From contig JARDVH010000193.1 of assembly GCA_030324005.1 (NCBI GenBank), positions 21,560,098-21,622,170 of the forward strand: DNA of 62,073 nucleotides. Reading direction: 5' to 3'. Below the pieces are notes generated by a model. The model saw nothing but the letters and a program-made list of their open reading frames with translations. It was not told the DNA's origin and made no database searches. The number at the start of each line of letters is the position of its first letter. The stretch's first letter is position 1. The translations under genes were made by a program, and so were the position numbers. Positions 1 to 62,073 of the stretch are shown here, piece after piece. This DNA is from Negaprion brevirostris (taxonomy: Eukaryota).

Positions 1-699
1 AACCTTTAGATCTTTTGCTGCCTTTCCATGTCAAATTTATAGATTAATAAGTGAAATGAGAACAGTTTATTCACTGACATTAAAACAAAGATTGATTAGG
101 TAAATTCAGGACAGCCTGAGCATTGAGATCATCAGATAGGATAATGTGTAATACTGCACCATCTGGAAGGTAGATGACTTGCAACTAGGGACAGTTCAGA
201 TTTGTGCAGTGAGTAGGTATTTAAATATAGATGAAGAAGAGATGCAGTCAACATGCATATTTCATGAAAGAGTGAAATCAGAAGATCCTCACTTCATTAG
301 AATTTGAACATTTCTCTTGTATCTTTTTTTAGAGGATTATTATATTTAATTAAGTTAGATGCATAGAAGAAGAAGCCCTTAACTTGGCAATGTTACATTA
401 AAATAAATTGTTGTGGTACCATTTTGTATTATTTTCCTGAACCAGAAGTCAATGAGATTCACAGGTTTTTTTTGTTATTGAGTAGACCTTATAGGGCTCA
501 CCACAGTCCATTTAAGGACATCTTGCTTTGAAAATGGTAAAATGTGCTGAAGAGTGACGGGTGGTAATCTTCAGGATGTATCCTGCAAGTCTCAGTAAAT
601 CCCTGCATTCTAGGATTTCTCTCCTCCATACCCCTTTGCCTTATTCTCTCTCCCCATCTCCGAAACCATTTCAAAGTATACTTATTTCACCTCATCTTC

Positions 700-850
700 T
701 GTTACTTCATCTGATAGCTGTTTGTGGAACTTTACTGTACACAAATTGAATGCCATATTTGCTTAAAAAACAGTGGCTGCACTTCAAAAGTCATTCTATG
801 AAGTATGGAGGAGATGAAAGGTGCCGTACTGATGCAAGTTCTTTCTTTGT
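700..850 (+). mobile_element. Deu-SINE (SacSINE1-like) 3' fragment
   Basis: gctgtttgtggaac...gcacttcaaaagt...gaaaggtgc...atgcaagttctttcttt parallels the tail of the copy at 49370-49760. Confidence 0.5.
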
Positions 851-1029
851 CTCCCTCAAACTCCTGCCTATTATGCTCCTCAAAACATTTTCATTTATTA
901 AAGGTGCTATGCAAGGCCAAACTGTTTCCATTATTTTATATTCCTGTCTCTTTTTTTGAATGCAAGTCATTGTTACCAATAATTTGACACAGCTCAGATA
1001 TTTTCATTCTTCTGAGGTGGAGCCTGAGC

Positions 1030-1650
1030 ATAGAAACAATGGAGACAATGGAATCTTGATGATATATTCCAATAACTTGCTCACAATGGATGTTAAATTG
1101 GCAGGTCTGTTATTGTCTGGTTTCTCTTAACTTTATTTCTTAAATAATGGAGTGACATTGTCAATTTTTCAATCCAAAGGCACAATTCCTAAATCTGGAA
1201 GGTTTTGAAAGTTTATGACGAAATGCATCTGCAATTTCCTTAATGATATCTGGTGGAACCATCAGGTCCTGGAGATAAAATTCTATTATTTTCTCCAATA
1301 CCATTTTTAACCTATATTAAAAGTACTGTTATTCTCACTTACTTGTTTCTAGGTCACTTTGTACTGTGGGGTGATGTCCTATTCCTGCACTGTGCAAACA
1401 AATGCAAAATACCCATTTAACAAATCTGCTATTTCTTTATTATTCTTTGTAATCTTACTTGCATTCATTTTTAATGAGCTCACGTTTCCCTTTACTACTC
1501 TACTGCCCAATATATTTTTAAAGTTTTGCTGTTAGATTGAATCATTCTGACAAGTGTTTTTCTTAATATTGTGCCTTTGCACCTTTGTTGCTTGTTATAG
1601 CTTTCTTAGTCTGCTGGATTTCTTCTTTTACATGCATTTGTATAACTTTT
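1030..1650 (-). mobile_element. Old CR1 LINE ORF2 fragment
   Basis: Minus strand reads as degraded WxxxNVTPLFK / NxRPxxLT motifs. Confidence 0.6.
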
Positions 1651-4154
1651 ACTTCTGGGCTGACGTAGTCCCTTACTGCATTTATTGATAGTAGTTGCTC
1701 AACCACACAATTACACTACCATACCATCTATAGCATAAACTACTGTGTGAAAGCATTATGCCATGTCTGGGGAGACAAAAAGTATTGTACTCGAGCAATA
1801 ATGCCACAATGTGCAAGGTAAAAGTATTAAAGTGGAAGGGTCACTACTGTATAGAAGGATTACTACTGTGTAGTAGGGTATTTACACTGGATTGGAGAGA
1901 TACCAGGATTGTGATTCTGAAATGACAGTCTGATAATATTTTGGGATAGTAATGCTACTGAGGGACTGAGGGATTTGGGGTTGTTTTCGCTGGAAAGAAG
2001 GAGNNNNNNNNNNNNNNNNNNNNNNNNNNNNNNNNNNNNNNNNNNNNNNNNNNNNNNNNNNNNNNNNNNNNNNNNNNNNNNNNNNNNNNNNNNNNNNNNN
2101 NNNNNNNNNNNNNNNNNNNNNNNNNNNNNNNNNNNNNNNNNNNNNNNNNNNNNNNNNNNNNNNNNNNNNNNNNNNNNNNNNNNNNNNNNNNNNNNNNNNN
2201 NNNNNNNNNNNNNNNNNNNNNNNNNNNNNNNNNNNNNNNNNNNNNNNNNNNNNNNNNNNNNNNNNNNNNNNNNNNNNNNNNNNNGGTAAAGTAATAAAAA
2301 ACAAAATCAAAATCAGAGATTTAAGTTTAGTCGACAGCCAAACCAATGACCCATTAAAAAGCTTCTGTGAAATCGGCATTTTTTGTGTTATCTTGGATTT
2401 TTGTATTGATTTCAAAGAAAAAGTTATTTGACTATTCAATTTGCAAATATGTCATCAAGGTACAAAGCTTACATTTGTCACACAAAGTCACTTGGATATA
2501 AGCAGTATTGATTTGTGTTCCTGTTAGCTGAATGAATGCCTGGAATGTTTCCCTTCATAGTTCCTTTCTGTAATAAAAGCAGACTGGAGGAGCTCTTGGG
2601 GATTTACAGAAGGTGACTATCATGTTTTATGTTTGTGGAAGCTGAAGTTGATTTTTGTATGTTTTTGGCATCTTAATGTGACTGCCATGATCTTTACTTG
2701 GCAAAGGCTTGTGTTTGTTTAAATTTTTCCAACTTCAATCTAGCCTATCACAGTCAATTCAAATCCTAAAATTGTGAAAATTTGAAAAAAAGTATGTTTT
2801 AGAAATGCTCAACAAGTCAGGCTCTGGCAAGGGAAACATAATTAATTGGGGGATTTTAACCTGCCAGAATGGGATAAGGTCTACAAGGGCAGCTGGTTAA
2901 AGCATTAGAAATTGCCAACATGTCAGTAAGCCAGTAGAAACCCAGTGACTTTTGCATTTATCAGAGCGTGGGAAACTCCCATGAGACAGGTGCATCTGAG
3001 ATATAAATATGTTAAGTGTCAATTAAGTGTAGTTTTAACCTAGGATTCTGCCTTAACTCTTCAGTGCAAACATTTTCAGGGTTTCCTGGAATTCACCAAG
3101 TAAAACAAGAGCACAGCAGGGATTGACAGAACTGAGCAATTGACAGACAAGAAATACTTTAAATACTAAGATATGACAGCTTGCCTCCATGAAAGGATTT
3201 TGTTCACAGGAGTTGTTATGCAAGTGTGCTTTCATTGATTTGGGGGTGATTTCCAGGACTTGGTTTTTCTTTAGGTTTGATCTCCACTTCCCAGCTGTCA
3301 GTCTTCACAGCAGCATGGGAGCTGTTTATGTAGCAGGAGTAACAACAACCTTCTCTTTAACCACCCACCACAGGGTGTGAGCATAAAGCTCCAACTTGCA
3401 TGAGACAAAGCGCCCACTAAAAGGTATAGAGGCAGAGAGGAGGACAGTTTTCTGAACTTGACTGAGCATGGGTTCCTCAGGAGGCTCAGACTTTGCCATC
3501 AGGATTGTTGCTAATGTTTGCAGCCAAGTGGACCAGTTGGGCTTGCATTGCCAATTGCCGTCAGGGTCACCGGAGCCTTTAATTTCTTCTCCTCGGCATT
3601 GTTCCAGGGTTTCTCCTGGTGATTTTAGTAGAATCTCACAATCTATTGCCCATGTGTGCATCTCCCAGGTGACCAATGCCATTTTGCCAGGGTTAGAACC
3701 TATGTCCAGCTCATTGCTGATGAGACCAGTCAGTAGGAAAGGGCTGGTTTCCCACGGGAACAAAGAGTCGTGGTTTGCACACATGTGACAATGAAGGTCC
3801 ACTTAGGTCACCCAAGAGTGTTCATTCACCATAAAGGATTCCACTCCATTATTATATGCAAAGACTGAAAATTATCATGCATGTTTCCGGAAGATACCTC
3901 AAGCTGCCTTCATCCTGCACCAATTGAGTCTCCCACAGATGATCACAAACCAAAGCAGAGTCAGCAGGGGATCCTTGAACACAAGGTGGCACTTGATGCC
4001 CGAGAAAAGGACAGCCAAGATTTGTAATTGAGCAAGTCATTAGGTTGCTGAAGATGCATGTCAAGTGCCTGAGCAGTGCCCTTTTGGATGCAACAGCAAG
4101 GTTTTCTGGAATGACAATGGATTCCTGCAACTTTAACAATATTGTGCAATAGCA

Positions 4155-5175
4155 AGCGGGAGGCAATGGCCCAGTGGTATTATTGCTCAACTATTAATCC
4201 AGAAACCCAGATAATGTTTTGGGGACCTGAATTTGAATCCCACCATTGCAGATGGAATTTGAATTTAGTAAAAAATAGTTNNNNTTAAGAGTCTACTGAT
4301 TACTATGAAACCAATGTCAATTATCAGAAAAACCCATCTGGTTCACTAATGTCCTTTAGGGAAGGTAATCTGCCATCCTTACCTGGTCTGGCCTACGTGT
4401 GACTCCAGAGTCACAGCAATGTGGTTGACTCTCAACTGCCCTCTGAAATGGCCTTGCAAGCCACTCAATTGTAACAATCGCTACGAAGTCTCAACAAAGA
4501 AATGAAAGCAGACAGACCACCTGGCGTCGACCTAGTCACCGGAAAAGACAACAGCGAAACAAACAGCCCTGTCAACCCTGAAAAGTCCCCCTTACTAACA
4601 TCTGGGGGCTAGTGCCAAAACTCAGAGAGCTGTCTCACCGACTAGTCAAGCAGCAGCCAGACGTAGTCATTCTCACAAAATCATACCTTACAGATACCAC
4701 CCCAGACATCACCATTACCATCCCTGTCCCACCAGCAGGACAGATCCAGCAGAGGTGACGGCATGGTAGTATACAGTCAGGAGGGAGTGTTCCTGGGAGA
4801 CTATAACATCGACTCCGGATCCCATGATGTTTCATGGTCAAAAAACCTCTTACTGGTTACAATGTACTGTCCCTCTTCGGCTGTTGAATCAGTATTCCTC
4901 CATATTGAACAACATTTGGAGGAAGACCAATAGTGCTGCTACCAAGCCACTTCTGGTGGTGGACATTGAAATCCCCCATCCAAACTACATTTTGCACCCT
5001 TGCCATCCTCAGTTCTCCCTCCAAATGTTGTTCAGTATGCACTAGTGATCGAGCTGGTTGGGAACTAAAGGATATAATTGCTAGACTGGGTCTGCCAGCA
5101 GATGGTGAAGGAACCAACAAGAGGAAATAACATGCTTGACTTCATCCTTACCAATCTGTCCATGACAGCATTGGG
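4155..5175 (+). mobile_element. 5' part of CR1/L2-group LINE 'family B': tRNA-like head, 5' UTR and AP endonuclease
   Basis: A-box-like tggcccagtgg and B-box-like tttgaatccc, then GLVPKLRELSHRLVKQQPDVVILT, with the MGDFNVHH motif on an inverted piece. Confidence 0.7.
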
Positions 5176-5490
5176 AAGAGTGATTGAGTGTACACCTCGC
5201 CGCTGCGAAACCAGGTTTCATCTAATTTCTCACATTTTCCAAATTACACGATAGTTAAGAACCAGTATTTAGGTTTCCCGTCCAAGATTATGGGATACCC
5301 TCACATTGAACATCAGAGGAGCTCATGACACCAGGTACCAAGAGAACTCACATGACTCTTAAATCTTGAGCCTCTTGCAGTTGTCATGGACCTTTGAAGG
5401 TCCTCAGCGCGTAAAGTGTTACTCCTCTGTAAATGTGTGGTACTCCCTAAAGACATGACTAATGATGCCTGTTTGTTTTCCACAGTGTGA

Positions 5491-5660
5491 GAATCATAGA
5501 ATCCCCTCACTGCGGAAGGAGGCCATTTGGCCCATCGAGTCTGCACTGACCACAATACATTCCAGGACCTATTTCCGTAACCCCACGTATTTACCCTTTT
5601 AATCCCCTGACACCAGGGTCAATTTAGCATCACCAATCAACCTAACCTGCATATCTTTAG
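5491..5660 (-). mobile_element. HE1-type V-SINE, 3' half
   Basis: catagaatccc...ggccatttggcccatcgagtctgcac...caatttagcat...acctaacctgca, matching the full copy at 33905-34231. Confidence 0.8.
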
Positions 5661-6709
5661 AGAAGAAATACAATGGTGCACATTCAGCCACAAAGTCCTC
5701 AATAGAGCCATTTATTGGCTCCTTAAAGATGCATTTCCAATGTTCAGACCAATGAGGTAGGGCTCTCCACCTAAGGTGTCCCACATCATTGCTATTTGGT
5801 ATGCCCTGTACAATCTAATGCTGCAGGGAGGAAATGTTTCGCTAGACATTTCCTCAAAGAGGACACCAAAGGGGATGAATTTGAGGAGGGAGAGATTTCA
5901 GACAAGACAAAGAAGAAAGAAAAATACAGCACAGTGAGTAGTGCCAAGGTGCCCCTTGGGCAGTGCTAGAATGCCTGGCTGACACTGCGTAACAGTCACC
6001 ACTCTGCCCCCAACCTCCCGGGAGGCTTCAATGTTCTCTGCCCCCACCACCAGCCCACATCTTGATGCTGAGCCCCAGGATACCATCAGATATCAAGGTG
6101 CAATGATCTTTCATATGACAACATGAGCACGAAGCTGAGAGTTATGTTAGCATTATCATCACAGGTTGATTCAGTAAGACCATCATGCGATTATTGACAA
6201 ACTCTCATTTGCTGCATTCATCAGAAATCTACCAAATTTAGATACTGCATCACCTTGGCATCTGGGAGAACTGTGGCTCAGTCAGTTTTGACACAGCAGT
6301 CAGCGATAACCTAATCCCTTCAAAGATACTGATCAGCACTCAGGAGAAATGCCGGACCATTGCTTTCATACCGTTACAGTCCTCGATATTGTCCATCTCA
6401 CAAAGGTCAATCTTTAGTATGAACCTTAAGAGACTGATTTCAGAGTCATGTAACAAAATCTACATTGTTTGGCATTCTATGACCTCATAAAAGGATTCTG
6501 TTAAGCAACAATAGACAGCCTTTCAGGAGCAAAGTACCATTTTCTGAGGTAATTTGACATTTCATCGGGATGAAGACACCCTTAGAGACTTCTGGGTGGA
6601 TGGCCCCAAGCTGTCTGTCTGATGCTCCTCCTTCTTTTGGGTGCGCAAGATCCCCTCCCTGACTCCTTGACGAGAAGGAGGGATGTCAAAGCGCTCTTTC
6701 CTCTCTCAC

Positions 6710-6960
6710 CTAGATACTGTATGGGTAGAGAATGATGGTGGTGAATCTGTGGAATTCACGACCTCAAAAAGTAGTTGAGGCCAAAACATTGTGTGATTTC
6801 AAGAAGAAATTAGATATAGCTCATGGGGCTACAGGGATATGGGATGAGGTGGGATCAGGATATTGATTTTGATGATCAACCATGATCAAAATAATGGCAC
6901 AGAGTAGGCCAGAAGGGCCGACTGACCTTCGTTTGCTTCTATTTTCTATGTTTTTGTGTT
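6710..6960 (+). mobile_element. CR1 LINE 3' end
   Basis: gtggtgaatctgtggaattc (VVNLWNS)...agaagggccga...ttctatgttt tail. Confidence 0.75.
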
Positions 6961-7680
6961 CAGGTCTGAACACAAATCCGGTAGAAACTGCTGAACCTGG
7001 GTATCCAAGGCGGCCATCATCCTTCCCATGGAGACTTTGATGTGCTCACATGCCAGACCTATGACATCAGACAGAATTTGGACAGACCCCTCCATCCTTC
7101 ATTCCAGTCTGTTAATGGTTTCTGATAATTTTGTCCAAAGTTCCCCTACCTGCCTTTGCATTGCCATCATTTGTCTTCGAGCCCATTGCAGAGGCTCATC
7201 TTTTCTCTTGGACTCTACAATGTCTTGGTCTCCAGCTGTGCCTGGCTGTCACTTCCTCTGCCTGCTGCAAATTTGTGTCTGTGAGGTGACCACCAGATTA
7301 TGAATCTGAGTCTTCTCTAAAACTAGTTCTCACTCGGGTGCGTGTGATTGCCCTGGTGGAAAGTGCAGGTGAATGCAGTGATGGGTCTTCCTCAAATGGC
7401 TGCTCTCCTTCCTCTTCTGACATAGCTCGGGGACTGGAGCTAAGTTCTCCGGAGGACATCTTTCTCATTTTCTTGCTCATGACTAAAATAGACACAAGAG
7501 ACAGTGATTGACTGGTCTACCCCTACACTACCGGTCACTCATTGTCATTGTGTGCATGCAACTGATGGATATTGAATGATCCCGCACAGGCTTGTTAGGG
7601 AGGCCAGTTTCATCTGCCGTGCAAGAGTGATCTCTAACCCCTCCAGCCAACTCTATGGTCTGCTTCTCATACTGTTAGAT
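6960..7680 (-). mobile_element. Possible second-ORF (Myb/SANT partner) remnant of the Harbinger element
   Basis: Low-complexity S/E/T-rich reading frame (ORF 7298-7495) convergent with the transposase. No Myb motif could be verified. Confidence 0.3.
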
Positions 7681-7835
7681 GCACTGGAGCAACTCACCAA
7701 GGTCTTTTGACAACAGCTTCCAAATTTGAGACCTCCCCAGTCTAGAAGCACAAGGGACACCACTACCTGCAAGTTCTCCTTCAAGCCACACACCATCCTG
7801 TCTTGGAATTGATCATCATTCCTCCATTGTCAATG

Positions 7836-8650
7836 TATTGGAAAGAGCTAAAAGGACAACTGCTGCACCTCAGAAATGCACCTCGGGTTGGATAAGTGTC
7901 ATTAGAAGTGTTTGAAGAATGGACCAGAGGGGGCCATCCCATTAGTACGCTGAAGGAGAGAGAGGACATTGATAACACTTGTGTGATCCACGGCAACCAC
8001 ATCTTCAATAAATGTCTGCAGCTCGAGGAACTTCAGCTCAAAGTTGACGACATCAGAGATTGCAATATATCAGGGAGATGGAAAGTTACCTGGAAACTTT
8101 GTTCCAAGAGGTAACCATACTCCCTAGGTTAGGCTCTTTACACTTGGTCCATGGTCACAGACAAGAGGACGTGACTGAAAGTGGCTGTTATAAGGATCCN
8201 NNNNNNNNNAGAAAGTAGCAAAGGAGGAGGAGCCCCAGCCCTTGCAATTGGCCAACAATTATCAGGGTATGAAGACAGAGTTGGCTAAAGGGGAAAAAGA
8301 AAATAAACAGTAATGCGATGCAGAAGCTGTTGCAGAAATTTTAGTCAATATTCCATTATTCTCAAAAATATTTTTAATTGAGAAAGAAAGATGCTACAAG
8401 AAGCACCATCTATGGTTAATTAAGGAAGTCAAGGATGGTATCAAATTAAAAGAAAAGATATACAATGATGCAAAGATTAAGGATAGGCTAGAAGATTGAG
8501 AAAACTTTAGATACAGACAAAAGCTAACGAGAGAAAGCGAGAAATTAGAGCATGAGAGAAAACTAGCAAGAAAAATAAAAACAAACAGTAAAAGTTTCTA
8601 CAAGTATACAAAAAGAGAAATGAGTGACAAAAATGAGTGTTGGTCCCAGA
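7836..8650 (+). mobile_element. CR1 LINE ORF1 N-terminal and ORF2 linker fragments
   Basis: NHIFNKCLQLEELQLKV (ORF1 Cys/zipper region), then PWLIKEVKDGIKLKEK...KTNSKSFYKY. Confidence 0.7.
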
Positions 8651-8654
8651 GAAC

Positions 8655-9090
8655 ATACACATATACAAGCATCTGGATTAAGAGCAGAAGTAGGTTATTT
8701 GTCCCCTCAAGCCTGCTCTACCATTTGATAAGATCAATTGTGGCCTCAACACCATTTTCGCACCTCCGTCCAATAACCTTTGACTCCCTTATTAGTAAAG
8801 AATCTTATCTAACTCTGCCTTAAAAATATTCAATGACCCTGTCTCTCTGGAGAAGAGAGTTCCAATGATTCATGACCTCTAAGAGAAAACATTTCTCCTC
8901 ATCTTCGTTTTAAATGGGATGCTCCTTAGTTTTAAACTGTGACATCTATTCCTAGTCTCTCTCACAAGGAAAAATATCCTCTCAGCATCCATTCTCTTAA
9001 GTCCCCGCAAGATTGTATATGTTTCAATAAGGTCACCTGTCATTCTTCTGAACTCCAATAGATACAGGCTCAATATTTCCTCATAAGATA
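8655..9090 (-). mobile_element. CR1 LINE 3' end
   Basis: ORF 8879-9109: LEFRRMTGDLIETYTILRGL...TRNRCHSLK. Confidence 0.8.
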
Positions 9091-9438
9091 ACTGGATGTC
9101 CTTGTGCATGAATCACAAAAAGTTAACATACAGATACAGCAAATAATTAGGAAGGTAAATGGAGTGTTTACCTTTATTACAAGGGGAATGGAGTGTAAAA
9201 GTAGGTGAGTCTTGCTGCAATCATACAGTGGAATGGTGAGTCCACACCCAGAGTATTATGTCCAGTTCTGGTATTTTTACTTCAGGAAGGATGCTCCTGC
9301 ATTGGGAGAAGTTCAGAAAAGGTTCATTAGGCTGAATCTTGGAATGAAGGGATTGTTTTATTGGGAAGGTTCAGCAATTCGTTCCTATGCTCGTTGGAGT
9401 TTAGAAGAATGAGAGGTGATCCTATTGAAATTCTGAGA
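9091..9438 (+). mobile_element. CR1 LINE late ORF2 fragment
   Basis: PHPEYYVQFW...LGEVQKRFIRL...LEFRRMRGD. Confidence 0.8.
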
Positions 9439-9440
9439 GG

Positions 9441-9541
9441 ACAGAAACAGAAGATGTTGGAAAAATTCAGCAGGGCTGGCAGCATGTGTGGAGGGAGAAA
9501 TAGGATTAACATTTCAACTCCATATGACTCTTCTTCAGAAA
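9441..9541 (-). mobile_element. Penelope-like terminal repeat fragment with a degenerate hammerhead core
   Basis: Minus strand CTGAAGA-AGAGTCATATGGAGTT-GAAATGTTAA followed by ...atgctgccagccctgctga...; related copies at 21488-21581 and 60030-60160. Confidence 0.55.
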
Positions 9542-12500
9542 AGTGGGTGGAAAATGTTGTCAATGGGATGGACAAGGTTAAGGGCCCTGTTAAGAGATTA
9601 ATCCTTGTCTGAGGAAAAGGGAAGAATATTGGTTTGGAAGTTGAAATTGTCCAAAATATTGGAGATTATGTCATTGGACATATATGTGGGTGAGGGATTG
9701 GGAAATGCTGGATAATGATGTGCCTTTATATTTTGGCATCCACTTGTGACATCAAACACTCCAGGTTAGGTAAGCGCAGGCAAGGTATAGAATGAAGTTT
9801 GCTTCACCCTGACATGATGTTCCTCAACACAACCTTGTAAGAGCAGCACAAGTGCCACTTTTTCCAATTGTCACTCAATCCCCCCAAACTATCTGAACAA
9901 CCATCAGTTTCTACCAAGTTACAGAAATTTTGTACTGGTGTTTCGACTCACTTCGATCTGGTGTGAAATAATTCATTTCTCATAGCACCTCTACACTCTA
10001 TGGAGAGTGGAGACTTTGATCTCTTGATCTCAGTTGATTTTTACTTACATATTTGAGGCTTTAGGACAGTTCAGAAGCTGCTACTACAGTACCCACTAAT
10101 GGCACCCCCCCTCCCCTCAGCACCCCCTCCACTTCCACTGCCTCAAATATATATATGAATAGCTTGATGTCAATCATTGCTGCATTTCCCAAAAGGTGTT
10201 TTTTTTATGGTTCTCTTCCATGTAAATAATTTGTTTTAGTCATATTAGGACATAATGTTTTGTGAAACCCATTTCACAATATAAGGGATCAATTATGGGG
10301 GCAATTCTCCCAGAAGAATGCACTGCTCTAGTGGAGATCCGATTTAAGTATTTAAATGTTGATTTCCATTTCATTAGTGGGTCCAGGGCTGAGATCACTG
10401 GGCTGGCTAGCCTCCGACCCCCTCCCCTCCCCGCTGGACTGAAGAGCTATGTGTCTAAGATATCATTGCATAATTGATTTAGACAAGGCAACCCCATACT
10501 GACTGCTATCCGTGTTCTATTGCACATATTTTAAATATCTTAAAGTGACACTATATTTTATATCATTCATAAGAAAGAACTCCTTTGTTTTTGACGCACT
10601 TTGCTTATAGGCTTTCTCTTACTAATGAAATAAACTTCGGATTGCAACATGTTCTTTGAGCATTATGAACTTAATGTAAACATTTTTGTTTATCACTGGT
10701 TTATTACACAGCATTGGAAGTGATTTCACTATAGAAGTAGGGATAGGTATGTAGCTTTAGAACACCATGTTTCACCATGAGCTCGATTTTTCTGGTTTCA
10801 CCAGTAAAATAAGTTTTCATGTTTTTGAAGCAAAATCTCTGCATTTTAAGACAGGTGTGACATTAAAACCTTGTTAACATTCTATTGGAGGTTATCTGAA
10901 TGGTGCATTTATAAATTGTGTTTGCCCTGAAGGTAACACGGAAAGATTGATTTTTCAACCTTGCTTGGTTTTGATTTACATCTTTAGATTACCTGGGTAC
11001 AGAATGGTTTGGTTTATTGCATGCACTATTAAAGTCTGTGCTTGTCTGCTGATTCATTTAATAAACCCAATGCCTTTACCATTGCGAAAACAGGTAAAAC
11101 TATGAAAGAAGAAACCAGTACTCAGCTTGATTAGCTACAGCATGCTGAAATAATTCTAATAATTCTAATCTGAACTGACCCATTGTTTTTCATTTAGGAA
11201 TTTGTAACTGCATGAGTTTACATTCTATTTTCATTGGATGTAAACATCCAATGACAAATAACCAAAACAGTGATTGTTACTTTGTTGAATCACTGCAGCA
11301 AGCAAACAAGCAGAAATTATTTTGTTCTTTAATTATATTAAGGACTTGCTGGTTTCGTGATATTTATACAAAACTAAAACACAATAATTTAACGCAATTG
11401 AAGAAGTACTGTAAATGATGCCAAATGACAGATTGTGCCTGAAGCAGGCTGCAAGCCAGTGGAGAGATCACTCCAGCTACTCACCCATCCTCTTCAATCC
11501 TCAAGGCAAATTCAGCATTGGACTCAATTCAATAAAAGTGGCGAGGTACAGGTGCCAAATGAGTGTCATAATGCAACCTGTGAACTGTGACCTAATTAAT
11601 TTCAGCCAGTTTCTGGTGTAAAGCTGCCCCACAGGTAGCTCCTGGAATTGGGGAAGCAGAGAGGAACATCAGACAAGCTCTGCCTGTTTGTCGACATTGA
11701 GGTCCTAGAATGGGCACAATATCCCAATTTAAATGGAAAAGCAGATCTAAACTTGTTGCAGGTAGGCTGCTTGCCCACTTACAAACTAACCTGAACATAG
11801 CATCAGGTCAGGCCAGAGTAACAATATGCCATCCAAGTTTTTCAATTCCCCTATCCATCCCCTTGGATGCCCATTATTTAGGTATATGTCGGATAGCTGT
11901 GATATTAAATTTTATTCCATTGGTTAATGTAGAATTTGTCTTTCCATAATACATTCATGAATAACCTAATCCCATTAAAGTAATTTTTTACAAGTAGAAG
12001 ATTAATTTAACTCTATCAAGTGTTTCTGTCCATGCGATTCTTTGAAATTTTAATTTGATCCTTTTTGTTATTTTTAAATATCCTCTTATCAAATGCTTTG
12101 CTCTAAAATATTTCACCTTGTATTGCAAACTGTTGGTAAAACAGACATTTTCCCTGATCCTGTCTAAAATGTGATTATAGTTCTAAGCGTTCAAAGCATG
12201 ATATGATGAACTCTGGATAAAATCTCCTTTATAGATCCCTGCAAGTTTGCACGAATAATTGTACACTGCATACGCCAACCACAGTCTCTACCACAACTAT
12301 ATGACAAAGCTAAACTCAATAGCTTTATATCCCCATTATACTTGTATTGTGGGACAAGATCTAATTGAATCACATTTGTTTCGCCAAAATTTATCCTGTC
12401 CATTATCAGCTGTCAAAGAAGAGAGGGATTCTCACAGAATTTATAGTGAGGACAGAGATTGTGATACCAATGCACGTATGTGAACAGTATTTTCTTTGCC

Positions 12501-13339
12501 TCACAATTTTAATAAAAATTAGCTAAACTAAATAATTAATTAAACTTCACTCAAATGTCTTCATCAGACAGTGAGATGTTTTTAAAATGGGCCATCTTGA
12601 AACTTTTCTCAAGTCTAGTTTGTATTTGAGTCTAAGACTGGTCAATCATTAATTTTAAAATTGTCATTTGACTATCACTGGACTTACTTCATCAGCTAGG
12701 TTTTTCCTGAGGGTACACTTCAATGCCTGGTCGGGTACACTGAAGGAAAATTTAGCATGGTTAATGCACCTCAGTGAAATGACAAATTTTCCTCTCTTAC
12801 TCTGGTTGTAAAAACCTTTGAGAAAATTAAACCTGTTGAATGAGGTGTAATTAGGTTCTTAGCTGTGTACTAACTTTATGATTGCAGCTAAGCATCCTCA
12901 TTGGCGCTGAAAGTCTAATTTTATATTTGTGGAATGTCAAATTCCTCTAGTACAATTTAAAAAAAACACATTTGAAATAATTTTTAAATTTGTTTATGAT
13001 ATTTTGCTTCCTTAATCCAATCATAATTCATTATTTTGATCCCTGAAAATGTAAATTAAAACTGAAGGCATTCCATTCCATTTACCTCCCTTGGTTTGCT
13101 GTCTGTGAAAATACTTCAATATCATCGATTGTTTATCTTGACTGTTGACAACACTGTTGTTAGACACCTGAAGATCCTCTTGACTTGGCAACAGATTTAA
13201 ACTGCCTTTGAGAAAAAGGAAATCCACATCACAGAGATCACTAGATCTTTATGAGCAGCCTTCTTTAAGACAAGTAGTGAGTGCCATTGCTTCGCTGCTG
13301 ACTGCAAAATCCAGCCCATTTGGTTTTTTTGTTAAGTTA

Positions 13340-13540
13340 ATTGCGTGGGTTTCCTCTGGTTGCTCCGGTTTCCTCCCACAGTCCAAAAGATGTACTGGTT
13401 GCATGCATTGGCCATGTTAAATTCTCTCTCTGTGTACTCGAACAGGCATCGGAGCATGGCGACTAGGGGATTTTCACAGTAACTTCATTACAGTGTGAAT
13501 GTAAGCCTTCCTGTGACTAATAAATAAACTTTAACTTTAA
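13340..13540 (+). mobile_element. V-SINE with an alternative (non-HER1) tail, 5'-truncated
   Basis: V-domain gcgtgggtttcctc...tgctccggtttcctcccacagtccaaa, then tggcgactagggg...taataaataaactttaactttaa. Confidence 0.8.
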
Positions 13541-13689
13541 TAGTTTGTTTCAATAAATTAAAGCCTCAGGTGATAGAACTCTATCATTTTGTATGCATTA
13601 TCAAAACATTAGGCTGATTAACAGTGTGTAGTTTTCTTCCGTCCTTTCGAGTTATCTTTGCAACTTTTGTCAACATTTTTCTGAGAAAT

Positions 13690-14620
13690 TTTGATTTGAT
13701 TTGATTTATTATTGTCACATGTATTAGTATACAGTGAAAAGTATTGTTTCTTGTGCGCTATACAAAGCATATTGTTCATAGAGAAGGAAAGAAGAGGGTG
13801 CAGAATATAGTGTTACAGTCATAGCTGGGGTGTAGTGAAAGATCAACTTAATGCGAGGTTAGTCCATTCAAAAGTCTGATGGCAGCAAGAAAGAAACTGT
13901 TCTTGAATTGGTTGATACATNNNNNNNNNNNNNNNNNNNNNNNNNNNNNNNNNNNNNNNNNNNNNNNNNNNNNNNNNNNNNNNNNNNNNNNNNNNNNNNN
14001 NNNNNNNNNNNNNNNNNNNNGAGGCTGATTTGAGCGATGGACTGAACTTCATTCACGACCCTTTGTAGATTTTGTAGTATTGGACACAGCAGAAGCCACA
14101 CCAAAATCTGATATAACCATAAAGAATGCTTTTTATGGTGTATCTGTAAAAGTTGGTGAGACATGTCAAATTTCCTTTGTCTTCTAACAAAGTAGAAACG
14201 TTGATGGGTTTTCTTAATTATAGTGTCAGCATGAAGGGACCGGCACAGGTTGTTAGTGATCTGGACACCCAAAAATATGAAGCTCTTGACCATTTCTACT
14301 AAGGAGTATAGTAAGGGGCTGGGGACACAGCCTTGCAGAGCTCCGGTGTTGAGGACGAACGTGGAGGACGTGTTGTTGCTTATCCTTACTGATTGCAGTC
14401 TGTGGGTTAGGAAATTCAGGATGCACTCACAGAGGGAGGAGCCGAGCCCCAGGCCACGAAGTTTGGAGATGAGTTTTGCAGGAATAATGGTGTTGAAGGT
14501 TGAGCAGTAGTTTATAAATAGGTGTCTTTGCTATCCAGGTGTTCCAGTGTTGAGTGTAGGGCCAGAGAGATGGCATCTGCTGTGGACCTGTTGTGGTGGT
14601 AAGCGAACTGTAGTAGAACC
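13690..14620 (-). mobile_element. Rex1/Babar LINE 3' part (contains a 100-N gap)
   Basis: [15 protein letters not shown]...[26 protein letters not shown]-like and [18 protein letters not shown] motifs; (tttga)n tail. Confidence 0.8.
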
Positions 14621-14893
14621 AGGAATTTGTGCTCTTATTTCTTAAATTTGCCAAATATAATTTGAACCTACATATATAATATATGTGTATGCACCTCCCT
14701 GAAACAATGCACTAACTATACGTATTAAAGGAACACTAAGGGATTTCGGTGGAAATACTGACAACATATCCAAAGAAAGGTTTGCAGTTATAAGGTGTAT
14801 TTGCATAAAATGCTCACAGTTTGTCCAAAAATGCTTTCACTGCCAACTTAGATGGTGATTTTCCTCCTAAATGGAAGGATATTTTCATTTCAG

Positions 14894-15016
14894 GCTACTG
14901 GATGGGAAGAGTCTCTTGTACAACTGCAAACAGATTTTGCTTCCTACAAAGCCACACACAGCCATTCTGATGCAGATTACGATCTCCAGACTGCTCATCT
15001 TGAACAATTAAAGAAG
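14894..15016 (+). CDS. PMFBP1: Coiled-coil gene, internal exon A (123 nt, phase 0/0): ATGWEESLVQLQTDFASYKATHSHSDADYDLQTAHLEQLKK
   Basis: Acceptor ttttcatttcag, donor AAG|gtagga, open frame. LVQLQTDFASYKATH resembles human PMFBP1 LIKLQADFASCTATH (recalled, not searched). Confidence 0.8.
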
Positions 15017-15269
15017 GTAGGAAGATTTGTTCTTTTTTTCTCTTTTGCTGTAGACTAACACATGTTTGATGTTGTTTTGGGTGCTAGCTCTTAATGAAGA
15101 GCCATAAGTGGTCTGTGAACTATGGAGCATAATATGAAACTACTCATCTGCTTAAGAAACATTAATATTACATTAAGGAGAAATTTTTTCTGGCCTGTAT
15201 TAAAATATACACAAAGTCTTTGAAGTTACACTGTGAATGATCGCTCAAAGCATTAGTCTGAAATTATAT

Positions 15270-16800
15270 ATAATTACATAGATTCTACAGCAGAGAACTA
15301 GGCCCCCTCCCACTCTAATTACCTCTTGTCACTCTAATTAGCTCTTCCCATTTTGCTCAATATGGCTACTCTCTTATGTGTGCATCAAGCTTCCTCTTTA
15401 ATGCGTAAAATGCGATCTGCTTCAGCCACTCAGTGTGGCATCAAGTTCTATACATATTTTCATTGTTTTCTGTATAAACAAATTACCCCTCCCCCAGTTT
15501 CATTATTTGATCTCTTAGTGGTAGCTCATATTTATGCTACCTTATTCTGGAGTCACTGTGACATAAATCAATTTCTATCCTATCAGATCTTCATAATTCT
15601 AAACATCCCGACTCAGCCACCTTTTCCTCTCTCTCCAAGAGAAAAGCCCTCAATTCTGCTCAGTCTTTCTTCATAATTACACCCTGTTATCCTTCTAAAT
15701 CTTTGCTTCACTTTCTCCAGCGCTTCGGTACCCTTGTTGTAGTATGGAAACCAGCACTGCATATATATCTCTTTGCTCCTCTACCCCACTGAGTTCTTCA
15801 ATTTCCAACAAAAAAATGGCTTTCTTATTATACCTGGCCCCTGACTTCACACATCAAGAACTTTGTCATGAATATCTTGTGGTACCTGGTTGAAAGTACA
15901 TGGATTTATCTTCCACTTGCATTGCCATTGTCTACGTTTGCTGTTGTTTCTTCAAAGAACCCCCTAAGATTGGATAAACTTTCCTTTTGCAAATCCATGC
16001 TATTTTTATTGTATTCCACATCTCTAGATTTTTCATCTTATCTTTCATCTAAGATTCCAACCTCTTTTCTACCATTAATATTGTTAATTGATGGATTATT
16101 TATATCTTGTTTTTTGTGACAAGGATTTACTTACATTGGCTTTATACTAGTCTTCTCGCAGTATTGCTTTGTCTATTGAATTTGTCCTTAACATTATTTC
16201 TTTAGTGTCCATTTAATGTCCTCCTGTATCAATTTTTGTAGAACCATCTTGAAGATTTGCAGTGTTGTTATTTCATCTTTTTCCATCCCTTCAAGGAAAA
16301 TTAATATCTTTGTATTTCTGTATCATCGTCTTGGAATTTATCATACATCTCTCTCAGTGACCCTTACTATTCCTTTTGTGTTTATAGAATTCTTTATTGT
16401 TACATTCTTTCTTCATGTTTTCACTTTGCTTTCTTAATTCATTTGTTAACATCTTTCTTCAGCTCATCTTTTGGCATCCTTTCACTTAATGCTTACTTAT
16501 TTTTTGTTTGCCTCTTTTCTTTAAATGCAGTTTATTTTGCTTCTTCAGCAAACATGGCATTTCATAGTTTGTTTATTCATTTTTTAAGTGGAATATATTT
16601 CTCATGAGCTCTATGTATTCTTCTTTAAAGGTAGCCCACTCTTACGCAAGTTCTCCATCAATATTTTTAACCGATTTATCTCATTTAGCTCCATCCTCAT
16701 CTTCTGGAAGTTGGTTTTAATCCAATCAATTATTTTGGTTTCTGTACTGCCCATATCTCTCTTTCTTTATCTTCATTCTTATTAGATTCTGTTCACTATC
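15270..16800 (-). mobile_element. Highly degraded CR1 LINE
   Basis: Remnant CR1 3' tail and RT-like pieces; pyrimidine-rich + strand. Confidence 0.5.
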
Positions 16801-16984
16801 TCCCTAGTTGTTCTCTATGGCGGCAGTATATATTGTGATGCAAAACATCAGCCTAGATTTCCCTACATTCCTCCAATGATGCTGCTCCCCATTTATTCTG
16901 GGACCTTCTGAGCCTGGATTTCCAAGAAATGCAAAACGCAGCATCCCTCAGAGAGCTCCATTGCAGCAGAGTAGGGTCAGATAA

Positions 16985-19900
16985 ACAAAGGACAAAGAAA
17001 ATTACAGCTCAGGAACAGGACCTTCAGCCCTCCAAGCCTGCACTGACCANNNNNNNNNNNNNNNNNNNNNNNNNNNNNNNNNNNNNNNNNNNNNNNNNNN
17101 NNNNNNNNNNNNNNNNNNNNNNNNNNNNNNNNNNNNNNNNNNNNNNNNNNNNNNNNNNNNNNNNNNNNNNNNNNNNNNNNNNNNNNNNNNNNNNNNNNNN
17201 NNNNNNNNNNNNNNNNNNNNNNNNNNNNNNNNNNNNNNNNNNNNNNNNNNNNNNNNNNNNNNNNNNNNNNNNNNNNNNNNNNNNNNTCATAATCTTATAG
17301 ACTTTTACCGGGTTGTCCCTCAACATTGAGAACAAACTAAGTTTCTCCAACCTCTCCTCATAGCTAATGCCCTCCATACCAAGTAACGTTCTGGTAAATC
17401 CTTTCTGTATCCTCTCCAAAACCTCCATATCCTCCTGGTAACGTGGCGACCAGAATTGAACACTATATTCCAAGTGTCCAAGTGCGGCCTAAGATTCTAT
17501 AAAGCTGCAACATGACTTGCCAATTTTTAAACTCAATGCCACAGCCAATGAAGGCAAGCATGCCATGTGCCTTCTTCACTACCTTCTCCACCTGTGTTGC
17601 CACTTTCAGCGACCTGTGTACCTGTACACCCACATTCTTCTCCCTATCATTACTTTTGAGGGTTCTGCCATTTACTATATATCTCCTATCTGTTTTAGAT
17701 CTTCCAAAATGTATTACCTCACATTTGTCTGAATTAAACTCCATCTGCCGTCCCTCCACCCAAGTCTCCAACTGATCTATATCCTGCTGTATCCTCTGAT
17801 GGTCCTCATCACTATCCGCAAATCCACCAACTTTGTGTCATCTGCAAAGTTACTATCAAACCAGTTCCATCCAAATCATTTATCTATATTACAAACAGCA
17901 AAGGTTCTAGCGCTGATCCCTGAGGAACACCACTTGTCACAACCCTCGACTCAGAAATGCACCTTTCCACTCCTACCCTCTCTCTTCTATGACCAAGCCA
18001 GTTCTGTATCTATTTTACCAGCTCACCTCTGATTCCATGCGACTTCACCTTCTGCACCAATCTGCCATGAGGAACCTTGTCAAAGGCCTTACTGAAGTCC
18101 ATGTAGACAACATCCATTGCCCTACCTTCATTAATCATCTTCGTCACTTCCTCGAAAAACTCGATCAAGTTAGTGAGACATGACCTCCCCTTCACAAAAA
18201 CATGTTGCCTCTCGCTAATATGTCCACTTATTTCCAAATCTCAAAGAACCCTATCCAGTAATTTCCCTACCACTGATGTAAGGCTCACCGGCCTGCAATT
18301 ACCTGGATTATTCTTGCTATCCTTCTTAAACAAAGGAACAACATTGGCTATTCTCCAGTCCCCTGGGACCTCCCCTGTAGCCAGTGGGTATATCTCTCAA
18401 GGCTCCAGCAATTTCCTCCCTGGCCTCTCTCAGTATTCTGGGTATATCCCATCAGACCCTGAGGACTTGTTTACTTTACTGTTTCTCAAGAACCCCAATA
18501 CCACCTCCTTTTTGATCTCAACTTCTACTACCCTTTCCCAGACACATCATCCACTAAATCCTTCTCTTTGGTGAATACTAACGCAAAGTACTCATTTAAT
18601 ACCTCATGCATTTTCTTTGGCTCCACACATAGATCCCCTCCCCTGTCCTTAAGGATAGGGCTCCCTCCCCGGCTACCTTCTTGTTCTTTATATATGTATA
18701 AAAAGCCTTGGGATTTTCCTTAATCCTGCTGGCCAATGATTTTTCATGACCCCTTTTAGTCCTCCTTACTCCTTCCTTAAGTTTCTTTCTACTTACCTTG
18801 TATTCCACACTTGCTTTGTATGTTCCCAGTCTCCTAGCCTTAACAAATGCTTCCTTTTTCTCTGTGACTAAGTTCACAATATTTCTCATTATCCAAGGTT
18901 CCCAAAACTTGCCATACTTATCCTACATCCTTGCAGGAATGTGCTGGTCCTGAATCCCTATGAACTTACATTTGAAAGCTTCTCATATGCCAGATGTTGA
19001 TTAAGTTTAAAGTTTATTTATTGAACTTCACTATTAAAAAGCACCAAAATTGATAACCCATTCATTACATTTAAATTCCTTCAGCTGTTTTATCCCTCAA
19101 TTAAAATAAACAATTTCTCAAGTACCTAATCCCTCACCTCTTTTACATCCCCCTCTATCCTGCCTGAAACATTTGTATCCTGGCACATTAAGCTATCAAT
19201 CCTGTCTCTGTCTCTGTAATAGCAACGACATCATAGTTCCAAGTACTGATCCAAGCTCTAAGTTCATCTGCCTTACCTGTTACACTTCTCGCATTGGAAC
19301 AAATGCACTTCAGTGCAGCAGACCTTCTTTGATTAGCAACCACACTCTGCTTGCTCTTCCTCTGAGTCTTACTGGTCCTACTCTCTGGTTCCCCTTCAGT
19401 TAATTCACCTTTGCTTTGGTTCCCCTGCCTTGCCAAACTAGTTTAAATCCTCCCATGTGACACTAGCAAACTTCTCGGCCAAAATTTGTATGCCCTTCCA
19501 GTTTAGATGCAACCTACCTTTCCTGTGCAGGTCCCACCTGCCCCGGAAGAGATCCCAACGGTCCAGTTATCTGAAGCCCTTCCTTCTACGCCAGCTGTTT
19601 AGCCACATGTTGAGCTGGACTATCTTTCTGTTTTTAGCCTTACTGGCATTGAGGACCTGCTTTTTAACTTTCTACCAAACTCCTTAAACTGCTGCTGCAG
19701 GACCTCATCATTCTTCCTACCTATGTTGTTAGTACCAATATGTACCATGACCTCTGGCTCTGTACCCTCTCCCTTCAGAATGCTTTCTGCCCGTTCAGAA
19801 ATATCCTGGACCCTGGCACATATCATCCTGGGGTCTCTTTCACATCCACAGAAGCACCTATCTGCACCCCAAACTACAAGAGTCCCCTATAATTCTGGCT

Positions 19901-20165
19901 CTGGTGTTCTTTGTCCCCCTGCCGCTTAACAACGGAGCCAGCCAAGGTGCCACTGCTCTGACTACTGCTGCTGTTATCCCCTGGCAGGCCATCCCTCCCA
20001 ACAAAATCCAAAATGGCATACTTGTTAAAGAGGGGGACAACCACAGGAGTTTCCTTCATTGACTGCCCGCCGTGTAGTGGTCACTCATCTATCTGCCTGC
20101 AGCTTGGGTGTGACCATGTCGCTAATGCTCCTATCTATGACGCTTTCTGCCACCTTCATGCTCCT
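16985..20165 (-). mobile_element. Near full-length, internally deleted CR1/HER1 LINE with esterase ORF1, endonuclease and RT
   Basis: ORF1 VMVHIGTNNIGRK (SGNH esterase); EN LKCICSNARS...YDVVAITET; RT GRSCLTNLIEFFEEV...DVVYMDFSKAFDKVPH; EYSVQFWSP. Many frameshifts. Confidence 0.92.
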
Positions 20166-20244
20166 TCATGAAAGACAAGACATGTCCCTTTTTTACTGCA
20201 CTAGCTGCCCTCTGCTAAGTTTAATGGTCAAGAATGAATGTTAC

Positions 20245-20400
20245 TGAATGGGTGAATGGATAAATGGACGAATGAGTGAATGGGTGGGATGATAAGATGG
20301 GTAGGTAAGTGTGTCGGGTTGGTGAGGTGAGTGAGGTGGCAGCTGGGTAGTGTGGCAGGTGGGTAAGATGGCAGGTGGATAGGGTGCAGGACTGGCATGG
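20245..20400. repeat. Degenerate (TGGG/TGAA/GTGA)n low-complexity tract
   Basis: gaatgggtgaatggataaatggacgaatgagtgaatgggtggg... Confidence 0.7.
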
Positions 20401-20409
20401 TTTCATGCC

Positions 20410-20810
20410 TGTTTAAGAGGCAAGTTCTCAGAGGATCATTGACCCAGTCTGGACCACAGCACAAGAATCCTGGGACTGAGCGTGGATTTTCCTTGCCAGT
20501 TAGGAGTCTGGAGTTGTGGAATATGATAGCCTTTATATCACTCTTTGTACCTGATTACTTACCTTAATAAACCGTTCATTTGTTAATCTACTTAGTGGTC
20601 TTTGCAAGAAACTACATTTGGTGATGAGGATCAGTTAGACTGCCTTCCAACTGCTGCAGAAATCAGGAGAGCAGACCTCTTGTGGAAGCCTTTTTGAGGC
20701 AAACTCATTCAGCAGTCTGTGAGTGTCAAAATGCCCTTTTTGGGAAACTGGACCTTTTTGTCCCTAACACGGAGCAATATGTCGACTGCCTGTCTAATAT
20801 TTTTTTGAAG
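20410..20810 (+). mobile_element. Gypsy LTR retrotransposon 5' remnant: LTR end, PBS and gag start
   Basis: aataaa, then LTR end ...actaca (20616), PBS-like tggtgatgaggat (20619-20631; cf. tRNA-Ser PBS TGGCGACGAGGAT), then ATG at 20731 and a GKLDLF gag-like start. Confidence 0.65.
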
Positions 20811-21487
20811 CTGTTGAAATCTGGGGAAAAAGGAAAGTAATCCTAGTAACAGCCTATTAATGCAAAATTCAGCTGCAGAAGCTCCTGATATAGCAGCTAC
20901 CATCAGGCAAGTATTCTTGGTAAAATGTCTACTTGAAAAATGTTAATTTTCTGAAATCATTTTAGAGATAGTTAGACACAATGGGTGGGAGGGTTGCTGA
21001 AATGGGGGGCAGTAGGGTGTTGAGGGCTAGATGGGTAATGAGACAGAAGCATGGTTGGGGAATAGGGGAAGTAGGCTAGCTTGGGAGGTAGTTGCGGTGA
21101 GTTATGGGGCGGGTGTTGTGTTACGGAGGTGGGTCAGCCTGTTCGTTTAAATAAAATAATGAGACCCTACCATTAAATTTATTGTTGATTGACTCTTTTG
21201 TCACTTTTTGTGTGCTTACAATCTTTCCATATAAATATCTGGGCGTTATAGAGTCAAACAGCTGTCTGGTACAAACTAAAATACTCTTATTTCCTCACAT
21301 TTCATTCCCTTTTTTTGCTGCTTTATTTCAAGTTCATTAAGATCCTCCATAGTTATGATTTATTTGTAAATTTAATGTCTTTCTCCAATACTTTGTGGAA
21401 GCTAAATAAGTTGAAAAAAAAAGTAGCAGAGAAAGGAAGTTTTGACAAATGCAGTAAACGTTTGTGATCCAGTATCTCATAGTACTT

Positions 21488-21581
21488 TAGAAAATACTGA
21501 ATAAACTCAGCAAGTCTGTCAGCACCTGCGGAGAGAAATGAAGTTAACATTTTGAATCTAAATGATCCTTCTACAGAACTG
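21488..21581 (-). mobile_element. Penelope-like terminal repeat fragment
   Basis: Minus strand cagttctgtagaaggatcatttagattcaaaatgttaac...gacttgctgagt, homologous to 9441-9541. Confidence 0.55.
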
Positions 21582-22214
21582 TGACTTTTGTTTTTGCTTT
21601 AGTGGCTCATAGTATAATTTCAAGCACTATATACATGATATTCCCCACTTAGGAGGCTTTATGAAGAGCCCTAAATGAAGATCTGCCTCTCAGTTCCTTT
21701 CAATTACAAAATGTATGTACCTGACTGCAAACTACATTATGAATATTTCATGAATCCTTCCATTTCCAAGTCTTTTTGAACTTCTGACACAAGCAAGAGA
21801 TAACAGTAGCATAAAAACAATCAGCATGATGAGACTGTATTGACCCCACAGCCTGTGGCAGAAACCCAGTGTAGGTTTTAGACAGAGAGAAACTGTTGCC
21901 TTTGTTTCTTCAGATCTCTAGCAAAATTGCAAATATTCTGCAGCAGAGATCACTAACCAGGTGCACATTCATGGAATCAAGTCCCTTTCTGTTAAGTGTT
22001 GCTGGCCGGTTTTCTGGTGCTTGGATTTCTGCATGCATGCAGATAGATTAAAAATCAGCCTGTGCAGTTTTACCTCTACTATAGCCCTTGAGTCTTTGCA
22101 CATCTCCATTATAAAATTTCTGCATCTGCTAACATTCAGGTTTGGGCAGATAAGTGATTGGTATCACTCTTGCTACAGGTAATAATCAGCTTCTCTAAGA
22201 AAAGTCCTACTATC

Positions 22215-22870
22215 TGCCCCTTCAGTGGAACCACAATCGCTGAGCTCATACTAATGCGTTAATGGGGTCATCATTAATTCCAATCCGAGCTAACCAACCA
22301 TATCAACCTCAAAGCTACAAGAGTAGGGTATACTACATAGCAATTAGCCCCAACTGCGCAAAGCCTATCCAGCATCTATAAGGCTAAGTCACAAAAGTAA
22401 TGGAATACTCTCCTCTTGCCTGGATGGGTGCAGCTCCAACAATACTCAAGAAGCTGGATACAATCCAGGATAAAGCACCCCATTGCACAATCATTCACTC
22501 CCTTTACCATCAAGTCACAATGGCAGCAGTATATCTATCTACAACAACTCACCAAAGCTCCTTTGACAGTGCCTTCCAAATCCACAATCTCTAGAGGGCA
22601 AGGGCAGCAGATGTATAGGAACACCCCCACCTGCAAGTTCTCCTCCAAGTCATACAACATCTTGACTTGGAACTATATCACCATTCCTTCATTGTCACTG
22701 GGTCAAAATCCTGGAACTCCCTCCTTAACAACACTGTGTGTGTTCCTACAACACATGGACTGCTGTCGTTCAAAAAGGCAACTTACCACCACTTTCTCAA
22801 AGACAGTTAGGGATGAGCAATAAATATTGGGATAATTAGGGGCGTTCACACCCCATGACCAAATAAAAAA
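22215..22870 (+). mobile_element. LINE family B 3' end
   Basis: MEYSPLAWMGAAPTILKKLDTIQDKA and tail ...ttagggatgagcaataaata...aaataaaaaa. Confidence 0.8.
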
Positions 22871-22949
22871 GTATTCACCATAAATGTGGATGAGACAGAG
22901 TGACCTCATTCTGGGGTCTGACTTGCTCAGCAGTAATATCCGCTGGAGT

Positions 22950-24330
22950 CGTAACAAATTCTGGGGGCTCTGGCAGCATCAAAGTTCTTCATTCAGTTGG
23001 AATTTGTAAATCAAAAGGATTTGAGGAGAATCTGGAACTTGGATGTTTTGTGTTGAGAGATTTTAAAGTGATTGGACTGCAATGTGGCTTTAGCAGTTGC
23101 TAAGACTGGAAATGGAACATGTAACTGTGGAGTATTTGGAATCTTTGGCTAAGGCTCAGTTGAGTGTGTTAGCAGCTAAATTTGATTTGATTTGATTTAT
23201 TATTGTCAAATATATTAGTATACAGTGAAAAGTTTTGTTTTTTGCACACTATACAGACAGAGCATACCGTTCATTGAGAAGGAAAGGAGAGTACAGAGTG
23301 TAGTGTTACAGTCATAGCTAATGTGTAGAGAAAGATCAGCTTAGTGTGAGGTAGGTCCATTCAAAAGTCTGATAACAACAAGGAAGAAGCTGTTCTTGAG
23401 TCAGTCAGTATGTGTCTTCAGACTTTTGTATCTTTCTCCCGACAGAAGGAGGTAGAACAGAGTATGTCCGGGGTGCGTGGGGTCCTTGATTATACTGGCT
23501 GTTTTTCCATGGCAGTGAAAAATGCAGAGAGAGTCAATGGATTGGGGGCTGCTTTGCATGACGGACTGGGCTTCATTCATGACCCTTTGTAGTTTCTTGC
23601 GGTCTTGGGCAGAGCAGGAGCAGTACCAAGTTATGATGCAACCAGAAAGAATGCTTTCTATGGTGCATCTGTAGAAGTTAGTGAGAGTCAGATAGAAAGT
23701 ACAGGTGTAAATAAAAGTGCAATTTCATACAGTAGATATAGTTAAAGTACATACGCAACAGTTAAAATGAGAGGTGGAAACAGCTAGAATCACACAGTTA
23801 GAGCTCGTAAGACTTCAGCTGCAAATGAAGCAGCTTGATATAGAAAAACGAATGGAACTGAAAAGACTTGCACTGGAAGTAAAAGAAAAGGAAAGTGAAA
23901 TGAAAACATTTGAACTGGAAGAAAAAGAAATGAAAAAACTTGAAAAAGACAAGGGCAAATTAAAAGAAAAAGGAATGAAAAAGCTTCAGTAGGAAAGAGG
24001 AGTAAGAAAAGGAAAAAAATACAAGAAATAGAAATATGAAAGCTTGAACTTTAGGGAGAAGTTAGCAAATAAGGAGAGGAAGAAGGATACAGATAGAAAG
24101 CTCCAGAGAGAAAAAGAAGCCAAACAATATGAACTGTTTAAAGTGAAGCTTAGAACAAAGGAGGGATAGTGATTCAGGTGGTGACTTTGATTCCTTTAAG
24201 GAATTAGCTTTAACTAAGAATCTTGGTTTAGTATCTAAATTTGGTTGGAGTTGAAAGTTTTCTTACCTCATTTAAAAAGATAGCTATGAGATTGAATTGA
24301 CCAAGAGATGCTTGGACTATAATGGGCCAT
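22950..24330 (+). mobile_element. Gypsy (Gmr1-like) gag remnant interrupted by Rex1
   Basis: LTR-like end gtcgtaaca, partial tRNA-Pro PBS tgggggctc (22962-22970), E/K coiled coil LELVRLQLQMKQL, then LVSKF...ESFLTSFKKIAMRLN*PRDAW. Confidence 0.65.
23180..23690 (-). mobile_element. Rex1/Babar LINE 3' end
   Basis: Closely similar to 13690-14165, with the same tttgatttgatttgatttattattgtca tail. Confidence 0.85.
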
Positions 24331-24659
24331 AACTTCCTGGTTCTCCAGCGTTTCATTTGGGGAGTGCCCCAGTGATGCACTGGGTATTCCCTCCAGGAAG
24401 TTCACTCGGAAAGGTTTATCCAGCATTGTCCAGAATGGTGAACTTCCCTTGGACAATTGCACTGGTTGGGAACAAAGCGATTTGAATTGCTAACCTCAGA
24501 TGGTTCTGCCAGTTTTACCCTGGTAGTTACTTTGAGTCAGAAGGAAAAAAAACACTCTAACCTCAGCTCAACTATTTTAAACACCCAGACCGAGCCCCGC
24601 ATGGTATACCCCCAACCCCCCATGGAAATTTGTCAAAATTTTGAGGGATACAGATGCAG

Positions 24660-24825
24660 CAGAATGGCATAGGCGTTAGCAAGGCTGCCTACAGCACCCA
24701 GGAAGCCGCGTTCGATTCTAACATTGTGTGGAATTTGCACATTCTGCCTGCATCTGTGTGAGTTTTCTCTGAGTGCATCCGTTTCCCCCCCACAGTCCAA
24801 AGTTGTGCAGGTTAGGTGGATTTCA
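24660..24825 (+). mobile_element. V-SINE 5' part (tRNA head and V-domain)
   Basis: tggcataggcgttagc...gttcgattc...ccgtttcccccc-cacagtccaaag. Confidence 0.65.
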
Positions 24826-25699
24826 GGTGCATCCTGCATTTCTGGACAAACCAGGATTGAAAATCCCAACCAGAAATGCAGAACTCCAGTGTGACACAGG
24901 AAAGTAGGAGCAGAGTGGCAATTTGACACTGATTGCCACTCTTCAGAAGCCCTAGGCTAAAGCTTCAGAGGATTTGGCCCCCAGTCATGCAATTCACAGA
25001 ACGACTGGCATGTAGCAACACCCCAGCACTCTTCAACCAAACTCCCTTGGACAAGCTGAAGGCTAATGGAGTAAACCCTGATTTAAAAAATTCTGGAGTG
25101 GAACCCAAAGGTGGTGTGATGTCTAAATATGTCATCATTCCAGCAACTCCTGAATTCAAACTAGTGCCAAGTGTTGCACTTTGCATTCCTTTTGACTCAA
25201 CTGGAAAGTCTAGAGGGGGTTCCTAACCTTTCAGAAACCCTTCTTACATCCTCCTTACATTTTGCCCAGGCTTTCTTCTCGGAGATTTTGCTTCATAGCA
25301 TTAAAATAACATAGTGGACAAGCTTAATGTACAGTTGACTAGTGACCACAAAACAAACCATCGTCTTACAAAATGGAAGGCTCCACGTATTACTTATTAT
25401 TGTTATATTTACTTGCTGTTCTAAAGTTAAAATCACCTCCTTTTGAGATGCCCTTCAACATAATTTTTAATCAATATATTCTCTTCCTAAGTATTTTTTA
25501 AACTCTAAACCATTTTTATTCATTTTATTTTCTATGTCTCACTATTTATTTTATAGATCAGTGCCTGATTTTAACACTGTATAAGTGAATGTGCTTTGAG
25601 TGCATTAAAATCAAATCTCCAGGGCCTCTAGGAAACAAAATAGGACAAATGGTTTGTTATCTTTTTGAGTGGCAGAACCTCATCATCAATTTCTAACTT

Positions 25700-26250
25700 T
25701 GGGCATCTCCATTAATCTCCTTTTAACCTTCTCTGAGGAGAACAGTGCCACCTTCTTTAGTCTCTCATTCTTGGTTTCATTCCATTAAGTGATACCTCCA
25801 AAACTTTGACATTGTTCCGAAAGATTCACACCCAGAAGTGAATATAATACTCTAGCTAAGATCTACCAATTATTTATAAAAGTGCAGCATAACTTTGTAG
25901 CTGCTATCCTCCCATTCATGAAGCTAAGGTTTCTAAATCATTTCTTGAGCAACTTTATCAACTTGTCCAGTCAGCCTCAAAGATTTATGTACATAAATCC
26001 CCAAGTTTCTCTACTCCAAAACCCCCTTTAAAATCGCACCATTTGGTTTATATTGTCTTTCTTTTTTCTTTTTCCCAAATTCACCAGTCATTTCATCAGT
26101 CTGTCCACATTCTTTTGAATTCTGCTATTTTCCTCACAGTTTACTACATTCCCAAGTTTTGTTCATTTACAAACTGTGAAATTCTGTTTCTCTACCTACA
26201 TCTAAGCATCGATCTTAAACCCAACCCTCGGGAAAATGTTACTTTAGATT
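25700..26250 (-). mobile_element. Degraded CR1 LINE fragment
   Basis: Patchy late-ORF2 similarity to the other CR1 copies. Confidence 0.45.
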
Positions 26251-27509
26251 TCCCCAGCACAGCTGCACCAAGTTTATTCCTGTCCTCTTTTTTTGAACTG
26301 GGGTGTTGTCACTGGGAAGAGTTTCCTCCAACAGTAGTTGCCAAAATGAATTGGTATCCTCTCTTCAAATGTTGAGGTGCAACCCAAAGGAGTCAAAGCA
26401 ACCCACAGGTCCCAGATATGCTTTTGCTGGTTTCTATTTCCTGCACATAAATCAGTTCAAAGGAAACTGGCACTAATAGAAGGAACTCCGGTCAAAACAA
26501 ATCAATAGCAGCCACTGGCACTGAAGATCTTTAAAAGATCTGATGCACTTACTTAAAGGTGTATTTAAATATCATTCCAAAGTCTTATATTCAGCAGGTT
26601 TGCCAGGTGCCTTGATCCTGCAGTTTTCATTAGAGTACTGGGGATTTGGTATCCAGCACATTCCTGAGGCCAGAAGTGGTGTGTTACCATACTTACACAT
26701 CCAACCACTTCAGTTGATGCTTCACTGGCAGTCAGGTGGGGCGCTTTTTACCTACCTGATGGGAATAGGATGTTCTTCCTGGAATAAAGTCTCCAAGGCA
26801 TGAATAGAGACTCAACCATTTTTGCATTCCAGACAAGAAGCAACTTTCTGATTGAATACTGCACCCCTCATCCCTGACACTCCCTCATAAAAATTGTCAG
26901 TCATCAGGAACTGCATGGGGACAGGCAAAATCTCTTCCCCTCAGTGAGTAGACTGTCTGATTACGAGTGCAATTCATCCTGAGAGCCAGCCCAGCAAATG
27001 AAAATGAAGCATAAACCTGAAGAATCATCATGCAAGTGACCTGATCACCAACCCATTTCATACTTGTTTAAGAACCAAATATTTGGCTTAATTCCCAAAA
27101 AAAGTTGTTTGTATTCATCAAAGGACATTTTGCCAAAAATAACTCAAACAATTCCGATCTTTATTACATCAGCTAAATTATCATTTGGAGTGCAGCCTCG
27201 TAATCTCTCTCAAGTTTCCATTATTTTCAATGTAATGAGTTAAAATATTATACAGTGGTTTATACTGCAAGATTCTTGGTATACTTTTTGATCATTACAC
27301 ACCTAATACACTCAAGCATATAATGACATGTCCCTCATGGATGGAATCTTAGCAACTGAATTAAATGATCTACCACAGATCATAGACAATTCACCCAGTA
27401 AAATAAATACTTCTTCTCTATCTTGTGAAATCAATGAAGCAAGCAAAATAATTCTGCATTCTTTCTAGAATAAGTGTGTGAAATAAATACTTCAATACTT
27501 CAGTAAGTA

Positions 27510-27868
27510 TCATAGGAATAGGAATAGGCCATTCAGTTCATCAAGCTAGTTCTGCCATTCAGTGAGACCATGGCAGATCTGTAGCCTAACTCCATATACT
27601 TGTTTTTGGCCCATATCCTTCAATATCTTTGCTTAACAAAACTTCATCTATCTCAGATTTAAAGATAACAACTGATCTAGCATCAGCTGCCATTTGTGGT
27701 AGAGAATTCCAAACCTCTATCACCCATTGTGTGTGGAAGTGCTTCCTGACATCTCCCCTGAATAGTTTGATCCTAACTTTTAGACGATGCCCCCTAGTTC
27801 TAGAAACCCCAACCAGTGGAAATAGTTTATCTTTATCTCCTCTATTTTTTCCTATTGGTATCTTGAAT
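27510..27868 (-). mobile_element. CR1 LINE 3' end
   Basis: cataggaataggaataggccattcag... tail and a TRGHRLK motif on the minus strand. Confidence 0.8.
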
Positions 27869-28122
27869 AGTTACAGAATACTGAGGGACCTAGATAGATT
27901 GGACATGGAGAGGCTGTTTCCACTAGTGGGAGAGACTAAAACTCAAGGGCACAATCTCAGAATGAAGGGACGCTCCTTTAAAACTGAGATGAGGAAGAAT
28001 TTCTTCAGCCGGAGGCTGCTGAATCTATGGAACTCATTGCCACAAAGGCCAAGTCATTGAGTATCTTTAAGACAGAGATAGATAGGTTCTTGATCAATAA
28101 GGCAGGAGAATGGGGATGAGAA
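27869..28122 (+). mobile_element. CR1 LINE 3' end running into a gap
   Basis: YRILRDLDRLDMERLFPLVGETKTQGHNLRMKG...LLNLWNSLP. Confidence 0.85.
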
Positions 28123-28657
28123 NNNNNNNNNNNNNNNNNNNNNNNNNNNNNNNNNNNNNNNNNNNNNNNNNNNNNNNNNNNNNNNNNNNNNNNNNNNNNN
28201 NNNNNNNNNNNNNNNNNNNNNNNNNNNNNNNNNNNNNNNNNNNNNNNNNNNNNNNNNNNNNNNNNNNNNNNNNNNNNNNNNNNNNNNNNNNNNNNNNNNN
28301 NNNNNNNNNNNNNNNNNNNNNNNNNNNNNNNNNNNNNNNNNNNNNNNNNNNNNNNNNNNNNNNNNNNNNNNNNNNNNNNNNNNNNNNNNNNNNNNNNNNN
28401 NNNNNNNNNNNNNNNNNNNNNNNNNNNNNNNNNNNNNNNNNNNNNNNNNNNNNNNNNNNNNNNNNNNNNNNNNNNNNNNNNNNNNNNNNNNNNNNNNNNN
28501 NNNNNNNNNNNNNNNNNNNNNNNNNNNNNNNNNNNNNNNNNNNNNNNNNNNNNNNNNNNNNNNNNNNNNNNNNNNNNNNNNNNNNNNNNNNNNNNNNNNN
28601 NNNNNNNNNNNNNNNNNNNNNNNNNNNNNNNNNNNNNNNNNNNNNNNNNNNNNNNNN
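28123..28657. other. Largest N run (assembly gap or mask); others near 2004, 13921, 17050, 36530, 45299, 46500 and 61426
   Basis: N runs, nearly all inside young repeats; three are exactly 100 N. Confidence 0.95.
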
Positions 28658-29764
28658 TCTATCAATATCCCTTTGTAATTTTATGCTATCGGTGCATTGC
28701 ACTGTCCACAATAACTTTGTGTCATGTATTGTTTGTTATTATCTTTGAGTTATCTCGGATTAATATATACTAGCTACACTCAATAGCGCTACATCAGGTT
28801 TTGAACTTCAATCATGTAATGGCAATAAATATGAGTGGTGTTTATTGAATTATATGGGAGAGTTCCATACTTATTATGAATATCTCTTTTAAAACCTTAA
28901 GTTTTTAGCATGCTGCATCCAGACTTACATGCTGAAGAGGTTAGAGATCACAAGCTAAACTACTTTGTTACACAATGCCAGTCATCCACAATTCAGAAAT
29001 GATAACCCCTGCTGACATTGTTTAACTGCTGCTTTGTGAGACTAATTATCACGTCAATTATAATCTTGTATCTTTTGACATCTGAAATCACTTTTTAAGA
29101 AATGTGAAAAGTTTTATTTATTCAACATGAGGAAGGACAAAATCGGCTAAAAGTTGCATCTGTTTCTTGGTGCATTAAAGCCACATCAGTTTGTTTTCTG
29201 GAACGTTCAATCCATTAAATGTAGCTTGACTACCATACAAATATGACCAATTTAAACGGATAAGGGAAGAAATTGGTCTGTACTGTAACTGATTTCAATG
29301 GGCGCAAAGTAAGACTTGGCACTATCTGCCACAGCAGTTATGCCCACCTCCCCAGCTGTGCACTGTCTTAGGTAATGACTCCCATAGTGCCAGTACATCC
29401 ACCTAAAACAGATATTTTGTGCATAAGATTCTCAATAACACTGACTATAACCAATGTTGTTCTTGCCACATAGTCAAAACACCCATCTTCCTAAGTAAGC
29501 AAGCCTTGTACTAAAAAGTACTTGTGAAAATCTAGAATAGGATAATGTCAATTCTATTGTGTTTCTTTCATAAAAGTTATGTGGTCTCATGATGCAGGAG
29601 GAAATAAATAACTACATTAATGGGGAGTAATGTCATTTGCAATTATATTTTATTTTTCTCTCTTTTAATTTTGGATCATAAACACTCTGTCCAACATTAC
29701 ATGAAAATGCTTTATTAATATAACAGATTAAATCATTCCTTCACTTTTAAATTTGTGCTTCCAG

Positions 29765-29891
29765 GATCTTGCACAAGTGAATGTTCAGCGTTCTGAGTTT
29801 GCTCAAGAGATCAACAACTATCAGGGAATGGTGCACAAGATGAACGCACAGTTAACCACTGTTACAGAACAAAAGAATAATGGTATTAAAG
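29765..29891 (+). CDS. PMFBP1: Exon B (127 nt, phase 0/1): DLAQVNVQRSEFAQEINNYQGMVHKMNAQLTTVTEQKNNGIK
   Basis: Acceptor tgtgcttccag, donor AAG|gtaata, phase joins exons A and C. Resembles PMFBP1 [26 protein letters not shown]. Absent from the ORF track. Confidence 0.82.
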
Positions 29892-30059
29892 GTAATATAT
29901 TTATTATAAATCAGAGGTGAAAATATTATCATCGTTGATGTTTTAATATCTTGCAGGCATAGTTTGCTTTTTGTTTGTATAGAGAAAAACGTGTTTGAAA
30001 GATCATGTGGCAGATTTTAACTCCAAACAACTTTCTAATGGGCAATCACACAGAATATT

Positions 30060-31385
30060 AAACCACAGGGATCAATGCTGGGACCTGATATTTATATCAG
30101 TGACATACATGAAGGGACCAACGTAAATTTGTTAAATTTGCTGACGAAACAAAGATAGGTAGGAAAGAAATTGTGAAGCGAGAATTAGGAGTCTGCAACG
30201 GGACATAGGTAGGTTAAGTGACACCACAAGGTACAGTGCAGAAGAAGGCCATCTGGCCCATCAAGTTTGCACTAACTTTCTGACAGAGTGTCTTACCCAG
30301 GCTCTCTCCCCAGTCCTATCCCTGTAACCCCATGCTACCGTAGCTAATCCACCTAACCTACACATCTTCTGATACTAAGGGACAACTTAGCATGGCCAAT
30401 CCTTCTAACCTGCACATCTTTGCAATGTGGGAGCAAACAGGAGCCCCCAGAGGATACCCACACAGACACAGGCAGAACGTGAAAACTGCACACAGTGATC
30501 TAAGGCCAGAATTGAACCCAAGTCCCTGGTACTGTGAGGCAGCTGTGCTAACCTTGTGTCACCACACTGTAAGTGGTCAAAAAATTGATTGATGGAGTAT
30601 AATGTGGGAAAATGTGAACTCATCCACTTTAGCAGAGATAGTAGGAAAGCAGGATATTATTTAAATGGCAGAACTCTGAGATACAAAGGGATCTAAGTGT
30701 CCTGGTATATAAGTGAAGAAACATTAATATGCAGGTACAGCATGTTATTAGAAAGGCAAATGGAATGTTGTGGTTTAATGCAATGGGAATATTAAAGCAG
30801 GGTTGTTTGGCTATAGTTGTATAGGACGTTGGTCAGACCACATCTGGAGTACTGTGTACAGTTTTGATCTCCTTATTTAAGAAAGGCTATAAATATGATA
30901 GAAGCCATTCAGAAAGGTTTGCTGAACTGATACCTGGGATAGTGGCTTGATCTTACAAGAAAAGGTTGCACAGGCTGTATTCCATGTAGTTTAGAAAATT
31001 GAAAGGTGATATAATTGAACTATATAGGATCCTGAGCAGATTGGACAGGGTGGGTACTGAAAGGATATTTCCCCAAGTGGGAGAGACTAGAACTAGGGGC
31101 CATAGTTTGAAAATAAGGGGTCCCCCTTTTAAGATAGAAATGAGAAGAAATTCCTTCTCTCAGAAGATTGTGTGTGTTTTTGAAACTTTCTTTCCCAGAG
31201 AATGGTGGAGGACGGTTCAATTATTATTTTTAAGGCAGAAATAGATAGATTCTTGATAAGGGAATCAAAGGTTATTGGGATAGGTGAAATGTAGAGTTGA
31301 GGCCACAATCATATCAGATATGCTCTTATCGAACGGCGGAGCAGGCTGGAGGAGCCAAATACCCACTCATGCTCCTAATTTGTAT
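30060..31385 (+). mobile_element. CR1 LINE 3' ~1 kb (RT to tail) with a nested HE1
   Basis: PQGSMLGP, KFADETK, LVRPHLEYCVQF and TRGHSLKIRG motifs, then the CR1 tail. Confidence 0.88.
30231..30568 (-). mobile_element. HE1-type V-SINE, full length, inserted in CR1
   Basis: tRNA head (aattgaaccc), V-domain and CR1-like tail; it splits the CR1 DIGRLS|WxK region. Confidence 0.85.
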
Positions 31386-32305
31386 ATAAATTGTGTTGGA
31401 GTGTAACCTGAGGTAATGGTGCATTCTTTCACCATCCACCTTTGCCTTTCCAGGCGGTATAGTGGTCCTGGTTTTAGAGGTCCTGTTGAAATGTTGGTGC
31501 CTTGCTGCAGTAGATATAACACAATCCAACCATAGCACACAAGTGGAGGATGTTTAAGCTAGTGGATGGTGTTAAATTTCTTGAGTATCTAATCCAGGCA
31601 AATAAAAAGTATTCCATCACACTACTTTACCATACTCTTTCATTACTTTTGTCCCCATACTAAAGAACATTCAGAAACACATGTTACAATTTGAAGTCAT
31701 AGTCATGTATTATCTGGTATCTAAACAGGATAGCTCATCACCATCTTCTCAATTAGGTTTCAACACCAAATGCGTATTTTTGCTAGCAATACTCACGTTC
31801 CATGAACAAAAATAAATATGTAAAGATGATTGGATAGAAAGATTGCAACAGTATTCAAGATGCAACATTTTCAATTTCCAAAACTGCTAAAAGACATAAG
31901 CATCCTAAATTATATTACAGGTATTGAAGACCATTCATTTTAGGCAGACTACGAAATTCCAATGATCCTCTGCTAAGAAACAAAACATTAATGTACAAGA
32001 AGAATTAACATTCCAATACTGAATGCAACATTAGCAATTTGATGGTTATTTTGTTATCTTTCTATTAATAAATCAGGATGCTGACATTCAGAACCTCAAA
32101 CTGATTAAAGTGTCAAATTTGTTCGCTATGCTATAAACAGCATTCTTAATAAACTACATTTTGCTAAAACCCGCTGATTGATCCTTGGCCCCTCTCTTTG
32201 ACATCTGTCCTTTTTGTAACTTAGTGCAACTGCTTCATTATTTAGCTGCCATCAGATTCTTTAATAACATTCTGTAACATTTTGAAACTAACATTTTACC
32301 TAAAG

Positions 32306-32463
32306 ATGTAGCACGCTTAGAGAAAGTTGTCCAAAGCCTGCAACTTGATGTGGCCTCTGAATTACAAAAACACCAAATGGAGTCAGCCAAACTGGAACAG
32401 CAGATCTTTCAACTGGAAAACGACCTCCGCAACAGTCGAAAACTATATAACCAGCGAGAGCAG
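32306..32463 (+). CDS. PMFBP1: Exon C (158 nt, phase 1/0): (D)VARLEKVVQSLQLDVASELQKHQMESAKLEQQIFQLENDLRNSRKLYNQREQ
   Basis: Branch-like ctaac at 32288-32292, AAG acceptor, donor CAG|gtaagc, heptad-rich open frame, phases consistent. Confidence 0.82.
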
Positions 32464-32579
32464 GTAAGCAATTAAAGCAGAGGGGTTAATATTATCATCC
32501 AGTTGTATATTCCCAAAATAATGTGGAATTTAAGACATAGAATTACATAACATGTTTGAATAAACAGCAATGTCTTTTT

Positions 32580-32930
32580 TAAAATTCATTCATGGGACCT
32601 GGGTGTCACTGGCTGGACTAGCATTTATTGCCCATCCCCAACTGCCCTTGAATTGAGTGGCTTGCTTAGCCATCTCAAAGATCGTTTTCTGGTCAACCAC
32701 ATTGCCGTGGTCTGGAATCACACATAGGCCTATCCAGGTAATGTGGCCCAAAAGGACATTCATGAACCAGCTCGGTTTTTATAACAATCAACAATGGTTT
32801 TGTGATCAACTTATTAGGCTTTTGAATTCCTTTTTTTTACTGAATTCAAATTTCACCATCTGCCCCTATGGGATTTAAACATTATACTCGCTCTCCAGAT
32901 TACTAGTCTAATGAAAATACTACTCTGCCA
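32580..32930 (-). mobile_element. Short non-autonomous element: LINE family B 5' head/UTR joined to the family B 3' tail
   Basis: Minus strand matches 4160-4470 (ctggttca...atgtccttt...cagcaatgtggttgac...aagccactcaatt), then gggcagttggggatgggcaataaatgct. Confidence 0.75.
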
Positions 32931-32973
32931 ATGTTATCAAAGACTCTTGCTCCAGTTAATTGATAGACACAGA

Positions 32974-33174
32974 TTTTTTTGTTTGTTTTTATTCCAATTC
33001 AATCCAATCAAGTCCAATCCAGAGTCTCAGCAAATTGAGACATTCCCAATCCAAGCTGACAAGACAGGGCTCTCACCTCCTGCCTCAGGCTTGATCTACA
33101 TGATTGGAGTAGGTAGAACTCCACCTCCAAGGCTTGATCTCATTTGCATCTTAGCCAAAAGGCCAAGATGCTGC
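32974..33174 (-). mobile_element. U2 snRNA-headed A-tailed retroposon (SINEU-like), copy B
   Basis: Minus strand GCATCTTGGCCTTTTGGCTAAGAT matches 22/24 of vertebrate U2 nt 4-27; two AGATCAAGC hairpin units; AATAAAAACAAACAAAAAAA tail. Confidence 0.75.
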
Positions 33175-33904
33175 TTTTAAAAAAGATTTTATCTTTACAT
33201 CAAATCACATATTCACGAGGAAAATGTAACAAAACTTTAAATACTTATGCTACAAGACTGATTTTTTTATATTGTATCACAAATCAATGCTTCTATTCTC
33301 CTATAAATCTACTGTAACAAGTTTACAAACGTAGATGTTTACAATTCATACTCATCTAATGGACCTGTAGTGGTGTCTCTATCCACTCAGGCTGAATAGG
33401 CATGGAGAGGGATCAGACGTCATCAAGCTTAAATCCTGAAGTTTCTTTCTTCTTCTGTGGTTCTTCTCTTCCAGTTCTGTTCTTCAAAATTCCAATATTT
33501 ATTCTTCTGAGACTGACTGGAATAGATGCAGTTCTGCATGTAGTCATTTACCATAGGCATATCCAAATTAGTTTATGGCAGTCTGCCCAAGCTCAGGGCA
33601 GTATCCTAAACCTGTTTAACTCCTGGTTCCTGCCCATTTGATTGATTAGAATGACTTTATTATCCATCGTAAAACCAAAGCCATTTGTTACAAGTAAACA
33701 GAGCAGTCTACGTATTCAGCCTAGAGTTAAAACCATCTGTTCTGATGTTAGCCACATTTTCCATCAGGCCATTGTAGTGTCCTTTTCTTTGCTTGGCCAT
33801 TTTTGATTAGACTATAGCCCACCAGCTACACCATCATCCCCCACAGAGGCATGCAACAATATTATAAATATTGAACTATTATACATTTGAGACTATTTTA
33901 TAAG

Positions 33905-34231
33905 CATAGAATCATAGAACGCTACAATGCAGAAGGAGTACATTTGGCCCATCAAATCTGCACCAACAACAATCTCATCCAGCACTATCCCCATAACCCC
34001 ATGCATTTACCCTAACTACTACCCCTAAAACTAAGGGACAATTGAGCATGGTCAATCAATCTAACCTGCACATCTTTAGACTGTGGGAGGAAACCGGAGC
34101 ACCCAGAGGAAACCCATGCAGATACCGGGAGAATGTGCAAACTCTACACAGACAGTGACCCAAGCCAGGAATTGAACCCCAGTCCCTGGTGCTGTGAGGC
34201 AGCAATGCTAACCACTGTGCCATCGTGTCGC
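33905..34231 (-). mobile_element. HE1-type V-SINE, full length
   Basis: tRNA-like head (tggcacagtggttagc; gggttcaattcc), V-domain, CR1/HER1 tail ending (ttctatga)n. Confidence 0.92.
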
Positions 34232-35530
34232 ACTAATTGATCATTTCAAAAATAACAGATTTGAAAACATTGTTCAATAATGGTAATACATGAAGATTCA
34301 CAAGTGTAATTTAAAAAGTTTTTGTTTCCTAGACATAAATTTTCCTCAATGTACTAATAATAAGGAGGAATAATTTTGATTGTGAGCGTTTTCAATAGTC
34401 CAATTGCTAGAATACTTACCTCATATCTACTTTTATTCAGGGTCCGACACTCTTTATCAATCTGTGTTGAATGACCTGGGAAACATTCTAATCCAGTCTC
34501 TGCTGGCTAGGAAATTGATTGCTTATCTCACAATGTGGAAAAAGCCATGAGCAATTTAGAATAAATGTTAGTCAAAACTGATACTTGCTTGCAAAAAAAT
34601 TATGACAATTTACTGTCCTACAAGTTTCTCATTTATAATTAACTAGAAATGTAATAAAATGTGTTTTTAAGTAAAACAAAATGAACAGATGATGTGTTTT
34701 TTAACATATAGATACACAATAAGTAATAACTTAGCCAGATAAAAAGTTTCAACTTAATAATACCTGCAGTTCAGAAAGTTCACTGTACAATATAATCAAA
34801 TATCTGAGACACTGGGGAGAAAGCTAGTAAACAACTGACACTAACTTAACTCAAGTATTACACACNNNNNNNNNNCATTCGGTTAAAATATTTTTGTTGC
34901 TTAATAATTTCATAGATACATAGCAACATTCATCCCTTGTAAGGAAAAATATTTCATCCTAGAAACTGTCAGGTGAGGGCTACCTTTTTTTTCATTTGAG
35001 GGTTGTTTCAAACGTAACCTGGATATAATTCATTTTTACACTACTTCACAAAATAGAAATACTGCAACATGATTAAACAAAATAGACTGCTGATGATTTC
35101 TGTGATTTAAACCTTTCAGTTACCTAAGCTGCTCTTTGATTAAAATTGCAGTCCAGTGTGGGTAAACAGATTTTTTAAAAGCATATGTTGGATTATAAGA
35201 TCACTTTAGCACCAATGTTAATTTCAAACCGTATATATTAAATTAATGAAATTGCCTGCTGTTGATTCATATTTCAGGGCCTTAAGATGGATCTGCAGCT
35301 GGTCACCTTCATCATAAGTCTATAGATTTATTCTTAACACAGTTCTGTGGTTGATGTGTTGTTTGAAGCTGTATAGTCACTTTGATGTTTCTGATTTAAG
35401 CTTTAATGCAGCTTCTGATGGGCACGATCAACTTCTGATCCAAGTGATTAAGCATAGGTTTTGGGCCACTTAAATAATGCCCTTAGAAGTGAATTTGCAC
35501 TATACATACTCTGCATGGTTTCCTCCAAAG

Positions 35531-35777
35531 GCAATACAGAAGAGAGATGACCTCTTGAGGAAGTCCGAAACAGACCTGCTCCAGGCTCGTGATAGTATCA
35601 AAGGGAAGGTAACAGAAATTGAGAAGCAAGGCGCTGTGGTGAAAGGCCTAGAGATGGATCTTCAGAGGCTGGAAAAGGAAAAGCAGCAAAAAGAAAATGA
35701 AAACATTTCCCTTAAGGCAGAGATGGAGCAGCTGAAACAGGATCTACAAAACAGCAATAAAAACTGCAGAGAATTTG
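35531..35777 (+). CDS. PMFBP1: Exon D (247 nt, phase 0/1): AIQKRDDLLRKSETDLLQARDSIKGK...LKAEMEQLKQDLQNSNKNCREF
   Basis: Acceptor tttcctccaaag, donor TTG|gtaagg. Lies within ORF 35477-35839; coiled-coil composition. Confidence 0.85.
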
Positions 35778-36629
35778 GTAAGGCGTGCTGGGATTTACTG
35801 GTATGTTCCACGGTATGCAATTTCCAACATAATCGCTGATTGATGCAACAAAAGCCTAGCCTTATTTTCCTGTCTAAAATGTATTTTTCTTTAAGAACAA
35901 CTAGGTTATTCAAATGCAACTTTCAGTCCCCTAATGTTTTTGTATATATTTTAAGTGGCTCAATGTTCTGCTTGAATGCTTTTCATTATTTTTTTCTGTT
36001 TTATTGAGTTAACTCAGTTGCAAAAAGTTAGTGAGTTACCTGATATCTCACTGCAACACCCTTCTGTTGGTGACATAGATAGTGGGATGGATTTGGCTGT
36101 GAAAATCAGACAACAGTTTCCAGTGAGCATGGACATGTAGTTAAATATCAAAATCCATAAGTCCTGTCCAAAGTATGCCCATCTAAAAGCAGTAAGCAGC
36201 AGGCAATTGCTGTACTGACATTGTGGCCAGAATTTTATCGGCACATCCGTCCTGATTCCAGAGGCAGGCAAGGCTCAGAGAACAGCACTCTCTGTTGGCC
36301 TCGGGTGGGATCGTATGAATCTTGGGCAGGCATGCTGGTACAATTCCACCCTAAGGTCAGGACAAAAGGTCGAGTCATTCCTGTCTAAATACCCTTTTAA
36401 CAATGTAATAAGGCTTAATTACTGCCAAACAACCTCCCTGGCACTGAAAATTAATTTTAACAGGAGGCTCATTTCTTCACTTGGAGTATTTTTAACGTTT
36501 TTTGTCTTATCTATCTTTGCCTCCATAAGNNNNNNNNNNNNNNNNNNNNNNNNNNNNNNNNNNNNNNNNNNNNNNNNNNNNNNNNNNNNNNNNNNNNNNN
36601 NNNNNNNNNNNNNNNNNNNNNNNNNNNNN

Positions 36630-38330
36630 TCTGTTTTAAAGGATTGTCCCTCTAGTCTGAAGTTGTGCCCTCTGGTTCTAGCTTTTCCTATTAGTGGAAA
36701 TATCCTCTCCTCATCTACTCTATTCACACCTCACAGTATCCTGTGAGTTTCAATAAGATTGTGAAGTTGTACAAATGAAATAGTGGCATGATGAGAAAAC
36801 TGGTCAAGTATTTGGTACAAAATAAGGGAAGCTGACCAAAATGCCAGACCCCTGTAAAACTTGATAAGACTGATTCCACATAACTTAAGACATGAATAAA
36901 GACCAGAGACGGTCAAGCAGTGCCTAATCTCTGTAAGACCTGATAAGGCTGACTCCACATGACCTAGGGCTGTATGAGTGAGACAAGATAAGAGCAGAGA
37001 TGACGAAGTCATCGGTCTTCTTCTGTCCTATCAAAAGGACAAAATAAAGGTATGAATGATGAGTCAAAGAGTTCAAGGAGGTCAGCAGGTTGTACCATTA
37101 TTTATGACATTATTTATGATGCCTCTGTTGATCAAATTCCTGAATAAGTTCTGGTCATGCAAACTGATAATGATTATGTATAAATACAGAATTGATTTTT
37201 TATGTAAGCGCAGACTTGAGAAGGAATTAGCAAGTCATAACGACAGCTCTCCAAACTCAAGTTTTTGCCAATACTGCACGCAGTCTTTCGCAAATAAAGA
37301 CAAGTTGTTTTGTTAGAACGAACTTTGTTGAGTCTTTCCACCACAGTCAGGAAGCAGGGAAAATTCCACTTCAACAAGATCCCCCCCTCATCCTTCTAAA
37401 CTCCAATGAGTACAGACCCAGAGTCCTCAACCATTCCTCATATGACAAGCCCTTCATTCCAGGGATCATTCTTGTGAAGGTCCTCTGGATCCTTTCCAAG
37501 GCCACACATCCTTCCTTAGATATGGGGCCCAAAACTGATCACAATACTCCAAATGGGGTCTGACCAGAGCCTTATACAGCCTCAGAAGTACATCCCTGCC
37601 CTTGTATTCTAGCCCTCTTGACATGAATGCTAATATTGCATTTGCCTTCCTAACTGCCAACTGAATTTGCACATTAGCATTGCTGAAAAGAACCTTAGGC
37701 ATTGTAAGGGAGTCCTTGTTCATTTCCCCATTTAGAAAATACTCTATGCCTCCATTCCTTCTTCCAAAGTGCATAACCTCACAATTTTCCACATTGTATT
37801 CCATCTGCCACTTCTTTGCCCACTCTCCTAACCTATCCAAGTCCTTCTGCAGCCCCCTGCTTCCTCAATATTATCTGTCCCTCCAAATATTTTTGTATCA
37901 TCTACAAACCTAACAACAGTGCCTTCAGTTCCTACCTCCAAACCATTAATATACATTGTGAAAAGTTGTATCCCATGCACTGAGCCCTGAGGCACACCAC
38001 TAGTCACCAGCTACCATTCTGAGAAAGCCCTCTTTATCCCCATTCTCTGCCTTCTGCCAGTCAGCCAATCCTCTATCCATGTCAGAATCTATCCTTAATG
38101 GCATGGGCACTTATTTAACAGTCTTTGATGTGGCACCTTGTCAAAGGCCTTCTAGAAACCTAAATAAATCATGTCCACTAGTTCTCCTTTATCTAACTTC
38201 CTTGTTACCTCCTCAAATTAACAGATTTGTCAGACATGACCTCCCCTTGACAAAGCCATGCTGATTTGCCATGCACTTCCAAATACTCCACAATCTCATC
38301 TTTAAAAATGGATTCTAAGATCGTCCCAAA
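36630..38330 (-). mobile_element. CR1 LINE RT region interrupted by a solo LTR
   Basis: DRLGEWAKKWQMEYNV...LYKALVRPHLEYCDQFWAPY; TRGHNFRLEG. Confidence 0.9.
36760..37376 (+). mobile_element. Solo LTR (617 bp) with a 4-bp TSD
   Basis: TGTGAAG...CTTCAACA termini; AGAT on both sides (36756-36759, 37377-37380); TATAAATA at 37179-37186; AATAAA at 37293-37298; CR1 sequence is continuous across it. Confidence 0.88.
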
Positions 38331-38979
38331 GATTTTAATTCAATCTTTCTTTTCTATTCTATTTTATTTGCTGTACTCAGTTTTACATGAAATTCACTAT
38401 TCTCACTGACCCTTCCTTCCTCATACTCTGCTGTTCATTAATGATTCTTCAGTCTACTTGGTTAAAGAGATGCTCAGTAGTCCCTTGTGCTGTTTACACA
38501 GATCCTGGATGGCCTTTAGAGGCCAAACCATTTGGACATCCTGTTGACAGCAAATTGCTGTGTAAAACCCATTGAAACTCTGTGGACACTTGCAAGTCAA
38601 ACAAAATGCTTGTAACATTTGCTGCTTAGACCAAAAGCCAGCATAAAGTAATTAAGATAGAGGTTGCCTATTCAACTAGCTGTGCTACTTCTTTCCTTAC
38701 TACTTGTCTTCCAGTGCCTTAATGATTGTCTGACTTCCAATCTTCGACAAACCATAAATTCCCAATTGTTGCATTCCAAACCTTTTCAACTGTTTTCATC
38801 AGAAACTATCTTTCACATTACATGCCCTAAGGTGTGGTATTCTGATCCTACCTTCCTGCTTCTTTATCTTTTTTTCTTTTAACCAAACCTTCATTCACCC
38901 TTGCAATGATCTTCACCATTGGCTCAGTGTTTATACTGATGTGAAATACTTTCATATTTTTTCTCAGGTTAAAGTTGTG

Positions 38980-40060
38980 GGCGGGGTGGTGGGGTAACTT
39001 TCCAACATTGCCATGTCTGAAGCAGATTGCTCTGATCCCTGAAAACAGCATGCCTGCCTGAAAATCAGTTTTGCGCCCAGCAGCAAACAGTTTTCAATCA
39101 CCCCAGCCTCTTTCTCATGGTGCAAACCAGATTGCTCCTGGAGAGGGCATGAGACCCATTAGTATATATAAAGTAGCATTTAAAATGCCTAGCCCATTCG
39201 ATGTTGGATTCTCCGAGCTCCTGGGACCTTCCGACTGGTGAGAATCATTCCTAGTCTCCTTTAACAGACACCAGGCGTGATGGCCGCATCAGAGGGCTCA
39301 GAGGCCATTGAAGCTCCCACGTGTTGGGGACATGGCTGAGCAGTGCCCATCAGGGAATGCCCACCTGGCAATGACCCTAGAAGTGCCAGTTGGACACTGC
39401 CACTGTGCCATGGGCAGTGCCAAGGAAGGAGCGTCTGAGTGGGGGCTGAGCCAGTGGGGGCTATGCAGTGCGGGGCTATACAGAGGACGGTCATAGAAAA
39501 TGGAGCATGAAGAGGGACATGTCATTATGGGGGGCATTGCAGGGTAATGAAGGACATCCTATTTTGGGAGGTCACCAATGCCCCAACACTGGCTAGCTAT
39601 ATTAGGAGGAGGGTGAAGAAACATGCTGCTGATGGCAGAGGGAGAATCCCAACATGCGTGGCTGGAGGACAGGGTCTCCCAGTGTATTGAGCAATCAGGG
39701 ATCTCAGTCAGGCCCTACCCACTTGGCAGTGCCACAGTACCACTGTCATGGTGCTCAGTGGGCACTGTTGGGGTGTCCGGTGTGCATTGCCAGTGTGTCA
39801 AGTGAGCACAGCCCAGCCTCATCCCCAACCACCCTGAAGAGTCAATGGCCTTCCAAAACGGCACACGAGCACTTTGCAGCTGGGCCGACTAGCATGTTTG
39901 CCCCTGTGCCCCCAGAACACGCAGGAAACTCACTGCTGTCCTGAAGAATGACTGAATGTGGGAATGATTGGGTCCAGGCTGCTCCTGACACTCATGTGTG
40001 GATCACTCCAGTATTCTCGCCATTATGACACTTAACGGATTTTTGAGGAAAATTCCGCCC
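38980..40060. mobile_element. GC-rich non-autonomous DNA transposon remnant (Harbinger-like)
   Basis: Abrupt GC-rich island with repeated ggcagtgcca/gggcactg motifs, ending in TIR-like gaaaattccgccc. Confidence 0.5.
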
Positions 40061-40279
40061 CTTATGTAAATCCAAAATGTTGTTCACCTCCCCTACTTCC
40101 ATTCTCATGACTGCTTTATTATTGGAGAAATTATGAATGGGTCTTTAAACTGCAGAATTGTCAATGAACAGTCCCATTTCTGACCTTGTAATAGATTATC
40201 CGTGAGCAGATTATTCATGAATAGTTTCACTTGATGGCATTATTAATTACTTCTATTATCGACTAATTGGTAGGAGGCT

Positions 40280-41060
40280 AATATGGAGCAAGAGGTTACA
40301 AAGGAACAGAGACAGACTAAGTGAGTGAGCAACAACTAAAGCAGCTGGAGTTCACTGTAGTGAGGTTCATCCACTTTGAATCCGAGAAAGACAAATCAGG
40401 GTGTTGTCTTAATACAAAGAGACCAGGAGCTGTCAAAGAACATACAGAAGGGCACTGATACAAAAACAAGCAAAAAACTAATGGAGTGCTGACCTTTATA
40501 TCAAGTCGTTTGAAAGAGAAAAGTGAAGAAATGTGCTTTGGTCGTACATAATTTTGTCAGACCCACCTGAACAGCATTCAGTATGGTCATTGCACAAAAA
40601 ATTTAGGAGTCAGTGTAGTGTAGTGCAATGATGTAAGGGCTTCAAGGGTTAAATTCTGAGGACAGCTTGAATAAATGTGGTTTGTATTCCCTTGAGTAGA
40701 GAAGGTTGAGGGGTGATCAAATTGAGGTGTTTAAAATGATAAAGGGATTAGATACAGATAAACTATTTTATCTAATAAGGAATCCAGAACAAGGGGCCAT
40801 AACCTTAAAATTAGAATTAAAGAGATGGGATTGAATGAAGAAACATTTTTAACACTATGGAAAATGAAAACCTCCCCAAAAGTCTATAGATGCTGATGCA
40901 ACTGAAATTCCCAATAATATGATAAGACTTCTTTAAATAATACTACCAAGGAATTTGGAGAAAAGATGATTAAATGAAGCACATGTACAATCTGCTAAAA
41001 TCTGCCAGAATGGTCAGATGGGCTCAAGGAGCTAAATGGCCCATTCATATTATCTAACTT
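40280..41060 (+). mobile_element. Degraded CR1 LINE 3' part
   Basis: SLE*RRLRGDQIEVFKMIKG and SRTRGHNLKI motifs, plus tail. Confidence 0.75.
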
Positions 41061-41388
41061 CCTACTTTACAATGAATTGGTTGGGTAAGACTTACCCCAC
41101 TATTTTAAGTTAGTGCTACCTGAGCCATATTTTGCATTGTTGAAAAAAAATCCACCAGTGCCTTAACTATATATCTTTTTCTTAGCTTGAGGATAGCTTG
41201 GGTGGACAGGTCTTCAGCATTACAGGCTGGATATTATCTGGCCCTATAGCCTTTGTTGTGCAATGTTATGTGGACTAAACTCAATTGACAGACATGAATA
41301 CCTGTAATGAGGGGAAGGTTGAAGTTCCTCGGAGAATGACGTCGGATTTTAGTCATTATGATTTAATTACTTGGTCAGCTGATTGTAA

Positions 41389-41691
41389 GAATCATAGAAT
41401 CCTACAGTGCAGAGGGAGGCCATTGAGCCCATCGAGCCTGTACTGACAAAACTCACACCCAGGCCCTATTCCACTAACCCTATGAATTTACCCTGCTAAT
41501 CCCACTGACACCATGGGGCAATTTAGCATGGCCAGTCAACCTAACCTACACATCTTCGCGGTGTGAGAGGAAACTGGAACAGCCAGAGGAAACCCATGCA
41601 GACATGGGAAAAATATACAAACTCCGCGTAGTCACCTAAGGCTGGAATTGAACCCGGGTCCCTGGCACTGTGAATGCTACTATGCCACCCT
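41389..41691 (-). mobile_element. HE1-type V-SINE
   Basis: Same layout as 33905-34231. Confidence 0.88.
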
Positions 41692-41782
41692 AACAAAAGT
41701 TTGTTCTTATTATTGATAGAATATTGGCAAAATCTTTGCTAACACTTGGCACTAGGGCTGGAGGGGAAGAATAAACAATATT

Positions 41783-42613
41783 GGCTGGGATTTACCCAAA
41801 ACAAAACCACATGCCCAAAGGGCAGGAACCCACCCATTTTTGGGCATACTTACCCGAATGAATCTCCCGACATTCTGAGTAATACAGAGTGCCTCGGAGT
41901 GATACATGCTGAAAAGTGATGGATAAGGTCTATTCCCTCCTGAGAGGCTGGCAGCATAGTGCTGAGCGGGTCACTGTGCATGTGCCGATCTGTCAGTGTA
42001 CTGGTATCCCCATCNNNNNNNNNNNNNNNTCCCATGAACTGCCCCCTACGCTGGCCTTCCCAACCCCGCCCAAACTGCTGGCATCCCAGCCCCCGCCCCC
42101 CATGGCCAACCCTGACCTCCTCCACCCCATTGACCAGGCCCGAAACCATCAACCCCCCCAGCCCCCTGATGGTCAATCTCGATCGCTCTCCACACTCCGT
42201 TCCCCACTGATCCCACTTGCAGGGTGGCAGCAGGTCCACCTCTCCAGCAGTGGTTAGCACTGCTGTCTCACAATGCCAGGGACCCGGGTTTGATTCATGG
42301 CTTGGGTCACTGTCTGTGCGGAGTCTGCACATTCTCCCCTTGTCTGCATGGGTTTCTTCCAGATGCTCCGGATTCCTCTCACAATCCAAAGATGTGCTGA
42401 TTTGGTGCATTGGCCATGCTAAATTCTTCATCCGTGTATCCAAACAAGCACTAGCATGTGGCAACTAGATTTCCACAGTAACTTCTTTGCAGTGTTAATG
42501 TAAGCCTACTTGTGATACTAATTAATAAACTTTAAACCTACAAAACTCATATGGAAATTTCGTGTGGAGCTGATTGTGCTCAAGCAGCACAGCAGACCAG
42601 GAGAATCCCGGCC
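41783..42613. mobile_element. PIF/Harbinger-type MITE
   Basis: TIRs ggctgggatttacc / ggagaatcccggcc (12/14); ATT on both flanks (3-bp TSD). Confidence 0.7.
42246..42535 (+). mobile_element. V-SINE with alternative tail, nested in the MITE
   Basis: cagtggttagcactgct...gggtttgattc...V-domain...cacagtaacttc...taataaactttaaa. Confidence 0.85.
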
Positions 42614-42779
42614 ATTAAGTCTATTAACCAATTGGTAGACTGAAATCTTGTTTTGTTGAGTGTCCCAAAGACAGGACTGAAAATGTGCAGTTCTTCCACT
42701 CAGAGACATAATCAGGCAACTGTCAGCCAATTATCTATGCAGAAGCTAGTTCAATTTGCAGTGGGAGCAGACAGGAATT

Positions 42780-43140
42780 TGTCAGGCCTTTACCTCACAC
42801 ACATCATACTTAAATGACACCCAAAAGGGCATCCAGTTCCTGCAATCCAGCTGCATCATTCTTGCTGTTATTTTGGAGATTTTTCCAACTTGAAGTGCTG
42901 CTAGCCCCTTTCTCAACTATCCCCTCTGGATCCCTGGAACTGTTGTTATCTTCCCCCTCCTCAACTGTTCCCCCCCGATCCCTGGAACTGCTGCTAATCC
43001 GCTCCTCCAGAGCTGCCATCCGATCTTAGTGCAATGAAACCTCCTTTCCTCTGTTCCATCGGAGATTTTCGTACAAGGTAAGCAGTCCCTACTCCACTTC
43101 CCAGAATAAATCCACCAGGATTGCATGCCATCTTTAACCA
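42780..43140 (-). mobile_element. Possible L1/Tx1 ORF1 remnant with a 48-bp tandem duplication
   Basis: RMAALEERISS...NLQNNSK resembles the ORF1 coiled-coil end; duplicated unit ctcaact..ccc..gatccctggaactg at 42912 and 42960. Confidence 0.3.
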
Positions 43141-45204
43141 GTCATGGATCTGAAGCCACATGCTTTTCATTTGATATCAAGTGCATTGCAAAGGAACAAC
43201 TTAATCATCAAACTTTTTTTGTTTTAATCAGTATGCATAACATGCTAATACATTAAAAATGGGTTCCTGCCACTTGTTGTCGGGAAGCACCATCAGCTCT
43301 CAATCTGCTGCCACCTTAATTCGCTACTTTCATCCCATTGTCAGGAAGCTGACTTTTCATCACCCACATAATTAAGTGCCCACATCCACTTTCCCACTCC
43401 CAGTAGCAACACAACATTCCAGCCATAATCTTTCAGTGTGCACATTATCACATATCAACAAAACAAAGGGTATTATTAACACAAAAGCACAAAAGTTCAG
43501 GGTACACATGAAAAATAGTAGATACCTTAAAATGATTATTTCAAAGCTGCAATCTAATACTAGAGTTCAAAAATGTTTGTAAACCATTAAGCTTTCTTGT
43601 CATAGTTTATGGACTTGTTTGAGAATTTCAATTCTACTATTCCCTTAATAATATTATATCCATTATTCTTTATTTTAAGTTACTTTTGAAGCACATCTGT
43701 TGGCATGAACGCAGCAACAATGCAAGCATACTATAGATGGTGTATCCTTTAGCCAAAGCCCAGAGGGCTGATAGTATTTTATATTTCAGATAATTTCATT
43801 TTTGGATACCACATGTAAACTTGTATCACAATAGACTAAGTTAAGCTAGTTATCGTCTAAAGTAACTAAAATGGCTGGAAATGTCAGATGTGTCGCTGAA
43901 TAATAAACACATGGTACCTGTAGTAAGTTTATTTTCGATAAGTTCACCGTAAAAATTGCAAGGCAAACCCCATGCAGATAAAGAACATGTCTTCCCATGC
44001 TAAAGGTTGATGAGGTTCAAAAATCTGTGTGTTCAGTTTTTGGGTATACAGATAAGGATACTCAACCTGTACAAAATATTAATGCATTTACTGACTTTAT
44101 TCATATTGTATTACATAAATTGTACACCAGGTTTACTGCACTGAGGTACCACACAGTGATTGTATTCCAAAATCAAACAATGTACATCTGACCCAGCATG
44201 TAGTGTAAATTACTAGATTTTCCAAACAAAATCCTAGAAAGAGCAATTGTCCTAATATGATTGATCCAAATATTTCACAGTATAAAAGTTGAGAGGAATA
44301 TGAATAGGCCGACTTATATCAAATCTCGGTGTACAAATCACCCATATACTCCTGAAAGTAGCACCTCCCTATCTCACTCCTCACATAAATTAATTTTAAA
44401 TCAAAAGAGGAAGATGCCTTACCAATTTCTCAGGATAGGTTCCCTTCAGGTTAAAAAAAAGTACAAAACACTGAGCAGTTTTTGGGTGGTTCAGGTTCAG
44501 GGCTTGACATGGTGGAGCCATGGAAATCTTTGTTCCCCAAGCCTTAGTAAGAAAGTCAAATATTTATGGAAAGGGGGCATCATGTTGACAGGCTGAAAAG
44601 GAAGGCACTCAGAGATGAACTAATCAATTTATGATCAGGACAAAAGGGATTCATTATGTTCACCAGATCTCTAGGAAAAAATTGTTTCTTTACTCTGTTG
44701 TAAAGTAACAAACGTTTGTGATATATAACAAAAAATTCCATTAGCTTGGAACAGTCATCATCACTTACTAATGTCTTCTATCATCTATCCATAGAAATGT
44801 CCAGGGAAGAATATTTAGACTAAGTTCGTTTTGCAACCTATCATCTGGAATTGTGTCCGAATACATATTTCATGAATCTAAGGAGAAACGATTTCAATCA
44901 TTTCTTAAAATAACTGCCAATATTCATTTTATTAATTTAACCGCATTTCCAGCTACCGGTAATTAGGAACTTTCCCAAGTGATAAGTCCTAAAGTTTTTA
45001 AACGTTCATCACCTGTTACTGAGACTAGTCCACTGTCAAAGCTTTTATCAACACTAATGTTATTTCAAATGTCCTAATTTCAAACTTAGTGAACTCTTCA
45101 TTATTGTCAAATGATGGTATGAAAGTATTTAGAAGCTGAGTAACTAATTTATGTTGCTTCTTAATCTTTTAGATTTGCTGCCAATGTCAGTGCTTTTATT
45201 TAGA

Positions 45205-45475
45205 TAGGGCTTTAAACTAATTGGGGGGGGGGAGGGTGCGAGGGTAGGTGACATTACGAGGTCTAAAGTAAAGGAGAGGGTACAGGGTAAGGGAAGAGNN
45301 NNNNNNNNNNNNNNNNNNNNNNNNNNNNNNNNNNNNNNNNNNNNNNNNNNNNNNNNNNNNNNNNNNNNNNNNNNNNNNNNNNNNNNNNNNNNNNNNNNGC
45401 CATGATCTTATTGAATGGCGGGGCAGGCGCGAGGGGCTAGATGGCCTACTCCTGCTCCTATTTCTTATGTTCTTA
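45205..45475 (+). mobile_element. CR1 LINE collapsed across a 100-N gap
   Basis: ORF1-end signature gggctttaaactaat before the gap and a young CR1 3' tail (atggcctactcctgctcctatttcttatgttctta) after it. Confidence 0.65.
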
Positions 45476-45584
45476 AGTTTTGTATGGTGTCATATTTATC
45501 GTAGTTTGCACGTTGTGATTGGATCTGCAACATGATTTGATCCCTGAGATGTTAGACAACAGTTTCATTGCATAGGTTAGTTTT

Positions 45585-47110
45585 TCATTGTTCTTTGAAG
45601 GATTGTGAGCATCGATGGCAAAACCAGCATTATTGCCCACACCTAATTGCCCTGACAAGGTGATAGTGAGCCATCTTCTTTAACCACTGCAGTCCATCTG
45701 CTGTATGTGCATATACAATGCTGTTAGAAATAGAATTCCAGGTTTTTGTATGAGCAACAATGAAAGAACAGCAATATTTCCAATTCCAAGTCAGGAGCAT
45801 GTGTGACCTGGAGCGGGGGCATTCAGATGGTAGTGCTCCCACATTTCTGCTGCCCTTGTCCATCTAGGTGGTAAAGGTCACTGGTTTTGAAGGTACTGTT
45901 GAAGAAGTCTTGGTGAATTGCTTCAGTGCATCTTGTAGATGGTATTGATGCCATGAATGTCAGTGGCAGAGGGAGTCAATGTGCAAGGTGGTGCCGATCA
46001 AACAGGCTGCTTTGTGTCAAGCTGCTTGAATGTTGTTGGAGCTGTATTCATCAAAGCAAACGAAGAGCATTCCATCACATCCTGGCTTGTTCCTTGTAGA
46101 TGGTAGACAAGCTTTGGGATGTCAGGAGGTGAGTTACTCACCATACTGTTTCCAGCCTCTTACCTACTCTTGCAACCACAGTATTTATATGGTCTCTTTA
46201 AGTTTCTGGTCAGTGGTAACCCTTGTCTGTTGATGTTCAGAAATCAGTAATGCTAATGGCATTGAACATCAAATGAGGATGGTTAGATTCTGTCTTGTTG
46301 GAGATGGTTATTGCCTTGCACAAATGTCACTTGTCATTTATTAGCCCAAGCCTGAATGTTGCAGCATATAGAATCATACAGTGCAGAAGAAGGCCATTCA
46401 GCCCAACGAGTCTGCACTGGCCACAATCCCACCGAGGCCCTATCCCCATAACCCCATGCATGTATCCAAGCTAGAACCCCTGAGACTAAGCGGCAATTTN
46501 NNNNNNNNNNNNNNNNNNNNNNNNNNNNNNNNNNNNNNNNNNNNNNNNNNNNNNNNNNNNNNNNNNNNNNNNNNNNNNNNNNNNNNNNNNNNNNNNNNNN
46601 NNNNNNNNNNNNNNNNNNNNNNNNNNNNNNNNNNNNNNNNNNNNNNNNNNNNNNNNNNNNNNNNNNNNNNNNNNNNNNNNNNNNNNNNNNNNNNNNNNNN
46701 NNNNNNNNNNNNNNNNNNNNNNNNNNNNNNNNCAAACATCCCCACTTCTGACCTTGTGATGGAGGGAAAGTCATTGATGAAGCAGCTGGAAATGGTTGGG
46801 CCTTGGATACTACCCTGAGGTACTCCTGCAGTGTTGTCTTAGGATTGAGATGATTGATCTAGAACAACCATCATAACCTTTGTGCCAGATATGACTTTAA
46901 CCAATGAAGAGTTTAATTCCTACTTCCCCTTGACTTCAATTTTGCAGGGATACCTGATGCCACAATTGGTCAATTGCTATCTTGATGTTAAGGGCTGTCA
47001 CTCTCATCTCACCTCTTGAATTCAACTCTTTGTTCATATTTGGACCAAGGCTGTAATGATATCAAGAATCAAATGGTCCTGGTGAAAGCAAAACTGAGCA
47101 TCAGTAAGCA
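45585..47110 (-). mobile_element. LINE family B RT and 3' end with a nested HE1
   Basis: Tail gcattattgcccacacctaattgccc; GVPQGSIQGPTISSCFINDFPS (RT core) on the minus strand. Confidence 0.8.
46368..46499 (-). mobile_element. HE1-type SINE 3' end running into a gap
   Basis: atagaatcatacagtgcagaagaaggccattcagccc... Confidence 0.8.
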
Positions 47111-47451
47111 GAGTTTTATGATACTAAATTTAAAGTTATAGCCAAAAAAAGTAATAATCTCATAAACCTCTTAAATGTAACAACATGCTGAGCAATTTTA
47201 CACATTATCAGGCAGATGCCATTTTTGTAACTTGGCGAGGCATGTGACTGATAGCTGTTAAATTTGTTCCAATAAATAAGTAAAAATCAAAAATCACTTC
47301 ATGGTCAGACATAAAAGACAGCTTCTGCAGTAAGCTAAAGTTAGATTCCCTGTCTTAGTCAGAACAAAGATAGTTAGACATTTTTATTGATTCAAAACTT
47401 CTAATGAATCAAGTGTATGTTTGCTGTACATTGAATTGACATTTTTTTTAG

Positions 47452-47740
47452 TCATAAGAAATTGGAGCAAGAGTACACATTTGACCCTCAAGCCTGTTCC
47501 ACCCCCTTAAGTAAAATCCTGGCTAATCTGACTGTGGCTATAACTTCACTTTCTTACTTGCCCTCCACAATCCTTGATTCCTTTGATCGGAAGTCTGTTT
47601 AACGTAGCCTTGAATGTATTCAATTATTCAGACCCCATGCCCTCTGTGGCGGTGAATTCCAAAGAATAATGCCTCTTAAAAAAAAGACATTATTTCTCCT
47701 CTTTGCCTTAAATGGGAGACCCCTTAATTTGAAACTGTCC
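47452..47740 (-). mobile_element. CR1 LINE 3' end
   Basis: cataagaaattggagcaaga...ccctcaagcctg tail. Confidence 0.7.
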
Positions 47741-49369
47741 CCCCTCCCTCCCTCCCCCCCAAGTATAGACTATATATTGAATTGAAGTGAATGCCGATTA
47801 TAGAGCAGACTGTCTCTTGATTTCGTGGGATGCACTGATGCACATCATCGAGGCTCAAGGATCACCTGGAAATCAATGTTCCCATTAATTAGCACAAAGT
47901 TCCTATGACCGATAATAATGGACCTTGGTATTCTAATTTGGGATTATCCAACCACTGAGATAATAGTGTTATAATAAAGTGCCCTTTCCAAACCTCCAAA
48001 CCCATAAAATCCAAACAATGAATCAACAAATAAGAAATATTAACACAAAAGTGATTGAATTGCTTGAGCTTCTAGATTGACAAATCTCAGGCCCTGCTAT
48101 GAAGTGACTCAGCATGAGACTTTCAGCAGATATTTCTGTGTGGGTGTTTCATCAGTATAACTTTGCAGAATAGATTGTTTAGACAGTTTGCAAGAGGGTG
48201 ACATCCCAGAACAGCTTGTGTCTGACATATCTGCAGGATCTGTTGAAAGGGGATTAGGGGTGGGTAATAAATGCTGGCTTTGCATCCTTTGAATGAATTT
48301 AAAAAATATATGCTTCTACTTCAAATATATTGCAACTTTACAGACTCCTCACCGAAAGCAAAATACCCTCTGTAAGTGCTTTTTATCAGAAGTTGCAAAC
48401 AGTACATATAAACCAATCTAATCTAGAATTTAGAACATTTATATAATAGCACTAGTTTACTAAAATGTATATTGTGGTTTTTTTGGCACTCAGTAAGTGC
48501 CAATTATCTGTAACAAACAGCAAAGGTGATGGCATTGTGAGATTCTCCATAATTTGTCCGTAGTGTAAAATAATGTGTCTTGGAAAGCAAATCTATGAAC
48601 GTAAAAGTTTTTTTAAAATATTCATGGGATGTGGGTGTCGCTGGTTCAGTCAGCGCTTATTGCCCATCACTAATAATAAGTGTGGAATGAGGATAGCCCA
48701 GCCACCTGAATCTTCCACAGATCACATATCTCCTGCATTATAGTAGATACGATACCTCGTTACTTTGGACCCGAAATTCCCAGGTCATTGCTGTACTGCC
48801 AGACAACATGGACTTCCTCCCAAATTTAAGTAATTGAGATAGATGACCCGTAGCTGTAGCCTGGGGCACCGAAGAGGTTCCTGGTGCAAAGAAATGCCAA
48901 GCAATCAGCGCGATGCCTTTACAGACCAAAGATAAAAGTACTGTTTAAAACTTATTTCTTTCCCACAAAGATACAAAGGCTTAGCATACATAATTGATTT
49001 TCTCTGGATTAATGACTTTTCCTCCTAGAAATGCCTTGAGCTTGTTTGACAGTAAAACGGAGCCAATACCTGCATAGGCATGACTTCTGCTGAACTTAAC
49101 TGAAGTGTGATAGTTGGGATTCCTCACAAGTCCCAAGACATTCCCTAAATGTTGTTGCTAGATATATGGAGTGTAAAGGGAAAGATTCCCTTGCTTTTGT
49201 TCCATCTGGATTGTAGACACAGTTTTACTGGAGCAGAAGCCAAGCATATCAGCCCAATCTAACCTTCAATCCTGCTTCCAACAAGATATTTGTCGATCTC
49301 CTTTTTGAAGGAGTTAATTAATTCACTGTCAATTTATAGTGTACTATCATGTTGTCAGCCTTGTTCCAG

Positions 49370-49760
49370 TCACACTCTTATCTGGTTGTGGTTTGAAGGC
49401 TCATTCCAGAGATTTGAGCACATTACTAGGTTGATCTTGCTGAGGAACAGCTACGTTGTGCTGCTTTTTAGATGGAATCCTAAATTGAGGCATCTAAGGT
49501 GAACGTAAAAGATCCCACAACAATTTTCTAAGAAAACTGATGGAATTATCCTAGTAATATGGTCAATATTTATCCCCCAACCAACCCATGAAAAGCAGAC
49601 ATAACAACTCTTTGTTGTTTGTGGGACCTCGTTGAGCGTAAATTAGCCACTACATTTCTCTACGTGACAAGAGAAACAATATTTAAAATATACTTCATTA
49701 CCTTTGAGTGTTCTGGGATATTCTGAGGTCACAAAAGATGCTATATAAATGCAAGTTTTT
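49370..49760 (+). mobile_element. Deu-SINE (SacSINE1/AmnSINE-like)
   Basis: gtaaaagatcccac...gtcaatatttatccc (Deu-domain-like) and tail ctgaggtcacaaaagatgctatataaatgcaagt. Confidence 0.7.
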
Positions 49761-50189
49761 TTGAGAATCAATTTCTAATACTTTGCATGACTTGCTTGCA
49801 ATAACTGTGTGTGTTAAAAATATAACGCACAATTTTGTTCACAGTGAGTTAATTTCAATAGCAGCATGAAGTCGTGGAATAATTTAGATTTTGTTGATTT
49901 TGGACTAATTTACTAATTTGATTGAATTGTTTTGGAAACTGTTATTGGAAAGATGGACAAGAAACTGGAAAAATTTTGACTAGAACTATTCAATGAAGCT
50001 TGCATGGGATACCTCAATTTGGGTCAGGAAAAGATCAGGACTAGGAGTTAATGATATTGAAAAGTAAAGTAAAGCCATGATAAATAGGTGGAATTATGTG
50101 AAAACCAAGCAGAACAACTGAAAGATGAGTTCAGTGAGAGCGGAGCCAATGAAAAGCTGGAGGAGCAAGGACGGGTGAAGAAATGAAAA

Positions 50190-50490
50190 TAGAAAGCGGA
50201 TGAATGCGTGCGGGAGGACTTCAGATTATTGGGACATTGGGATCTGAGAGAGATTGGATCTGTCCAGACAGACTGGTTGCACCTGAAGAGAACCAGGATA
50301 GAGGTCCTTGCTAGTGCTTTTACTAGTGCTGGGAGGATGGTTTAAACTAGCATGGCAGCTGTGTGGGAACTCAGAGGTGATATGGGAGAGGAATGCCAAG
50401 GTGGACAGAGTACTGGAGATATAGATAGCATTAGAATAAGAGTAGTAAATTAACAGAGTAAGGGAGAAAATTAATAAAGTTCAAATCAGA
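50190..50490 (+). mobile_element. CR1 ORF1 esterase C-terminal fragment
   Basis: FRLLGHWD...DWLHLKRT...ggtttaaactag. Confidence 0.6.
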
Positions 50491-50499
50491 GTTACAATG

Positions 50500-51530
50500 G
50501 AAATAGAAGTCTTTTGACTCCTTGAGCCTGCTCCATCATTCAGCTAGATCACAGCTGACTTTCAACTTCAATGTCATTTTCCTACACCATCCTCATATCT
50601 CATGATATCTTTAATATCTAGACAGTTAGTCGCCAATTATTGAGCCTGGAAGAGAATTCCAAAGACTCACCGCCCTCTGATGAAGAAATTTCTTCTCATC
50701 TTAGTCCAAAATGCCTACCTTTAAATCTGAGACTGTGCCCTCTGGTTCTAGATAACCCAGCCATCTATCTTGCATCTACCCTGTTGAGCCATAAAGTCAT
50801 AGAGGTTTACAGCATGGAAGCAGGCCCTTTGGCCCAACTTGTCCATGCTGACTTTTTCTTAAACCCCTAGGCTAGTCCCAATTGCCCATATTTGGCCCAT
50901 ATCCTCTATACCTATCTTATCCTGTCAGAGATCACCTCTAGAGAACATAAGCCCAGTCACCTCAATCTCTCCTCATAAGGAAATCTCCAGCTATCCCAGG
51001 AATCACTCTGGTGAACCTTCTTCCATGGCAAATGTATCCTTAGATCAGGAGGCCGGAACAGTACACAATGCTCTGGATGTAGTCTCGCCAATGCTCCGTA
51101 GAATTGCACTAAGACTTATTACTCCTGTACTCAAGTTCTTTTGCAATAAAGGCCAACATAGGCACAGTTGCTAGGCGCAACTTCGTTAACTTTCAGTGAC
51201 TTATAATCAAGGATGCCCAGGTCCCTTTGCTTATCAACACTTCCCAGTCACTCATCTCTGCATTTCTGTTTCTTCTATCAAGATGGATAGTATTCCATCT
51301 TCCCACTCATAAAGGCTGTCTAAATGCCCTTGAAATGTCTTAGCATCCTCCTCACACTCACATTCCTACCTCATTTTGTGCCATCAGTAAACTTGGAAAT
51401 ATTGCATTTTGTCCCCACACCCAAATCACTGCTGTAGATTGTGGACACCTGCAGCCCAAATATCCTTGTGGTACCCCATTGGTCGCAGCCTGCCAACCTG
51501 ATAATGATCTATTTATTCCTAGTGTCTCTT
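50500..51530 (-). mobile_element. CR1 LINE 3' part (with a second nested CR1 tail near 50790)
   Basis: NGVPQG motif and TRGHSL motif on the minus strand. Confidence 0.75.
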
Positions 51531-51539
51531 TAATGGATC

Positions 51540-52530
51540 TTTTGAAGGTTGGAGGAAGGTTTGTAGTGGAGTTTCCCAGAGATCCATATTGGGATCCTTG
51601 CTTTTTAGAATATACATTATGACCTTGACCATGGTTTGTATGCAAGGCACAATTTCAAATTTTGCAGATGATAGGAAACTTGGAAGCATTGTGAACGGTG
51701 AGAAGGGTAGTGTAGAACTTCAAAAGTACATAGACAAATAGGTGGAATGGGCAGATGAGTTCACTGTGAAGAAGTGTGAAATTATTTATTTTGATAGGGA
51801 GAACATGGAGAGACAAATAAAATTTTAGGGTGTGCAGGAGCCAAGGAACCTGGTGTATATGTGCATATGTCATTGAATGTGATGGGACAGGTTGAAAGCA
51901 TCATTAACAAAGCATTCAGTATCCTGGCCTTTATTAATAGGGGCATAAAGCATAAGAGCAAGGAGGTTATGTTGAACTTGTGTAGGACACTAGTTTGGTC
52001 TGAGCTGGAGTGTTGCATCCAGTTCTGAATGGCACAATTTAGGAAAGATTTGAAGGCATTGGAAAGAGTACAGAAACGTTCCCAAGAATATTTCTAGGAA
52101 CATGGAACTTCAGTTATGAAGAGACCTTTAGACTATTTTCCTTGGAGCAGGAAAGGCTGAGATGAGATTTGACACAGGTATTCAAAACCATAAGGGGTCT
52201 GGAGAGAGAAGATAGGGAGAAACCGTTCCCACTCATGAAAGGATTGAGAACTGGAGGGCACAGATTTAAAATAATTGGCTGACGAAGCAAAAGTGACACA
52301 AGGGAAAATTTTTTCATGCCGTGAGTGGTTGGGGTCTGGAATGCATTGCTGTGAGTGTGGTGGAGGCAAATTCAATTGAAGCATTCTAGAGGGAATTAGA
52401 TTGTCATCTGAAAAGGAAGAATAGACATGCTTATGGAGAGAAGGTGGGGTAATGGCACAAAGCGAATTGCTCATCCAGACAGCTGGGGCAGATATGTTGA
52501 GCTGAATGGCCTCCTTCTGTACTGTAAAAT
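51540..52530 (+). mobile_element. CR1 LINE RT to 3' tail
   Basis: SGVSQRSILGSLL, FADDRKLG, ELECCIQF motifs, tail gctgaatggcctccttctgtactgtaa. Confidence 0.85.
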
Positions 52531-54544
52531 TGCTGATATATAAAATTGTAGTTGAACATAAATTCACAAAAGCATTCAGAAAATATGATTAATTTGGTTG
52601 AAGCAGGCAATGTTTTTCTTAATTTATCATAAAATTTACAATTTACTTAGTATGCTTTATATCTTATAACTGATTTCTTTAACTCAACAATTTTACATTT
52701 TGTCAATAAATATATGTGTATATGTTGAAATGTATAAAATGTGATAAATTAAAATGATTTATGGCATTTATTCAAATTTGTACAAATATATGCATTTTTC
52801 AATCACAATTTGAAAGTAGAAAATCTTAATATCGAATACAAAATAAGATTTCTATATGTGTAGCTAACAAAGTAAAATAATATTAGTACGGTGGTTCAGT
52901 AAGTGCCAATGGTAAAATGAAGATCTGGACTTCATCGTATTCAGTTCATAATTGTTTACTTAAATATAAGAAAGCATTTTTGGATTGCTGCACACAATGA
53001 ACACAGCATATCTGCTTTACTACATCAAATAAATTCCTTTGTTTTTGACATTTTTCATTAAAGCTATTGGGTGCACTTGGCTGGATCCTTTGATAACAAT
53101 TGCAAAAATATATATCAATTCAAATATGCCTCTAATGAAAAATGTTTAATGAATTGTTATAATTATTCTGATTATTCAGTTTTATATCTCACATCTACTG
53201 TTTCTGTTTTGTGACTCTGACCTGGAGAAGACTTAGCAATCTTGTTTCTAGACCTCATATATCTGTTGTACATTATAGAGATACAGCAGCTCTTAACCTT
53301 TTGCCTATCATCAGAAATGTCCTGTGCTGTATTAGAAATGTAGCATTGCCTCAGGCGATGAATTGATGAACCTTTTTATTTCTTACTATCTGGCTCTGCT
53401 AACAAGGGATGGGATTTTGGAGCTTATTAAAACTACCCATGGGGAGAGGTCAATCCTTATCAGGCCTTGGAGAATTTAAAAAAAGGTATTAGCAGCTGTG
53501 ATTTCTCTCTCTTTAACTTTCATTTTCTTTATATTAAAGTTAATTTTACTAATTTGGCTACACAAGTAAAACATATGATTACATTTAAAACACATGCAAG
53601 GACCAATGTTAAAGGTAGGCAAGGTTACAAAGAAGAATCAATAGCCTACAAGAGAGGTGCTCCACATTCTCTGTATATTTCAATTCTGTTACATATTTTG
53701 TCCTCCTAATGATTTTTCCCTGTAGGCCACGTCTTCTCCCCAGCCATGCAAAGACACTGTTTTATCATTCCACCCCCCACCCCCTCCAGAAAGGGAAGTG
53801 GAAATGGAGTAAATGGGGAATTTTTCAGCTTCTACGTACCTTTTGATTAAATTTTTGATCCATTCGACACAGACTTATGGGCCAGGCAAGTTCAGTAACC
53901 GTCTGTTGTAATGCCTCCTTAGAGAGAAGAGGAAGGAGGAAAACCACATTATTGTAGAGAAACAGCAGTAACTAACACCCCCTGTTGGTGGTTTACTGTG
54001 TTCATCCCCATTTGCACTACATGTCTGTTCCTGATCATTTTACAGAAGTGATATTAACTCCTTTGAAGATAGCTGAATCCTGCTGACCCACACAAAATCT
54101 AATGTTTGCATTTGGACAAGCATGGTGAGCAGCACTGCTGAATGATTTTCCTTTGTTATATGAATACAGAATCAAAAGTAACCATCTTAACAAATGTAAA
54201 GAGGTACTGTTTGCTTTTGGAATTTAACAACGGTGTCCAATATGCTGCTGCTGCTGCAAAAGCATGTGTATAAATTATTTTTTATTGATTCTTGTTTGAT
54301 CGCATGTTAAACTTGTAATTTGCCTTATGGGAATTATTCTAACCCAAGATTAGGCCAAAATTCATTGTGCAAAAGCACTGTATGATTAGATCTTCTAAGT
54401 CTGGCATTTTAGAATACATAGCCTTTACATTTGTTGTATTGCTTGCTCACCCAATTGCCCAATCGTGTGGTATTTTTCATTGAGTTCTTGGCTCCTTTTC
54501 CATTTTTCATTCAGTTTACAGTTATGTATTAATTATATGTACAG

Positions 54545-54690
54545 GAGAAAGAAAGCTTGGATTTATATAATACTTTATCACATAATCAGGATGCCTCAAG
54601 GTACTTCACAAACAATGAATGATTTTTGAAGTAAATCACTGTTGTATGTAGGCAACCTTGTAGTTACCTTGAATACAGTAAGTTTCCACA
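54545..54690 (-). mobile_element. Deu-SINE tail fragment
   Basis: aaagaaagcttggatttatataatacttt...tttgaagtaaatcactgttgta is the reverse of the 49370-49760 tail. Confidence 0.55.
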
Positions 54691-54711
54691 ACTGGATGTT
54701 AAATGTTAAAA

Positions 54712-55000
54712 TAATAAGAACATAAGCACTTGGAGAAGGCAATTCAGCCCCTCGAGCCTGCTCCCCCGTTTAGTGCAATCATGGCTGATCTCATCTCGCC
54801 CTCAACTCCACTTTCCTGTCTGTTCTCCATAACCTTTCAAACCATTATTATTAAAAATCTGCCTATCTCCTCTTCAAATTTACTCAATGTCTTGGCATCC
54901 TCCACACTTTGGGATGGTGAATTCCATAGACTCACAAATCTTTGCGAAAAGTAATTTCTCCTCCTGTTTTAAATCTGCTATCCCGAATCCTAAAACTTTA
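54712..55000 (-). mobile_element. CR1 LINE 3' end close to the exon E acceptor
   Basis: taagaacataag...attcagcccctcgagcctgctcc tail. Confidence 0.8.
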
Positions 55001-55077
55001 CTGTAGGACATGCTCTTGAAGCATTAACAAGATTATGAACCCTGCATTAGTGTGTGACTATTTTTCTTTCTTCACAG

Positions 55078-55267
55078 CACAGGAACTGGCACACCATGAG
55101 GAGAAACTTTTACTAATGGGGAGTGGCCTGCAAACCACACAGAATCAACTAAGTGATCGTATTGCAGAGATTGTGCGACACGAACAGAAAAGTCGTAAAC
55201 TTCAGTCAGAGCTTAAAACACTGAAAGAACAGGCAATTAGCAACAAAGAAGAGATGGATGATTACAG
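55078..55267 (+). CDS. PMFBP1: Exon E (190 nt, phase 1/2): (A)QELAHHEEKLLLMGSGLQTTQNQLSDRIAEIVRHEQKSRKLQSELKTLKEQAISNKEEMDDY(R)
   Basis: Strong acceptor tttttctttcttcacag, donor CAG|gtgaac. Resembles PMFBP1 AQQAAQCKEE...LEDTQRKL...IQELQRELQMLQKE. Confidence 0.85.
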
Positions 55268-55443
55268 GTGAACTATTTAATGCTTTGTTGACCAGAAAAG
55301 TGAAACCATGATCAGGCAGGGGACACTGTTGCACTTGGGTGTGTTGATGCCTCGGATCATGGTTTGCCTAAGCTAGGATAGAGTAAAGTATCAGGGCAGC
55401 CAATGAGGTTAAACCGAGGCTTTACCTGATGCAATTTGTCAAA

Positions 55444-55649
55444 GTCACCTCAGCCTTTTGGCTAAGATGAAGCGTTAGATCAAGCTCAGGAGCAGGTGCA
55501 ATGCCTCACCCTGATAACTTGGATCTTGGTTGATCGAGCCAAGATAGAGTGCAATGTTTTGTCTTGTCAGCTGGGATCTAGTTTGTCCTTCATGAATTAG
55601 ACTCAATTTGAATTGGCTTTTTTGATTACAAATAAAGTACTAAAAAAAA
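55444..55649 (+). mobile_element. U2 snRNA-headed A-tailed retroposon (SINEU-like), copy A
   Basis: 55449-55475 CTCAGCCTTTTGGCTAAGATGAAGCGT matches 24/27 of U2 nt 8-34; two ~50-nt hairpin units; AATAAA then A8. Confidence 0.75.
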
Positions 55650-58469
55650 GTGATTGCTAACTTTGACATAGTATAGTACTGGATGCAGAATTCTTGTTAA
55701 AAATTAAAGTAAATTTATAGTCAACTCAATATATTATAACAGACTGCTAATATAACCAAACTTTATCAAGTTCTAATTTTCTCCTCGTGCTCAGCACAGA
55801 TGAAGAGGATGCTGTTACATTGCTAGTACATTTCTCCCTCAGCTATATAATAAACATTAATAAGTCTTACAGCTGCACATACAGCCTGTTAATTTTGGCC
55901 ATTATCAATTCTTATGTCTATATTTGTAAAGGAAATGTCTCTAAACTTGCAAATTCTAAATATATTATTGTGGTGTTGCAGTGGTTCAGCTTTGCATCTT
56001 ACAGCGACTCAGCCTTTACTGCAGAAAAGCACTCTTGCTTCATTCCAGCTCAACTTTCTTATTCCCCATATTGCAGTGTAGATTTTTTGACAGTGTAATA
56101 TCCTAACCATGTCAGGCATTGGATTTTAAACAAAAAGAAAAAAAATGTGAATTGCATGTGTAGATTCAAAGTAACACATATCAAGTTTATTGAAAGAGAT
56201 GTTCAGGAAATGAAACTAAACAACAGCCTGTGAAACACCCTAATGATATCAACATCATGTGATTAATGCATGTTAATACATCGCATCATTTACATGAAAT
56301 TTTGGATTTTTTTACACTATGGATATTATTCATTATATGTAATTTTCCTACACTTGACTTTAAAAGCATTCTTTGCAATATAACAAAAAAAATTGTTGTT
56401 TCACATTCCAGCATCCACAGTATTTTGCTTTTACTTTTGTAATCCAATGTTTGTGGATTTTATTTTTATTTGTATGAAATCACATGAGCTAACCTATCAA
56501 ACAATGTCATTTCATTTAAACCCTGTATGGTGTTTAATTTAAATATTTCATATTCAAATCTTCTATTTGACTAAGAGCAAATATTGAACCGTTTTAGATA
56601 AAGCCCTTTAATAATCTGGAATATTTGAACCAGAGAATAGTGAGTATTCATTTCTGTGGGTTGTGAGAAAAGCAAGCCGACATCATTGCTGCAATGCTTT
56701 CCCATTGTCGCTTACGGATAAAGGTTGTCTGCACAGTCAGTGAACAGAAGTGTTAACTACATGATATGCCAATAGGTATTAGGTAGGATTAGTAATTAAG
56801 TGATGGGTTGAAGAATAAACTGGGCATTTGTCAAACCTGAAATAATTTTGTAAGTATCTTCTGCCGCAAACCTGGCAAACATAATTGCTGGTGTATTGAT
56901 TGGGCTTTATGCTGGTCTGGTGGCATGGGTGGAGGAGAAAGGCACTGGGAGTCAGCAGTATTGATTAACCATTATAGGAGTTAGTGGTTTGTGATGTCTG
57001 TTTGTTGTGAAGACTTTTCTCAGTGAGAAATATTTCTTTTGACAGAATGAATGAGTAAATACAGTGCAGCACAAAAAATGGCTCGTGATTTCACGCATTA
57101 TTACAGATGGACCATTTTATCCATTATATTGAACACTTCAGTAGAAATACAGTTGTAACACTAAATTACAACTGAATTATCTCATAGATTTTCAGATCAA
57201 TGTTTCTCATCATTATAGACAGCAAGGCTGAAATATATTAGCTATTCTTTGCAATAGACTGTTTTAAAGAAAAATAAAGTGCGAAATGAGACCAGTATCA
57301 TCCCATGTCACAGAACGATGGGGAGTCACATGGGGCAGACTGGCCTTTCACGTAGTTTGCACATCATCTGAGGGCCAAGAGCTGCTCATGGAAAACAGAT
57401 AGTACAGGACAGACAGTCAGCTTCAAGCTGTCTTGATGTAAGGTAACCGACTCCAAGTCGAAAAAGCAGGTACTTTGGACTGGAGATGTTCCTTCATGGG
57501 TTGGGAGGGAGGGACCTGGCATGGCAACCCAAAAGAACATAGGTAAGTGTGGAGGAGCAATCCTGCTATTTTTGGTCCAATAAAAATAAAGTAGCACTTT
57601 AGGTAAAGTTTTTTTTAATTGCCTTTACTAATTAGGCACAAGCAAAGATTTTGCAGTCACAGTATCATCTGAAGGTTCTCCTGAATGCGCATTTGCCCTT
57701 TGTCAGTTACCTAGTAATGCTGAACACACTAATATATCCAGATTCTTGCAAATTTAGAAACCAAAAGCACCAACAAAGGGAAATTAGATATCTGAAATGA
57801 GAACAACTTTTTAATTTGTTTTGTCAAAGTACTTCCAGTGATTGATCTCACCTCACAGAATCACAAAATTGTTACGGTGCTAAAAGAGGCCACTTGGCCC
57901 ATCACTTCTGCTGTTTGGATATTATCGACGCACAGGTTTAGTCACCAATGCATTTTCTTTTTGCAGCCTTCCCAAATCACCCTGTCAATGAGGGGGTAGG
58001 TAGAGGAATATCTGGGCCTAGGTCTCAATGACGAGATGTTGTCACAGGAAAACAGATGGTGCATTTTAAGATTGCACTTCCTCCAGGTGCCCATCTCCTC
58101 AAAAGGCAGGGAGATGCCATCACACACCAATAATGAGGAGGAGCACCAGCAAGGCAACCTTGGAATTTCAGCTGCCATTCAGCCTTCTCTCTGCTAGTGA
58201 CTCCATTTCCTCCAGCAGATTAGATCGAGGACTCTGCACCTGCACTTGTGCAAAAGACAGTTAGCAGCCCTCAGTCCACCAGAGGATGTCTGCCAAAATC
58301 ACCACAGTCAACAGGGCATGGCAGTTAGCAGACTGCCTCCACCTCAGCTGCAGTTGTTGAGACTGCACCTAGGTGTAAGGGTAGAAAGAGGAAAATAGAA
58401 AAATTTTGAAGGCAAATAAGTATCACAGATGTACAGCCATTGTATATAGTTTTGGCACTTGTAAATATA

Positions 58470-60025
58470 TATTGGGGACAACATTACCATGCGGCCTGCC
58501 GGCTGATGGGTGGGGCGAGCTAGTAAGGTTGCGCGAGAGTCAAGAAATCAGGTACATGCCCATAGTTATTTGTATTAAATTTAAATGTATTTAACACGGA
58601 ATTAGCAAGCCCGGGATGCAATCGTCAAGGCTCACTTGCCTATGCAGCCTTGCCAGGAGAGGATCTCTCCAGCAAGAGTCACCACCAATGGGGACAAGAT
58701 GTGATGGCCTCACTGGCAGACCAGGACACTGTTGAGGAGCTCCCAGGAGATCAGGGGCAAGGGAGGGTGTCCCTTAGACAGTGCCAGCCCTGCACCCTAG
58801 CAGTACCCACTGGGCACCAGGCAGTGCCAAGGCGGTGGGGCCTAAGAGGGCAAGGTCTGCTGACGAGGACAGACCAGGCCTGGGCCAATATGGGGGGGGC
58901 CTGCTGCTACTCTGAATTTCCGATTGGTGGGGAGAGGGATGGAGGAAATCGATCAGCACAGGTGCGCAGTGGTCAATCTTTCCAGTTGGGAGGGCAGGGT
59001 CAGTCTTTCCAGGCGGGGTTTAATCTTTCCAGGCGGAGGGGGTTGGGGGGTGGTGGCGGGCATCAATCTTTTCAGGCCAGGAGGCGCCTCACAATCGGCC
59101 GTAGGTCCCTAGTGGAGGCTAGGGCAGAAAGGCTGCTTTAGGACACAGAGGCCTGCTGAAAGTAGCATAGGCTGTGTGACAGGTCTCTCTGCAACTCAGA
59201 GCAGAGACAGGTTTTTTTTCTACTCTAAGTGCATAAGTTACCCAATTTGGACTGGCTGAAGAAACAGATCAGAAACTCTCCTGGTTTCGCTCTCATTCTG
59301 GATTGGTTCTCCATGTAGTGACTAAACATTAATAGGGTGCCCCGTTACTCAGCCCAAAAGTGAAAAATTAACTTCTCCCACCTGAAAAGAGACCCGTCCC
59401 ATAATGGAATGCTTGAGAGGTCTTACAAACTGCACGACAACCTTGACAGCTTCAGCATAGTGCATGTGAGGTTTGCCAGTATGTCAAGCACCTTCTACTA
59501 TCCCACTGTTACCCACCAATATCGATCCCCATCAGCCTAAACAATCACCACCTTGTCATCCCTCTCCCTCCTGTAAGCCTCCAATCTCTATTATTCTGCA
59601 TGCAGACGCTCCTGCTCTCCACCAGCCCCACTGGCTCCCGATCTCAATCAAGAAGCTGCCATTTATGAGATGTCCCCAAGGCAGCCAAAGCAGTTGCTAC
59701 TCACTCTGAAGTCCTGGAAGCAGTCTACCTCGCCTGGTGCACACTTCTTATATCCATTCAGAAATGTGAATATATGATTTTCTCAGTGGCAGAGATCTTA
59801 ATTTAGAGGGAGCACTTCATTTTGGCAAGCTGGCCTTTTAATGAGCATGCATGACATGCAAATGCATGCAAAAGAGCTTCCCGACACTGTTTGTTAAGAA
59901 GCTCCATCACCTTTGAAGTTCCAAGAACGTTGCAAACGTTCATCTTGCTGTTAGGAACTGACTTTTTTTTTGTCCCGTTAAGTTAATTAAACCTGCTCAT
60001 GGTGGGCACAAAAGATTCTGCTCAA
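58470..60025. mobile_element. GC-rich Harbinger-like remnant
   Basis: GC-rich island with weak TIR-like ends; minus strand ~59375-59460 reads AVKVV...GSFQ-like (transposase N-terminus). Confidence 0.45.
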
Positions 60026-60029
60026 TATT

Positions 60030-60160
60030 ACAGATCTGTCTTTTCATCAGAACTGACGTTTCTATGTTTCTCTCGTCACGGATGCCGCCAGAGCTGGTGA
60101 GCTTTTCCAACATTTTCTGCTTTTACTTCAGTTTGTAGCATCTGCAGTATTTTGTTTTTG
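60030..60160 (+). mobile_element. Penelope-like terminal repeat with an inverted 5' piece
   Basis: 60056-60160 is forward (acgtt...gatgccgccagagctggtgagcttttccaacattttctg); 60030-60055 is the reversed cagttCTGATGAaaaga. Confidence 0.55.
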
Positions 60161-60414
60161 CAATCGCCAGTATGCAGTATAACTGTGGAACTAAGCTCTC
60201 AACAGTGCTGTGCAATTGGGTGTAAAGTATCAACTAATTCTTATTTATAAAGTATGAAAATGAAACTTTAATCTTTGCATATTGCTATCCTGGAATGTCA
60301 CTATGCGACCTTGGATGAGCATTTAAGTGGTGAAGTTGTACACTTTCATGAGTAGTTTTCAACCATGGTGCCAATAACATCTTAATTGGATTTTTTTTTT
60401 ATTAATATGCATAG

Positions 60415-60568
60415 GGCACAGATTGAAAAACTCAAAGCTGAGAATGCTAAGAATAAGCAGAGTTACGAAAGTGCAGTTACAGAAGGATTCAAGTATCAGC
60501 AATCAGTCTGCAAGATGGAGATGGAAGTCAACAACAGCAGAGAGCAAATTAAAATGCTGCAGGAACAG
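60415..60568 (+). CDS. PMFBP1: Exon F (154 nt, phase 2/0): AQIEKLKAENAKNKQSYESAVTEGFKYQQSVCKMEMEVNNSREQIKMLQEQ
   Basis: T-rich tract then atgcatag acceptor, donor CAG|gtgggt. Phase 2 matches exon E. Confidence 0.82.
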
Positions 60569-61858
60569 GTGGGTGAATGATGGACTGAATTTTCCTGGTT
60601 CCATGGAGATGTGTGGAGGCAGGATTCAATATGGGTGGAATCCCCCTTCAGGACAGTGCTACATACCCAGGGGTCTGCCTGCCGTGGAAATCAATTAAGT
60701 TGATTAAGTCCTCAATCAAGGGGCACTTTCTTCCCATGCAGAAACTGTTCTGGCCTTACCCCCAACCCCCCAACTGTGTAACGAACTGGGCAAGCATGCG
60801 GGAGTGACCTTTCACCTGGAGGTCAGGAGGTCCTGGGTGGCTGAATTTATTGGCGGCATCAGGAGGTCACAATGCTCACAGGGGCCTAGGAATGGCTGTC
60901 GACGCACCTCTAGAGGGCCAAGTCTCCACCTAAGCCCTTCCCAGTTTTTTATCAGTTTTTCCCTCATTGAAGAGAAAGGTTTCATGAACTCTTCCCCTTG
61001 GTTGACCCTCTTCTCCAATAACACCCATCTCTCCCAGGTTGCCTTCCAGACATTTTGCTGTGGCTCTATGGGGCCTCTTTCTTCCCTGGTCTACCTGTTG
61101 TGCTTAATTAAACAATGAACTGGCAGGTAACCAATTAGGAGGCCACCTTATGCTTTGGTGGACTTGATGGAGCCTGATGTCAGCATCATACACTGAGTTC
61201 AAGTGTCAGAAACTCACACTTGGGACCATATGGATCCAAGCTCATGCTTTACCTAAGGCGGAATCCCAGTTGACCATCTCTGCATTCACTGCCCAGTTAA
61301 AGGCAGAAAGTGGGTTTGAAAGACATGAGAAGGTTGAGGCAGGTGCCACTGAAACAAAAAGAGAAGCGTGAAGCAATCTTAAAATGGAGATGCTGTTAGA
61401 CCGCTGAAAAATTAAAATTAAAGAANNNNNNNNNNNNNNNNNNNNNNNNNNNNNNNNNNNNNNNNNNNNNNNNNNNNNNNNNNNNNNNNNNNNNNNNNNN
61501 NNNNNNNNNNNNNNNNNNNNNNNNNNNNNNNNNNNNNNNNNNNNNNNNNNNNNNNNNNNNNNNNNNNTGCCTAAAAGTTACTGCCAGCCTCCCGACTCAA
61601 TCAGGGGCCAGTCCATCAGTGGGAAAATGCAGACGGGCTCCGAAAATGGCCCCTCAGTAAGGCCTTCGCTGGCTCCTCCCTGGAGCAACTTGCCATGGCA
61701 AACCCATCTGCAGAAGGACATTATCATGAAGCCATCCTGACATGCAACTTACCCTCCACCCCTCCTGCCCTGGCTTCAGTCAGGGTCAGCTCAAAGTGAC
61801 CCCAGGGTTTTCTCATCCAATGCAAATCATCTTTACTTACGATTTTTGCTATTATTAG

Positions 61859-62026
61859 ACTCAGCAGAAGGAAGGCGAGAACAACGGACTTCGAGACGAA
61901 TTAAAAAGAGAACAGATGAGACAAGAAGAGTTACAAAGACAATCACAGAAATTGAAAGACCGAATAGGAGAGCTGGAACACGAAACTGATGAACTGAATG
62001 CCAAATTTAAAGTCAATACCCAGCTG
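61859..62026 (+). CDS. PMFBP1: Exon G (168 nt, phase 0/0): TQQKEGENNGLRDELKREQMRQEELQRQSQKLKDRIGELEHETDELNAKFKVNTQL
   Basis: Acceptor tttttgctattattag, donor CTG|gtaggt (possible alternative donor 4 nt later). Coiled-coil open frame. Confidence 0.78.
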
Positions 62027-62073
62027 GTAGGTCAGAGCATTAAATTGTGTGTGTAATCTTTTACAAGCACAGT

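What the first reader, a model, noticed from the sequence alone, without database searches (positions are those of the whole stretch)
55477..55579. Tandem hairpin units in the U2-headed element keep pairing despite sequence divergence
Seen in copy A: unit 1 (55477-55526) pairs AGATCAAG/CTTGGATCT and TCAGG/CCTGA. Unit 2 (55531-55579) pairs GATCGAGC/GCTGGGATC and CAAGATAGAG/TTTTGTCTTG. Both have the same apical GTGCAATG. Copy B uses different stems in the same places: TTGGAG/CTCCAA with AGGTGG/CTACCT, and GAGGCAGG/CCTGTCTT. It also has a GTCTCA/TGAGAC hairpin where U2 has stem IIb. Each unit starts with U2 nt 24-31 (AGATCAAG), and unit 2 ends in sequence like U2 nt ~44-62. Inference: the units are duplications of the U2 branch-point stem-loop region with a replaced, extended apex. 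The covariation suggests selection on RNA structure, for example protein binding or RT recruitment.
Basis: partly seen in the sequence, partly recalled or inferred. Interest (0 to 1): 0.7.

Follow-up and report, generated by a model that had tools for sequence, protein, structure and literature searches.

The report
Locked U2 hairpins in shark retroposons
The two hairpins belong to thousands of short jumping elements in a shark-like genome that are built from pieces of the U1, U2 and U4 splicing RNAs; their stems stay paired from subfamily to subfamily while inserted copies decay at random, which suggests that the fold mattered to the source RNAs, likely as a locked form of U2's intron-reading stem-loop that would also offer a protein-binding site.

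Summary
The hairpins are real. They lie in a family of snRNA-built retroposons in an elasmobranch-like genome (3,291 exact hits to a unit pattern, control 0). Copy A is not U2-headed: it runs U1 head, U4 5' stem-loop, U2 stem I, two units, U2-like tail, poly(A). Nine unit consensuses from five subfamilies share one fold. Between subfamilies 16 of 19 changed pairs stay paired (neutral simulation P 4e-5 to 7e-4; SINE-only 11 of 14, P 0.002-0.014), with 13 G-U and no A-C states. Within copies, stems and loops mutate equally (7.6%), and RNAalifold on raw copies finds nothing. So selection acted on source RNAs, not on these insertions. The inner hairpin is probably U2's branchpoint stem-loop (nt 22-48), ungapped and stabilised; its apex is mutated, not replaced. 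Subfamily B and a Tx1 LINE both insert in U2 genes at the Keno site. Closest known: crocodilian SINEU. I found no shark report in print (limited searches), but this scan noted the family before, in this and other genomes. Function is inferred; no expression data.

The parts
55300..55649 (+). Copy A: 5'-truncated member of subfamily A of an snRNA-built SINE (U1-U4-U2-unit1-unit2-tail-poly(A))
   Evidence: Genome search: 40 scored matches at 76-82% over ~350 nt, 2,087 first-look candidates; family consensus
55300..55357 (+). U1 snRNA-derived head (family covers U1 nt 1-95 with an 11-nt deletion; this copy starts near nt 19)
   Evidence: Consensus A vs own-genome U1 (L037): 83% over nt 1-95, E 2e-27
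55396..55420 (+). U4 snRNA 5' stem-loop piece (nt 23-47), with the GA/GA pattern of the kink-turn (label recalled)
   Evidence: 92% to own-genome U4 (L093), E 1e-6; kept in A, E, I and eroded in B
55448..55472 (+). Internal U2 nt 7-31 piece (stem I)
   Evidence: 96% in consensus, E 8e-8; exact 16-mer at 55453
55477..55526 (+). Unit 1: outer stem, C/UCA internal loop, inner stem, 7-nt loop
   Evidence: Fold of copy z -1.5; consensus A1 -22.6 kcal/mol, z -2.4
55531..55579 (+). Unit 2: same architecture; inner hairpin 55540-55566 lines up ungapped with U2 nt 22-48
   Evidence: Copy z -1.9; consensus A2 z -2.9; 16 of 27 identical to U2 22-48
55580..55649 (+). U2-like tail: stem IIb remnant (10-nt deletion in this copy), altered Sm-like tract, AATAAA 55631-55636, A-tail 55642-55649
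   Evidence: Consensus A vs U2 44-87: 77%, E 4e-5; sequence
55296..55303 (+). Possible 8-nt target-site duplication, repeated at 55646-55653; weak, overlaps the element's first bases
   Evidence: TSD scan
32974..33183 (-). Copy B: 5'-truncated member of subfamily B (full copies start with U2 nt 1-40)
   Evidence: 40 scored matches at 86-91%, 2,417 candidates; alignment and flanks
33101..33140 (-). Copy B unit 1, outer 3' arm deleted (10 nt; same gap in 2 of 30 copies)
33047..33097 (-). Copy B unit 2
   Evidence: consensus B2 z -3.9
33024..33041 (-). Stem IIb-like hairpin; pair 4 runs C-G (U2, A), U-G (C, E), U-A (I, B)
   Evidence: z -3.11; pair table
32962..32973 (-). 3' flank of copy B resembling U2 nt 39-50 (9 of 12), the Keno/Utopia target
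   Evidence: site as given in PMC4640811 passages
55080..55268 (+). Host exon (pmfbp1-like) ending about 30 nt before copy A; not part of the element, fixes the host as an elasmobranch-like fish
   Evidence: 76% to Chiloscyllium punctatum and 68% to Hemitrygon akajei pmfbp1, 3 hits among 36 candidates

Best explanation
The two units are a duplicated hairpin module of an snRNA-built retroposon family whose pairing is conserved between subfamilies but not within inserted copies, and each unit is likely a locked form of U2's branchpoint-interacting stem-loop that was selected in the transcribed source elements, probably as a stable protein-binding module. Steps: (1) shown: thousands of poly(A)-tailed copies, some with 12-17 nt duplications, in at least five subfamilies; (2) shown: subfamily B and a Tx1-type LINE both sit in U2 genes at nt 38/39, and one B head lies directly behind a U2-array spacer; inferred: source copies are transcribed from snRNA-gene promoters, polyadenylated, and copied in trans by the Tx1 (Keno-like) enzyme; (3) shown by prediction and covariation: U2 segments that pair with other RNAs are either mutated and locked (units) or left intact but paired with a following antisense stretch (heads of B, I, E); inferred: this keeps the RNA out of the splicing cycle; (4) shown: outer stem, C/UCA loop and bulged G are almost invariant (1 of 21 columns vary) while the inner stem varies freely but stays paired (12 of 18), and the unit went from one copy (C, D) to two (A, E, I, B); inferred: a protein reads the invariant lower part, which raises RNA stability or access to the LINE enzyme. 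The protein is not identified. My odds: structure selected at RNA level 0.85; U2 22-48 ancestry of the inner hairpin 0.7; protein-binding role beyond masking 0.5.
For: 3,291 exact unit-pattern hits, reversed control 0. Nine unit consensuses fold alike, z -2.4 to -4.2. 16 of 19 changed inner pair states stay paired, 5 double-sided; neutral expectation 10.7-12.7 unpaired vs 3 seen. 72 natural copies: 87% cells paired vs 30-48% in slid registers; 120 double-change cells vs 44 shuffled; 8 of 10 inner pairs have double changes. 13 distinct G-U states, 0 A-C, against 206:178 in decaying copies, P 3e-4: strand-specific, as expected for RNA. Unit C carries A30G and U43A, the two stabilising changes M1 and M2 of Stevers et al.; M2 and M1/M2 gave little to no reporter splicing (PMC13019295 passages). 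A30G is in all 7 ten-pair units. Head U2 33-38 pairing probability 0.92 (B), 0.67 (I, E) vs 0.20 in U2 folded alone. B copies followed by the U2 3' half at 3 loci; Tx1 tails followed by U2 at 3 loci; U2-like 3' flanks in 5 of 30 B copies vs 9 of 489 controls, P 6e-4. LINE relatives named TX1, RVT_1 and zf-RVT.
Against: RNAalifold on the same 72 copies predicts no pair. Two of the five measures are not above shuffles (pairs with double change 196 of 500; pair types 465 of 500), and cells are not independent. The simulation uses a minimum spanning tree on 9 pairs; SINE-only P is 0.002-0.014 and 3 changes do break pairs. The 16/27 match to U2 22-48 is not significant in a free search (43 of 300 shuffles) and ties with a place in U4; it rests on colinearity with the U2-derived tail and on 8 of 11 differences being transitions. 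Subfamilies C, I, E were seeded from a pattern that demands the outer stem, which inflates its invariance (an independent stem-I sample had both arms in 22 of 30; 7 were cut by N, 1 interrupted). One of the 13 G-U states may be CpG decay. U2-like flanks are not enriched in A (0 of 16), E (0 of 20), I (1 of 29) or C (0 of 26), and only 1 of the 16 protein-found Tx1 3' ends is followed by U2. Some B copies lack a complete unit 1 (2 of 30; L337). No protein partner or transcript was shown.
Confidence: 0.6

Rival explanations
1. Masking only: the hairpins exist just to hide or disable U2's splicing-active bases so that the abundant RNA neither disturbs splicing nor is cleared as a faulty snRNA; no protein reads them.
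For: Every U2 25-31 copy in all five consensuses is paired (P 0.69-1.0 vs 0.55 in U2); BSL-stabilising changes known to abolish reporter splicing; loop sequence drifts freely in B, I2, E2.
Against: Deleting the segment would mask it more simply, yet it was duplicated and both copies kept; the internal loop and bulge are invariant while the inner stem turns over.
Confidence: 0.22
2. No selection: template-switch repair of near-palindromes in DNA makes the arms match.
For: Two adjacent pairs flip together on the branch to I1/B1; copies show no selection at all.
Against: 13 G-T and 0 A-C states in consensuses vs about 1:1 in copies; bulges are never repaired; stem IIb changes through a G-U intermediate.
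Confidence: 0.07
3. The apex and 3' arm are antisense to U1 stem-loop II (or arose by fold-back from it) and pair with U1 snRNA or with the element's own U1 head.
For: Duplex with own-genome U1 at nt ~47-71 beats shuffles for A1 (2 of 500), A2 (1), E1 (5), C (12).
Against: Absent in B1, B2, I1, I2, E2 (63-322 of 500), and B is the least diverged subfamily (94%); 27 non-independent tests, noticed after the fact; whole-element folds keep the units as local hairpins.
Confidence: 0.07
4. The unit mimics U2 stem-loop IV / U1 stem-loop II and binds U2B''/U1A through the UGCA in its loop.
For: The Rfam U2 model places unit 1 on stem-loop IV in 2 of 4 alignments, with low posterior probability in the upper stem; loop holds UGCA in C, A1, A2, I1.
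Against: The loop lacks the full AUUGCAC/G motif (recalled) and is 7 nt; UGCA is lost in B1, B2, I2, E1, E2; no sequence match to U2 146-186 above chance.
Confidence: 0.03
5. The units are part of a self-cleaving ribozyme that releases the element from a longer transcript.
For: Some target-specific LINEs use one (R2, cited in PMC4494074).
Against: No Rfam ribozyme in the window or in five representative loci; no hammerhead core on the sense strand of any consensus; units are internal, and full copies begin at snRNA +1.
Confidence: 0.01

Closest known systems
SINEU-1/-2/-3 of crocodilians (Kojima 2015, PMC4494074; parts 1-4 of 5 of the text read, figures and supplements not seen)
   Same: Short, non-coding, poly(A)-tailed, U1 or U2 heads added repeatedly, partial internal duplications, oligo-T runs, link to Tx1 LINEs, some Tx1 copies with a U2 head (L249).
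   Different: Host is an elasmobranch-like fish (paper: none outside crocodilians); a U4 piece is built in; body is a remodelled U2 with a duplicated, covarying hairpin (in the parts I read the paper gives no RNA-structure analysis); preferred site is the U2 gene, not Mariner-N4. Homology to the SINEU-1 3' body could not be tested.
Keno (Tx1 clade) and Utopia, U2-targeting LINEs (PMC4640811, passages read)
   Same: Insertion with the downstream U2 flank starting at nt 38/39, seen for subfamily B and for a Tx1-type LINE here.
   Different: The element encodes nothing and shares no clear 3' tail with the LINE; targeting is weak (most copies are elsewhere); I built no tree to place the LINE in Keno.
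[quoted passage not shown] 2026, PMC13019295; abstract and passages read)
   Same: Same 10-pair register (U2 22-31 with 39-48), with the A30-C40 and U27-U43 weak spots.
   Different: Weak spots repaired, loop mutated away from GUAGUA, stem IIa bases captured in a new outer stem; a permanent helix rather than a dynamic one.
Alu dimer (recalled, no call)
   Same: A SINE that doubled a folded domain of its parent RNA and kept both folds in source genes.
   Different: Alu's domain binds SRP9/14 and has a pol III promoter; here no partner is known and transcription is probably from outside the element.

Membership tests
SINEU (Kojima 2015) | 5' head from U1 or U2 snRNA | tested here: met
   A: U1 1-95; B, I, E: U2 1-40; C: U2 1-35
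SINEU (Kojima 2015) | Short (<500 nt), non-coding, 3' poly(A) | tested here: met
   Consensus lengths about 220-395 nt with A-tails
SINEU (Kojima 2015) | Many copies of shared structure (not one-off chimeric retrocopies) | tested here: met
   3,291 and 1,028 exact pattern hits; five subfamilies at 87-94% mean identity to consensus, 148 copies
SINEU (Kojima 2015) | Target-site duplications from target-primed reverse transcription | tested here: inconclusive
   Matches of 8 nt or more in 39 of 137 copies, several clean ones of 12-17 nt, many short or internal; no shuffled control
SINEU (Kojima 2015) | Shared target with a Tx1 LINE | tested here: inconclusive
   Met for B (3 loci in U2 genes, 5 of 30 U2-like flanks) and Tx1 (3 loci); not seen for A, C, E, I
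SINEU (Kojima 2015) | No internal pol III promoter | not tested
   Runs of 4 or more T occur in all consensuses; A/B boxes not scanned
SINEU-1 proper | Homology to the shared SINEU-1 3' body | not testable with these tools
   Consensus sequences are in figures/Repbase; supplement not available
Functional U2 snRNA gene | Intact branch-point recognition sequence, stem IIa, Sm site, stem-loop IV | tested here: not met
   Loop mutated in units, IIa bases captured, Sm-like tract altered or absent, no stem-loop IV; window copies score no Rfam U2 hit; best family copies 39-47 bits from the head alone
Keno (partner LINE) | Tx1-clade RT inserted at U2 nt 38/39 | tested here: inconclusive
   Tx1-type by relatives and domains, U2 junction at 3 loci, most copies elsewhere; no tree
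Known self-cleaving ribozymes | Rfam match or hammerhead core | tested here: not met
   activity itself not testable

The most novel reading that the evidence does not exclude
Shark SINEs turned U2's dynamic branchpoint stem-loop into a fixed, doubled protein-docking module, the snRNA counterpart of the Alu domain, and launch from U2 gene promoters into which they home with a Keno-like LINE; the invariant lower stem and C/UCA loop would be the handle that brings the RNA to the LINE enzyme.
Probability: 0.3. Interest if true: 0.75.

Novelty: new variant of a known kind. Interest (0 to 1): 0.55.

Why it matters
How promoter-less snRNA-headed SINEs are transcribed and how they engage a LINE is left open in the paper that defined them (PMC4494074). 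This family offers a second vertebrate lineage, a graded subfamily series in which compensatory changes can be read off, candidate source positions inside U2 genes, and one small invariant RNA motif to mutate. It also shows, by natural variation, the same BSL-locking changes that inactivate U2 in human cells, and it is a clean example of why covariation must be sought between SINE source genes and not among dead copies.

Tried and rejected
Rfam on the window: 0 hits at gathering score, one chance hit at E 0.47. RNAalifold on 72 copies: no structure. U1-antisense and stem-loop IV readings: weak, subfamily-limited. Hammerhead core: absent on sense strands. Unit pattern in viral (2 stretches) and metagenome contigs (7): none of 9 has a U2 head, read as chance. 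Sequencing runs for a B copy: no RNA holder listed; 20 rows from 9 studies and 8 coded organisms, 14 rows with half the words or more; none was laid, so I use this neither for expression nor for distribution. No reads were laid, so expression, start sites and presence in other species stay open. A shared LINE-SINE 3' tail: no BLAST match between consensuses A/B and the Tx1 3' end was seen; only an AATAAA-like stretch is common. U2 hairpin units in LINE 5' regions: nearly all 20 LINE loci were 5'-truncated or gapped, so untested. Literature searches: SINEU+snRNA, SINEU+shark (17), Keno+U2 (30), SINE+U2+cartilaginous (61), SINEU+crocodilians (67), shark genome+SINE+U4 (75, 0 papers), snRNA-derived+SINE+elasmobranch (83): listings showed no report of shark SINEU; PMC5381603 and PMC7922186 were seen as listings only; Repbase and Dfam could not be searched and may hold the family. 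A 7SK-like GAUC/GAUC resemblance was recalled and not tested.

Full report
OBSERVATION. Folded alone, the window units are only modestly better than dinucleotide shuffles (z -1.50, 16 of 200; z -1.89, 8 of 200); the pair of units reaches z -2.50 but in a partly different register; copy B's two-unit region is no better than chance (z 0.04). Rfam finds nothing in the window. So two copies alone do not prove the point.

WHAT THE ELEMENT IS. A search of the own genome with copy A gave 40 scored matches of about 350 nt at 76-82% (2,087 first-look candidates); copy B gave 40 at 86-91% (2,417). With U1, U2 and U4 genes taken from the same genome, consensus A reads: U1 1-95 (83%), a second short U1-like piece, U4 23-47 (92%), U2 7-31 (96%), unit 1, unit 2, U2-like 44-87 (77%), AATAAA, A-tail. 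Full B copies start with U2 1-40 and carry an eroded version of the same middle. A pattern for the outer stem hits 3,291 places, reversed control 0. Its first 100 hits showed more types; three were used as queries. From 148 of 150 loci (two short loci dropped) I built five consensuses: C (one unit, long U2-like 3' part), A, E, I, B (two units); mean identity of copies to consensus 91, 89, 87, 92, 94%. These sets are the best matches to each query, not random samples. The neighbouring exon matches pmfbp1 of a bamboo shark (76%) and a stingray (68%), so the host is an elasmobranch-like fish.

THE UNIT. All nine unit consensuses fold the same way: 8-9 bp outer stem with a bulged G, a C/UCA internal loop, a 9-10 bp inner stem, a short loop; -18.8 to -23.8 kcal/mol, z -2.4 to -4.2 (0-26 of 1,000 shuffles). 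The inner hairpin of C lines up without gaps on U2 22-48: arms 22-31 and 39-48, loop 32-38; 16 of 27 identical, 8 of 11 differences transitions, and the apex differs from U2's loop by three transitions. That region is the branchpoint-interacting stem-loop; Stevers et al. (PMC13019295, abstract and passages) describe its A30-C40 and U27-U43 weak spots, and report that U43A, alone or with A30G, leaves little to no reporter splicing and low U2 levels. Unit C has both changes; all seven 10-pair units have A30G. Caveat: in a free search over U1, U2, U4 and both strands the 16/27 match is not significant (43 of 300 shuffles) and ties with a place in U4. The case rests on position, directly upstream of the clearly U2-derived tail. 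The outer stem is a second copy of U2 24-31 paired with an altered U2 52-62.

IS THE PAIRING SELECTED? Between consensuses, on a minimum spanning tree over nine pairs, 19 pair states change: 12 give Watson-Crick, 4 G-U, 3 mismatches, 5 are double-sided. Placing the same number of substitutions at random gives 10.7-12.7 unpaired outcomes (P 4e-5 to 7e-4; without the U2 edge 3 of 14, P 0.002-0.014). On 72 natural copies (first eight gap-free copies of each type) 87% of cells pair, against 30-48% in slid registers; double-change cells 120 vs 44; 8 of 10 inner pairs show double changes, 1 of 9 outer pairs; the two pair-level measures are not above shuffles. RNAalifold on the same alignment predicts nothing. 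The reason is visible in the copies: departures from their own consensus hit stems and unpaired bases equally (744 of 9,743 vs 244 of 3,215, CpG excluded), only 7 of 4,304 paired cells are doubly compensated, and G-U and A-C outcomes are 206 and 178. In the consensuses, by contrast, units, stem IIb and head hairpins hold 13 distinct G-U states and no A-C (P 3e-4 under the copy ratio; one state may be CpG decay). This strand bias and the never-repaired bulges argue against DNA palindrome repair. Selection therefore acted on the transcribed source elements; the window copies are dead and decaying. Outer stem and internal loop vary in 1 of 21 columns, inner arms in 12 of 18. Part of that contrast is ascertainment, but a sample chosen by stem I alone had both outer arms in 22 of 30 (7 cut by gaps, 1 interrupted).

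MASKING. Where U2 25-38 is intact (heads of B, I, E) a following antisense stretch pairs with it: probability 0.92, 0.67, 0.67 for nt 33-38 vs 0.20 in U2 folded alone. These are predictions without proteins.

MOBILITY. B copies are followed by the U2 3' half at L091, L200 (nt 38/39) and L073 (nt 43). A LINE with RVT_1 and zf-RVT domains and TX1-named relatives is followed by U2 at L205, L092, L089. PMC4640811 (passages) puts the Keno/Utopia downstream flank at nt 39. Five of 30 B flanks, including the window's copy B, match U2 39-50 at 8 or more of 12, vs 9 of 489 controls; A, C, E, I show no such excess in that count. Of 16 LINE 3' ends found by protein, 1 is followed by U2 and 2 by a B head, so targeting is loose. 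On contig C9130 a B head follows a spacer 78% like that of a tandem U2 array. Transcription from snRNA promoters and trans-mobilisation by this LINE are inferred, not shown; no reads were laid.

HOW IT LIKELY WORKS. A source copy in or behind a U2 (or U1) gene is transcribed, polyadenylated and folded. Its U2-derived parts are locked, so it would not act as U2. The doubled unit, with a fixed lower part and a free but paired upper part, has the pattern of a protein-binding module; I put that at about even odds given selection on structure. Rivals: masking only (0.22), palindrome repair (0.07), antisense to U1 stem-loop II (0.07; signal in A1, A2, C, E1 only), stem-loop IV mimicry (0.03), ribozyme (0.01).

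WHAT IS KNOWN. Kojima 2015 (parts 1-4 of 5 read; supplement unavailable) defines SINEU, found only in crocodilians, and leaves transcription open. The shark family meets the design criteria that I could test; descent from crocodilian SINEU could not be tested. Seven literature searches listed no shark report; PMC5786205 (passages) mentions SINEU once and sharks not at all; repeat databases were out of reach. Earlier notes of this scan describe the same family in this and other genomes, including the hairpins, masking and U2 homing; they agree with my reading, were read after it had formed, and are not independent support. The short entries that I saw do not mention the U4 piece, the BSL register with the M1/M2 changes, or the source-versus-copy test.

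VERDICT. Real, family-wide, selected RNA structure in a SINEU-like element of a new host lineage: a new variant of a known kind. Interest 0.55.

Noticed in passing
window 55080-55268 (+): pmfbp1-like exon; copy A sits about 30 nt into the next intron, same strand, and has lost the U1 5' end that would pair with splice sites.
   Followed up: partly
subfamilies B, I, E (e.g. L044, L269, L287 heads): A third hairpin: the intact U2 25-38 of the head is paired with a following antisense stretch of different sequence in each subfamily; in E it runs 20 pairs into the U4 piece.
   Followed up: yes
subfamilies A, E, I, B middle: U4 5' stem-loop with GA/GA pattern kept in A, E, I through stem changes and eroded in B.
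   Followed up: partly
L206 / L092 (G000:C9130): Order: B 3' half, truncated Tx1, U2 43-186, spacer 78% like the U2-array spacer, U2 1-39, B head. A U2 array with stacked insertions.
   Followed up: partly
L036 / L074: Three tandem U2-like genes, period 492 nt, only 84% like the best-scoring U2.
   Followed up: no
L091:1225-1740: B copy followed by the U2 3' half and by sequence like the flank downstream of the U2 gene in L031, but without its upstream region; may be a copied read-through transcript.
   Followed up: partly
L098, L211, L219: B heads directly behind the A-tail of the Tx1 LINE.
   Followed up: partly
L249:3972-4500: U2 10-35 fused to what looks like a LINE ORF1 piece, with the Tx1 3' end after a 3-kb gap.
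   Followed up: no
L032, L033, L034: U2 variants with an extra A after nt 30, two on small contigs; perhaps from another organism in the assembly. L032 and L073 also have 5S rRNA-like sequence nearby (label recalled).
   Followed up: no
L114, L133, L150, L333, L344: Single-unit copies with U1/U4-type middles (type D), likely the step between C and A; no consensus built.
   Followed up: no
L256/L258, L157, L051: Head-to-tail or nearby second copies of the SINE.
   Followed up: no
window 13386-14161 vs 23178-23686 and 42388-42515; families D1-D4: Several ordinary dispersed repeat families, including a ~9.5-kb-spaced pair at 79-90% identity.
   Followed up: no

Follow-up and report, generated by a model that had tools for sequence, protein, structure and literature searches.

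The window, by which we mean the whole 62,073-nucleotide stretch of Negaprion brevirostris DNA analysed here, is intron-rich vertebrate sequence in which we mapped seven exons of pmfbp1 on the + strand. Over 416 exon residues, 328 are identical to the gene of the bamboo shark Chiloscyllium punctatum, and comparison with two rays gives 266/413 and 232/364; one exon (35540-35776) reaches 95% identity to C. punctatum pmfbp1 and 72-76% to a chimaera and two rays. These comparisons mark the DNA as that of a shark. This gene is host to both elements described here, which lie on opposite strands in two different introns, 22 kb apart. Copy A (342 bp, 55304-55645) is sense to pmfbp1 and starts 35 nt into the intron that follows the exon ending at 55268, while copy B (206 bp, 33183-32978, minus) is antisense within intron 32467-35539. 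Their parts are as follows.

14891-62029, + strand: host gene pmfbp1, seven exons seen.
55296-55303, + strand: copy A, 5' target-site duplication (TSD) AAAAGTGA, an exact 8-bp repeat of 55646-55653 that abuts the first hairpin.
55304-55364, + strand: copy A, module 1, a long hairpin whose 10-nt loop resembles that of U1 stem-loop 2 with its U1A site (Rfam, fold).
55372-55392, + strand: copy A, degenerate U2 nt 20-40 (16/21, ungapped).
55388-55432, + strand: copy A, module 2, the K-turn of the U4 5' stem-loop (55398-55420) on an 8-bp closing helix (Rfam, fold).
55435-55480, + strand: copy A, linker in common with copy B, then U2 head with stem I, U2 nt ~5-39 (nhmmer E 2.5e-4).
55477-55523, + strand: copy A, middle hairpin block, not U2-like, present in copy B too and a paralogue of module 1.
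55524-55630, + strand: copy A, second degenerate U2 segment, nt 7-110, to just beyond the Sm site (alignment to U2 genes).
55631-55649, + strand: copy A, AATAAA (55631-55636) and A tail (55642-55649, last four A in common with the TSD), read from the sequence.
55646-55653, + strand: copy A, 3' TSD AAAAGTGA, ending the tail.
33184-33190, - strand: copy B, 5' TSD AAAATCT, an exact 7-bp repeat of 32977-32971.
33146-33183, - strand: copy B, linker and U2 head, 22/24 to U2 nt 4-27 (E 3.4e-4; Rfam U2 E 0.05-0.08).
32994-33145, - strand: copy B, middle block and 3' body, homologous to 55477-55630 (nhmmer E ~5e-9).
32971-32993, - strand: copy B, AATAAA (32993-32988), A-rich tail and 3' TSD (32977-32971), read from the sequence.

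The start of copy A, in sense orientation and 35 nt 3' of a pmfbp1 5' splice site (window 55269-55304), means that the pmfbp1 pre-mRNA would carry U1-, U4- and U2-like hairpins together with an AATAAA near an exon. Judged from this position, an effect of copy A on pmfbp1 splicing or early polyadenylation is possible.

A first-pass annotation had placed elements at 55444-55649 and at 32974-33174 (minus), and the motifs it named are all present there. The starts of the elements lie further upstream, by some 140 nt in copy A (55304) and by about 9 nt in copy B (33183). Both copies (2/2) end in AATAAA and an A-rich tail, and when TSDs were scored, as the annotation had proposed, each copy proved to be flanked by an exact, short and A-rich repeat, of 8 bp for copy A and 7 bp for copy B, both starting with AAAA. 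The 5' AAAAGTGA is the single upstream match within 640 nt, with 10 occurrences of the word on both strands of the window, and in copy B the homology to copy A begins directly behind the 5' AAAATCT. A 7-mer repeat arises by chance in 9 of 1076 control placements. Since the 5' boundaries were set after the repeats had been seen, we take these duplications as support rather than proof. Homology to the core likewise ends at the TSDs of copy A, the DNA outside giving 196/1000 and 80/1000 shuffles.

Several other classes of element were considered. A MITE was suggested by a 9-bp inverted repeat at the boundaries first proposed (55437-55445 and 55660-55668, copy A linker versus 3' flank) and was dropped because one arm is inside the element; the repeat is probably due to chance. 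A snoRNA or scaRNA was rejected because the U2 sequence is in sense orientation, copy B is antisense to pmfbp1 and both copies have tails and TSDs. Neither do the copies conform to a classical Pol III SINE (SINE1/2/3): internal runs of 4-6 T occur inside the element, Rfam finds no 5S, 7SL or tRNA match in it, and there is no tRNA anywhere in the window. Sense frames of the core are closed by stops, and translated search of the single open antisense frame (in copy B) gave one match, to a bacterial protein and by chance, so that we see no coding remnant.

Our data show that the two copies are homologous. Without head and tail, their bodies align with a score of 83.5 that 0/2000 dinucleotide shuffles reached (nhmmer E ~5e-9), and the middle block alone was matched by 0/3000; identity amounts to ~62-68% and varies with gap cost (127/212 or 138/222 columns). 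The 300-nt flanks of the copies are unrelated (182/500 and 385/500 shuffles). Searching the window for a 16-nt head motif yields one exact occurrence in each copy, at 55453 (+) and 33163 (-), and none besides even when 3 mismatches are allowed. Self-BLAST, tile scans and nhmmer likewise found no third copy there; two lone word matches, at 6879 and 30953, can be put down to chance (166/300 and 280/300 shuffles). Among bacterial and archaeal genome contigs, 46 loci have the head motif and none has the element's layout, and the phage records searched gave no match. The middle block is not U2-like (211/2000 and 122/2000 shuffles versus U2). In the U2-like 3' part, with 86 comparable columns, both copies differ from U2 in 26 (about 19 would be expected under independent decay), and in 17 of these 26 they have the same non-U2 letter. 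Because the non-U2 middle block and the 17 derived states are common to both, a common rearranged master, rather than independent U2 pseudogenes, is supported by the comparison of these two copies, in agreement with what had been argued in the first pass from the non-U2 features found in both.

The window holds other repeats as well. A 240-bp pair (4232-4470 and 32651-32879, 70% identity) begins ~90 nt downstream of copy B and leaves copy B outside. A second dispersed repeat of ~300 bp is present in eight or more pieces with 73-83% identity (5486-5661, 13342-13534, 24664-24822, 30369-30553, 33908-34217, 41384-41673, 42248-42535 and 46368-46499) and is likely a common shark SINE or LINE tail. 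Decayed LINE-like coding fragments, which we take to be CR1/L2/RTE-like, lie at 8500-9540, 13687-14530, 17463-18922, 27586-28060 and 37231-37864.

For U2 references, a genome collection was scanned for the head motif; it returned 46 loci, 20 of which were then scanned with Rfam. Fifteen of the 20 hold a U2 match above 119 bits, and 14 of these 15 (L005 being left out) make up our U2 profile. Among the nine window matches listed for this profile, the two heads are the top two and the only ones above the inclusion threshold (E 2.5e-4 and 3.4e-4), which bears out the proposed U2 origin of the heads and reproduces the matches of 24/27 and 22/24 first given for them. In copy A the head is identical to U2 nt 5-39 at 27/35 positions and its linker to the start of copy B at 8/10; in copy B the head folds as an uninterrupted 11-bp hairpin (33171-33146, z -6.68). 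A whole-window Rfam scan at E<=1 contains neither a U2 nor any other snRNA match, and in small-region scans, where alone Rfam finds U2, the E-values of 0.05-2 go with 12-19 bits versus a gathering score of 46, real U2 genes scoring 119-192 bits. Neither copy has the full-length Rfam match or the intact branch-point region of a functional U2 gene.

The loci that the head motif returned deserve a remark of their own. Across L001-L046, many bacterial bins carry eukaryotic U1, U2, U3, U5 and U6 genes, that is, host or community contamination. L003, L025, L028 and L037, on contigs of one bacterial bin, consist of eukaryotic DNA. They include a U2-like gene with an altered branch-point recognition region (the first match in L037) and several repeats with tandem U2 heads and a common non-U2 body; three of them score 47-51 bits or are without Rfam scan. 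These loci may represent a variant U2 or a further family of U2-headed repeats. In L004 and L016 (contig CBDAUV010000067.1) the U2 5' ends break after ~nt 41 and nt 33 into unrelated sequence. Other contigs of that bin hold U2 arrays with a 2081-bp period, and the two loci look like insertions in U2 genes near the Keno/Utopia site.

Downstream of the middle block, copy A contains a second, degenerate U2 segment. It scores 46.5-55 versus five U2 genes, levels reached by 0, 0, 0, 0 and 3 of 3000 shuffles, and lies above all 798 window tiles for the three U2 genes so tested; its reverse complement is null. At 55538, an ungapped match to U2 nt 20-54 (24/35) is the best in the window, and 8 of its 11 mismatches are transitions. 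The segment has been refolded as a long hairpin (55519-55581, z -5.41). Upstream, the short piece at 55372-55392 ties as best among 124,106 positions (three places, two of them within copy A). An earlier U2 test from nt 33 onwards was weak (6-304/500 shuffles), and it was the profile search that pointed to nt 20-54. In copy B, the 3' body alone versus U2 is not significant (179-1818/3000 shuffles), while it is homologous to copy A across the same U2-like stretch. The U2 3' half (nt 110 to the end) is absent from both elements (100-451/500). The 3' part had been described as only loosely like U2, which understates copy A, where the match is colinear over nt 7-110, and goes beyond what copy B gives alone. 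Similarly, the branch-point hexamer is literally absent from both copies, as had been stated, yet a diverged homologue fills its position in copy A. The 3' end of copy B (32994-33025, -) is a short run of 4-5-nt repeats with a 24/35 self-match at period 10, standing where copy A has an Sm-like U run.

U2 sequence on both sides of a non-U2 block might also indicate truncated Keno or Utopia insertions in U2 genes, or short Tx1 LINE derivatives with a U2 head. Insertions of Keno (Tx1) and Utopia do interrupt U2 near the branch-point region (PMC4640811, in the part available), the best U2-like stretch of copy B starts near nt 40, and U1/U2 heads are described for some Tx1 families in the accessible text of PMC4494074. 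However, U2 downstream of Utopia/Keno begins at nt 39 according to the same portion of PMC4640811, whereas in copy A the U2 sequence is taken up again at nt 7 and breaks off near nt 110 instead of running from nt 39 to the end, the U2 3' half is missing, no coding remnant is seen, and tail and TSD stand outside the U2 parts in unrelated intron DNA. We therefore regard such insertions as very unlikely, as the master postulated in the first-pass annotation had implied.

A U4 match at the edge of the first Rfam scan led upstream to a 5' extension of copy A. In a 201-nt stretch (55270-55470), three of five Rfam matches are spliceosomal and follow each other in tandem on the + strand, namely U1 (49-91 at 55314-55352, E 8.6), U4 (25-47 at 55398-55420, E 0.86) and U2 (1-29, E 2). 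These E-values cover 4227 families and correspond to ~2e-3, 2e-4 and 5e-4 per family; every Rfam match of the element is below its gathering score, and no U1 or U4 match appeared when two equally long control stretches were scanned. Nothing resembling U5 or U6 was found in the element.

The U4 assignment is the stronger of the two upstream. All 23 columns at 55398-55420 are compatible with the Rfam consensus, and identities of 13 nt and 7 nt (20/20) exist to the two U4 K-turn strands printed in the part of PMC2952850 at hand. The module is unique in the window at 3 mismatches (0/100 shuffles) and keeps the C-stem, a 3-nt bulge, tandem G-A pairs and a short second stem (fold z -3.74). Module 1, closed by a perfect 10-11-bp stem (z -3.46), has in its loop the seven central letters of the U1 stem-loop-2 consensus with a different first loop position, and its first 10 nt recur as a word within the U1-derived sequence that the available text of PMC4494074 quotes for SINEU-2. 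Since pairwise alignment to one U1 gene, a divergent one, is not significant (584/3000 shuffles), derivation of module 1 from U1 stem-loop 2 is probable only, judging by loop and word. The copy A body gives 36-43/3000 shuffles versus U1 in an alignment register that we do not trust.

The extension is paralogous to the core of copy A (0/2000 shuffles), whereas no relation to copy B is detectable (767/2000). Internal duplication is visible only by alignment (0/400 shuffles for copy A, 17/400 for copy B), and Tandem Repeats Finder reports nothing for 55200-55800. The element is more than a U2 head on an unrelated body: it is built almost wholly of snRNA pieces, of which U4 and the probable U1 had been missed in the first pass.

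One may ask whether the snRNA likeness is mere convergence of short hairpins in an unrelated repeat, given the perfectly palindromic head of copy B and the uniformly low Rfam scores. Three U2 segments, one of them a 100-nt colinear match with transition-rich mismatches, and the 20/20 match to two published U4 K-turn words (PMC2952850, in its available part) make this hardly credible. That the U2 and U4 parts descend from snRNA, that the two copies have common derived ancestry and that tails, TSDs and stable folds are present is, to our minds, what the window demonstrates.

Copy B lacks the U1/U4 extension, its start falling immediately behind the point where copy A has the U4 module, so that a single copy represents the composite form, which could be a one-off chimera. 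Taken further, this would make both copies low-copy chimeric retrocopies, an old U2-derived retrocopy having been copied once or a few times and the extension of copy A reflecting a single multiple-template-switch event. There are precedents, as mammalian snRNA retrocopies with poly(A), TSDs, A-rich targets and double or triple chimeras are documented in the available portion of PMC4476161, and our elements are similar to them in all but one respect: independent retrocopies would not have non-snRNA sequence and derived substitutions in common as the two shark copies do. Moreover, two opposite copies 22 kb apart within 60 kb are unlikely for a rare element. Two copies per 60,306 called bases correspond to 33 per Mb with a 95% interval of 4-120, to be read with the window having been picked for carrying copies. 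Nor do the paralogy of extension and core and the long closing stems suit a one-off switch between normal snRNAs, and we consider the low-copy explanation improbable.

Both RNAs would fold far better than shuffled sequence. Fold z is -3.37 for full copy A, -3.84 for its extension and -3.48 for copy B (-2.04 for the part of A delimited in the first pass), and 2 of 284 background tiles reach z <= -3.4. In a hand-set register, a 9-bp stem keeps 9/9 pairs in both copies with six pairs changed, and a 5-bp stem keeps every pair with three of five double changes. In alignment-based permutation tests on the two copies (12 settings; RNAalifold was run on them as well), P ranges from 0.04 to 0.63 for pairs kept and from 0.014 to 0.87 for double changes. 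Near-perfect stems despite one-third of positions differing suggest, as a reading of the predicted folds, that the copies go back to separate masters, each under structural constraint, and not to a single master followed by long neutral decay.

Such folds, together with intact K-turn features and the hand-set stems, might equally be expected of retropseudogenes from a cellular shark RNA, encoded by one or few genes, that combines U2-, U4- and U1-like domains; the source RNA would be kept for a host function and its inserted copies would seed no new ones. Against this stand the alignment-based covariation values above, the fact that SINE masters are likewise under structural selection, the absence of any Rfam family covering the whole RNA, and the nesting of U2 fragment repeats, best preserved towards the 5' end, which is the pattern of SINEU-1. 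A cellular source RNA seems unlikely to us for these reasons.

We favour instead, with a probability of roughly 70%, a SINEU-like non-autonomous retroposon family of sharks, mobilised by an L1/Tx1 enzyme and bearing a U4 module, of which two copies are seen here. Speaking against it are these two copies being two-thirds identical, the Rfam scores below gathering and the short TSDs (7-8 bp); if it holds, many more copies would be expected. Its master locus may have arisen when a retrocopied U2 snRNA (5' half, to the Sm site) was joined to a hairpin. Further 5' modules would then have been gained by template switching or partial duplication, probably a fresh U2 head, the U4 K-turn stem-loop and a partial unit repeat with the U1 stem-loop-2-like hairpin. 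Repeated 5' addition would place the best-preserved U2 piece upstream of the most decayed, and copy A shows this order. The RNA, ending in AAUAAA and poly(A), was probably a product of RNA polymerase II starting at an external promoter; this is the likelier source because there is no tRNA and T runs lie inside, as has been argued for SINEU. An A-rich tail and A-rich TSDs are marks of target-primed reverse transcription by an L1/Tx1-type enzyme, and the target preference of L1 is TT/AAAA. Tail, A-rich TSDs, dispersed position and the shorter copy all point to such an enzyme, which would reverse-transcribe the RNA at A-rich target sites and leave short TSDs; copy B may be a 5'-truncated copy or a member of a shorter subfamily. 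LINE1-superfamily elements occur in all vertebrate lineages examined, the elephant shark among them, as far as the available part of PMC4350176 goes.

SINEU-1, -2 and -3 of crocodilians were described by Kojima in 2015 (PMC4494074, the accessible portion of which we rely on throughout), as poly(A)-tailed elements mobilised by Tx1 that repeatedly gained U1/U2 pieces at the 5' end and underwent partial duplication; SINEU-2 has U1 and then U2, and SINEU-3 has rearranged U2. The shark element is similar in being shorter than 500 bp and derived from U2 and probably U1, in its snRNA head, poly(A) tail, TSD and common derived structure, in having T runs inside and no tRNA, 5S or 7SL head, and in repeated 5' snRNA addition with partial duplications. 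It differs in its host, a shark, SINEU having been found in crocodilians only as far as that text states; in the U4 K-turn module of copy A, the phrase "U4 snRNA" as well as sharks being absent from the same text; and in a U2 part that ends just past the Sm site. The flanks of the two copies do not match one repeat in the window, and no flanking target repeat like the Mariner-N4 of SINEU is seen. By its head, tail, length, common derived structure and TSD, the element is filed as SINEU-like and not as a member of SINEU-1, -2 or -3.

HE1, SacSINE1 and SINE2-1_CM are likewise short retroposons of sharks and chimaeras (PMC5499810, PMC10468316, in the parts at hand). The head of SacSINE1 is tRNA-related and the tails of C. 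milii SINEs are L2-like (available text of PMC5499810), and snRNA is not mentioned in the accessible sections of either paper; we set all three apart by these descriptions. In the 2023 dogfish genome, HE1 and SacSINE1 are the sole known shark SINEs named for the repeat library, according to the portion of PMC10468316 available. Our literature search, with a scope that left most subscription papers and Repbase Reports outside, found no shark SINE that is snRNA-derived or bears U4. HE1 is of tRNA origin. Prior curation of the family in Repbase or Dfam is quite possible, and in that case only the U4/U1 mosaic anatomy would be new.

What might such an RNA gain from its snRNA parts? U1A binds U1 stem-loop 2, and SRP9/14 binds Alu. 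A tentative idea, to which we give rather less than even odds, is that an abundant shark retroposon (or cellular RNA) is a mosaic of U1, U2 and U4 which has kept protein-binding structures so that its RNA poses as an snRNP, the structures kept being, hypothetically, a U1A-type loop, a Snu13/15.5K K-turn, U2 stem I and an Sm-like site. K-turn and U1-like loop might bind Snu13/15.5K and U1A and thereby help the RNA. By analogy with the use of SRP9/14 by Alu, snRNP mimicry could serve stability, trafficking or access to the LINE enzyme, and copies in introns near splice sites could, if this is true, also recruit splicing factors.

If this mosaic idea is true, SINEs would have arisen from snRNA a second time, in the shark element, and for the first time with U4 included. 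An unannotated shark repeat of this kind would inflate counts of snRNA pseudogenes and put AATAAA and splicing-factor sites into introns. For SINEU, the available text of PMC4494074 leaves open by what means elements with a promoter-less snRNA head come to be transcribed, and what favours such heads. Comparison with a second lineage, in sharks, whose masters seem to have retained folded modules for protein binding and to have gained a U4 K-turn, could test this: if identical RNP-binding structures persist in the two lineages, the head would serve RNP assembly rather than transcription.
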